This document shows positions 1 through 64,000 of a DNA stretch of 64,000 bases, one piece after another (positions within the stretch are counted from its first letter, which is position 1; every line of letters starts with the position of its first letter). The stretch comes from Lingula anatina. Its lineage: Eukaryota; Animalia; Brachiopoda. Under the pieces are notes generated by a model that was given only the letters and a program-made list of their open reading frames with translations, made no database searches and had not been told where the DNA came from. The stretch covers positions 12,458,587 through 12,522,586 of the forward strand of contig CM120648.1 in the NCBI GenBank assembly GCA_051362555.1, read 5' to 3'. A program made the position numbers and the translations under genes.

Positions 1-1820
1 CATAAAATGGGAGGGTTTGTAAGTTTTTCTATAAGCGTTTCGAATGCTTTCTGGTGCTCCTCCTTCCATACCCAATGGGCGGCTCCCTTCTTTCGTTGTT
101 CTTCTTTGGTCAGCTCGTAGAGAGGTTTTGCTATTTTCGCGAAGTCCTTCACAAATTTACGGTAAAACCCAGCAAAACCTAAAAACCGTTGTGTCTCTTT
201 AATGTTAGTTGGAGTTTTCCATTGTCTCAAACAATTTATGTTTTCTGAATCACATTCAATGCCTGCACTTGAAACAATGTGCCCTAAATACTTTATTCTC
301 CTTTTTAAAAATTGACACTTTGAAGGCTTAAGCTTCAACCCTGCTTTTTTTAATCGACACAACACCTCTCTGATTCTTGAAACGTGTTCATCAATACCGT
401 CTCCTGAAAACACAATAATGTCATCGAGATACACCATGCAAGTTTTCAAATTCAAATCCCCTATCACTTTCTCCATTAGATTTTGAAATGTTGCTGGACT
501 GTTAGTCAAACCCATAGCCATTCTATTACATTCATAAAAACCCAGTGGGCCAACAGTAAATGCAGTTTTTGCTTTATCAGCTTCTTTTAGCTCCACTTGC
601 CAGTATCCGCTACATAAATCTAGAGAAGAAAACCATACTGCACCTTTTAACGCGTCCAATGTCTCCTCAATTCGCGGTAACGGGTGTGCATTTCATACTG
701 TGCGGCTATTTAATTTCCTGTAATCTATACAGAAACGGATTGTCCCATCTTTTTTCCTCACAAGAACAACGTTTGACGCCCAAGGACTGGACGACTCTCT
801 GATGACTCCTGCACTCTTCATTTCTTCCAGATACTCCCTAACTTCTTCATACAGAGCTGGAGGTATACGTCTGGAACGGTCTTTAAATGGGCGATCATCT
901 GACAATTCTATTTCATGTTTCACTATTGATGTTTTCCCCAGATCCATCTTATGTTTAGCAAATGCAGATCTCTGCTCCAACAATAATTCTTTAAGTCGCG
1001 AAACACCTTCCGTTTCTTCCGGTAAGTTGAACTGAGCTAAAAATCTTTCATCATCATCTTCACTGGATGGGTCCATTATGGTAACTTGATGGAGTTGAGC
1101 AATCGTTGTACCAGGCTGCACAGTGACTGGTCTTGAATTATGGTTTGTGATCTCAATCTCGATCTGTCCATTTTTCGTGAGACTAACCACTCCCGGTGTA
1201 ACATGCAACTCACCTTCACCATGAACATTGTCTCCTGACCCCATATTACCCTGTACCATCACAATTGTTCTGGGTATTGGAATAATAACTTGTGATGCAC
1301 AACACAAAATTGTCGACTGGTTTGGACCAATTTCCCTCTTCTCTACACATTTGATTAAACCATATACCCCATCTGTTTTTTCTAAATGCCTTTTTCTCAA
1401 CCCTACCGTTTGTAAAGCTAAACTCACAGGTTTATTTACACTCACCTTTGTTTCACCATTGTTTTTCTTCATTTCCAGTTGATCATATAATCTATCAAGC
1501 ACATTTGTACCTATCAACAAAGGAATTCTCCCGTTGTATTCAGTATCTGGTGCTACCAGCACCGGGAATACACCTACCTTATGTGGCGATCCATCAACCG
1601 GAACAGCTACCTCCAATTCCACATAGCAGGAATACGGTAGTTTTTCATCAAGTGGTCCCTTTACTAATAAAATTTTATCAATGGCATGTTTAGGCAGATA
1701 TGGAAATTGACTTTCTATAAAAGAACTACTTACACACGTGACCATTGATCCCGAGTCAATTAACGCATATGCACAAATATCATCTACAATTGCAACTGTT
1801 TCATTAGCACTACCCACTAG
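1..1820 (-). pseudogene. pol: Gypsy pol: aspartic protease, dUTPase-like segment, reverse transcriptase; in-frame TGA at 693-695
   Basis: LIDSGS protease motif; SPWASNVVLVRKKDGTIRFCIDYRKLN. After the TGA (probably CGA>TGA) the same frame continues NAHPLPRIEETL...SGYWQ...YLDD (~420-431)...YLGH...FLGFAGFYRKF to the window edge. Confidence 0.93.
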
Positions 1821-1867
1821 ATTTTGACATAAAGTTTGGACTTCGCGTCTAAGTCGAGTCTCACTTT

Positions 1868-1927
1868 GGGATCTTTCTCCCCTTTGGTCCCCAGTGATCC
1901 CTCCTTGGAAACCATTACTTGTTTAAA
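1868..1927 (-). promoter_or_regulatory. -1 ribosomal frameshift signal (U UUA AAC + H-type pseudoknot)
   Basis: Slippery heptamer 1927-1921 in gag frame; 6-nt spacer; stem1 UGGUUUCCA/UGGGGACCA; stem2 GGGAUC/GAUCCC. Confidence 0.8.
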
Positions 1928-2961
1928 GTTCTCTGAAGTAATTTCTCTTGCACCAACTCCGCGTTAGATGCCTTCTTACAAGCATCAACCAAATGACCAT
2001 CCTCACCACATTTATAGCAGAAAATCTTCCTTCTAGAATTCGAACCCATTGTCCTTTTCTCATACTTGGGTTTCACAGGCTTGTTTGCAGATTTGTCTGG
2101 TTTAGCAGTTGTCGTTGACTTACATTGTTCCTTGGCCTCCAACTTTTCCACTCGAGCCTGTAACTCAGCAATCTTCTTTTTATCTTCAAGCTCGCTGCTA
2201 GTCATCTCATCTGGAACAGACATGGAACTCACCCTTCCCTCTTTCTTCCGTGCCAATCGTAGCTTTTTCTCTGTGCGTCTCGCTTCTTCCTTTCTAACTA
2301 ACAAAAGTAGTTCAGCAAAACTAGGAGGGTTATCGATTTTTTCCAACCCAAGTTTATTAATCATTTCATCATCAAAGCAACCTCGAATGAATTGTCTCAA
2401 AAGATTCTCTGGTACCTCTCTAACACCCATGCCTCCTCTCTCTACCACTTGCATTGCCTGCAGGTACAACCTCTGCAGGTACTGAGATGGAGTTTCTTTT
2501 TCTTTCTGATAATTGACAAAAAATTGCACGAGAAGTTCTTTACCGTCGACAACAATGCCATAAACCGACTCTAAAACTTCGACTATCTGCACTGCAGTAA
2601 AGGCTTCTCTTACCGTGTCTAATGCAGGTCTTAACAAACTTTGTCTAATTATACGCGTAGCTTCCACATTATCCGTTTCCCCTCGAATATCTGCCAAGAG
2701 TGGCTCTACTTGAAATTTCCACGTTTCAAAATCTACTTCTCCATGCGGCACTGGAGTTTTACCAGAAAAAAGTCTCAACTTGCGGGAATAACCTCCGAAA
2801 TGCGATGTAAATAATGAACGTTGGGGTGCGTCTCCCCGACTCGTCCCAGCCGTAGCAGAAGCAGCGGCACCTCTTGCCGACTCGGGACTCAATAATTGTA
2901 ACACCGTGGCTTTGTCGTCTGCACTTAAAGCTTCTAATTGCTCACGTAATTGGGTATCCAT
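1915..2961 (-). CDS. gag: Gypsy Gag, PNMA/paraneoplastic-Ma-like capsid with CCHC zinc knuckle
   Basis: ATG at 2961 (MDTQL); YSRKLRLFSGKTPVPHGEVDFETW, YQKEKETPSQYLQRL, CYKCGEDGHLVDAC. Confidence 0.9.
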   Translation of the reverse strand: MDTQLREQLEALSADDKATVLQLLSPESARGAAASATAGTSRGDAPQRSLFTSHFGGYSRKLRLFSGKTPVPHGEVDFETWKFQVEPLLADIRGETDNVEATRIIRQSLLRPALDTVREAFTAVQIVEVLESVYGIVVDGKELLVQFFVNYQKEKETPSQYLQRLYLQAMQVVERGGMGVREVPENLLRQFIRGCFDDEMINKLGLEKIDNPPSFAELLLLVRKEEARRTEKKLRLARKKEGRVSSMSVPDEMTSSELEDKKKIAELQARVEKLEAKEQCKSTTTAKPDKSANKPVKPKYEKRTMGSNSRRKIFCYKCGEDGHLVDACKKASNAELVQEKLLQRTLNK

Positions 2962-5661
2962 ATTTACAGCGTCAATCCAAACAAATGCAACACACACAAG
3001 CGACACTCACAAGTGCTCACCAAATGTAAGAAAAAATACAATGCAATTAATCAAAAAGTTAAAAAAATATGACGGTAATAAATAAATTTGGAATGTAATT
3101 GACAAACAAAATAAAAAGATGACTATAAGTATATAAAAATATTGAAAAAAAAAAAATTGAAAGCAATGAATAATTTTGCAATTTCAAAACAAAACAAAAA
3201 TATAATAATAATGATACAAAAATTATGAAAAAAAAATGATGGCAAAAATAATTTTGTGATGTGATTGGCTGAACAAAATACAAATAAAAAAATAAAAGTG
3301 ATGAAAAGAAAGAAAAAAATGAAGGACGCCTGACAAAATTGCAATATTCAGCTAAATTTAGAAAATATTTGACAAATGCCCTTATAAATTATGTAAACTT
3401 ATGTAAACTAGTAACAGAAATTAATTACAATTCCTATCTAGAGTAATTACTAAACCACTTAGAAATTAATTTACTTAATACAATTCTCAATTTAAACAGA
3501 ATCTTAAAGAACTTTAAATGAAAGTAATGGCAGAACAACAATTTACTGAAATAATTGACTAAGTAATGAAATAGTCTAATCTGCCATTGTAATTAAGTAA
3601 AAAAATTAAGTAAAGTTTAAATGAATTAAGTTAGATTTGGTAAATCACACAGGATAAGTGTTAATGTAGGATTTAATGAAAATTAAAGGTAATGCAATTA
3701 TTGGCAGAAAAAAAATGATTAAATAAATAACTGAATGACACAAATCCAATCACAACAATTAAACAAACGAAAAAAAAAACAAAAACGGAAACTAAATAAC
3801 TAAACCAAAATGAAAGGGACTTGATTTACAGAATAAACTGATTACAAAAGTAATAAATTAACAAAATAAAAAGATTATAATCACTACCAAACAAAAATAT
3901 GCTCAATATAAACAAACCAGATTAAGATGGTAAGTCCAATTATAAATCAAACTATAAGCAATTAGTATGTAAATAAGATAAAGAAAGAAGAAAAAAATCA
4001 AAACTTAATATTCTATATAAAGTAAAATAAAGTAACTGAAGATTTGATAATTAAATAAACTAAATGCAAATTATAAATATAAATAAATCTGTAATTCTAT
4101 TAATAGTAATCAGTCAAGTTAGGTGGATTGGCAGCAGTTCAATATTAAAATACACTGGGGTGTTATAGCACTACTCTTTACATGCCATGCTATTGCACAA
4201 AGCACACAATATTGAACGGACTGAACTAATGTCACAGGGATATACACAGCCAAATCCCAATTACAAAGTAACACAACATCACATAGGAACGCACTCCAAT
4301 GGGGTGTAAATAACTAAACGCTACAATATAAACACCGGATCTTACGTCACAGGTACATGCACTACTCTACAATAAAATTACAGGGTGGAAGCGCAACATT
4401 GTGACACACACAGTGACACCACTAGGGAAATGGATCAATTACACAAATCATTGGTTAAAAGAACAACAACTGTTACACACAGAAGCATAAGCAATGGATT
4501 GGATCACGATCTAGTGAAACAGCACAATTACGATCACAGTCAACGGACTGGAGGTAGCGCAGTAAACAGCTGCACATATAAAGCTACACACATGCAACAC
4601 AGAGGTATCACATTCGGCTGCACACGTAAAGTTACAAACATGCACAAGGAGGTATTACTACAACTGACTGGCTTGACATAAAAAGCAACATATAGGTCAA
4701 CAAAACAAGTATTATGTACAATGTTTAGCTACACACGAAAAGCAACACAAAGACAAGCAAGACATAAAATTGTGTATACTTATCGTTTGCCGCACCTCCT
4801 CAGAATCCTCCGTCGAATGGAAATAATGACTAAATACAGTAACCCGTTTATCCCAACTAATGTCCGATAATAATAACGGTATACAAAGTCAAAATTGTCT
4901 ATTCACAAATGTCCGTTCAAATGTCCAATGTCATTACTCTAGTCCTCGTCCTCCATATCGCTTGGGGCACCAATTCAGCTACCTGTGGCGGCGGCTCCCA
5001 ATCCAGAAATTGGCGTTGTCTGAACGCTGTCGTCTGCGGCACGGGGAAGAAGTCCGTAACACAGGAGAGCAACCACTCAGTCCAGAAAGCGGCGTGCAAG
5101 AAGGCAACCACTCAGTCCAAAAATCGGTCTTGTCTGAACGCTGTCGTCTACGGCACGGGGCAATAGTCCGATATACAGGAGGAGACAAAAACACAGGAGT
5201 GTAAATAGTTCTGCCGCTGGGCGTCAACACACTACTTCCAAATCGATTGCAGAACGACCAGCACTCTCCAACTCTACTGTCCGGATGACAAACACACTAG
5301 ACACATCAAAGCCGAATACGTCCCCACCTGTTCCGATGGCAATCAAAGTGATGTCCCCGGGACAAATTCCAAATATAATGAGCTAGGTTCTCACAATGCG
5401 ATCGACGCAAATGTCTCTCTAACGAAGTCTAATAAGCACTTCGTGTATCTTTACGTACAGGTAACTATCAGTCGTTACGATGATAAGTTGACGATTATTT
5501 TGACATCTCACCTTGTAGCAGGGTGTGACTGGTTGAAAATCCGATCCCTCCTTTACGGTGGGCGGCTTTATTGTTCAGCTGTGAAGTATATTCACTGTTT
5601 GTTCGCTATCAACCAAAAAGTTCAGAGGATCGTCAATATCATTGAAAAGAGGAATACATGG

Positions 5662-5679
5662 ATCCTGTCGACTGCGCCA
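5662..5679 (-). promoter_or_regulatory. Primer-binding site, probably tRNA-Ser
   Basis: TGGCGCAGTCGACAGGAT on - strand, 2 nt from the LTR end; complementary to a tRNA-Ser-type 3' end (ATCCTGTCGACTGCGCCA). Confidence 0.85.
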
Positions 5680-5681
5680 TT

Positions 5682-5881
5682 TGTAACCGAGTATCACAAA
5701 CAACGACTGAATATAAGAATTATCAGCTTCTTTATTACTGTACATGCCAACTCGACAGTGTGAGTAAAAATGACCCAGAATACTATTGAGCGGGTAATTT
5801 ATATGTCCCGCTCACGTGACTAATAAAAGCTCACGTGACTACAAAAAAGGGCGGGAATGCTTACGTAATAACCCTATTACA
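5682..5881 (-). repeat. 5' LTR (200 bp)
   Basis: TGTAA...TTACA termini; - strand TATAAA near 5800 and AATAAA at 5731-5736; two TCACGTGA E-boxes and a GGGCGG. Confidence 0.85.
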
Positions 5882-6935
5882 TACAGGAAGGAAGATTCAG
5901 CTGTAATCAAATGGCCCACTGGCTGCAGTGTTTCTTTTTTTTTTTTTTTTTTTAATATAAATGTCAAATAATCAGGAAATAAATCATGCTAAATAACTGT
6001 GATAAATATATAATTTGAAGGCCCCATCTGCATGTCACATGATTTGTGTCACATGATATTTAGGAATCAAACCAGTTCAAGGTCAGTTGTTTGCTGCTTA
6101 GGAGTAATGTGTGGATCATAGAACCTTATGTGAAATTTGAGGTTAGTTTGAAACTTTTTAGAGTGAATAAAGGTGTTTATTTGCTTGAAGGACGGCAAAA
6201 ATGGGTATTTTATTCAATGGTTTTGCGCGGGAGTAAATTTCCGCTGATTTTGACAACTTCCCAAATTTTCCGTCTAGACTGACAAACCAAAGAGTGTGCG
6301 GGATTGTCCTTTAAAAATTGAAAACCTTTATGTGTTAGCAATCATTTTTCGCAATTTAAGCGAATTTTATATTTGTAAACAAATTTCTCACATTATAGTC
6401 CCTCCCTAGGCATATGCGTTTTTGGTTTTGTAAAAAATGCTGTCCTCTGTATTCAGGACGCGCTGGTAAGAATTCTTGACAGTTTATTGTTAAAACTATT
6501 CTCTTTTTCGACAGAAGCACAAATGCTTATTCACTTTCTCAAATATAAAAGTTCAAGCCACAGTAGATTTTTTGCAATATAGATTTAAGTGCAACGTACT
6601 TATTTTCAATGAGTCGCCCTTCTCGTGCTATTTTGTTGCGCGGACGTAGCAAATGGACAATCATGACGTGCTGAAGTACACTGCTTTTCGACAGTATGTG
6701 TCCTACTGATTAAGGTTGAAAGTAGACCAAAAGTAAAAAAAAAAAAAAAAGAAATGCCGCATGGCCACAAAACCTTCCGATGGGAAGTCAACGAAAGTGG
6801 TGACACATCACTTATTATAACACAGAATCGAGAATTGACGCTGGGTAACATTAATGTGGGAAATGAAAATGGTGCATCCACGATTGCCGATAATGCCACG
6901 ACTGTGGTGGGAAAATCAGTGCAGCATTGAATTAA

Positions 6936-7282
6936 AGGGATAATAATTCTTGTTATGAGATCTACGTATATTTCACAATAAAAACATTGTGAACAACTCA
7001 TAGAAATAAAATATATTCTGTTGTACCACAAAAAAAACGGCAGTTATAGCTATTATTCTGATATCTGAGCTTGTCATTGGACCACAAGACCTCCATAGAT
7101 GGCTATACTCTGTTATAATCTCTTAAGAGATTATAACAAAAAAAAACTTTTTAGAAAAAAATAAAAACAGGGACTAACTTTGAATGTAAAAATGGATTCT
7201 TTAACCATTGGTAAGTATGGGAAAATTGTTGTCAACTCCAGGAAAATTCATTTTTTGGCCAAAGCGAAGAGTTATTATCCCT
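6936..7282. mobile_element. TTAA-flanked MITE (Kolobok-like AG...CT termini), copy 1
   Basis: TIR AGGGATAATAA/TTATTATCCCT, TTAA on both sides, internal palindrome; other copies at 23461-23797, 56172-56475 and partial ~60880-61020. Confidence 0.75.
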
Positions 7283-9302
7283 TTAATAGCTGGCTCACTG
7301 AAGAATATGCAAGATATTTTCAGAAGAAAACAAAGTCAGGTATGATTATCCTTCTCATGTTTATTATGTAGAGAAAATCTCTGATGACACATCATTGTTT
7401 AGTGAAGCTTGGAATTCAGATCATATGGTCGAGATGGCAGATGCTGCCCATGAAGAAGATGCTCACAAAGTTTTAATTTTTTCAATTTACTTCATGTATT
7501 AAAACAAGAATTATTATCAATTTTGTTTTCTTTTGTACATGTAGGGATGTAGGGTGGGTGTAAAAAGACTGATATACTTTTTTTGATATCCACTCATAAA
7601 ATTTACTGAATGGAATTAATGGAGATTGTCAGTTTTAGAGGAGGGTAGACCACCTTCTCTTTGCATTGTGGTGTATAGCATTGCACTATGGATTAATTCT
7701 ACTAGGTGACTGCTTTGAAAGAAATAAGCTATCCACCCAGCAGGCAAATTATGTTGTTTTAACTTTGAAACAACATTGAACCATAACGTTGAGAAGACAT
7801 TGGATAAACGTTGGATTTGAAAGTTGTGTCAACCTCATATAACAACGTTGTATCAACGTCAGAAAACGATGTTATATCAACCCCACCAAGCAGGAAATTA
7901 GCCTGGATGTGTTTAGCAGTAGGACATGTTTGATGGCTAAATATACGGTAATGTGCCAAGCATTTCGACGGGCCCAGTCAATCCGACGAAAAAAATTATA
8001 TTATAAAATTAATTTTTCAGGGCTCAAACATTTAGTCCATACGTCAAAATCATGCGACAGAATTTTTTTCTTGTTCCGATTGTTCGACAACATCGTCGGC
8101 AAGACTCGGTATTTTCAAGCCAGTGAAATAGATGCTGCATGTCTTGGCCTTTTGTCAATTGTTGTCCTTTCAATAGCTTTTGTCAATGAGGAAGAAACAA
8201 TTAACTGAAGATCTAATCTGCAAGCGAGACGTACCTGTCATTTCCTTTGTCCCCGATGACAATAATAGTGCTTATAGACATACAATTTGTGCTAATTTAG
8301 CAGACTTGCCCTCGCTGACTGATTCTGGGGGGGGGTGGGGGGGATGTCTGTTCTGGATGAAACCAAATGTCGATATGTAGTAAACAGTAGGATATGTAGT
8401 AAACATCTTCATATAGACCATACATAGCGTATGCTAGCAATAAAAATTTTGTGAAGAATAAGCAATATGTTTTCAAGTTTGACTGAAATATATATGCAGG
8501 GGGAACGTTCTTGAAATTCAGTGCCGCGAGATCCTACTACAGTCGACTGAAAGATCAGTGAGATGGAACGCCTAGACTTCTTGGCGCCAAGTACCACGTG
8601 CTGTCAAAATCTGGCTGGATGCTATTACTCTGTAGATATTCACCGACTTGGAGGTCCGTTTTGTCAACAATAAAAATAACGTCTTTCTTGTTAGAAAAAA
8701 ACAGTAACTTATATGGCGGTGAAAAGGGGAGCTTTACAGAGAGTTTCACTGGGTATTTATGTTACTAGTGAGTCACTTTTTATTTCCCCAGATGCATGAA
8801 ACGTTGATATTATTTAGCGTAATCCGTGAAGAACTCCATTCCTGTGACCCCCTTGCCCCACAATGGGACCGTCTTCATTAACATGTGGTGTGCGCTAGTT
8901 ATGCTGGAGCAGACCAGATAATACCAGTCTCGTTTGCTCAATTCTCACGTCAAATTATAAATGCTTCTGTTTTGTGTAAATTATGGCAATTAAATGCTTA
9001 TTTTATGTACGGGTTGTATCAGTGGGGTTTTCAATATGCACTGTGGCTTGTGCACAGCGAGTGTATATATGTAAGAAAATCGGAAGAGTGCCAACAAGAT
9101 ACATTGTATGTCTATCGGCACAGGTAGGCTCCGTAAATTGCCTTTTCTCAATATGTTTTAATATGACATGATTTTTAAATTAAATACTGAAAAGTTATTT
9201 AAAGTTAATTTACACAGAATTCCGTTTAAGTACCACTTGGTATTCTTTGATAGGGGCACATGAATTTTCTTCGGAAATGCGTACTAAGTACGTCTACGCC
9301 TT

Positions 9303-9642
9303 CACTAGTGGGCTGGATTTGGTCTTAAAGTGCAATTTAAGTTCTCAAGTGATCTTACACGATCTTAAAAATTACAGCAGTAGTCTTAAAATGAACTGAA
9401 TCTGCTTTTAAGATCAAAAATGATCTAACATCTACTTAAGTGGTCAAGCAGTTTCCTCCCCTCACAATGGGGGATACCTCCTCTCACAATAGAGGACACC
9501 TCTGCTCACAATAGGAGAATGTGTCAGGGGAGACAACTTAATTGGCTGTTAGACCAGAAATAGTCTTACTCACGGTTTAAGATCATGTAAGACTATTTGT
9601 GAACTTAAATTGCACTTTAAGACCAAATCAAGCCCACTAGTG
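9303..9642. mobile_element. CACTA-type MITE
   Basis: CACTAGTGGG...CCCACTAGTG, ~65-bp TIR, 3-bp TSD CTT (9300-9302 / 9643-9645). Confidence 0.85.
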
Positions 9643-10026
9643 CTTGCTAGTTGAAAACAGCTGATCTCAGACTGGTAAAAAATATCTCAATTTGGTTGTT
9701 TTCAGTCGACATATTAAAATTCAAATAGGGCGTACGTAGACCACATAACTGGTTTAAGTCTGGTAAAGCTACCGGTTTCAAATATAAGTGACCGGGCACT
9801 GTTTACAAATGTGTGGGGAAAAATGCGGCCCACTTGTGAAGCGCGTCATGAAAGTGATCGTCGGTGAGGGAAATAAATTGATAGAAATTATGAACTGTCG
9901 TCTGTTTGAATCTCAAGTTATGTTAGCACATATCGTACACAGCAAAATAAAATTTCAGAAGGAGGATAAAACGTGCTTGAAACACTTGATAGGTGAAAAT
10001 TGCAGTAGTTCTTGTAGTAGTTCTTT

Positions 10027-10030
<4 letters not shown>

Positions 10031-10074
<44 letters not shown>
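10031..10074. repeat. (TA)n microsatellite
   Basis: Perfect dinucleotide run; similar runs at ~23918, 31510, 35845, 52218. Confidence 0.95.
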
Positions 10075-10080
<6 letters not shown>

Positions 10081-10164
10081 AAGTCACAGTCACCTCAACC
10101 TGTCTATCTATAACAGGTTACCAAGCACTGTTAACTCTGTCACATTTACAGCAACTTGTTCATC

Positions 10165-10397
10165 CTAGGGTGCTTTCCCAGAGATTTAGATCGATCTAAA
10201 GATTAAGTTTTAAGGCGACCTAACTTTCTGGGGGTTCAGGCTAAATTGCAGTCAGCCGAGCGGACACCATAGTTAATTACCCCCTTACAGCTTTTAGTAG
10301 GCGGGACAGACGCTTAAGCCGGCCAAGCTGACAGTAATCTAGTGAGACTCCCCACAGGGATAGATCGATCTAAAATTCTATGGAAATGTGGTGCTAG
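10165..10397. mobile_element. Short palindromic MITE-like repeat family
   Basis: TAGGG..TTCCCAGA..GATCGATC ends; related copies at ~35992-36214, 50603-50864 and 57064-57218. Confidence 0.55.
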
Positions 10398-10534
10398 TGT
10401 TAGCAGACCTTGCAAGGAATTCAGTTTATTGGAATTAATTTCTGAATAACAAGTTAAGAAAATTCACTAGTTCACTAAAGACACAAAACAACTGTCACTT
10501 TTACTTTAAAACCCTTTTGATCCTACCAGTATAA

Positions 10535-10830
10535 GATTTCCTATAGGATTTCCTATAGGATCCAATAGGAAATCTTATAGGATCCTATAGGAAATCTTAT
10601 AGGATCCTGTAGGAAATCCTATAGGAAATCTTATAGGAATTCCTGTAGGATCCTATAGGAAATCTTATAGGATCCTATAGGAAATCCTATAGGATCCTAG
10701 AGGAAATCTTATAGGAAATCCTATAGGATCCTATAGAAAATCTTATAGGATCCTATAGGAAATTCTATAGGAAATCTTATAGGAATTCCTATAGGATCCT
10801 ATAGGAAATCTTATAGGAACCTATAGAATT
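10535..10830. repeat. Array of 10-12-bp palindromic units (ATCCTATAGGAA / ATCTTATAGG)
   Basis: More than 20 CCTATAGG-type units in tandem. Confidence 0.9.
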
Positions 10831-12576
10831 TCATATTAACTGCTTTGAATATTTTTACAGATTTTTATATATTGTTGGATCTTTGGCAAAATTGGTAATA
10901 GGCACTGGTCCCTCAAAACAAAAGAGAGTATCATGTTTACATTCTTTATTCAATATGTATAAATGTATGTACATATTCCACAGTATGGTATGCAACCAGC
11001 TTACTAGAGAATTGTTTTATAGATTTTTGCAAATTTAACGGTGTTGCTTTTTAATTATAATTTCTATAAGTTATCAGAAGGATCTTATCCAATATGTCTT
11101 GTCAAGTTGTGGCGTCACTGTCCTTTTCTTGTGTGCATTCGAACTCCTGCCAGAATGAGTGGCTAAAACCTCCCTTGGCCAGACTGTGTCCATTGTCAGC
11201 ATACTGCTTTAGTCACTTAATAATTGAAGAATTTCAGACAAAAGTCTTTTGCACGTTGTTCAACTTTACTGTGATAGTCTTCTTAACCTCCGTCCGACTT
11301 GTGTTGAACCATTCGCAGACGTATTCTGAAAGAAAGACATTGTGAATTTCAATTAATTGTACATGTAGACCTACAAAAATGCAAAATGATGAAGGTAAAA
11401 TTTCCTAATGAGATCAATAATAATCATTGCACCAATTCTATTTTGAGCAATTCATAGCCTTTATTAGTTAACTGAATTTTTTTCAAAGACAAGGTATTAA
11501 AGCTGGATAATTTGTTAAAAAAAATACAAAGAACATGAACATATTTCATAGGACCAAGCCCACAGGAACAATCAGAAAAGAATTTTAAAATGCAGAAATC
11601 CACAGTCATGTGGAGGAAACTTTACTCTGGTTAAATATGCAATTGGGCCATTACAGAGCTGCCAGGGCCAAGAAAGTCCCAAAAACTCATAGAAAACTAA
11701 TTTCCGAGGGTAAACAGTAATTCCCTATTCTCACCAGTCTTTGCTTGACCTAAATCATCAGTCCAAACCACAAAAAAAGCAACCCCCAAGTTAAAATTTA
11801 TAGCTTTTGTGTAAGCAAAATGGTCAGATTTTCACAATGCACATTTCATTTCCATTATGTATAGGTTAGCAAAAAATATTTTAAACAAACTATGGTGTTT
11901 ACCTCACATTAAGGGTTGAAAAGAAATTAAAAGGAAAGAAAACTTGGCAAATAAACCATCCTGAAGAACGTGAGGTAATGAAATTTGCCCTGACAGCCCC
12001 TCTAACATGTTAATTGTATGTTATTCATTAGCATGGGTCTTTCTCATCTTTTTCATCTTATCATGATGGTCCCTTGGAGGCAGTTGTGGATAACATTAAA
12101 TAGATTATTTTTAATAATTCACAAACCAAAAGTTAAATGAAATGTAAATTGTTTTTTTTTTAGATTCAACTGCATTTCAAGAAATATTTTGATGAGCAAT
12201 TGATCACAGTTTTATAAGAAATAAAGAGACTAAACAGTGTTTCTTTGTTGGCTAAAAGGGAAGCTATACATTATGAATTATAACTTGTTTAATGTAATAT
12301 AGATATGATGTTTACAAGGTACACTACAAATTAGATCAATTATCTCATTTTCAATTTGATTAGATGCATCCATAACTGCAAGGTTGTGTCATTGACCAAA
12401 ATACAACGTTTAGTCAACGTCACATTATGACGGTGTTTCGACGTGGCTGGATCAATGTTGATTTTACGTTGAATTTAGGTAGATCAACGGCAATTCAACG
12501 TATTAACCTGTTTTCAACGTTGATCCAAAGCAACTATGCCTGCTGGGAACATTTCAGTCAAAATTACAAGAGACTA

Positions 12577-13352
12577 CAGGGCTCTACAATAACTTTTTCA
12601 GCCACTTGCCCTTTTATATTTCTATATTTTTATATGATTTAAAACACTGAAAAAAGGCTGGATGCTATTACTCTGAAGTTCTAAATAATTGTAGTGTGTA
12701 GAAAAATCTTCCAAAATTATCAATTGTTCTGTCTGAAAAATTGTACTGAATAAAAAAAAAATCTTTCAAAATTAATCATTGTACTGTGCTGAATAATCAC
12801 ACTGCATTGAAAAGGTTTATAATTCCCATTTTTATTGTGAAAAAAAGGCTCTGAAAAAACTTTATTTTTCAAAATATTTCATTTGCTTTTTTTTTTTTTT
12901 AACCTGAAAACAATTAGACAGTGATCTAAGGCGAGAGAAACCCGTCTTACATGTATCTATATTTACATATCTATTAATGAATTTACACATTTTAATTTAC
13001 ACTTAAAAGTATTTGTGATTATTACACTGCTGCTGGGCTTGACGCTTATTTTTCAGGTGACCTGTCCAGTCAGGCATACTGCAGACAAATTTCACTTATC
13101 CCCAGCTAATTTCCACTGTGAACGTGCAAAAGATATCAAGTTATGTAAGACATTTAAAGCTATGATGGCCGCAATCATACGAACTAAAAGTGAAGATTTG
13201 ATTCACTATTTACAAAGATTTCATGACTTTATGAAATTAAATATCCATTCTTTCACATTATTTTGACACTTGCCCATCAGGTGAGTGGACTTGCCCGACA
13301 TCGATGTCTACTTGCCCCGGGCAATCAGGCAATCCTGTTTTGTTGAGCCCTG
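12577..13352. mobile_element. hAT-like MITE
   Basis: CAGGGCTC...GAGCCCTG termini with ACTTGCCC subterminal repeats; TSD not recognisable. Confidence 0.55.
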
Positions 13353-13743
13353 ATATATATATCAGGTTGGTTATTATTTTCTAACTCTAAAGAATGATTC
13401 TTAGGATTGTCATACAGCTCAGAATCAGCTTGATAGATTATTTTTCTTGAATTTATGCAATTTATGTGAAGTTTTTAATTTTGTCATTCTGGCATTTTTT
13501 GTGTGTGATTAAGGCCTCTTATGGGGCCTGAAGCCCTATTCTAGTTCCATATTCTTAATATCTCTGTTACCTTGTGTGTATAAAACCATTATTAAAATAT
13601 CAAAATTGACAAAATTATCCTTTTTTGGCCTTGTCTGGTAATTTGCCAGCTTTACTGCCTTCTTTAACCATCATAACAGTAGGTGATAAAATTTAAGTCT
13701 TTAAAAAAAAATAAAAGAACCATTCTCTCTTCTTCCATTCCAG

Positions 13744-14006
13744 GCCACCACCTCCCAGTCATGGACAACATCCTAGGTATTGGATAGGTCTGCACCAGAT
13801 CGGTAGACAAATACCTGAGGTCTTGCGATGGGAGGACTTTGAATTTCTTGAATTTCTGTCACCAGGAATATACAGCAACATATGCCCCACTTGTGTTCAC
13901 GCAGACTATGATGGCTGTAGTGGTTTCTATTTAGATAATGTCTCCTTCCAGTGGATAAGGGGTTCCTGTGCGGATTATCGCTATTATATATGTGAAAAAA
14001 TTCCAG
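13744..14006 (+). CDS. PKD1-like exon: C-type lectin domain, C-terminal half (phase 2-1)
   Basis: YWIGLHQ...LRWED...C...W...C..YYICEK; CAG acceptor, GT donor. Confidence 0.8.
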
Positions 14007-17000
14007 GTGGGATTCAAAGTGAAATTTGATGATTATTTGTAATATATATAAAAGAAATACTGTACATGATTCCAATCAGCACCTTAAAATTTTCATCCAT
14101 TTTTCTTCTACCTTCAGTCTGTCTGTTCTATTTGCCCTAATGTTTTAGAGTATTTTCCTTGGGCTACCTGTAAATAATAAATCATATTTTAGATAGTGGG
14201 CTATCTATTTTTGTAATCATTTTCACAAGTGTAGACATTTTGCAGACTCCTAAAAAAGCTATAACCTTTGTCTACACATTAGTCCGGTTGCTTAGGGCAA
14301 AAAATGGCCAAATCGTGACACGGCGGATAAAAGCTCCAAATTTTGCATGTGGGTACCTTTTGACATACTAAATCAAATAAGAGCCGTAGCTAGCCCACGG
14401 AAAAAATTACCGTTTGGCCAAAAAATCCAATATGGCTGCCAATTTGTGAAATTCTGTAGTATTTTCTCAATGATTTCCACATCCTTATTACCCATATTAT
14501 GCATATGTGTCAGATAAGAAACAAGTGTCCTTGGACTTTTTGAAAAATCCAAGATGGCCGCCATATGGCATAGGAATACTAGATTATGTACACGGGTTTT
14601 CAACTAACTAATGCCAACTAGGAAGATGCATTGCCCACTATCTAATTGATTTTTATTACACAAATAATATATTTGTGGTGAGTAACTAACCTTTATTCTC
14701 AGGCATTTCGAGAAAAATCAAAGATGGCCGCCATATCAAAGGAATACTAGTATACACATAGGGCTTCTTCTGCCATGGAGATATAATATTAATTGATAAG
14801 TTAGGTTTGTTTCTGAGTATTTTCCACATCTTTTTAATTAACATAATATATATATGATGAGAATGTTATGTTTATCCTTTTTGAAAAGAAAACAAAGCAA
14901 AATAGCTGCCATTAGCCATAGAAGGTGGGGTTCAGTTAAGGACGTCCTCTCATATTAGCTTTTTTTGCGATCTGCGCAGATTTCGCGCATCAGTAGTTTT
15001 TTGCGATAGCGGCTAATGATAAACATATAACATGCAATAAAATACGTAATTCACCCTTTTAAGAAATCAGTATGAAATCTTTGATGTTATTTTGGTCGAA
15101 GCGCTACGAATGTGTCAACAATGCGTTGCGTATCTGTGAACGCTTGGTCTTTTACGACGTAAAGTACCCACTTGGGACTTTGTTTACAAATGCCGCAATG
15201 TAAGAAATTACGTGAAGACGGGATGGAAAAAAGCGTTTTAGTAAGGCTTGTATAGCAGTGACAAGATCTTATCTCACGGAAAGTAATCACAATGGTTTGC
15301 ATTTTGACCACAAAGTGTATTGTGGTGATTTGTCACATGGTTACGATGTGTGCAACAAGACATTGTCTTCTTTAGCATTGGTTTCCGATCACCCAGGGCC
15401 AAGTTACCGTGATTTGTATGCTGAAAAATAATTCTCTTCTTTCACAATGAGTTAAAATAATAAGACGCATGGCGTTTTGTTGTTGATTTAAGTATGTTAT
15501 TGAACAATATGACCTGCAAACAGTGCGATTTTCAGCTCTCCAGGAAAGATGCAACAGGTGTGCACCTGCCTGGCGTGCTGCGACGTCATTCTTGTAATTG
15601 TTTTGTTAAAGTGCAAATGGACAAAACCATAAAACACACAACAGAGGACCAAGGGTTTTTATGCAGATACATGTAATACTTTTTTGATGCTAGGAAAATA
15701 AACAGTATATTTTAGAAGATAAAGTGTACTTTATTCCAACTTTATCCTAATTTACCCAATCATGTAAACAAGAGATCTAGCTGATTGACTTTAGTTTGTA
15801 AATTTATTACTTCACAGAAATTATTCAGCCCATAATGCATTAGAAGATAGTCTTGAGTTACAAAATTTAGTTAATTTTTGCAATGATGAAAGTGAAGAAA
15901 ATCCTTTTTTTCTGATTTTTTTATTTTATCCCAGTCAACTGACTCAATCCTGTGTGAAACCTTTACCAAATTCTGTAGAAAACCTTGTTTGTAAAAAAAT
16001 AATTTCTCCATGTGTAGGAAAAAAAATAAAGCTGTCAGGGTTAACATATCAGCATTTGTATATTTCTTTTCAAAGAGAAGGTCTAGATGGTCTTTATTTT
16101 CTTCTCAGTGAAATCAATCCAAACACAAAAAAAACACGAGTAACAAAATGCATGAAAGTCATTAAAAAATTGTATGATTTTTTTAATGTGTAATTTTAAA
16201 ATAAATATGCATATTTATATGCTATTGATATGTATTTGGTTGTATGTTGTAAATTTAATATGAAACAGAAATAAACTGATAATCGAAGATGTCTGTAGAT
16301 GAGTATTTTTGTCACCATCTTCCATGTATAAAGAAGAAATATGACTAACTTACCATAGTAAGAAATTGATTAATAATATTGTTAATATACAAAGGAAACA
16401 ATTTATCCAGCTATCTTACCATAAAGTGCATATTTTAGTACTGAGTAAGAAAAATAAAGAAATAAAAGAAATAATAATTAAAAGGAATAAGAAAATAAGT
16501 CACATGTGATTGATATATATCCTTTTGGACAGCCTATGAAAAATCCAATATGGCGGCATTCCATGAGGCATACTGAAATCCGACTGATACTTTCAACGTT
16601 TGGCTATCTATTTATTATGAATGGGATATGCAAACTTTATGAAATTTGGTTAGCTGATGCAGAGAAGTATAAATATAATTTACATGGAAGCAAAATAAGT
16701 GTATGAGTTTAAAACCCACGAGACAAAACATATTTATTTAAATTTGCTTGGAAATTCCCATTGATTCCTATGTAAATTTGATAAAAAGTCGATGTTCAAG
16801 CAGCTCTGGCTCAAAAACAAGCGTGGTGTGGTACATATTTTTTGTAAATTTCTGAGGTCTACCAAGATCTATAACATATCCACATAAAATTAAAATCGCT
16901 AGGGCAGAATTTTTTATTTTTGCATTTTTCAGCAAAATTAAGGGCATTTTGGCAAAATCCCCATATAACGCTATGTAGTAAACATAGCGTTTTTCGGGAC

Positions 17001-20000
17001 GCCACCTCTCGAAAACGAGCGTGGGGACCCCCAATTTTTTTTTCATATTTTTTACTCATATGGTAAGAAGATTTTGTCTTACAATTTTAATCAAAATCGC
17101 TAGGGCAGAAATATGAAATCTGAAATATGAGAGGGTGTCCCTAATACCAGCGGGAGATAGGCTTACATATAAAATGAAGCTGAATTCAGTTGTTATGCTG
17201 TTTTTTTTTTCATTTTTTTAGTATTATTATCCCATGATACATATCTGTTAGGTAATTAATGTCCATATTTTATCATTTTGGGGAAATCCAAGATGGCCTT
17301 CTTTTCCCCATAGGAAAACTGGTGCATTAGATTTTATACGCACTTCTAAGGCAAATGAGGGTAATCATATTTTGTCAAAATGCTTAAGGGTATACACTTG
17401 TTACCCACCAGATAGATATCTCAAAGTCCAAAAAGAATGTGGGAAATACCGAGAAACAAAATTAATTTTACATTAATTGAACCCAATGTCTCTCTGGCAA
17501 TAATTGAATGTACTATTCCTATTGTGAATTGCAGCAATCTTGAATTTTCTCAAAAGCGCAAGGTGCACACTTGCTACACATCATATTTATATAGAGTAAG
17601 GTTAATAAGGATGTCAACATGTTTGAACATCAAACGGCTTTATTTCATGTTGGAATCAATCTCTGAACTGTTCCATTAATTGACACCTATTTGCATTTGA
17701 ATGATATATTCCTATCACAACTGGCAGCTATCTTGGGTTTTCTCTGAATGATACTCAAGGATACATACACTTTTTACACACACAGAGTCTTTCATAAGGA
17801 TAGATAGGATATGAAAAACATTTAAAAATGATCTAAAGTTAACTGCATTTAAATTGTTCTCAGGGGATCTCTGGCATTATTTGATTATGTGTTCGAATAT
17901 TCTAATGACAAAAGGCAGACATCTTGAATTTTTCCAGAATACTCAAAGATACACACATGCTACCGACCAGGTATACATCATAGGAATAATAATAAATGGA
18001 ATGAAAAACATAAATTATCTTTTAAACAAACCCATGGTAATGTAATTGTATAATAAACCATGTGCCTCTCTAGCAGTAATTGAAACCCACCCATTTGTAT
18101 TCCTATGTCAAATTGTTGCTATCTTGGATTTTCTCAGAATATCCAAGGATGTACACTATTTACCCATCAGTTATATATCATAGGACTAATAAGGATGGGC
18201 AAAACTTGATAAGCAAACACAATTTCACCCTGGTAGTAGATGAAAAGCCATGGATGTGCAGTTGTAATTCCAGTAGTATTCTTATGGCCATTGACGGCCA
18301 TCTTGGATTTTCTCAAAATGATCAAATATGCACATTTATTACCTGCTAGATATGTATCACAGTGTAATAATTATGTGTAAAACACTAAAAAAAAGCAAAT
18401 TGAATTTGATAGTGAATTAGCTGGCATTAGTTCCAACCCTCTGTAATACTAGAAGTATTCCTATGGCATATGGCGGCCATCTTGGATTTTCTCAAAATGC
18501 CCAGGAATACATGTTAGTTACTCACCACATACATATTGTGTGGGTGGAAAGGATGTGGAAAACACCCAGAAACAAACTTAATTTGATAGTGGAAAATTAA
18601 TCTTTCCAGTTGCCATTAGTTGAATCCCCCGTATAGTAGTATTCCTGTGGCACATGGCAGCCATCTTGGATTTTCCAAAATGCCCAAGAACACTTCGTAG
18701 TTACTCACCACAAACATTATATGTGGGTAACAAAAATCTGAGAAACAGACTTAATTTGATAGTGGATAACGTATCTTTCTAGCTGATATTAGTTGTGCAC
18801 TAGTATTCCTATGGCTGTTTCTATGGCACATGACAGCCATCTTGGATTTTTTCAAAAAGTCCAAAGGAACTTGTTTGCTATCTGACATATATGAATAGAA
18901 TGGGTAATAAGAGTGTGGAAAACTCTGAGAAAATAATTTATTTGATAAAAATCAACATAGGTATGTACACATTTCTGTAGAATTCCATAAATTGGCGGCC
19001 ATTTTGGATTTTTTGGCCAAACGGTAATTTTTTTTTCCCGTGCGCTACGACTCGAGCTTATTTGATTTAGTATGTCAAAAGGTACCCACATGCAAAATTT
19101 AGTGCTTTTATCCACCGTGTCACGATTTTTTCCTTAAGCCACCGGACTAATCCCGGTGGTGAAGATCATGTATGGTTTGTAGACTTTTAAAGTTGTGATT
19201 AAAATGGATGACCCCTTGGTATTCAAATATTTCTGGCTATTGAAAGAATTTAGTTTAAGAGAGAGGAGTGATATTAAAACTCCTACTACAGCATCAGGTG
19301 AATTCAATAAAACTGGCTGTTTTAGCAGCAGATTGCCTTTTAATTATTTGCATATAGGCATCTGTTCTATTTCTGTTTATTTGATTTTAGTTCCTTCAAG
19401 GTGTGAATTTCCAAGCACCCCTCCAAATACTCTAGAACCACTGGGTGGGAATTTGGAAGGAGATGTTATAAATTACACCTGTCAAACAGGTTACACACTG
19501 ATCTCTGGAGACCTGACAAGGACATGTCTAACTGGTGGAATATGGAGCAGTTCACCCCCTGTCTGCGACTGTAAGAATATGGTGGAATTTTTAATTATTT
19601 TTATTTGCCAATATTTTTGAATTAATATTTTACATTTCACTCAGCTTAAACCTTTGAAAACCTTTGAACAATGATCTGGCAGGTAAAGGTCAAATTGTAG
19701 TCTAGGGAAATATGATTGGTCATTTTTGGCAGAATTTTGTTATTATAATGTAATACATGTACATGTATGTTCATTTATCTAGAAATAACACTTCATTGTA
19801 AGATAAACATAACTTTAGAAATCTGCAGAAAAGGGATGCAGCAGAAGTTTTTTTTTTCATTCATTTATCTTTTCCATTTGCTTGCTTTATTTATTATTTT
19901 AAGAGACACAGCTTAAGGTTAAAAACACCTTTTGTGTACAAACACATTATCACCCAATAAAGAGGTACAAATAAGGTCACAGGCATGCTCTTAAAATATT

Positions 20001-23000
20001 TAGTGCACATATTGCAAACTATTTTTGATTATTTTAGGGTCCTGCATGAAGAAATTTATGTCAAAGTTTCACCATCCTGGAACCATGAATAATAAAAAAT
20101 AATTCACCGTCTAGCCCCAAAAATGAACATACTGTCAGAAATTCAAAACATCCAGCTTTGAGACATTTTGCTCACTTTGAAAATTCAATCATCTGTGGGT
20201 TTGTTCTATGATTTTTATTCTTTTTTATTCTTTGTTTAGAAATTTTCTCAGCCGCAGTTAAGACTGACCCTGACGTAAATGGAATTAATATAAACAATAC
20301 GGAGTTTCTTATTACGTCTTATGCAGAAGATACAACTCTTATACTGGGAGACCATGAGTTCTCCTTGAACAGGCTCCTCTATTTAATCACTGCATTCTCT
20401 GAATGTTCGGGCCTGAGAGCCAATCTTGAAAAAAAAAGAAGCAATATGGATTGGGGCCAATAGAGGATGTTACGAAAAAATCAAAACTGAAAAAGAAATA
20501 AAATGGAATCATGAAGGTGCATTTGCTTGGTATAAAATACGAATTGACAAAAAGTAACCATTGGGAAATTAACTTTATAGAAAAAATTGAAAAAATAAAA
20601 AATATCGTGGAAGTTTGGTCCTTGAGAAATCTTTCAATAATAGGAAAGGTAACAGTGGTTAAAACTTTAATATTTCCTATCTTGGTGCATATACTAACTG
20701 CCCTGCCAAACCCCTCAGACCATATCTTTAAAACTATAGATACAATCATATTTAACTTTATCTGGAATGGGAAAAGAGACAAAATAAAACGAGCAACAAT
20801 GGTGTCTGATTACGAAAATGGAGGGCTTAAGGTACCACAAATAATTTTTTTTACTAAGGCACTAAAACTTTCATGGCTAAAAAGACTTTTGGACAAAAAA
20901 AAAAACAAAAGCAAGTGGAAAGTGCTCTTTCTCAGTGAACTGTCTGAAATCGGGGGTCATAAAATATGGACCTTGACAAAAGGTGGATTAAAAATGCTAC
21001 AAGCAACAAATAACCCCTTTTGGCAAAACATTATTGATTCTTTGAGTGAAATTCAGGAAAACCGCAGTATAACCCCAGAAGAAATCTTATCACAACCACT
21101 ATGGAAAAACTCAAAAATTAAAACAAATGAAAAAACTATCTTCCATAAAAGTTGGTGTAAAAATGGTATTTTAATTAATGATATTATAAATAATGTTGGA
21201 AATTTCCTCTCTCTAGAGGAACTCAACGAAAAATTCAACCTAAACGCAAACTTTCTGGAATACTTGAGTATTCAAAAGGGCATACCATCTCCACTAATGG
21301 AAGAAAATTACAAAGTGTTCCATGAAATAATTGACTCTATTAAAAAAGCTACCAAACCATCCAGATTCTTCTATAGAAAATTCCTCCAAGGCCACACTAT
21401 ATCATCACACAAAAATAAAAGTAAATGGCACGAAAATATTAAAAAATCCTTAAGTAATGACGATTGGCAACTAATATTTAGATCCCCCTTCTAAGAAACA
21501 GATGACATGAAACTACAGACGCTTCAATTTAGAATAAATCACAGAATATTTAGTACAAATGTTTATCTTATGAAAATTTCTAAAAAAGAATCAGAACAGT
21601 GTGAATTTTGTAATGCTGCCAGAGAAACTATTCTTCACGCGTTCTGGGATTGCCCTCATGTACAGAATGTTTGGACGTGTGTCATTTGTTCCGTAAAAGA
21701 AAATTTAGGCATTGTAGTTGAGAGATCTCCCGAGATTTTTATACTCGGGCTTGTGCAATCATATGACATAAAAGTTTTTATCTACTTATCTAAATAATTA
21801 AGAAATATATTAGTTTATGTAGAACGAAAACAGAAATCCCAACATGGGAAGGAACTAGACAATACGTAAATAAGGCCACACTTTTTTATTTTTATGGATG
21901 ACATCCTTCGCGCGCACCGATTTTCGCCCGTTCTCCAAAAAAAAAAAAAAAACAAAAAAAAAAGAAAAAAAACAAATCCCCCCCCCCCCAGCCCCCAACG
22001 AAGTCGGTTGTCGCAAACGTTGTTATTGAATTTGCCAGGAAATGAGCTTTCTGCGCATGCGTATTATAGCCACGTGGAAATGTGGCCGCTTTGCCGTCAA
22101 ATTCATCTCTAGGATTACTTTCAAATTGCACGACAATTAAAGTCATAAAGAGAACGGATGCCGTCGTTTTGGATTGGTATGCCATTGATATTGGGCATGG
22201 AGATATCACCTTTTTACAATTGTGCGAAAGGCTGGCGGCCGCCAGCGATTATCGCCCGAAAAATTTCAGTGACATTCTGTACAAAGCAGCACATAGGCTA
22301 CCAGGTTTTCTGAAGCGAAAAAAGGGTCGACAAGGGTGTCGAGGTATTTGGTGGGCTGAAGGTCAGACAGGCCACCTGACAGTTTGGCCGTGTGAGTCGA
22401 AGTAAAAATGGCATCGTCCGAAATGACCTTTAATAGATTTGGTAGTATTAAGCATATCTTTGCAGCATTTTTTAAACATTTCTGTGAAGTGTTCGAAATG
22501 CTTTAATATTCTGAGAATACAAAAAAAAGACACACTGTTTGATATTTGTTTTATTGATTGTTATACCAACAAAATGCATGAAATAACCTTAATAGATTTT
22601 GTAATAAGAAGTATATCTATTCATGACTTTTTTAACATTTCTACGAAGTATTCACAATGCTTTAATATTTTGAGAGTATGGATAAAGACATATTGTTAGT
22701 TTGATATGTGTTTCTGTGGTAAAAATTGTGTTTCCAGCTGTGTACTGACAGTATTCATTTACTTAAACAGTATTTTTTTTGGACTGTTTTTTTTTTTTCG
22801 CCCTCTCGCACCGATTTTGGGGTACCCAGAGGATGTGATCCATAAAAATAAAAAAGTGTGGCCTTATTACAGAAAAATTTGTTTATATTCTTTATATATG
22901 TATACCGAACAAAAACAACAACATGTTAAAATAAAATGGTAAAAACATTGATCGCATATTACAAGCAACAAGCTGATGATATAGGCCTACCTCTTAGAAT

Positions 23001-23914
23001 TCAATTGTAAGGTTAACAACATGAATTGTCAATCTCTACCCATTTATGCAAAACTGTAACTGTACAACCCTTTTTTTTTTTTTTTTGCTGAGAGAGAAAG
23101 AGAGTCCAAGTATGTAAATGTGTGTCAGTGTGTGTGTGTGTGTATTTGTGTGCGATTCATAAGTCAAAAAATGTAAGATTATATATTTATTTGCTAATGA
23201 ATAAAAAAAAGTTTCACCATCCTGGAACCATGAATAATAAAAAATAATTCAGCATCTAGCCCCAAAAATGAACATACTGTCAGAAATTCAAAACATCCAG
23301 CTTTGAGACATTGTGCTCACTTTGAAATTTCAATCATCTGTGGGTTTGTTCTTTGATTTATCTCCTACGACTATAATGTTATAAAAATTATGATAATCTT
23401 CTGTATAATTATTTTTCTGTGACTTTATCGGTAGTTTACTTAATTGTCACTGAATATTAAAGGGATAATAACTCTTCGTTTCGGCCAAAAAATGAATTTT
23501 CTTGGAGTAAACAACAATTTTCCCATACTTACCAATGGTTAATGAATCCATTTTTACATTCAAGGTTAGTCCCTGGTTTTTTTCTTAAAAGTTTGGTTTT
23601 TTGTTAAAATCTCTTAAGAGATTTTAACAGAGTATAGCCATCAATGGAGGTCACGTGGTCTAAAGACAAGCTCAGATATCAGAATTATAGCTATAACTGC
23701 CGTTTTTGTGGTAGAACAGAATATATTATATTTCTATGAGTTATTCACAATGTTTTTATTGTGAAATATAGATCTCATACGAAGAGTTATTATCCCTTTA
23801 AATAATCAAGGAAAATACACCCTACTGATAGTAAAATAAGCATTTGAAAATAAACTAGTTTTCAACTCATCATCCAAATATAATATTCAGAAATGTTAAA
23901 CTATCATAGCATCG

Positions 23915-23971
<57 letters not shown>

Positions 23972-26900
23972 CATATCTCAAAAGAGTACAGACATCAACA
24001 AAAAATACAAAATTGATAAATAACTAAATAAAAATCACTCTCACTCGCTCTCTCACTTACTCACAAAGAGACAGTCATTTGCAATATATATAGATACTGT
24101 ATCATTTAAAATATTTTTCAACAACGATATATTGATAATCTAAGTAAAATACTTGATAATACTTAATAAATAATATGATCTAATTCAGATAAAAACTAAT
24201 ATGCGTTTTACTATCAAATATCGGCAGAGGAACATACGATAGAAGATATCAGTCCAGGAAGAGAGGCTGCAACTTCCATTTTTCATTAAATTTCTCTATT
24301 GTCATGTTTCTCAGACTTATGTTTCTCTCTGCGATGTAGGCCTGTCTCCATTCTATTTTAATATTTTCTATGTTCGGGGTAATGTCTTTCATTTTAAATT
24401 TATATATAATAAATTTTGTTATGATCAGCAAACTGTTGAGCGCACTGCACTTCAAATTTGGAATTCCTAGAATTATATCAGATGCTGTTAGTTGTAATAC
24501 TTGTCCAGTCTTTAAGTGGATCCAGTCTTGTATTTGTGCCCAAAGGGGAGCAAATACTTTGCACTCAATAAATAAGTGTTGAAGAGTTTCAGGGTGTTCG
24601 TTACAGAAGGAGCAGGTCTCTGTGTCTTTTATCCCAATTTTTCATAAAAAATTATTTGTAGCTAAAATTCTTTTTGATACTCTAAATTGAAACCAGCGCA
24701 GTTTAGTATCTAAAGTACATTGGAAAGGAATGTTATTCAAGATTTCCCACTCTTCAGCTGTGAGAGTTTCTTTAGAAAAGAGTTCCCATTTTGACATTGC
24801 ATTAGTCTTTTTCATTTCGTTTGAGTTCAAAATATTGTAAAAAGGTTTCCCTCCTTTTGTAAATTTTAGTAACCATTTAAGTGGGTTGAAATTATAGGGA
24901 GCTCAATTTTTTTCGTGTAAATTATCTATGTTCATTTGTTTTTGAAATTTTTTTACTGCGCATATTATACTTGTGAACGTAACATAGTTTATTATATTCC
25001 CGTGACTTTCCTTGAATTGTTCGTATGTGAGGTAATTTCTCTCTGTATCGATCAAGTCATTTATGTTTCTTATACCTATTTTATTACATGTTCTTATAAG
25101 AATAGGATTGTTTTTTATCAGTATTTTATCATTTAGCCATAAACATTCTTTTAAAAATTTTTCTTTTGTATCAATCTTTTTATTGTTTAACAGTCTGCAC
25201 CATGCATCAATGACCTGATTCCAAAAAGCGTTTTTTGACCCGTTCTTAATTTTTTGCATTTCATATATTCCCATTTCAGACCAGTGTACACCCTTACTTT
25301 CCAGGATCAGACTAAGGAAAAAGAAAGACCACTTTGAATTTTTGTGCATGATTCTCCTGAGCCATGAAATTTTTAGGGAATCAATATAGTTTCTAATATT
25401 GGGGACTTTTATACCTCCATTTGAGTATGATTGTGTCATTATATCTCGTTTTACTCTTTCAGTTTTTCCATTCCATAAAAAATTAAAGCACATTTTTTTT
25501 GTATTTTGTCTACATATTTATTTGGTATTGGCAATGTGGAAAATAAATGAGTCATTTTTGGAAGGATCAGTGATTTAAGAATTACATTTCTCCCCAAAAC
25601 TGTTACCGATCAGTGAGTCCATTGTTTCATAATTCTTTCCATATCTTCGAGTTTCTCTCTATAATTTTTTTTAATCATTTCATGTAAATTTACCGAGAAA
25701 TCTATTCCAAGGATTCTGAAAAAAACGTTCATTCCAATCAAGATTCAACTCTTTACACATGCTCTCTTGTGAGTCTTTCTTGCTTCCGAATTAACCAGTT
25801 TAATTTAGTTTTTTGATTGTTCATTTGTAGTCCAGAGAATTGTGAGAATTCATTTAGAACCTTTAGGGTATTTCTTAAACTTTTTCAGTCCCATCCAACA
25901 CAATAGTCGTATCATCAGCATACTGGGAGATGAGAAAAGTTTGATTATTTATTGTAATGCCTTTTATGTTTATTTCATTTTTTAACATGATACTTAATAT
26001 CTCAGCACAAAAAATGAAAAGGTAAGGGGAGATGGGGTCCCCCTGACGGCAACCCCGAGAAAGATTGAAGAAAGAAGAGGCAAAACCATTAACCAAGACA
26101 CACGAAGAGGAGTCTTTCAAGAAGAGCTTTATCCATTTTATGATAAATTCTCCAAAGCCAAAAAATTCAAAGTTTTTTTTTCGATAAAACCCCAATCGAG
26201 CGAATTGCAAGCCTTAGCAAAATTGATTTGCATCAACAGACCTGGTATTTCATGTGCATCACAGTATTCAATTAAATCGAAAATGGTCCGTGTATTCTCA
26301 CCTATGTATCTGCCCGCCATAAACCCATTTTGGTCTTCATTTATTAATATTGGTAGTACTTTCTTTATTCGGTTCGTTATACATGCCGAGGCGAGTTTAT
26401 ACACAACATTAAGTAGTGATATCGGTCTTAGGTTTTTTAATGAATTGGTAGGCTTATTATGTTTTGGTAGAAGGGCGATTTTGCCCTGGGTAAGAGTTAT
26501 AGGAAGTTTGTCTTTTTCATATGCCTCGTTTATACATCTTATCAAAAAACTATACAGTTCTTTCCAAAAGAATTTGAAAAATTTGTATGTAAACCCATCG
26601 GTACCTGGGCTCTTTTCATTTTTCATTTGTCTTAATACTGTATAGAGTTCAGCGTAGTTTATCTTTCCTTCGAGCAAGGATGCTTTGGCTTCGGTTAATT
26701 TTGGAGTTTCAATATTTTCCAATCGAGTTTTTATGTCCACTGATTCATGATTTTGTTTCTTAAATAAATTTTCGTAAAAATGTGCGGTTTCTTTGAGAAT
26801 CTCATTTTGTTCAGTAAGAATATTACCGTTATCTGTTACCAGTTTAGTTATTGACTTATTTGTAAAATTGTAATTTTCCAGTGCCAGAAAGTATTTTGAT

Positions 26901-29900
26901 GGTTTTCTCCGTTTTTGATCCATCTTTCTTTTGATCTTATCATTATACCCTTTACTTTTATTTTTCTCATATTTTCCAGTTTCACCTTTTCCTTATTTAT
27001 CATTTCATGAATTTCTACTTTTTTGTCTAATTCAGCCTCATTTTTAAGATCATTCTCTAGGTCATTTATGGTAGTTTCCACATGTTTCTCCTCAGACTCT
27101 CTTTTTTTTTTTTTTTTATCCTAGCCCCAAAAGCAATCGTTTTCCCCCTGATTTTCATTAAGAGAGTTTCAAGAAATAGCCCATCACTTATAGTTAACTG
27201 TAGAGAAAGCTTGTCAATATTCAGTATATTATCTCTATTATAGGGCGCTGCTGCATACTCTAAGATAGTTTCATTAATTGTCTGCTTTACTATATCGGCA
27301 TATTCACTTTCATATAAGTGGGAGTTATTGAATTTCCAAAAACCTTTTCAGTGTTTAATTTTCCTTTTTAACTGTAAGTCCAGAGTAATGATGGAGTGGT
27401 CTCTCTTATAACCTGGAATAATCTGACTATCTTCAATAAAGTTTGTAATGTTGTGGAAACATTAAAATAATCTAACCTTGCCTGTTTGAAAGGCGTAGGC
27501 TGCCGCCATGTATACTGTCTAACTTCCTCATGCATTTCCCTCCATATATCATGCCAGTTATGCAAGTCCATTAAGGTATAAAGCTGATCAGAGGCCTTGG
27601 GGTTATTTTTTATGTTTATAGTTATACGTGTCCTTCTCTTGGTCGAATACTTAGTTAAAGTCCCCATGGATAATATGATCCTGATTTCCAAAGTTCATTA
27701 TTATCTCATGTAATTTAAAGAAAAATTCAGGTGAATCATTATTGGGACCATACAGATTTATGAGTGAAATGTCTTTTTTATCTACTGTCATACTAAGAGC
27801 AATAAAGTTTCCGCCAGTGTCTTTCTCAACCTCCTTAATTTTATATTCAAAATTATTGTTTACCAGTATTGCAACTCCTCTTGAGTTAGAGGTTCCATGG
27901 CTGAAAAAGCTTTTAAAACCCCATTCAGCTCTTATATATTTTTCCATAGATAATGTTCTATGAGTATCTTGCAGACAGTAGATGGAAAAGGATTTCTTTC
28001 GCAAGAAATTGAACACATCTAACCTCTTATTTCGGTCCTCAAGGCCCCTACAATTTACTGAGCATATTTTAATATTTGATTTGATCTGTGTATATCTCGA
28101 CTTTGTGATGTAAATAAATTTACATCACAAAGTCATATTCTAAGTATAAGTATAGCAATTCATACTGAGGGATCAAATCTAAGTTTTTCGTTGTTGCAAA
28201 CTATACTTAACTACATATACATGTATATCAGTTATACTATATAATGCATTATCAAATTCGCTTCCATCCACCCACGCATACGGTAGATCACTTGTACTCA
28301 TTCTACCAGAATTGACATACCATTCATACAACTCACTTAAAACATGCACTCCTACACATACAAGAGCCCACGCACACCACGAATATGTAAACCACATAAG
28401 TGAAATTATTTAACCGACAGATGTTCAAATATGCAGTATGTTCACATAATTCATTATAGAATATATAAATTTATACAGATCCTACATGACAGTGAACAAT
28501 TCAAATGAAATACTTTTTTCTTCAGTAAAAATCAATGCCATTTAAGCCGTTTGTAACCTTAGAGAAATCTTTTTTGTAAAATTTATAACACAGCTTGACT
28601 CACCTCGTCTCAGTAGTGTGAATGAAGAGTTAAACTATACATACCACTGAACACTTTCTCCTGAGTCAAGGAATCTTAGAGAAGAAGACTGAATATATAC
28701 CTTAAAAAGATTATAATAGAAGTAAGTTAGACAGATGATGATAATAATCCTAAACATATGTCTATATGCAGTCACATTCATGCTAATTGGGCTAGGCATT
28801 TTGCTTATGAGTTATTGTTCACATTTTTCAAATTGAGCCTTTAAGTTTTCCTTAGTTTAAGTTTTTCGTCCAAGTTATCACAAATGTCAATTTTCATCCT
28901 GCGACCATTTCCATTTTTCAGTTGACAGAAAATGTTACAATTAAAAAACCAGGCACTTTCTACCTCCTCATACTGTTTGAGCTTGTTTAGGAGAGTCAAG
29001 TTTTTCAAGGTTATATCATCAAACATGCGCACACCAGACTGCAGTTCTTTCTTTTTCCGCATGATTGTTTTTTTAACCTCAGTGTTTTTTAGTTTTACGA
29101 TCACTGGTTTCACCTGCCCCTGTTTGCCTGGTATACGGTGGATTGCTGTGATGTCCGTGGTAGGGATTTCAAGCTTCAACTCCTTTTTTTAGCACGTTGG
29201 TAAACACCACACGGAGATTTTCGTCCTTCTGTTCTGGCAAATTGATCACCCGTATGTTTGTTTTTCTGGAGTATTGTTCATTATGATTACTAAGGCAAAC
29301 GGCTTCTATCGTACAGTATTAATTTTTTTTAGTCTTTCATTTAGATCTTTCATCTCTCTATCTTTACCTCTTAGAACCTCTTTCAAATTATTGTTTTCCA
29401 TCATGAGGCTATCAACCTGCTCTTGTAAATTTGCAGAGCGGTTTTCAGTCTCTACTTTCAGTTCCTCAACTTTTTTGTTGAAACTTTGCTTCTAAATCAG
29501 ACAACATGTGTTTTATTTCTGCTTGGAAGTTCTGAAGAAGCTTGTTTATTACACTATAGACTGTTTTTTCCATATCATCTTTTTTAATGGTTTCCTGAAT
29601 TTCACTTTTTATTTCAGATAGTTCATTCATTACTAATTGTATTTCATCAGAGCTTGAGTTGGCCACCTCGGAATGTGGTCTTTTTGGTTTCCCACCTGTT
29701 GTGTGTGATTTATTGCTTGCTTTCTCACTGTCACATGTGAGGAACCTGGACATTGTTCTATTTTCTGCTTTACTATGCTTAGATGCCATAGTCTTCTCAC
29801 ACAATGCAATGGTCCCTTATAACTTTGATTGGTTAATTACTACTCTCTTGTTATGTGGAGGTCTGTTCTAACCAGGTGTTTATAGTCAAAGGCTGGATGG

Positions 29901-32900
29901 TAAAACCCCCTTTACACTGGACGGTGTCCTTTCTGCGTCCTTTGTGCGACCATGAAACTGGCCAGGACGCCGTTGGACGCTCAAGAACGCACAGTGATCG
30001 CCAAGGTGGCACAAAGAACGTTCAAGCATCGCCGAGGACGCCTTGGACGCCACAAAGTTTTGAGCATGTTCAAAACAATCGCAGAAAGAACGCTATGGAG
30101 GATGGTCGCGCAATGGACGCAGAAAGGACGCACAAGCATCGCCGTGGTCGCAGAGAAGACGCACAAGCATCGCCGCGGTCGCAGAGAGGACGCACAAGCA
30201 TCGCCGCGGTCATAGAAAGAAGGCACAAGCATCGCTTTGGTTGCAGAATGAAAACTCAAAGATCATCCATTGATCGGCACGTAGAACATTATTATTTTTC
30301 ACTCTGAAACGGGGCCTTGCTGAGGTATTTTTTACCAAAAAGGAATTCTAAGGGTAACAGTGGTCTCATATCGGCCTCCAATTGTTTTTTCCCCTAAAAT
30401 TCATGAAACGATCCATTTTTTAGGTTATTATAAAACGAATATTTTGCCTTTTTTACAAGATGCATTAATTGTCAAAACTCTGCAGAATGCGTCATTTGAA
30501 AACGGATTCAAATATTCTATGCTGTGTCAGTCACACTTTCTCGTTTTCGGCGCCTGTCCATCCTTCTTATAAGGATAACATTGAGCATTTGGCTGATTAT
30601 TAGTCCATGCAGACCTTGCATAACTATAGTTTAAAGCGTTAATTCCCATTTATTTGTTTTGTGTACTGGAAATGTTCTTTATTGGATGACCTGGTTAGAA
30701 CCGATGAAAATATATGAGTTAGAATATAGAGAAGGACGCCCAAACATTAACGCTCATTGGTCAAGCAGGATGCAGAATGATCGTAGAATAGATGCCACTG
30801 ATCACCAATGAAGGTACAGAGAATGCAGCAAGAATGCTCAATGGTCGCTCAAACATCGCAGTGGACGCATTGGGTTGCACAGGGGACGTGCAGTGGGAGC
30901 ACAGTTTTACAGGTAAACTCAAGATTCGTTCTTTCAAAGGACGCACAAGGGACGCAGACGCCTTTACACTGAGACACAATTTAATTGCTTAGGCGACCGT
31001 TGAGTGTCTTGACCACATTTTTGAACGCAGAAGGGACGCAGAAAGGACACCGTCCAGTGTAAAGGGGCCCTAACTGAGTAGATCTGAGTACTGTTCACTT
31101 CTCACTGAGTCTCCATTATGCTTATGTCCAGCTTTCAGTTTTAACAAAGATAGTCAAAAAAACATACTTGCCAACTTTGGAGTCTCAGATTTTTAGCACC
31201 TCTGTTTTCTTTCAACATTCGTGAACATCACTGCCGATTTCAGGGTCTCTGGATCTACATATCGCATGAAATTTGCCACAAAGTGGAGAGCCACTTTCCT
31301 TTTGAACTTCCCTCTTTGATAGCGACCTTAACCCCCCACAATATATTTTTTGGTCAGCAACAGAAAACACTCTTTTCTATTGGACTAAGTACATGGACAA
31401 AGTGAAACTTTCTGACAATTTTTTGGGGGAACATACATTATGTAGTATTAGCCATGACATAAAGCCCCTTGAGTTACAGTTTAAATATTTATAAAAACAT
31501 CCTTACGTCATATATATATATATATATAATTTATCGTGACTGAATCACTAAAAAAATATATCGGAACACAGTATAAAAATTAAAATTAAATGACCTGAAA
31601 AGCTGCGTTACTGGAACAAAGGTTACCATTTAGGGCTCACATTTGGTAAAGACATGGTAACAATTGAATACAACTGAATTCATTCAACTTGATTTTGGGG
31701 GACCTTAATAATATGGTTATGTTCTTCTGAGAAGTAATTGCAGTGCACTTTTCACCAAGTAAAATGGCTTGATAATATTCTCAAACTTACAGAATGGAGT
31801 GATTTTTTGGGTTTGAGTATGTGTGTAAAAAATACAGTGATTAGTATTTCAAAAGTGTCTTTGTGTGTGTGTGTGTGTGTGTTATATTTTCTCTTTTTAT
31901 GTACAGACACAGATGTGTCTGTACATATAGCCGTTATCTGCGTCTGTCGTCGCCGTCGCCGTGCACTTTTACCGATAACACGATAAGTGGAAAACTGTTT
32001 TTTCTTTTGGCTTGAAACTTACAGAACTGATGAATATTCATAATACGCAGGTCAAGTTCGAAAATCAGCATGATCGGGTTACTAATAGGAAATTTATGCT
32101 GTTTTTTTCACTTTTTTCAGCATATATGCAGCACCGATAACACGATAAGTGGAAAACCGTTTTAACTTTTGGCTTGAAACTTACAGAACTGATGAATATA
32201 ATACGCAGGTCAAGTTTAAAAATCAGCGTGACAGAACTGATGAATATAATACGCAGGTCAAGTTTGAAAATCAGCGTGATTGGGTCATTTTTAGTAAATT
32301 TAGGCTATTTTTCTCTTTTTTCAGCATATATACAGCACCGATAACACCATAAATGGAAAACCATTTTACCTTTTGGCTTGAAACTTACCGAACTGATGAA
32401 TATTCATAATACGCAGGTCAAGTTTGAAAATCAGCATGATTGGGTCATTTTTTTGTACAGACACAGATGTGTCTGTACATATAGCCGTCATCTGTGTCTG
32501 TCGTCGCCGTCTTTGCCGTCGCTGTGCACTTTTACCGATAACACGATAAGTGGAAAACCATTGTACCTTTTGGCTTGAAACTTACAGAACTGATGAATAT
32601 TCATAATACGCAGGTCAAGTTCAAAAATCAGCATGATTGGGTCATTTTTAGGGAATTTATGCGTTTTTTTTTTCACTTTTTTCAGCATATATGCAGCACC
32701 GATAACACGATAAGTGGAAAACCATTTTACCTTTTGGCTTGAAACTTACAGAACTGATGAATATTCATAATACGCAGGTCAAGTTCGAAAATCAGCTTGA
32801 TTGGACTATTTTTACAAATTTAAAGTTATGCTTTTTATGTACAGACACAGATGTGTCTGTACATATAGCCATCATCTGCGTTCGTCGTCGCCGTCGCCGT

Positions 32901-35840
32901 CGTCGCCGTCGCCGTGCACTTTTACTGATAACACGATAAGTGGAAAACTGTTTTTTCTTTTGGCTTGAAACTTACAGAACTGATGAATATTCGTAATACG
33001 CAGGTCAAGTTCGAAAATCAGCATGATCGGGTCACTTATAGGGAATTTATGCTGTTTTTTCACTTTTTTCAGCATATATGCAGCACCGATAACACGATAA
33101 GTGGAAAATCATTTTACCTTTTGGCTTGAAACTTACAGAACTGATGAATATTCATAATACGCAGGTCAAGTTCAAAAATCAGCATGATCGGGTCACTTAT
33201 AGGGAATTTATGCTGTTTTTTCACTTTTTTCAGCATATATGCAGCACCGATAACACGATAAGTGGAAAACCATTTTACCTTTTGGCTTGAAACTTACAGA
33301 ACTGATGAATATTCATAATACGCAAGTCAAGTTCGAAAATCAGCATGATTGGGTCATTTTTAGTGAATTTAGGCTATTTTTTCTCTTTTTTTCAGCATAT
33401 ATGCAGCACCGATAACACCATAAATGAAAAACCATTTTACCTTTTGGCTTGAAACTTACAAAACTGATGAATATTCAAAATACGCAGGTCAAGTTTGAAA
33501 ATCAGCATGATCGGGCCATTTTTAGGGATGTTATGCTGTTTTTTCACTTCTTTCAACATATATGTAACGCTAATAACACAATATAAGAAAAACAGATAGG
33601 CCAATTGTCATTATACTCACAGGAGTAGTCAAACTAACTATAAAACGCAGGTTGAGTTCCAAAATCAGCATAATCGGGCCATTCTTTTAGAAGTTATGCT
33701 GTTTTTTCACATTTCCTCAGATTCAATTGTTAGGCATATTAACAGTCTCATTATTGAACTAATAAGATACGTAAAAGTGTTTGTTTGACATTTCCTGCAT
33801 CTTAATAACATTGTTAGTTGATTATGTAAAAATGATGGTAAACTTGTTATTGTGTATTATGTTATAAAGTGTCAAAAATGGAAATAAACAAATATCATTG
33901 CAGTTTGTCAGATTCAATCATTTACTATATTCATTATCTCAGAATGGAGGAAATTGGACATTTAACACTGTTCTATTGATATTTTTCCCATCTCATCAAT
34001 TTTCTTAGTTGATCATATACAAATGGTAGAAAACTGTTTATTTTGTTTTATGTTAAAAAAGTGTTTTAAAAATGGAAGTAAACCCATTGCAGAACAGAGC
34101 TGTCTTGTTTCAGCATATATGCAGCACCGATAACACGATAAGTGGAAAACCATTTTACCTTTTCCCTTGAAACTTACAAAACTGATGAATATTCATAATA
34201 CGCAGGTCAAGTTTGAAAATCAGTATGATTGGGTCATTTTTAGAGAATTTATGCTGTTTTTTCACTTTTTTCAGCATATATGCAACACTGATAACATGAT
34301 AAGTGAAAAATCATTTTACCTTTTGGCTTGAAACTTGCAGAACTAATGAATATTCATAATACGCAGGTCAAGTTTGAAAATCAGCATCATCGGGCATTTT
34401 TAGGGAAGTAATGCTGTTTTTTCACTTTTTTCAGCATGTATGCAACACCTTTGTGCTATTTGATGGTACTGTATGGATGACAGTCTATAAAATTGTCCCT
34501 TGGGTGATCACTAATTAAACTAAGGTCTATAAAGTCACTTGCCTACTCATTAATTTTCAATTGGCCATTAAATGAGATTACATAAAACACTCCTTGAGAT
34601 TTCCCTGTAAAGTCCCATAGGTTTAGCTCTCTTAACTGTGTCACAAAATTAGGATTTGGTGATAATTGTGCAGATAAATGGTGTTTAACATTGCAAATAA
34701 ATTTACAACAAAAAGAATGTGTTATGCCAACATGCTATAGATGAATAACAGTGCTTTATTTTTCTCAAACTTGGTGGGGTTATTAATATCAAGTTAATAC
34801 AGCTAGATTAAAAGTTTGAATAGCAGCTTTATTGGAATTTTTTACGTTTTATTAAAAATTTTTTTAAAGTTATTTTTCAAACACAAGCATCTTCAAGATG
34901 TGATTTTATACTCCCATCCACCAGAAGTGCTGTGCATTTTCTGTATTTTTGTATATAATTGTTATTTCTTCAGATTTAATTCTTAGGCATGTTAACAGTC
35001 TCATTATGGAACTAATAAGATATGTAAAAGTGTTGTTTTGACATTTTCTGCTTCTTAACAATATTGTTTGTTGATTATATAAAAATGATGGTAAACCTGT
35101 TATAATATTGTGCATTGTGTAATTTGGTATCATAAATGGAAAGGAACTCATCATTGCAGTTTGTCAGATTTAATCATTCACTATGTTCAGCATCTGCAAA
35201 TAGAGCAAATTGGACATTGAAAATTGTTCTATTGCTATTTTTCCTATATCAGCAATTTTCCTAGTTGAACATTTAAAAATGACAGTTTATTGATCATTTT
35301 GTTTTAAAAAAGGTGTTGAAAATGGAAAGAAAATCATTTCAGTACAGTTATCTCTTGTTTACATTTTGGCATTTTGAAAGTGTGGCTCTGAACTTCCATG
35401 GCCTTGAAGACCTTCCCAAATCACATTTTCTGAATATTCATGATACTTTTATTTTTTTATGAAAATTTGATGGTCATTATGCTGTTAAGTATTATGTTTT
35501 ATTGCATGAAAGTTGAAGAAAACCCTATTTTGGACACTGCTGCCAGGATAGCGATTAAGGGAAAACCATGTTACTTACGATACTGAAACTTAGTGAAAAG
35601 TTTCATAAGACAGAAGTGCGCAGCTTGTGTTTGAAAACCAGTGTGATTGTTTTCTGTTTTGGAGGCAATGCAGGTTTATAGAGTGCTATACTGGCATTTT
35701 CAAGTTGTGACTTATCACTCCCATCTGCCAGGAGCCCTGTACTCTTACTTTGTAACATTTTCTGTATTTTGTTAAGTTACAAGAATGATTCTTAGGATTG
35801 ACATACAGCCCAAAAAAAAATAATAATAATAATATATAGT

Positions 35841-35885
<45 letters not shown>

Positions 35886-38800
35886 AAATGAGTTTAAGCA
35901 ATTTTTTTTTGTGTGTAATTTTCACTCATTGTGTGTAATTTTCACCTCATTCTGGCATTTCCAAAGTTTAACTCTTATCAGCCTAACACCTTAGGGACTA
36001 TTTCCAGACCCTATCACGCTAACTGTGGATCGATCTATCTCCATGGGAATTCTCGCTAAATTGCAATCAATGTAAGTGGCTTAGTTGTCTGTCACGCCTA
36101 CTGAAACTGGCATGCCAAAATCCTAAGACTCTCAAACTGAAAGCAATTTAGTGAGAAACCCCTTGGAGTTGCATTGATCCTGTTAGATTGATCTAGGTAT
36201 GGGAACTCAGTCTAATGCTTGATACACATTTTACTTTCATCCTAATCCAATGTTATGCAGAATAAGAATTTGATGTTGGCTATGCAGTTACAGTAAGCAT
36301 AATACATTAGTTCATCAGAATTGACAGTATCCTATTTCCTGCGTTTTTATTTTCTGGTTTTTGTCTGTACATTTGACAGCTTTGCTGCCTTGTTTTCCAT
36401 TTTTTCTGCATATATACAACACTGATAACGCATTTTAAGGAAAACCAATCGGCCTTTTGTCTTGAAACTCACAGGAGTGATCAGTCTGACTAATATACAG
36501 ATCAAGTTTGAAAATAAGCTTGATCAGTTCAGTTTTGATGAAGTTATTAGCCTATTTGTATATAATATAAGTGGTTTTTCTTCAGGTTTAATTTTTAGGC
36601 ATGTTAAAAGTCTCATTATGGAACAAATTAAATATGTAAAAGTGTTTGTTTGACATTCTCTGCTTCTTAGAAATATTGTTAGTTAATTATATAAAAATGA
36701 CAGTATACCTTTTATTGTGCATTGTTTAATAAAGTATCAAAAATGGAAAGGAACTCATATCATTGCAGTTCGTCAGACTCACTCATTCACTAAGTTAAGA
36801 ATCTCAGAATGGAGCAAGTTGGACATTAAGATTTGTTCTATTGAAATTTTTCTTTGACAACATATTTTAATTGATCACATAAAAATGACAGTAAATCGAT
36901 TGTTTTTTTATGTAAAAAAAGGTATTGAAAATGGAAATTAACTCTTTTCAATACAGTATCTCTTGTTTAGTTTTTGGGATTTTCAAAGTGTGTCTGAACT
37001 CTATTGGCTAGACACATTTTGTGAATATCCATGATAGTTTTATTTTATCATTAAAAAACTGATGGTTATTATGCTGTTAAGCATTGTGTAATATTGCATC
37101 AAAATAGAACAAAACCCTATTTTGGGCACTGCCTCCGTAGTGACTGTGAAAGGAAAACCATGTCACTTGCTCTTTTTACACTTAAGGGAAAGAAAAATAG
37201 GACTGAAATACAGCTTCAGTTGGAAAATATGTCTCATTAGTTAATTTTCGGGAAACTATAGAGGTTTTTTTGTGAAAATTTTTTTCTTTCACATACTGGA
37301 ATTTTCAATGTGGGACTTAGAACTCCCTTGGGCATGAAGCCCAGTGGTAATCACATTTTTTTAATGTCCATGTTTTTAATAGTAGACATTTTAAAATAGG
37401 TGGTATTTATACAGTTAATCATTATGTAATGTTGCATCAAAATTGACAAAAAACCTACTTTGTGCACTGCCACCATTAACGTTATGGAAAGAAAACTGTT
37501 ACTTTCTATTTTTTCAACTAGTCTTACAAGAATGATTCTTAGGATTGACATACATGTACAGCTCATATTAGAAAACCAGCTCTATTAGATTATTATTTTT
37601 ATTAAATTTATGCATTTTTTGTGAAATTTTCATTTTTCTCATTCTGGCACTCTCTAAGTATAAACTTGAACTCTGATGGGCCTGAAGCCTTATGCTTCTA
37701 CTTTCGTCGGTGTTACCTGTTGTGCATGATTAAAATTTGATGTTGACTGTGCAGTTAAACATAATGTATTATTGCATCAGAATTGAAAGTCTCCTATTTT
37801 GTGCATTATTGTTTTGTGCTTTTCTTAAGGTGTGACTTATGGGCCTGAAGACCTTTGAGAGAGTCAGTCTGTAAATTTCCCTTGGGTATCACTAGGCTAA
37901 GTTATAAAGTTATAAAGTCATTTGCCTTATTAATAGGCCATTAAATGAGATTACATAAAGCACACTTGTTGATATTTCCTTGTAAACTCCCAAAGGTTAA
38001 GCTCTCTGCTAGATTAATAATAAGGAAGCAGTGATAATTATGCAGGTAAATTTTGTTTTATATTGCAAATAAGTTTTTAATATATATATATATATAAAAC
38101 TCACAGATTAAAAGTTTGAATAGCAGCTTCATTGGAATTATATTTACCTCTGCCAAGGAGGCTATGTTTTCACCCCTGTTTGTCTGTCATCAACATAACT
38201 CAAAAAATTATGGACCGATTTTGATGAAATTTTCAGGAACTGTCAGAAGTGGGTCAAGGAGGACAATGATTAGTTTTTGGTGGTGGTTCGGATCAATAAT
38301 CTATCAATAATTATCAAAAAATGCTGCCTTGGCAGAGGTTTGCGCTCTCAGAGTGCTTTTCTAGTTTTGTTATGTTTTCCTTTTTAATTTTTTCTCAAAC
38401 ACTGCCATTTGTGACTTTTAACTCCCATCCGCCTGAGGCTCTGCACATTTTCTGTATTTCCACATAAGCAGTTATATTGGTTTTTATGTCTTTAAACATT
38501 GTGTAATATTATTTTATGCACTGTCATCATTTTTCAAATATTGGGACTTTCATCATGTGAATTTGAACTCTCATGGTCCTGAAAGTGTAATCTTATTGAA
38601 GGGATGGATTGAGACCATCTTCTGGGTCTCCCGGAAGACGGTTGGGTTTTTAAGTTTATATTGACAGATATTTATTAATTTTTCTGTTGAAAGACAATCA
38701 AAATGGAGGATGGATCAACAAAGATACTTTGGAATACTGCCAGAATATATCTGGGTCCGTTCCTGTTATTGACCATGTTACCTGTTGTGCATGATAAAAT

Positions 38801-41800
38801 TCAGTGTTGACTAACAGTGCTATTATAAGCATTATTTATTATTGCATCAAAATTGACAAAATGACCTATTTTGCATCATTATTTTCTGTTTTTTGTTTTT
38901 TTTTTTTGTCTGTACATTTGACAGCTTTGCTGCCTTGTTACATATTTGCATTTTTAGTGTGTGACTTAATTTGTGTGTTTTCACAAGAAAATATCTAACT
39001 TACTGCTTTAAGATTAACATGCTTCCTGGCATTGAGTAAAATACAGAAAAGCTGGTGATGACACAAATACCTGGGGAACCATTCCCTCCTTCTGTTCATT
39101 TATTCATCATCCACAGTTTTTTTTTTTTTTTTTTTTTTTGTCCATTAAATAATCATTCAATTGTGTATATCTTTACAGTTGGAGGGAGCTGGCTGGCCTG
39201 GGGAGCCTGGAGCAGCTGCTCTGTGATCTGTGGTACAGGCACCTACTCTAGAAATCGTACTTGTCATGATCCAAATCTGCCCAGTGAACAAGCGCTATGT
39301 GCAGGTGGAGCCACCAACTCTACCCAGACACTGTCCTGCTTTGAACAACACTGTCCAGGTAATTGTATTCCATACAGACACTGTCCTGCTTTGAACAATA
39401 CTGTCCAGGTAATTATATTCCATACAGACACTGTCCTGCTTTGAACAATACTGTCCAGGTAATTATATTCCACACAGGCACTGTCCTGCTTTGAACAATA
39501 CTTTCCAGGTAATTATATTCCACACAGACACTGTCCTGCTTTGAACAACACTGTCCAGGTAATTATATTCCACACAGACACTGTCCTGCTTTGAACAATA
39601 CTGTCCAGGTAATTATACTCAACACAAACACTGTCCTGCTTTGAACAATACTGTCCAGGTAATTATATTCCACACAGACACTGTCCTGCTTTGAACAACA
39701 CTGTCCAGGTAATTATATTCCAACCAGACACTGTCCTGCTTTGAACAACACTGTTCAGGTAATTATATTCCACACAGACACTGTCCTACTTTGACCAACA
39801 CTGTCCAGGTAATTATATTCAATACAGACACTGTCCTGCTTATAACAACTTTGTCCAGGTATTTATTCTTCACCCAGAAACTGGCCTGCTTTGAAAAAAT
39901 TTGCCCAGGTATTGAGAAATATTGAACCTACTGGTATAATTATCACATCTTAACTCACCTTATAAATTGTGGCAAAGTTTTTAATAAAAATTGCATGAAA
40001 AACAAATAAACCAACTGGAGCATTTTTACCTTAGGAGAGAATATTAAATGCTAGACCTTAATAATGTTTTTATTTATTTAATTTTTTTGCACCAATTTTT
40101 TTCTGTGTTTTATTATCCTCTTCATTGCCCTTATTCAGCTGGTGGGAAATAACCAGGAGGCAGCATTGCCTCTCTGATCCACTAGTTTCTGCTGAATCTT
40201 GTGACCACACAAACTACTGTTAAACATCATTACAGATTGCAGCACAATGAACTGCCTAGGGGCGTGTATAGTCAGAGATCAACACTCCTACTGTCTCTGC
40301 CCTGACAGCGTGAAAGATAAAGTTGGCATCTTTGAAGACTCAGCACTAATTATAACACAGAGGTGACTCAATATATTACAACCACTCACAACATAATATT
40401 AATTATTGTCTTTTTCCTTACTGCTCTTGAATTATGTGCTGCTTATTTTTAAGTAATAGTTTCCTGAATCCTCATTTATATAGAACTTGGCATACTCAAT
40501 CAACATAATATAGCTTATTGTTAACAAGTTTAAAATGAGTCACGTCATTCAATAGTTAGATTGTTTTTCCTAGGTAAACTTATATCCTTCTATAAAAATA
40601 ACTTAGAATTAAAAATATACATTAAATGATTGATCTCTAGATGTACTGGGTAGTGTAAGCTGTCTGACCCTGGAGCCAGGGTGTCCATACTTAATTGTCC
40701 AGTTGTTTCTCTAGGTATACTGGTCAGTGTAAGCTGTCTGACCCTTGAGACAAGGTGTCCATACTTAATTGTCCAGTTGTTTCTCTAGGTGTACTGGTCA
40801 GTGTAAGCTGTCTGACCTTTGAGGCAAGGTGTCCATACTTAATTGTCCGGTTGTTTCTCTAGGTGTACTGGTCAGTGTAAGCTGTCTGACCCTGGAGCCA
40901 AGGTGTCCCTAGAGGCTGTGTGTTATCACTGTGACCCTATGGACTACCTATGGGACCTCAGCCCAGTGAACACCACAGTGCAGGGACTGGACTGGAGCCA
41001 GGACACCACCACAGATAAAACAGAGAGAGGACTGAGTGTTAAACCAGGTGTTCTTGTACCTGGGGAGCTCTACCAGGTCACAGCTAATGGTACTTAAGTA
41101 GTGTGAGAACAGATGCAAATTTTAAGCTTGGTATTAGCCATTTGGGAATACTGTATATTCAGCAATAATGTTTATTCTTGTCACTTGAAGTTGGATTTTA
41201 CATGTAACTTATGAAGAGAGATAAAAGCAACTGAATTATGTTGTAACATAAAAAAGACTATTTCACTGATTTAATATTAAATCCAAATTGCTTCTTCAAA
41301 ATAGTTCAAAACCATACAGATTCAATCAGTGTGAAAGCATCAAATCAACTAGTTTCTTTTTTCTTCTGGTACAGTGCTGTCACCATCATGTCATGTGTAG
41401 CTGTACCGGTAGGTACAAGCCAATCTGCTGGTACAGTGCTGTCTACATTATTATGTCAAGTGTGTCTGTAGGTACAAGCCAATCTGCTGGTACAGTGCTG
41501 TCTACATTATTATGTCAACTGTGTCTGAAGGTACAAGCCAATCTGCTGGTACAGTGCTGTCTACATTATTATGTCAACTGTGTCTGAAGGTACAAGCCAA
41601 TCTGCTGGTACAGTGCTGTCTACATTATAATGTCAAGTGTGTCTGTAGGTACAAGCCAATCTGCTGGTACAGTGCTGTCTACATCATGTCATGTGTGTCT
41701 GTACTGGTAGGTACAAGCCAATCTGCTGGTACAGTGCTGTCAGCATCATGTCACTTGTGTCTGTACCGGTAGGTACAAGCCAGTCTGCTGGTACAGTGCT

Positions 41801-44800
41801 GTCTACATCTTGTTTTATGTGTCTGTAGATACAAGTCAATCTGCTTGTACAGTGCTGTATACATCTTGGCTTATGGTTCTGTAGGTACAAGTCAGTCTGC
41901 TGGTGCAGTGCTGTCTACATCTTGTCTTATGTGTCTGTAGGTACAATTAAGTCAGTCTGCTGGTACAGTGCTGTCTACATCTTGCCTTATGTGTCTGTAG
42001 GTACAATTAAGTCAGTCTGCTGGTACAGTGCTGTCTACATCATGACATATGTGTCTGTGGGTACAAGCCAGTCTACTGGTATAGTGCTGTCTACATCTTG
42101 TCTTATGTGTCTGTAGGTACAATTAAGTCAGTCTGCTGGTACAGTGCTGTCTACATCATGACATATGTGTCTGTGGGTACAAGGCAGTCTGCTGGTATAG
42201 TGCTGTCTACATCTTGTCTTATGTGTCTGTAGGTACAATTAAGTCAGTCTGCTGGTACAGTGCTGTCTACGTCTTGTCTTATGTGTCTGTAGGTACAATT
42301 AAGTCAGTCTGCTGGTACAGTGCTGTCTACATCATGTCTTATGTTTCTGTGGGTACAAGTCGGTCTGCTGGTTTAGTGCTGTCTACACCAGTTCATTTGT
42401 GTCTGTAAGTACAAGCCAGTCTGCTGGTACAGTCCTGTTTACATCATGTCATGTGTGTCTGTAGGTACAAGTCAGTCTGCTGGTACAGTGCTGTCTACAC
42501 CAGTTCATTTGTGTCTATAGGTACAAGGCAAATTGGTCTTCAACTTGTCTGGTATGGTACAATGCTGTCTACATCTTGTCTTATGTGTCTGTAGGTACAA
42601 GTCAGTCTGCTGGTACAGTGCTGTCTACATCATGCCATTTGTATCTGTAGGTACAAGTCAGTCTGCTGGTACAGTGCTATCTACATCATGTCTTATGTTT
42701 GTGTGGGTACAAGTCGGTCTGCTGGTACAGTGCTGTCTACACCAGTTCATTTGTGTCTGTAGGTACAAGTCAGTCTGCTGGTACAGTACTGTTTACATCA
42801 TGTCAAGTGTGTCTGTAGGTACAAGTCAGTCTGCTGGTACAGTACTGTCTACATCATGCTGTGTGTGTCTGTAGGTACAAGCCAGTCTGCTGGTACAGTG
42901 CTGTCTACATCATGTCATCTGTTTCTATGGATACAAGTCAGTCTGCTGGTACAGTGATGTCTACATCATATCGTGTGTCTGCAGGTACAAGTCAGTCTGC
43001 TGGTACAGTGCTGTCTACATCATGACATGTGCATCTGTGGGTACAAGTCAGTCTACTGGTACAGTGATGTCTACATCATGTCATGTGTATCTGTGGGTAC
43101 AAGTCAGTCTGCTGGCACAGTACTGTCTACATCATGTCATGTCTGTCTGTAGGTACAAGCCAATCTGCTGGCACAGTGCGGTCTTCAACATGTCATGTGT
43201 ATCTGTAGGTACAAGTCAGTCTGCTGGTACAATGCTGTCTACATCATGTCATGTATGTCTGTGGGTACAAGTCAGTCTGCTGGTACAGTGCTGTCTAAAT
43301 CATGTCAGTCTGCTGGTACAGTGCTGTCTACATCATGTCATGTTTGCCTGCAGGTACAAGTCAGTCTGCTGGTACAGTGCTGTCTACATCATATCGTGTG
43401 TCTGCAGGTACAAGTCAGTCTGCTGGTACAGTGCTGTCTACATCATGTCATGTCTGTCTGTAGGTACAAGCCAATCTGCTGGTACAGTGCTGTCTACATC
43501 ATGTCATGTGTATCTGTAGGTACAAGTCAGTCTGCTGGTACAGTGCTGTCTACATCATGTTTCATACAAATGGGGACCAGCCCTAGTCCAGGAATATGCA
43601 CAGTTTCTCCTTCCACTGGCTTTGAGATTGTCACCAATTTCTCAGTGAATTGCTCTGGGTTCAGTGACAGCACTAGTCAACTCCACTATAACTACCATTT
43701 TTGGGATGGAGATCCTGCTACCAAGAATCAATCAGGTAACTGGTCTGCATTTTGTAAATGAATAGATTAAATGGCAATAGTTAAAATTGTTAGCCATTTC
43801 ATTTTAAATGGCAGCAGTTAAAATTGTTAGGCAAGTTGATCTTACATAATCATAGGATCTGCATAACATATGGTCTTTGGAAATCTCAACCAAACTTTAG
43901 CCGAATATCTGAGTGTGATTTGTATCCACATGTGGAGATGAAGAAGCTTTGATTTCATGTATCATACCTGATTCAGAAGCTCAATGTAATATTCCAGCAC
44001 TGAGGGTTGACCTGTTTGTATCCACCAATATTTGTATAAAAATGTTCCTATTTCCCTCAGGTATCCTGTTAGGAAGCAGTTCTGGTGGTTATATCCACAT
44101 CTCTGCCTTGTCAGTGTCCCCAGCCAGTGAAAACAGTCAGGGAGAGGTCCGTGTGCATGCTGTCAATGAAGATGGTATGAGGACAGTGGTGACTTCCACC
44201 ATCCAGGTATGTTTACATTAAGTTGTGGGGGGTTAGAGTGTGTGCATACTGCCACTAAATATGGTATGAGGACAGTGGTGACTATACCTTGATACCAATT
44301 TTACTAGGTATTATATATATATATATGGTCACATTCAGAACAGATGATCCATGTAGTAACTGATCTGTAGACTAAATATGGCCGACCCTACTTAAAAGCA
44401 AGCATTCTAATCCACTGATGGTCATCCCGCCTCCACACCATAAAGTGGATTAAATCTTGGCTCAGAGGTTTTATTACTAGACCCCAGCAGGAGGTTGGGA
44501 AACCATCAGTAGATCAGTCAGCATTGCTTTTAAGTAGGTGGGCCATTTTTGATCTGCGGATCTGTTGGTCTACTGATCAACATGTTCTGAATGTGCTCTA
44601 TAAGATCATAGTTTAGATTAGATTTGGTGTATTTTCTGTTTAAGGTCCGTCCATTAGGTGACCATCCTGATTTAGCAGACAGAGATGTTGGTACCTTTCT
44701 GGAGGAGATAACAGGGGATTTGAACGGCATCTTGTGGACAGCTGTGAGAGAAGGCGACTACACAGGTTCTCTTTCTGTCTATATAATTGTAAACCGTCAA

Positions 44801-47800
44801 CCCTTGGGTTGTGATTTTTTTTACTTAATCATTTTTGTTTTTAAAGTGTATTTATTTGAATAACAGAATGTTTGCTAGCTAGGTTTTATATGTTAATATT
44901 TTGTCACATCCTTCCCTGTGGTATAGACTTTTAGCTGTTCTACAGCTGTTTGAATCTGTCAGTTATGTTAATTAAATTAAGTTGTATATGTTATTCACAT
45001 CTTTCTCTGTGTTAAGTTCTGTATGTTATTCACATTCTTCTCTGTGATATTGGCTTATAGCTGTCCTACAGCTCCTTGAATTTGTCAGTCATATGTTAAG
45101 ATCTATATGTTATTACCTTGGGTCACATACTTCCCTGTGATATTGGCTTTTAGCTGTTCTACAGCTGGTTGATGCTGTCAGTTATGTAAAGATCTATATG
45201 TTATTACCTTGGGTCACATACTTCCCTGTGATATTGGCTTTTAGCTGTTCTACAGCTGGTTGATGCTGTCAGTTCCTTCCTGAATTCTGGTACAGAAAAA
45301 TTACCTGACACAGAGGCAATGGAACAGGTAAATAAATAGATAAATGACAATGAAAAAAAAAAAAAAAAAAAAAAAAAAGATAAATGTCAGAAATATATGG
45401 ACAAATAAATGAAAATGTAATAATGAAATAAATAACATTTTGACCGACGGATACAAAGGAAAGGTATTGTAATTAGTCAATCTTTTCTATGGGCAAAAAC
45501 TATCAAACTTTCAAATTGTTTAATAATCACAAAAATTATATTTCTGCATTGTTTTGTGCTGTTTTAATTCACAGAATAGAACTACCATACAATATGAATG
45601 TTATAGTTAATTTTAAGGAATTTTGTCCCATATTTAAAAGATCGAGTAATTTCTGTATAGCACCAGGAAGTCTTTTCTTCCACAGATACGCAGTGATATG
45701 ATGGAGGCAGTAGGTAATTTAACTATTGACAGCCTATCTACTGCCCAGCAAGCAGCAGAGACATTGACCAAACTCACAGAACACACCACAGAGATTACTG
45801 CACACTCACAGGTACTGAGCACTTGGTGTCTTTTGCATTGTAGATAGTTGCTTTTCATCTTGTATTTATATTTATATTTTTCAGGCTTCAGAATTTATGT
45901 TTAATCCTCAAAACATGTTATATCAGGTTAAAAATTGTACATACTGGTTCTGGTAAATGAATTCAATAAGCAAGGTATCAGGCCTGCTGCAAACTCTAAT
46001 TTGCTGCAAGGTTGCTGCTAATCTGCTGTGAATTTGCAGCAATTTTGCCAGAACATAGAATTACACTAATATATATTATTATATAAGCTGTACAAATTGT
46101 CACTATTGTTATTTCGCATGAAAAGGAATTCATGGGTATCATGTGTACCCTGCACAGACATTGTTTTTCCTATTGAAAAGATCGAAGAATTACCATACCT
46201 TCATATTGATTAGATTAATTTTCAGACTTCAGGCATGGACACAGTGGAAAGGTTATCCCTGGTGTTGAGCAGTGGACAGAGGAATGCAACTTTTACTGAA
46301 GTAGAGGATACTGCGACGTAAGCCAGGAAAGAAACTCTTTAATAAAATTGTAGCATACTAAGAATTGAAGAGACACCAGTCTTCCTGGCCCCTATTTCAC
46401 AAAGAATCTTAAATCTTTCAAATCAACTACAAAGTAACAGTAAAACATAATTTTGTCTTAGAACGCTGCTGTAGGACATCTAGCAGTCAAAAATATAAAC
46501 AAACCCGTGTTTGTCTGGATGAAGTTGCATTTTATTTTTTTTATATAAATATTCAATTAATTTCAGTATTATTCAAGGATATTATAACACAATATGTTGA
46601 AAGAGGTATGTTCTTTCCAAATATTTGTTGATTATGCTCTCATTTACCAAGTTTTAGTTGAGCATTCTGACTTAGACACCTCCCAAGGAGGCAAGGCTTT
46701 GTCCACTAGCAGCTAAGAAAAAAAAACAATGTAAGCTACCTTTTATATTCTTCGTGAAACATGACCAAGTGAAGTAAGGACTTAATCACATTGATAACCA
46801 AGCTTTTGGTCAGGGAACCCGACTTAAGTTTGTTTTTTTTTTTTGTGTGTGAAACGGGGGCCTGAGCACTAACAATAATATCTTTATAAGCTTTGATTTG
46901 TTTTCATGGCATCAGGTCCATCTCAATCTAAGTGCATTTTCTATTTTGATATATCATTATCTATGACAATATCAATTTAACTGCTCTTTAAAAATTTCCG
47001 TGAAAAAAATAGAAACTTTGAACTAGGAACTACCCTTGGCAAAATATCAGGCCTGCTGCAAACTCTCTCTTAAATTCGCTGCAAATTTGTTACAAACTTT
47101 CTGCAAATTTGCAAGAAGTTCTTGCAAATTCACTGCAAGTTTGCTGCCAAGCATTTGCAGCAAATTTGCGAGAACTTGAATACTTTCCTGCAAACTTACT
47201 GTAAACTGAATATGTTCTTTCAAATTTGTTGCAAATTTGTCACAAATTCGTCAGAACAAAGACTTTTCTTGCAAACCTATTGCAAACGTAAGTTTTTATT
47301 GCAAATTTGTTGCAAATGAGCAGCAATACAAATTTTCTCTCAAATTCCTACAAACTACTTGCCACAAACTTTTAATTACCAAAAAAAGAAAAAGTCAGAA
47401 ATAGAAAAGAAGTTAGTTAAGGAAATTGAACTTTTAGAAAATATAACTTGCGAGGCCAATATTCAGACTTTAAGACAAAAGCAAAAAGAATTGGAGGAAG
47501 TACGAAAAGAAAAATTACAAGGCGCATTTATAAGACCTAGAGCTAAGTGGGTGGAGGAAGGCGAAAAACCAACTAAATATTTTTGTGGTCTAGAATCGAG
47601 AAATTTTACCAATAAACTGATTCCAAGAATTCGGCTAGACGATGGCACAATTATTGTTAACCAGGGTAAGATACTAGAAAATACCAAAAACTTTTATGAA
47701 AATCTGTATGCATGCCGGGAGCATAACATAGAAGATGTTAACCTAGATAATGAGGTAACCCTTAACGATGTTTATAAACTCAGCAATCTGGAAGCTGCCG

Positions 47801-50800
47801 AATTGGAAGGGCCCATTACGGAGGCAGAAGCAGCACAAACATTATCTAAAATGAAATCGAACAAATCCCGGGAACTGACGGCTTTTCAGTTGAATTTTAT
47901 AAGGTATTTTGGAGACAACTAAGCTCTTTTGTTGTCAGGTCAATTAATTTTGCTTACGAAACTGGCCAGTTATCGGTGACGCAAAAACAAGGTATAATCA
48001 CTTGCCTCCCGAAGGGAGATAAACCACGCCACTTTCTTAAAAACTGGCGCCCCATTCTCAATACTATATACAAGATCGCCTCGGGTTCGATAGCTGCTAG
48101 GGTAAAACTAGTGTTAGATAAATTAATATATCCGGAACAAACCGGATTCATGGCTGGCAGATATATCGGAGAGAACACGCGACTTATATATGATACAATG
48201 CAGTATACTGAAGAAGAAAATATTCCTGGGTTACTGTTATTAATTGACTTTGAAAAGGCATTCGATTCCTTGTCTTGGTCATTCATTCAAAAGGTTCTGA
48301 CCTTTTTTAACTTTGGTGATTCAGTCAGGAGATGGGTATCATTGTTCTACAATGACATCTCTGCTACAGTAAATCAAGGGGGGAATATGTCGGAATTCTT
48401 TAAAATTAATCGAGGATGCCGTCAGGGGGATCCCCTCTCACCCTGTCTCTTTATTCTATGCGCCGAAATATTGGCGGCGTTTATACGAAACAATGACAAT
48501 ATAAAGGGTATTAATATAGGTGCAAAAGAATTAAAAATCGAAGATCTCCGGTCTGCATATTAATCTCTCTAAAACTGAAGTTATATGGATTGGGTCAAAG
48601 CGATACTCTAAAGATATCCTCTGCCCAAAATAAAGATTAGATTGGGGAAAAACTAGTTTCAAAATGCTAGGGATAGAATTTGACGTAGATTTAGGTAAGA
48701 TAACGAAGCAAAATATGGAGACCAAATTAACTTCCATGAAAAAAAATATTTAATCAGTGGAGAGTAAGAAATATAACACCAATTGGTAAAATAACAGTAA
48801 TAAAAACATTAGCCTTGCCGGTATTGAATCATATATTTAAATCGCTCCCAAACCCAGAGGAAAAACAGATTAAAGAATTAGAAAAGTGTCTTTTTTCTTT
48901 TCTTTGGAATAATAAACCTGATAAAATTAAAAGAAATATCATTATAAGAGATTATAAAGCTGGGGGCATGAGGATGGTAAGCGTGAGGCATTTTATAAAA
49001 ACGTTAAAAATTCCGTGGGTAAGAAGACTTATGTTCGAAAATAAAGCATGGAAAAATATTATATCTTAATATGTAGACACTGAAAAACTAATCACATGTG
49101 GTACAGAATATATCTCAAAAATCTTGAAAAACATAAAAAATAGATTCTGGATTGATGCCTTAGCAGCCTGGAAAGAACTCTGTGGTACAATAATGACCAA
49201 TAAAATCAAGGATTTTGGTAACATTCCACTCTTTCTAAATGAAAATATACTTATTGGAAATAAACCTGTCTTCTATACATCGTGGTATGACAAAAACATT
49301 AAATTTGTTAATGATCTACTCCTGGACTCTGGAGAGTTCTATGACTTCACTGCGTTCAGGGATATCCACGGTATTGACACAAATTTTGTCGAATACCATG
49401 GAATTATCTCAGCCATAAAAGAATGGCTTGGTGGTATTCCTGAAAAATTAAGTAAAATTGCCACTCCTTTAATTCCTGATCATATATTGTTGCTGTCAGG
49501 TTGTTCAAAAGGCTCAAAGATTTATTATAAAACTTTAAGTAAAGTAGGTGTTCTTGAGATGTCAAAAGGTATGAATAAATGGAAGGAGTTGTTAAATTTG
49601 GAGGAAAATGAATGCCCGAAGATTTTCGAACTTCCTTTCACAATAACAAAAGATTCAAAGCTTCACTGGTTCCAATTTCGAATTAATCATAATATCCTTA
49701 CCACAAACTCACTGCTTTTCAAATATAAAATGGTCGACAGCAGTATATGTTCCCTTTGCAAAGGAGCTGAAAAAACAACTGAGCATTTATTCTGGAATTG
49801 TGCGGTTACCCAAAAATTATTGACCGACTTGGTAGAATATATATTACCTAATACTCAAGTTACTCTACCTGTCTCAAAAAAGAATTGCTTAGTCGGCTCT
49901 ACGAGCCTCTCTGCAATTATTAATCTCATTATGTTGCAATTTAAATTTTATATTTATTTAAGAAGATGTTCACAGGGTAAACCAACATTAGGAGGTTTGA
50001 TTTCATCGCTTAGATATCTGGTGAAAACAGATAAGTCAATCTGTCAGTACAATTCAAATATAATTAAGTTATTTTCAATTTGAAGATTTAGCGTACGACG
50101 ATATAATTAACTAAAAAGTGTTATATAGTATAACATCTCTTATGTGTGAGTGTGTGAGCGAGTGTCTGTTTGTTTGTATTTGTATTGTCATGTTTTCTTG
50201 ATGTATTGTGTCAATAAAAAAAAAAAAAACTTTTAATTTGCAGCAAATTTGCTACAATTTTGCTGCCATATTGCTACAAACTTTTTATTTTGCTAAGGGT
50301 AAGGCAAACAAGAGGACTTCTCTGCATTCCATTGGCTGAGGCGAAAATATAAAGTAAATAAAAAACAAACAATATTTTGAAACCTCCTTATTGATCATAT
50401 TTAACAAACTTATTAATAAATGTTGTTAAAACATTATTTCTTATTATTTAGCATGATTCTACAATCCACCTCTAACCTGTTAAATGCCTCCATGGAGGAG
50501 TCAAGAGAAGTGAATATCACCGACATGACCCAACCTGAGAGGGTCAAAGTGCAGAAGGTGAGAAGAAAAATCAGAAGCCAGTCATTTTTTTTTATTGTAG
50601 CCTTAGGGACCATTCCCAGACCCTATTGTATTAACTGTGTTCAATCTATCTCCGAAAGGATTCTTGGTAAATTAAAATCAATTTAAGCAACTTAGATGTA
50701 TTTCATGCCTACTGAAGCTGCTAGTGGATAATTAATTCTCGTTTAGCAACTTCAGTAGGCTTGCCAGACATCTAAGCCACTTAAGCTGGAAGCAATTGAG

Positions 50801-52214
50801 CATTAAACCCCTTGGAGATGGATAGGTCCTGTTAGATCAATCTTGGTATGGAAACCTAATCTTAGTCAGCTGTCTGATTAATTTCTCTTCCTGACAATAC
50901 AATAGCCAGAATTTTAAAAGGGGGGGGGGGTCTTTTTCTGAAAAAGTGGATCTTTTACCACAAAACTTAAAGAGTACCTATACATGTAGATTAATAATTC
51001 TTACTTTCACAGACCTTTTCTCCGACAAAAAGGGCAGATGATTGAACTCCCCTTATTACCTCCCGGGCTATGGGCCTGCAATTTAACAGGCAAAAAAGCT
51101 GCAACCAAACAACCAGCCAGATCAACCAAACAACCAGCAACATCAACTAAACAACCAGCAACATCAACAAACAACCAGCAACATCAACTAAACAACCAGC
51201 CAGATCAACCAAACAACCAGCAACATCAACTAAACAACCATCCAGATTAACCAAACAACCAGCAACATCAACCAAACAACCAGCAACATCAACTAAACAA
51301 CCAGCAACATCAACCAAACAACCAGCAACATCAACTTAACAACCAGCAACATCAATTAAACAACCAGCCAGATCAACCAAACAACCAACAACATCAACCA
51401 AACAAATCACCTTTATTGTACCAAACACAAAAAAGGAAGAGAAAGAAGAACAAGGCAGCAAAGCTGTCAAATGTACAGACAAAAAACAGAAAATAAAGAT
51501 GCAAAATAGGTCATTTTGTAAATTTTGATGCAATAATAAATAATGCTTATAATAGCACTGTCAGTCAACACTGAATTTTAATCATGCACAACAGGTACCA
51601 TGGTCAATAACAGGAGCAAACCCAGAGATATTTTCTGACAGTATTCCAAAGTATCTATTTTGTTCCATCCTCCATTTTGATGGTCTTCCAACAGAAGAAA
51701 AAATAGATACCAGGCAATATAAACTTAATAACCTGACTGTCTTATGGAAGACCCAGAAGATGGTCTCAATCTACCCTTTCAATAAGATTACAGTTTCAGG
51801 ACCATGAGTGAATTCACATGATGAAAGTCTCAATATTTGAAAAATGATGACAGTGCATAAAATAATATTACATAAGTAAAATAATGTTTAAAGACATAAA
51901 AAACAATACAACTGCTTAATATGGGGAAATACAGAAAATGTGCAGAGTCTCAGGCGGATGATAGTTAAAAGTCACAAATGCAAGTGTTTGAGAAAATATT
52001 ATAAAGGAAAACATAACAAAACTAGAAAAGCGCTCCGAGAGTGCAGACCTCTGCCAAGGCAGCAACTGATGATTATTATTGATTATTGTCCTCTTTGGCC
52101 CACTTCTGACAGTTCCTGAAAATTTCAGCAAAATCAGTCCATAAAATATAACCTCCTTGGCAGAGGTAAATATAATTCCAATCAAGCTGCTATTCAACTT
52201 TTAATCTTTGAGTT

Positions 52215-52263
<49 letters not shown>

Positions 52264-55200
52264 GTTTTCTTCTATTTTGATGCAACATTACATAATGTTT
52301 AACAGCATCAATGTTTCATAATAAAATATTAGTATCATGGATATTCAGAAGATGTGTCTAGCAAAGGTCTTCAAGCCCGTGGAGCTTCTAAGTCACACCT
52401 TGAAAATGCCAATAAGTGAAAAATTAAATTTTCACAAAAAACTGTTTAATTGCCAGAAAAATTTACCAAACAGACTGCATTGCCTACTGAATATTTTAGT
52501 ACCATGTTTCTTTCCTGTAAGTTTGAGAACAGTGAGTGACATGATTTTCCTTAAATGGTCATCATGGGAGCAGTGCCCAAAATAGGGGTTTCTTCAAATT
52601 TTGATGCAATATTACATGATGTTTAACAGCATAATGACCATCAATTTTTAATAAAATATTAGTATCATGGATATTCAGAAAATGTGACTAGCAAAGGTCT
52701 TCAGGACCATGGAACTTCAAAGTCACATCTTAAAAATGCCAAAATGTAAACAAGACAGCACTTTTCTGAAATGGGTTTATTTCCATTTTTAACACTTTTT
52801 AACATAAAACAAAATTATCAGTTAACTGCCATTTTTATATGACCAACTAAGAAAATTAATGAGATGGGAAAATTATCAATAGAACAGTGTTAAATGTCCA
52901 ATTTTCTCCATTCTGAGATTCTGAACATAGTGGATGATTGAATCTGACAAACTGCAATGATATGTGTTTATTTCCATTTTTGACACTTCATTACACAATA
53001 CACAATAACAAATTTACCATCATTTTTACATAATCAACTGACAATGTTGTAAAGATGCAGAAAATGTCAAACAAACACTTTTACGTATCTTATAAGTTCA
53101 ATAATGAGACTATTAACATGCCTAAGAATTGAATCCGAGGAAATGTGAAAAAAAAGCATAACTTCTAAAATAATGGCCTGATTTTATGCTGATTTTCATA
53201 CTCAACCTATGTTTTAGTAAGATTGACCACTCCTCTGAGTACAATGACAATTGGCCTATCTGTTTTTCTTATATTGTGTTTTCAGTGTTGCATATATGCT
53301 GAAAAAAATGAAAAAACAGCATAACTTCCATAAAAGTGGCTCTTTCATGCTGATTTTCGAACTTGACCTGCATATTATAAATATTGATCAGTTCTGTAAG
53401 TTTCAAATCAAAAGGTAAAACCGTTTTCCACTGATCGTGTTTACGGTGTTGCATATATGCTGAAAAAAGTGAAAGAAAAGCATAACTTCCCTAAACGTGG
53501 CCCGATCATGCTGATTTTCGAACTTGACCTGAACATTATGAATATTCATCAGTTCTGTAAGTTTCAAGCCAAAACGTAAAACCGTTTTCCACTTATCGTG
53601 TTTACGGTAAAAGTGCACGGCAACGGCGACGACAGACGCAGGTGACGGCTATATGTACAGACGCATCTCTGTCTGTACATAATAAAAATTGGCATATTCT
53701 TTGCTCGGAATAAACAAAACAATTGCCTCTACCAAACATGTAAACAACCAACAACAAACCATCCCTTAAGTCAAAAGCAAGGAAGAAAAGTTCCTACTCC
53801 AAATAGTCCATTCCCTAATTATAAACCTCTCCAAACAAGATGTTAAATGTGTATTTTCATCTTGCAGACCAGATACATAGCAAATAAAGCGCTGAATATC
53901 ATAAGCACTATCTCAGACACTGTGCTGGCAAAGAAGGTGCCAGGAGAGGAACCCACTGTTATAGCCACCAAGACTTTGAGTGTCAAGGTGGGTGAGCTTT
54001 GCCAAGGACAAAATTGAACCCACGCGCTTGAAGAGTTTTAACTATAATGTTAAAACATGTAGTATGTCTTCACTATTGTGGTAAGGCTGTCAGTTTTGCC
54101 CTTGCCTTGGTTCAAAGTGTTACAGAATATGTATCTTTCAGTAATGATGCTCCAGTTTCATTAAAAGACCAGAGTAGAATGCTATTTTAAGCCATACTCA
54201 TGAAAATTTAAGAAATGTTCAGCATTTTTAAGTATAGAAATGATATGGTTAGACACAAATATTTACTTTATCATTTAATCAAAAGTTAATCATATTGACT
54301 ATTACCTAAAAAAAATTACCAATTTGTAAGTAATATGGTAGCAAAAATGTTTGTTGAAAAGAAATTAAACCCTTTTGTGCAACTTTCTTATCATTTGATA
54401 GAGAGCCCTAAAAATATTTCCCTATCAATTTTTATGTCAACTTTTATTAGTTTTGTACCATTCTTCTGTGATTCACTCATTTTTTAAACTCAACCTTGGC
54501 ATCAGATACTTAATGCCATGAGAAATTGTGTTTTAGTGTCAAAAATTGGACCTGGACACAATGAGTAGTTCCCACAGACTGCAAGTGCCCCAGCTCATTT
54601 CAGCAGAAGGGGGGAGTGATGAGACACCACCGTGTATGGTCGGCAGCTTTGCTTTACCTCCTGTTCAAAATATGCTTCGTGATGAACATAACAATATATC
54701 CAGTGCAGTTAATTTGCAGGTACTATAACTGTTTTTTTTTTTTTTTTTTTTTTTTTTTTTCTTTTTTTTTTTTTTAATTTGATTTTATTTACTTATAAAT
54801 TTATTTAACTGCTCATTACTCACATGCTTGCACAATCAGCAGGGTCATCCATTTGTCCTAAGCCCAGGGCTGGTAAAACTTTGATTAGACCAGTAGATTT
54901 TTCAGAACGTGTGAATTAAGTGGTCTGACATAGGCATAAGATTTTTTCAAAAGAGCTGCTGATTTGATTCAATTTTTTCAAAGTAACTGTTCTTAAAAAT
55001 ACATGACAAAAACAAGGTTTAATTATTTATAATATCACAGACTGATGGCACAGACTGTTACTGCTTTACTGAATACCAGTAAGTCACATACATCACTATA
55101 GTGTGTGTTTACATGTGTGTGTGTGTGTGTGTGTGGGGGGGGGGGTAATGAAAGATAGCCTCTTTGATGCTATTTTATTTTTTCATTTATTTAACAATGT

Positions 55201-58200
55201 ACATGTAAATGCTTTCAGAGAGCCCTCCTTACATATGATTCCCTGAACAGAGGCATATTTTAGTATCTTACAGTAAAATGGATGTTTATTTATTAATTTA
55301 TTTATCAGATGTTCTACATGCCGGAGAATCCATTTACCTGGGATGTTTCAGCTCAAGATGTCACCTCCAGCTGCTCTGGTATTAAAGTGATTATAGATGG
55401 CGCTAGGCACCAGCCTGTCTGGCTGCCAGAACCAATGGATATTTACATCCCTGTTGGAAGTAAGAAACTAAAAGATGTCGTGTAGACTAGTGACTTGTTG
55501 CTACAAAATATTCCATGAAAGGGATTTATTTTGTTTATACTTTTGATACTTTGTCCTCAAATTTGAGATTTACTTTCATATTCTCTCAATACACTTTATA
55601 CAAATATTTTCCATGTTACATGAATGTAAAAAAAAATTGGCATGCTGCTTGGTAATGGATTTTGAATTAACAAGTTTAAAACACGATTATAGAGATACTG
55701 CTATATGTAGCAAGCTGGCTTACGGCCTCAGTTGGGAACAAGTTTACATGAGATTTAAATAAAACCACAAAAAAGATTTGAAAAAAAACTTAATTCTTTT
55801 TCACAGAAGCTGACATGAACTGTGGTATCACCCTCCTCCAACTTGAAGGAGGGACTAACGGGACCATGGAGGACGTCATTTACTTTAAGTTTGATGCTGA
55901 GACCAACAAATCACATCAGATCACCATCTGGCCAGTAGACAATAATACCACCCTGCAAGTTTACCTGAAAGCCAATGCCAGGCCTAGCAAGGAAGAGGTA
56001 TGCTGCTTAGTCAGTGCATTTATGTGTAACCAAAAAAGAGTTATGCTACATTTTTAATATATTTTTTCACAGATATGCCCTTTCTGAAGTAAATTATGTG
56101 GTCAGTTATTGTTGATTTATAAGTATTGAATTGGTACTTGATTTTATTTCAAAAAGTATGCAGAAATTTAAAAGGATAACAACTGTTCATTTTGACCAAA
56201 AATTGAATATTCCTGTGGTAAATGACAATTTTCCCATATAAACAATAGTTAATGAACCCATCTCTACATTCAAAGTTAGTCCCTTTTTTTTCTAAAAGTT
56301 TTTTTTTTTGTTATTAAGAGATTATTACAGAGTATAGCTATCTATGGAGGTCGCAAGGCACAGATTTCAGAATAATTTCTACAACTGCCGTTTTTGTGGT
56401 AAAATAAAATATATTATATTTCTTTGAGTTGTGTATTTATTGTGAAATGTAGATTTCAAATGTAGAGTTATCCCTTTAATTACTCCAAAAGCATAATGCA
56501 AAATGTAATGAATCAGTGAGTGATTAATTAATATGATCAGTTACAATTAAATTATCTGAGTACTCATTTAATTTTTTCCTAATTGATTCCCTAGATCTTA
56601 AACAGTACTACACTTATACCTGTTCCCGAGGAGATGCGTTATCATCATGGCAACCAAAGTGCCAGTGGCTATGTTCTGTTTGTCCCAGAAAATGAAACCA
56701 CTAAGGCAGACACTGTATATTACATTGGGATCACTTTATTAAATACCAGTGATTTTGGAGACAGTGAGTATGGACATAACAGTGATTTAAAAAAAAATTG
56801 ATTATTTTGATTCTTGTGGACTTTTACTAATTCTTAATCTTTAAGTTCATTTAAAATATATACTGTATTTAATTATATATTTTATTGTATATTAAGTTAT
56901 TTATGTAATGGAATTTATTTTAAGTCAATTTTACATTTGGTCAAGTACAAATAAATTCATATAACTACAGGGCATTTTTTTATGGTACTGTAATTTATTA
57001 GGGATTTTAACACAAATATATTCCAATAAAACAAGATTACTCTTCAACGTTTTAGCTGATATCTTAGGGACCATTCCCACAGATATTTGGATCGATCTGT
57101 CTCCTGGAAAGTCACTTAATTGCTATCAACTTAAACTGCTTAAATATCTGTCACACCTAGTAAAGCTGTTAAGGGGTAATTATCTATACCCCTGAGCTGA
57201 TTTGGTATTGGTACTATACTCCATCACTGTCTGTGATGGATGACAGCTTATTGGGGATACTGTGCTCACTGTGCTCCATCACTCTCTCTCTCTCTCTTTA
57301 CACTGTAATATATTTTTGATTACATTCAGTCATTTTAATTTGATGACTTTTTCCTCATCTCCCTTTACTGTGCCCCCTTTCTGATAATAAGCAATTGTTT
57401 CTATGTTACAATACAACAGGACACCTAGATGTTAATGAGAATGTCCAACTTCTGGTCACAGTCCATTCCAGTGCCTGTCTGTTCTGGGATGAGCAGAAAG
57501 AAATCTGGAGTAGTGAAGGTTGCAAGGTAGTCAGCTTTTTTGTTTAGATATATATGAATTGATGGAATAATAAATAGATAAATAAATATGAAAACACCAG
57601 GGATTTCACCTAATACTCTTCCCAATTTTTGCTACTAAGTCTCTTATAGAAGATGTCTTCTCCAAACACAATCCAACAATATCTCACCTAACACATTTCC
57701 CACTTTCTGTATCCAGGTTTCTCCCCTCAGCACAGCTGTTACTTTACACTGTATCTGTCATCACATGACTGTGTTTTCTGGCAGTTTCTTTATTCTGCCT
57801 AATGCTATTGACATTGTGGCAGACTCTGCTCTGTTCTTGACTTTACTGGAGAACCCACTGGTGGTGAGCATTGTGCTGTGTGTATGGGGCATCTACCTGG
57901 CAATTGTTATCTGGGCACGCAAGAAGGACAGGGAAGACCTTCTTAAGGTGAATGATCCTCTGATTTTGATATACAAAATTGCTTGGGGATTGTGAGGGGA
58001 TTTTATTTCAGTTTACCATGCCTTTAATGGGTCTCAGGAGAGTCCCTATTTGATTCCTTCTTGGCTGTGTAATATGTAGTTCAAAAAGTGAATGCACTCC
58101 ACCCTACCCCGATGCAGTAGAAAAACAGCTGATGTTGAATATACTTATTTTGGTGTTTATGCAACCAAATAAAATTTAATATTGAGCATTATCTATATCA

Positions 58201-60205
58201 GTAATCAAAAAATTAAAGCAAAGCTTCCAGTTGCTCACATTTTGACGCTTTCAAATATTTTCAAATAGATTAAGAAAATAGACCCAGCACAGGGGTGGAT
58301 CCAGAGATATTTTCTGACAATCTTTCAAATTATCTTTGTTGATCCATCCTCCATTTTTGACCGTCTTCTGACAGAAAAAATAAGATACCTGTCAATGTTA
58401 ACTTAAAAATGTGACCGTCTTCCAGAAGACCCAGAAGACGGCCTAAATCTGCCCCTGCAGCATTCTGCACACTACAATTTTAGCTTAATTCCATTTCAAG
58501 CCTTTTGGCTTCACTGTTGCTAATGACATTAATAGTAACAATTCTTTTCATGTCTCCAGGCTGGAGTGACAGTGTTAGAAGACAATGATCCAGAGAATAA
58601 GTATGGCTACCTTGTGACAGTTATCACTGGCTGGAGGACAGGGGCAGGGACCACAGCTAATGTGGGCTGTTTTATTAAAGGTGAATTTGAAGGCTGCACT
58701 AGAAAAAAAAGTGGTGAAAATGAATTACAAACCAATTCAAACTCTAATTTTACAGTAACAAACTTGTCGCTTGTTTTCAATTTTTATTTTCCATTTCAAA
58801 GGTGAAAATGGTGAAAGTGACCGTCATGTTCTGAGTGACCCCAGGCGTCCAGTATTTGAGAGTGGTGGCGTGGACAGTTTCCTACTGACCAGTGCCCAGT
58901 GCCTGGGTGACCTCCTCTCTATCACCATCTGGCACGACAACTCTGGAGCTGCCCCTGCCTGGTTTCTGGAGAAGTTGATGGTAAGAGACTTGCAGAGAAA
59001 TGAGGTGTTTGAGTTCCTATGTAACCGCTGGCTTGCTCTGGACCTGGATGACTTCTGCATCCAGCGCACATTGTGCCCTGCCTCAGTGGAGGAGATGAAG
59101 GAGTTCTCGTACCTGTTCTCCAGTAACAGTGGCTTCAGCATGAGGGAGAAACATCTGTGGGTCAGTGTGTTCTCTTGTCCACCAAACTGTCCCTTCACAA
59201 GGACCCAGAGACTGACCTGTGCTCTGACTCTTCTACTGACCACCATGCTGACCAATATCATGTTTTATGGCATCCCAACTGATGACCCAGAAGATCAGTA
59301 CCAAGTAAGATTATTTGATTTATCTTTTTACCCAGCATATATTATTTATTTATTTATTTATTTTAGGTGGTTTGTTTGTTTGTTTATATATTGTACCGAA
59401 AAAAAAAAATTCTTTCGTTGTTGCAGCTGCTTTAGAAAATGTTTGCTTAAAATGTTTGATTGGTAGTGACATTGTATTAAGTTTGATATTTATTGTAAAG
59501 ACATTTATTATTGGTTTAGGTAATTTCATTTCTTCCATCCAGAACATGATTTTAAGAATTTATATAAAGGAAATTCAATTCCAGGTGGCAGATTTCCAGT
59601 TTTCTCTATCTGACATAATAATTGGTATTGAGAGTGGGCTGCTGATGTTCCCAGTGAACCTGGTCATAGTGCAGCTATTCAGAATGTGTGCTCCAAGACC
59701 TGTTAGTACACATAAGGAAGATGTCATGCCCAGAACTTCCATGGATCAAAGAGATTCGGCTCAGATGTCAGTGCTAGGAGCAGATGTTAACCATTCACGG
59801 AGCAGAAATAGCAATAGGGTCTCAGGGAATTTGATTGGTGATGGTGATGTAGATAAAGTACCAAATGCAACCTCTAACAGTGCAAATAAAAGTAGTTTAA
59901 ATACTGATGACCAGGCTGTTACAGATAGAAACATTGCACTCTTTATTGAAAATGAAAGTGAGAACAATTCCTGGCCTTACACTTTGGGTGTGGCCGTCCT
60001 TGCTGGAGGAGAAGTGACGGGTCAGGTGTCCACTGACCAGTCTCTGGACATGGGTGGACATGTTACCAGGGGTAAGAAAGAAAGCCAGACTGTGGAGAAC
60101 AGCACTGGTGGATCAGGTGCTGGTGTCAGGCCATCTGACCTTAATCTCACCCTTGACCTTGACCTACTTCATGGAGAAAGCCATGACATGCCATTGATAC
60201 ATATG
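13744..60205 (+). CDS. Polycystin-1-like (PKD1L/REJ family) receptor gene, partial; 22 exons reconstructed
   Basis: All exons GT-AG and phase-compatible; 4264 nt total, no stop. REJ, GPS (CLFWDEQKEIWSSEGC..CICHHMT), TM1, PLAT and TM2-3 in PKD1-family order. Confidence 0.92.
14280..19149. mobile_element. Non-autonomous DNA transposon with long TIRs (Academ-like, tentative)
   Basis: TAGTCCGG...CCGGACTA termini; several hundred bp of inverted homology with AATCCAAGATGGCCGCC subterminal repeats. Confidence 0.75.
14940..17140. mobile_element. Nested Kolobok-like TIR element
   Basis: TIR GGAC..CCTCTCATATT; flanks TTAA / CTAA. Confidence 0.6.
19391..19570 (+). CDS. PKD1-like exon: Sushi/CCP domain (phase 1-1)
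   Basis: CEFPSTPPN...GDVINYTCQTGYTLISGDLTRTCLTGGIWSSSPPVC; TTTTAG acceptor, GTAAGA donor. Confidence 0.88.
20066..20214 (+). repeat. Left copy of 149-bp direct repeat flanking the LINE (right copy 23211-23359)
   Basis: GTTTCACCATCCTGGAACC...GGGTTTGTTCTWTGATTT; about 5 mismatches between copies. Confidence 0.92.
20215..23210 (+). mobile_element. 5'-truncated L1/Tx1-type LINE (RT C-terminal part, CCHC finger, 3' UTR, A-tail), decayed
   Basis: FILCLEI..SYAEDTT, SGLRANLEK, FIWNGKRDKIKR, QFRINHRI, CEFC..ETILHAFWDC, AATAAAAAAAA at end. Confidence 0.9.
21873..22864. mobile_element. TA-flanked MITE inserted in LINE ORF2 3' end
   Basis: ~36-bp TIR AGGCCACACTTTTTTATTTTTATGGAT..ACATCCT; TA on both sides. 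Confidence 0.85.
23461..23797. mobile_element. TTAA-flanked MITE, copy 2
   Basis: AGGGATAATAACTCTTCG TIR, TTAA TSD; inverted relative to the 6936 copy. Confidence 0.8.
24249..28090 (-). pseudogene. LINE ORF2: APE endonuclease, RT, CCHC finger
   Basis: SVNCRGL..CLQDTH..SRGVAIL..NLYGPN..GDFN; KSPGTDG, RPISLLN, GCRQGDPISP, QYADD; CSFC..ETLQHLFIEC; several frameshifts. Confidence 0.92.
28841..29789 (-). pseudogene. LINE ORF1 (coiled coil + RRM-type RNA-binding region)
   Basis: ATG 29789; coiled-coil stretch; NEQYSRKTNIRV, IHRIPG..PVIVKL, FDDIT..N, SAWFFNCNIF; frameshifted. Confidence 0.8.
29904..31070. mobile_element. PIF/Harbinger-type MITE inserted in LINE 5'UTR
   Basis: TIR CCCCTTTACACTGGACGGTGTCCTTTCTGCGTCC; TAA TSD (29901-29903 / 31071-31073); internal GGACGCACAAGCATCGCC repeats. 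Confidence 0.85.
31894..34450 (+). mobile_element. Helentron-associated (HINE/DINE-1-like) cluster with ~161-bp tandem core
   Basis: Three heads TTTT(A)TGTACAGACACAGATGTGTCTGTACA + (CGTCGC)n at ~31894, 32450 and 32832, followed by 161-162-bp monomers. Confidence 0.75.
34451..38990 (+). repeat. Patchwork of a diverged AT-rich interspersed repeat family, continuous with the HINE
   Basis: Recurrent blocks (AAACCCTATTTTGGGCACTGC; GTACATTTGACAGCTTTGCTGCC) also at 51450-53200 (-) and 60600-64000 (+). Confidence 0.7.
39179..39358 (+). CDS. PKD1-like exon: thrombospondin type-1 repeat (phase 1-1)
   Basis: GSWLAWGAWSSCSVICGTGTYSRNRTC...C.G...QTLSCFEQHCP. Confidence 0.9.
39325..39912 (+). repeat. 12 x 50-bp tandem array spanning the TSP1-exon splice donor
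   Basis: Unit = last 34 nt of exon + GTAATTATATTCCACA; GT at 39359, 39409 ... 39909. Confidence 0.95.
40236..40362 (+). CDS. PKD1-like exon: EGF-like Cys cluster + linker (phase 1-2)
   Basis: DCSTMNCLGACIVRDQHSYCLCPDS...; exactly bridges the phase gap between the TSP1 and REJ exons. Confidence 0.75.
40632..40908 (+). repeat. 4 x 74-bp tandem array spanning a splice acceptor
   Basis: CTCTAG acceptors ending 40640, 40714, 40788 and 40862, each followed by the first 46 nt of the exon. Confidence 0.95.
40863..41089 (+). CDS. PKD1-like exon: REJ module (phase 2-1)
   Basis: CTGQCKLSDPGAKVSLEAVCYHC..YLWDL..LDWSQDTTT..LSVKPGVLVPGELY. Confidence 0.88.
41365..43560 (+). repeat. ~37 x 56(-62)-bp tandem array spanning a splice acceptor
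   Basis: Unit CATGTGTGTCTGTAG|GTACAAGTCAGTCTGCTGGTACAGTGCTGTCTACATCATGT; last unit runs into unique exon sequence. Confidence 0.95.
43520..43735 (+). CDS. PKD1-like exon: REJ module (phase 1-1)
   Basis: PSPGICTVSPSTGFEIVTNFSVNCSGFSD..LHYNY; an alternative in-frame acceptor at 43543 is possible. Confidence 0.85.
44061..44206 (+). CDS. PKD1-like exon: end of REJ (phase 1-0)
   Basis: TTTCCCTCAG acceptor, GTATGT donor; EVRVHAVNEDGMRTVVTSTIQ. Confidence 0.85.
44645..44765 (+). CDS. PKD1-like exon (phase 0-1)
   Basis: VRPLGDHPD...AVREGDYT; weak donor GTTCTC but phase fits the next exon. Confidence 0.75.
44885..45273 (+). repeat. 4 imperfect ~91-bp tandem copies spanning a splice acceptor
   Basis: TAG|CTGTYCTACAGCT at 44934, 45060, 45153 and 45244. 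Confidence 0.9.
45245..45327 (+). CDS. PKD1-like exon (phase 1-0)
   Basis: AVLQLVDAVSSFLNS...EQ; GTAAAT donor. Confidence 0.82.
45686..45811 (+). CDS. PKD1-like exon: helical GAIN-A region (phase 0-0)
   Basis: IRSDMMEAVGNLTIDSLSTAQQAAETLTKLTEHTTEITAHSQ. Confidence 0.85.
46226..46317 (+). CDS. PKD1-like exon (phase 0-2)
   Basis: TTTTCAG acceptor, GTAAGC donor; TSGMDTVERLSLVL..EVEDTA. Confidence 0.8.
46387..46862. mobile_element. Harbinger-like MITE
   Basis: GGCCCC..TTTCACA / TGTGAAACGGGGGCC termini. Confidence 0.55.
47033..50299. mobile_element. TA-flanked MITE with GCAAATTTGC repeats, split by a LINE
   Basis: TIR CCCTTRGCAAAATA; TA on both sides. Confidence 0.8.
47378..50226 (+). mobile_element. 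5'-truncated L1/Tx1-type LINE with 12-bp TSD
   Basis: GEKPTKYF, NWRPI, DFEKAFD, GCRQGDPLSP, CSLC..TEHLFWNC, AATAAA-polyA; TSD AAACTTTTAATT (47366-47377 / 50227-50238). Confidence 0.93.
50452..50557 (+). CDS. PKD1-like exon (phase 2-0)
   Basis: MILQSTSNLLNAS...VQK; GTGAGA donor. Confidence 0.82.
51103..51405 (+). repeat. 21-bp minisatellite (AACCAAACAACCAGCAACATC)n, about 14 copies
   Basis: Direct reading of the sequence. Confidence 0.9.
51450..53688 (-). mobile_element. Inverted copy of the HINE and its associated repeat blocks
   Basis: Reverse complement of the head at ~53620-53688, cores, and blocks matching 33550-34100 and 38090-38940. Confidence 0.8.
53868..53987 (+). CDS. PKD1-like exon (phase 0-0)
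   Basis: TRYIANKALNIISTISDTVLAKKVPGEEPTVIATKTLSVK. Confidence 0.85.
54537..54719 (+). CDS. PKD1-like exon: GAIN-B (phase 0-0)
   Basis: CQKLDL...GSFALPP...AVNLQ. Confidence 0.8.
55309..55459 (+). CDS. PKD1-like exon: GAIN-B (phase 0-1)
   Basis: ENPFTWDVSAQDVTS...LPEPMDIYIP. Confidence 0.88.
55807..55997 (+). CDS. PKD1-like exon (phase 1-0)
   Basis: ITIWPVDNNTTLQVYLKANARPSKEE; GTATGC donor. Confidence 0.85.
56172..56475. mobile_element. TTAA-flanked MITE, copy 3 (diverged)
   Basis: Homologous to 23461-23797. Confidence 0.7.
56595..56763 (+). CDS. PKD1-like exon (phase 0-1)
   Basis: YVLFVP...VYYIGI; GTGAGT donor. Confidence 0.82.
57420..57526 (+). CDS. PKD1-like exon: GPS first half (phase 1-0)
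   Basis: SSACLFWDEQKEIWSSEGCK. Confidence 0.9.
57717..57947 (+). CDS. PKD1-like exon: GPS cleavage site + TM1 (phase 0-0)
   Basis: VSPLST..HCICHHM/TVFSGSFFILPNAID..ENPLVVSIVLCVWGIYLAIVIWARKKD. Confidence 0.93.
58560..58680 (+). CDS. PKD1-like exon: PLAT/LH2 start (phase 0-1)
   Basis: LEDNDP..YGYLVTVITGWRTGAGTTANV. Confidence 0.93.
58802..59304 (+). CDS. PKD1-like exon: PLAT/LH2 + TM2 (phase 1-0)
   Basis: FESGGVDSFLL..LGDL..IWHDNSG..PAWFL..CNRWLA..HLWVSVF..FTRTQRLTC..NIMFY. Confidence 0.95.
59585..60205 (+). CDS. PKD1-like exon: TM3 + long cytoplasmic loop (phase 0-0)
   Basis: IIIGIESGLLMFPVNLVIVQLFR then low-complexity loop; donor GTAGGT at 60206 (end less certain). Confidence 0.85.
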
Positions 60206-60409
60206 GTAGGTGCAATGCTCAGAGTGAAAGAAAATTTTCGAAAGTTGCAGAATTTTTCATGAAATTTCAAAAAAGGGGGATGTCTTAGGGTTTTTTCCCT
60301 CCTGTCACTTCCATCTGTTTCACGTCTCCTACTTATTTTGTCATATAATATAGGTAATTTGAAGTGCTGTAAGTTAGTATACTTAGTCTATATAGAACAT
60401 GATTAAACA

Positions 60410-63400
60410 TTTTTATGTACAGACACAGATGTGTCTGTACATATAGTTGTCACCTGCATTTGTCGTCGCGACAGTCGTTGGCGCTGGGAACTTTCACCGA
60501 TAACATGATAAGTGGAAAACTATATTTTACCTCTTGGCTTGAAACTTACAGAACTGAGGAATATTTATAATTCACAGGTCAAGTTTGAAAATCAGCTTGA
60601 TTGGACTATTTTTACAAAAGTTATACCTTTTTTTTCTGCTTGTATATAAGTGTTTTTTCTTCAGATTTAATTATTAGGCACGTTATCAGTCTCATTATAT
60701 AACTAATTAGATTTTTAAAGGTGTTGTTTTGACATTTTCTGCTTCTTAACAATATTGTTAGTTGATTATATAAAAATGACGGTAAACCTGTTACCGTGTA
60801 TTGTGTAAAAAAGTGTCAAAAATGGAAATGAACTATCATTGCAGTCAGATTCAATCATTCACTAAGTTAAAGTCATACTAACTCTTGGATTTTCCTGGAG
60901 TAAACAGCAATTTTTCTGTACTTACCAATGGTCAATGACCCCATTCCTGTATTCAACGTTAGTCCAGGGTTTTTCCCTAAACGTTTGGTTTTTTGTTAAA
61001 ATCTCTTAAGAGATTTTAACTGACGGAGCCCTCTCTGACATTGCATAGTCACATGATATCGAGTGATATTTTTCTGGTGACCTACTTAAAACTGCGGGAA
61101 AAGCAGACAACAACAACACTATATAACAATAATATAAGATTCATCAGATAAATTCGTCTCATTGCTCAAAATGCATTTATATCTACAATGTGTGCAGTTC
61201 TGGGCTTTTCGTTATCCGACGCACTGTACAAAAACTCGCAACTTACATCTGCGGATTGCATCATGTGTATGGCGCCAAATGTTATTTTAGTCTCGAATGA
61301 ATGCGAGAATCCGCGTGACACCCCAACATCATTGGCAATGGATGCCTTGACCACTGGGAAGAAAGGCATCAAAAGCCCTATTGACAAGCACAGATTTTAG
61401 TTTTACTACAATAACAGCCATTTTAGTGGTAAAATGCAATAGAATATATTTCCATGCATTGTTTACAGTGTATTTCTTGCGGAATTTTGAATCTAAAATG
61501 TATTATTTTACTATTAAAAAATTGATGGTCATTGTGCTGTTAATCAATGTGTAATATTGCATCAAAATTGAAGAAAACCCTATTTTGGGCACTGCCTCCA
61601 TAGTGACTGTTAAAGGAAAACCATGTCACTTTTTCTCTCTCACACTTACAGGATATAAACATAGGACTGAAATACAGCTTCAGTTGGAAAATTTGTCTTA
61701 TTAGTTAATTTTCTGGAAGTTGGGGTAATTCTTCGATCTTTATGATGATGCGATCTTTGATGATTTAGAACTTTTGCACTTTTCTAATTTCAAAAAATTT
61801 GATAGCAAGTATGGGTTGACTTGCTAAGAAGATTGTTAAAAAATGGGATGCCGGTGCAACTGTAGCAGTCGGCAATAAGAATCTTCACGCTTATATCGTG
61901 AATTAGATGTTATTGAGAGTCGTGCAAATATGTGTACATGAACAAAAGCTACCTCTTCTGATGTGTGCGGGATTTGTGAAAGCTAATTAATTAACTACCC
62001 AATTAAGTGGTGAGTGCGTGTCACGTAATTAGCGTCCTTCTTGTAAGGACATCTTGCGACTCGGAAGGCAGACTTGCGCCTTTCCATTGCAACCTTTCCT
62101 CTACCTCTACGAACTCCAAAGCCTCCGCTGTACCCATAATTTGTAGGGGACGTACGGTCCTAAAATTACGGTCTTAAATTACGCTCGCCACGGTGCTGTA
62201 TGATGAAATCGTATATGATTTGTGATTTCTTGACATCGAGAATGTTTACGGACTACGGCAAGTACATGCATGTGTCATGTTCTTTCTCTGACATGACGGT
62301 AAGGTAGCGAAAATGTGGTTTGTCAGTTTAAAATTGTTCATACGGAGCCCCCTCAGCACAGTTGTGTGGCCTCCTTAAAGTTCGAGACGTGTTTGGGAAG
62401 CCCCCTACATTTTTGCACTCACATGGTCAACAAACAGAAACATAATATAAAAACCATACATGTGAATTTGTAAAAATCAGATGTAAAAATCTTCACTATT
62501 GTTATGCCACACGAAAAGGGATATACGGGTATTATGCGCGCACCGCACAGACATCGCTTGGTAAGTGTAACAACACATACAAGAAACTTGGATTTTGATT
62601 CGCTATTTTCGATGCAACGGGTCACTGGACGATGTCGCATTTTGATATAATTGATGAAAATGGAATATCCATCGGGACAATTATTTTTTTCCCCATCGAA
62701 AAGATCGAAGAATTACCATATACAGTTTTTGTGAAATTTTGATTTTTCACTTAACGACATTTTCAATGTGTGACTTTGAACTTCCTTTGGCTTGAAGGCC
62801 TTTCAAGTCACAATTTCTGAAAATCCATTATACTTTTATATTACCATTAAAAATTGATTATCATTTTACTGTTAAGTTTTATGTGATATTGCATCAAAAT
62901 TGAAGAAAACCCTATTTTGGGCACTGCTTTTACTTTTATTGGTATTACCTGTTGTGCATAATTGAACTTTGATGTTGACTGTGCAGTTAAGCATAATGAA
63001 TTATTGCATCAGAATTGACAGTCTCCTATTTTGTGCATTATTATTTTCTGCTTTTTTATTTAAGGTGTGACTTGTGGACCTGAAGACCTTTGCTAGTCAC
63101 ATTTTGGTGGTCAGTCTGTAATTTTTCCCTTGGGTAATCACTAGCTAAGTTCAGAGGTATAGAGTCACTTGCCTGATTAAATTAAAGTGGCCATTAAATG
63201 AGATTACATAAAACACACTTGTTGATGTTTCCCTGTAAACTCCCATAGGTTAAGCTCTCTGCCAGATAACAGTGATAGGAAGCAGTGATAATTATGCAGG
63301 TAAATGTTGTTTAATATTGCATATAATTTTTCAAAAAAATATTATTTTGTGTAATGCCAACATTAATGCTATATCATGTTAATACAGCAGGATTAAAAGC

Positions 63401-64000
63401 TTGAATAACAGCTTTATTGGAGTTTTTTAAATGTTTTCTTTTTAATTTTTCTTTTCAAACACTGGTATTTTTAAGATATGACTTTTAACCCCATCCAGCT
63501 GAAGCTCTGCACATTTTCTGAATTTCCACATAAGCAGCTGTATTGGTATTTATGTCTTTAAATATTATGTAATACTATTTTATGCTCTGTAATCATTTTT
63601 CAAATACTGGGATTTTCATTATGTGAATTTGAACTCTCATGGTCCTGAAACTAATGTTATTGCAAGGGCAGATTGAGACCATCTTCTGGGTCTTCCGGAA
63701 AATTGTCAGATTTTAATGTTTACATTGACGAGTATTTTTTTTTTCATTTGGAAGTCCATCAAAAGTGGAGGATGGATCAACAAAGATAACTTGAAATACT
63801 GTCAGAAAATATCTCTGGATCTGCTCCTGTTATTGAGCATGTTAGCTGTTTTGCATGATTAAAATTCTTTGTTTATTGACTGTGTTATTATAAGCATTAT
63901 TTATTATTGCATCAAAATTTACAAAATGCATCTTTATTCTGCATCTTTATTTTATTATTTTTTTGTCTGTACATTTGACAGCTTTGCTGCCTTATTGTTA
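60410..64000 (+). repeat. HINE head plus AT-rich repeat family with nested insertions
   Basis: TTTTTATGTACAGACACAGATGTGTCTGTACA at ~60410; blocks homologous to 34450-38990. Confidence 0.7.
61724..62717. mobile_element. ~1-kb TIR element of unassigned superfamily
   Basis: TIR GGTAATTCTTCGATCTTT; the paralogous repeat at ~37230-37280 shows the empty site; a lone terminus occurs at ~46175-46197. Confidence 0.7.

What the first reader, a model, noticed from the sequence alone, without database searches (positions are those of the whole stretch)
39325..45273. Cluster of five unrelated tandem arrays, each centred on a splice junction of one gene
Seen: in 6 kb, five junctions (donor 39358, acceptor 40863, acceptor 43520, donor 44206, acceptor 45245) are each amplified. 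The units are unrelated in sequence (50, 74, 56, ~89, ~91 bp). Each holds an exon end plus the adjacent intron end, the copies extend into the intron, the main unit lengths are not multiples of 3, and the ORF is intact only through the exon-proximal copy. The remaining unique intron sequence in this stretch shows no comparable arrays. Inference: a process may preferentially duplicate DNA at exon-intron boundaries (co-transcriptional R-loop or break repair, or re-integration of small circular junction templates). It would build splice-site decoy arrays that could tune productive splicing via NMD or seed new introns and exons. I do not recognise this as a described system, but could not search the literature.
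Basis: partly seen in the sequence, partly recalled or inferred. Interest (0 to 1): 0.82.

Follow-up and report, generated by a model that had tools for sequence, protein, structure and literature searches.

The report
Lamp-shell splice-junction "mirage" minisatellite cluster
In an intact, expressed polycystin-like gene of the lamp shell Lingula, five of twelve neighbouring exon edges have been copied head-to-tail into the adjoining intron (2 to about 38 copies); this repeat type is already known from lancelets, chickens and a human clotting gene, and here the spare splice signals are likely harmless because the few RNA reads that resolve the choice use the copy next to the exon.

Summary
The arrays are real. 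Four clear junction-spanning minisatellites (50, 74, 56, 91 bp; about 11, 4, 38, 4 copies) and one decayed two-copy duplication (89 bp) lie in a PKD1L2-like gene of Lingula. A 22-exon model is open for 1,421 aa and is 92% identical to a RefSeq L. anatina protein. RNA reads use the exon-proximal site at four of the five junctions (4-8 reads each); the 38-copy acceptor was not resolved. All 44 intact spare splice sites would give a premature stop. Short-read DNA contigs from two studies show copies for four of five. Junction overlap exceeds random placement (P 6e-5 to 0.03 by null), but the window was picked for this pattern and no genome was held for a wider test. This is not an undescribed system: it matches amphioxus "mirages", chicken "exon stuttering" and the human F7 intron-7 VNTR. 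The scan has noted it before on other DNA, including other pieces of this genome. Most likely these are neutral tandem duplications that survive because the extra copies fall in the intron. Why seeds favour exon edges is open. No evidence for circles, R-loops or decay-based tuning. New member of a known kind; interest low.

The parts
13744..60205 (+). PKD1L2-like (polycystin-1 family) gene, 22 modelled exons: C-type lectin-like, sushi, TSP1, cysteine-rich exon, REJ, GPS, PLAT; true start and 3' exons not found in the model
   Evidence: Open 1,421-aa frame; 92% over 1,210 aa to P0017, L. anatina RefSeq; Pfam
39179..39358 (+). TSP1 exon; its donor is the first unit of array A1
   Evidence: PF00090 E 3e-9; joint 39358 to 40236 in 7 RNA reads
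39325..39911 (+). A1: 50-bp donor minisatellite, about 11.4 copies, 11 spare GT donors; last two copies decayed (78%, 66%)
40236..40362 (+). Cysteine-rich exon with no repeat at either end
   Evidence: RNA joints on both sides; present in P0017
40634..40908 (+). A2: 74-bp acceptor minisatellite, 3.7 copies, 3 spare AG acceptors; real exon starts 40863
   Evidence: joint 40362 to 40863 in 8 RNA reads
40863..41089 (+). REJ exon E3
41362..43560 (+). A3: 56-bp acceptor minisatellite (15 nt intron + 41 nt exon), about 38 units, 89% of its intron; 36 upstream junction copies: 27 AG, 8 GG, 1 AA
   Evidence: four unit-to-unit back-joints in DNA run X1
43520..43735 (+). REJ exon E4, opened by the last unit of A3
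   Evidence: RNA depth about 7 in X12; 17 reads run from E3 into this exon's first 30 letters, copy not resolved
44061..44206 (+). REJ exon E5
   Evidence: RNA joints on both sides
44151..44313 (+). A4: decayed two-copy duplication of the E5 end at offset 89, with a degraded donor remnant; not an array
   Evidence: two X1 contigs show the same back-joint with different spacers
44645..44765 (+). Exon E6, no repeat at either end
   Evidence: RNA joints; P0017 and P0018
44887..45274 (+). A5: 91-bp acceptor minisatellite, 4 acceptor copies (44935, 45061, 45154, real 45245), with an internal 35-bp partial unit
   Evidence: joint 44765 to 45245 in 4 RNA reads
45245..45327 (+). Exon E7

Best explanation
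These are five independent tandem duplications of exon edges in a Lingula polycystin-like gene (the known 'mirage' or 'exon stuttering' type), likely seeded by ordinary repair or replication slips, likely expanded by slippage or unequal exchange, and likely kept because they are neutral: the extra copies lie in the intron and the RNA reads that resolve the choice use the copy next to the exon. Shown: anatomy, open frame, expression, use of the proximal site at four junctions, premature stops from every intact spare site. Inferred: (1) a 50-90 bp stretch across a junction is duplicated once; (2) exon definition picks the site nearest the exon body, so the protein is unchanged; duplications wholly inside an exon are purged; (3) the pair then grows and shrinks like any minisatellite, with the outer copies decaying; (4) the excess at junctions likely reflects a bias in where seeds arise or last, most simply at the edge between conserved exon and divergent intron when alleles or close paralogs recombine. 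Step 4 is untested.
For: Each unit holds an exon end plus the adjacent intron end and the extra copies run into the intron. Units are unrelated, strictly local and same-strand. Outer copies are the most decayed in A1 (78%, 66%) and copies far from the exon are generally less like the real unit in A3 (mostly 0.80-0.89 versus 0.86-0.98 near it), the turnover pattern described for amphioxus BflGb6 (PMC3087553 passages). Spare acceptors are not conserved: 9 of 36 in A3 have lost AG. RNA: 7 reads first donor of A1, 8 reads last acceptor of A2, 6 reads donor 44206, 4 reads last acceptor of A5; no joint to a spare site listed. Close paralogs or divergent alleles exist (P0001, P0017, P0018, P0020, P0002 at 92-96% identity), and DNA contigs show intron indels and two spacer forms of A4. 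Published mirages also leave splicing normal.
Against: Plain filtered chance predicts 0.6 to 1.9 junction hits where 5 are seen, so neutrality alone does not explain the excess, and step 4 has no direct test. All five lie within 12 consecutive junctions and 0 of the other 32 carry one (P about 0.01, post hoc), which a gene-wide exon-edge bias does not explain. RNA depth is low, a joint is listed only from 3 reads, decay would hide spare-site products, and most reads are under 99% alike, so they come from other animals or paralogs whose arrays may differ. Some sense-strand reads lie inside A1 (depth 2-3 in X12) and A2 (1-2 in X13, X14). The A3 choice was not resolved. I saw no clear microhomology at the array ends beyond 1-2 letters on inspection.
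Confidence: 0.65

Rival explanations
1. No junction bias at all: this 6 kb is a local tandem-duplication hot spot with short introns, so seeds often straddle a junction by chance, and the window was noticed because of it.
For: With arrays collapsed the stretch holds only 1,827 intron bases, so each seed has a 28-46% chance of spanning a junction; the P value rises to 0.034 when repeats in dispersed elements are counted. The cluster is confined to 12 of 44 junctions. In chicken, exon stuttering is described as a subset of general local stuttering.
Against: Even the local null gives P 0.007 (5 of 5) or 0.015 (4 of 4); no purely intronic duplication was found in the stretch. Unchecked scan notes report the same excess on other pieces of this genome; a lead only.
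Confidence: 0.15
2. A splicing- or transcription-coupled process (R-loop breaks, spliceosome-linked damage, or re-integration of small junction circles) targets exon-intron boundaries.
For: Excess of junction overlap under all four nulls; five unrelated units in one expressed gene.
Against: No dispersed or inverted copies in the window, which circle re-integration might leave; no consistent GC skew in the units; 32 other junctions of the same transcript are untouched.
Confidence: 0.1
3. The arrays are selected decoy sites that set the output of the gene by diverting transcripts to nonsense-mediated decay.
For: 44 of 44 intact spare sites would give a premature stop; a few sense-strand reads lie inside A1 and A2. 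Decay would hide the products from poly(A) RNA.
Against: Stops are expected from any read-through of intron; unit lengths not divisible by 3 have P 0.13; 9 of 36 A3 acceptors have lost AG; no spare-site joint listed; F7 pseudo-sites are functional yet do not compete (PMC1557585 abstract).
Confidence: 0.07
4. The arrays, or their lengths, are assembly artefacts.
For: No long reads were available; short-read contigs cannot give copy number. A5 shows no back-joint in X1.
Against: Copies differ from each other in structured ways. X1 contigs carry four A3 unit joints, one with the spacer of the 59-nt variant, and two A4 joints. In X3, 74 of 161 contigs fit two places and one 419-nt contig bridges the end of A1 into unique intron. 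X1 differs from the window at some positions in all its contigs there, so it is unlikely to be the source animal.
Confidence: 0.03

Closest known systems
Amphioxus 'mirage' minisatellites (Adh3, globins BflGb6 and BflGb9, troponin C, PGBD5). Seen: passages of PMC3087553 and PMC3902484; the original Adh3 and troponin C papers not seen.
   Same: Tandem copies of an exon-intron boundary at donor or acceptor side; units of 10-160 bp; many copies keep AG or GT; regular splicing unaffected; edge copies escape homogenisation; proposed as raw material for new introns.
   Different: Brachiopod, not cephalochordate; five junctions within 6 kb; one array of about 38 units. Copy-number difference between haplotypes and somatic instability not measured here.
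Chicken 'exon stuttering' on dot chromosomes (bioRxiv 10.1101/2025.09.16.676548; passages seen)
   Same: Exon edge with its splice site copied through the neighbouring intron; exon part 20-187 bp (median 36; here 30-56); 1-44 copies (here 1-37 extra); strictly local; several per gene; mechanism unknown, repair proposed.
   Different: There tied to GC-rich dot chromosomes and accompanied by much purely intronic stuttering; here units are 38-49% GC and no purely intronic array lies in the stretch. The passages seen do not cite amphioxus (0 occurrences of the word).
Human F7 intron-7 37-bp VNTR (PMC1557585; abstract and outline seen)
   Same: First unit spans the exon-intron boundary; downstream identical donors stay silent; the most upstream donor is chosen. 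Direct analogue of A1.
   Different: Single locus, donor side only; tested by mutagenesis. Three of the arrays here are on the acceptor side, where the last copy must win.
Internal tandem repeats at exon-intron boundaries in human segmental duplications (PMC2812944; passages seen)
   Same: Minisatellite-size repeats at boundaries in recently duplicated paralogs.
   Different: There they often change the protein or create introns; here no new intron or exon is shown.

Membership tests
Mirage / exon-stuttering minisatellite | Tandem repeat whose unit spans a real exon-intron boundary | tested here: met
   A1, A2, A3, A5; flanking junctions seen in RNA. A4 only as a decayed pair.
Mirage / exon-stuttering minisatellite | Extra copies lie in the adjoining intron; exon unchanged | tested here: met
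   Open 1,421-aa frame; no insertion against P0017 across residues 212-620
Mirage / exon-stuttering minisatellite | Many but not all copies keep GT or AG | tested here: met
   A1 11 of 11, A2 3 of 3, A3 27 of 36, A5 3 of 3
Mirage / exon-stuttering minisatellite | Local origin; unit unique to its junction | tested here: met
   No copy elsewhere in the 64-kb window; units unrelated. Rest of the genome not searchable.
Mirage / exon-stuttering minisatellite | Regular splicing at the exon-proximal site | tested here: met
   Met at 4 of 5 junctions with 4-8 reads each; A3 unresolved
Mirage / exon-stuttering minisatellite | Copy-number variation between haplotypes or individuals | tested here: inconclusive
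   Short-read contigs show two A4 spacer forms and one different flank at 40708 but cannot count copies or separate alleles from paralogs
Intron gain by tandem duplication of an AG/GT proto-splice site | New intron made wholly of the duplicated exon segment, both splice sites from the repeat | tested here: not met
   Each host intron has unique sequence and its other splice site outside the array (arrays fill 46-89%). Intron age across species not tested.
Polycystin-1 family (PKD1L2-like) host gene | REJ, GPS, PLAT and polycystin channel domains | tested here: met
   All found in P0017, which matches the model at 92% over 1,210 aa; the channel exons lie beyond the modelled part

The most novel reading that the evidence does not exclude
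Lingula has a regional mutational process that seeds tandem duplications specifically at exon edges, switched on over kilobase domains (5 of 12 consecutive junctions, none of the other 32, no purely intronic array among them). Mirages would then be a widespread, mechanism-driven feature of highly polymorphic invertebrate genomes, and this gene with its close paralogs a dated series in which their birth, growth and acceptor choice can be read.
Probability: 0.25. Interest if true: 0.6.

Novelty: new member of a known kind. Interest (0 to 1): 0.25.

Why it matters
As it stands: another clean example of a described repeat type, in a phylum for which my searches found no published report. It is a natural test of acceptor choice, since the last of 28 AG-bearing copies is the only one that keeps the frame, with only 15 intron bases in the unit. 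It is also a practical warning: such arrays break short-read assemblies and gene models. If a matched genome-wide test confirmed a true bias for exon edges, the origin of mirages and their proposed role in intron gain would become testable; that cannot be shown from this window.

Tried and rejected
No whole genome is held, so the genome-wide permutation could not be run. The run search listed no RNA holder of the stretch; RNA runs came by species label. X18 gave no splice joint and X15 only three reads at two joints. An alternative in-frame pairing (donor inside E6, acceptor 10 nt into E7) was considered and rejected: reads join 44765 to 45245 and P0017 and P0018 agree. Selection against spare AGs in A3 was looked for: the A of AG differs in 8 of 36 units, rank 6-8 of 56 columns, and the variants are probably not independent; no conclusion. 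Non-multiples of 3: not significant. R-loop skew and dispersed copies: not seen. Scan look-ups near the place and by sequence found nothing. Paper searches for Lingula with minisatellite or tandem repeats gave nothing on this (listings only); the earthworm metallothionein paper mentions intronic minisatellites and exon duplications but not this structure in the passages seen. No supplements were read; those of PMC3087553 hold the mirage alignments and those of the bioRxiv preprint are closed, so species lists there were not seen.
Full report
Observation. Tandem Repeats Finder gives four arrays in 39.3-45.3 kb: 50 bp x 11.4 (39325-39895), 74 bp x 3.7 (40634-40908), 56 bp over 41362-43560, and 91 bp x 2.7 (45030-45274; a more diverged fourth acceptor copy extends it to about 44890). 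Printed in register, each unit holds an exon end and the adjacent intron end. The fifth item, at donor 44206, is one decayed duplicate: 44 aligned bases of exon sequence 89 bases downstream and a degraded donor remnant. The five units share no match longer than 9 bases; every copy is adjacent, on the same strand, and absent from the rest of the window.

Host gene. I modelled 22 GT-AG exons from 13744 to 60205; they give 1,421 residues without a stop. The PLAT exon finds Lingula anatina PKD1-like 2 at 99%. The model is 92% identical over 1,210 aa to P0017 (XP_013390754.1), with no gap across residues 212-620, which cover A2 to A5, and 94-96% to four other L. anatina records. So the animal is L. 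anatina or a close relative, and the gene has close paralogs or divergent alleles. Pfam finds REJ, GPS, PLAT and channel domains in P0017, TSP1 and sushi in window exons above cut-off, and a C-type lectin match below cut-off. The stretch from donor 39358 to acceptor 45245 holds 12 junctions; 4 pass a junction-straddling repeat test, a fifth (A4) shows only by self-BLAST, and 0 of the other 32 junctions carry a repeat.

Expression and site choice. Seven of 21 listed runs were laid. In RNA, the first donor of A1 joins 40236 in 7 reads (2 of 3 runs), 40362 joins the last acceptor of A2 in 8 reads (3 of 3 runs); 44206 joins 44645 in 6 reads (2 of 3 runs) and 44765 joins the last acceptor of A5 in 4 reads (1 of 3 runs). 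No joint to a spare site is listed. Seventeen reads run from E3 into the first letters of E4, but the 30 letters shown are common to many A3 copies, so A3 is unresolved. Limits: depth under about 13, a cut-off of 3 reads per joint, three of the five RNA runs from one study, most reads under 99% alike (other animals or paralogs), decay would hide spare-site products, and a few sense-strand reads lie inside A1 and A2. Using any intact spare site gives a premature stop: 11 of 11, 3 of 3, 27 of 27 and 3 of 3; 9 of 36 upstream A3 copies have lost the AG.

Artefact check. DNA run X1 has four unit-to-unit joints of A3 and two of A4 with different spacers, and differs from the window at some positions in all contigs there. 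In X3, from another study, 74 of 161 contigs fit two places and one 419-base contig bridges the end of A1 into unique intron. A5 is covered but shows no listed back-joint. No long reads were on hand, so copy numbers rest on the assembly.

More than chance? In the modelled gene, 5 of 8 locally unique tandem duplications overlap a junction. With extra copies collapsed and wholly exonic seeds treated as purged, 0.57 are expected (P 6e-5; 5e-4 without A4); with transposon DNA removed 1.22 (P 2e-3; 9e-3); within the 6-kb stretch alone 1.87 of 5 (P 7e-3; 0.015); counting 9 more repeats inside dispersed elements 1.93 of 17 (P 0.034). Clustering within 12 of 44 junctions has P about 0.01. Five non-multiples of 3 have P 0.13. 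All are post hoc, since the stretch was chosen for this pattern, and no genome was held for a wider test.

How it most likely works. Shown: anatomy, open frame, expression, proximal site use at four junctions. Inferred: a short stretch across a junction is duplicated; the extra copy lands in the intron; the site nearest the exon body is used (for donors, the F7 work shows the most upstream site wins, PMC1557585 abstract; for acceptors I invoke exon definition from general knowledge, since the first A3 copy would make a 2.3-kb exon); the pair then turns over as a minisatellite, with decayed outer copies. The excess at junctions needs something more. My preferred, untested reading is that exchange between alleles or paralogs starts in conserved exon and fails at the divergent intron edge; an unchecked scan note offers a similar repair-near-exons wording. 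Circles, R-loops and decay-based tuning have no support here, but the last is only weakly tested.

Comparison with what is known. Amphioxus 'mirages' are tandem repeats spanning exon-intron boundaries, at either end, units 10-160 bp, with normal splicing and a proposed role in intron gain (PMC3087553 passages; PMC3902484 passage). I recalled the term and confirmed it before consulting the scan's notes. Chicken 'exon stuttering' has exon parts of 20-187 bp and 1-44 copies, mechanism speculative (bioRxiv 2025.09.16.676548 passages); the lead came from scan note e1-9855471. The F7 VNTR is the donor-side analogue. Five of six mirage features were met and haplotype variation is inconclusive. Searches for a Lingula or general invertebrate report gave none (listings), in a library that lacks most subscription journals. 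The scan lists 66 notes with these words in at least 24 genomes, including three on other pieces of this genome; these are unchecked and are not counted as support.

Verdict. Real, four arrays plus one decayed pair; a new member of a known kind; interest 0.25. The open point of value is whether seeds are truly biased to exon edges and why only over a 6-kb domain (probability 0.25, interest 0.6 if true).

Noticed in passing
window 13744-39358: The RefSeq models compared start at or after the 40236 exon, but 18 RNA reads join a sushi-exon end like that at 19570 to the TSP1 exon, across what is a 19.6-kb intron in the window, so the protein likely has a lectin-sushi-TSP1 N-terminus that those models miss.
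   Followed up: partly
window 39358: Five X14 reads continue from the TSP1 donor into a sequence not in the laid stretch that looks by eye like another sushi exon (agreement 0.77): a paralog or an alternative exon.
   Followed up: no
window 41090-41099: Three X3 contigs lack 4 letters at 41091, which turns the window's weak E3 donor into a consensus-like one; the window's form starts with the same four letters as the A3 unit's exon part.
   Followed up: no
window 44766: A donor far from consensus after its GT is used in RNA (4 reads).
   Followed up: yes
window 41345-41385: A long pyrimidine tract sits at the far end of A3, 2.1 kb upstream of the acceptor that keeps the frame; the unit carries only 15 intron bases, so the working acceptor appears to have lost its original tract.
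   Followed up: no
window 693-3006 (-): Gag- and pol-like frames of an LTR retrotransposon, judged by eye from the translations.
   Followed up: no
window 20200-21800 (+), 24240-29840 (-), 47320-50090 (+): Broken LINE-like frames inside the gene's long introns, judged by eye.
   Followed up: no
window 31971-34448, 36603-36957, 52767-53608: A dispersed repeat family with 161-, 191- and 323-bp tandem sub-units in several introns.
   Followed up: no
window 4861-5204: TSP1-like open frame with an internal 114-bp duplication, outside the gene model.
   Followed up: no
window 10530-10826, 30114-30247, 51102-51405: Minisatellites (22/34, 31 and 21 bp) that touch no modelled junction; the last two were counted as misses in the permutation.
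   Followed up: partly
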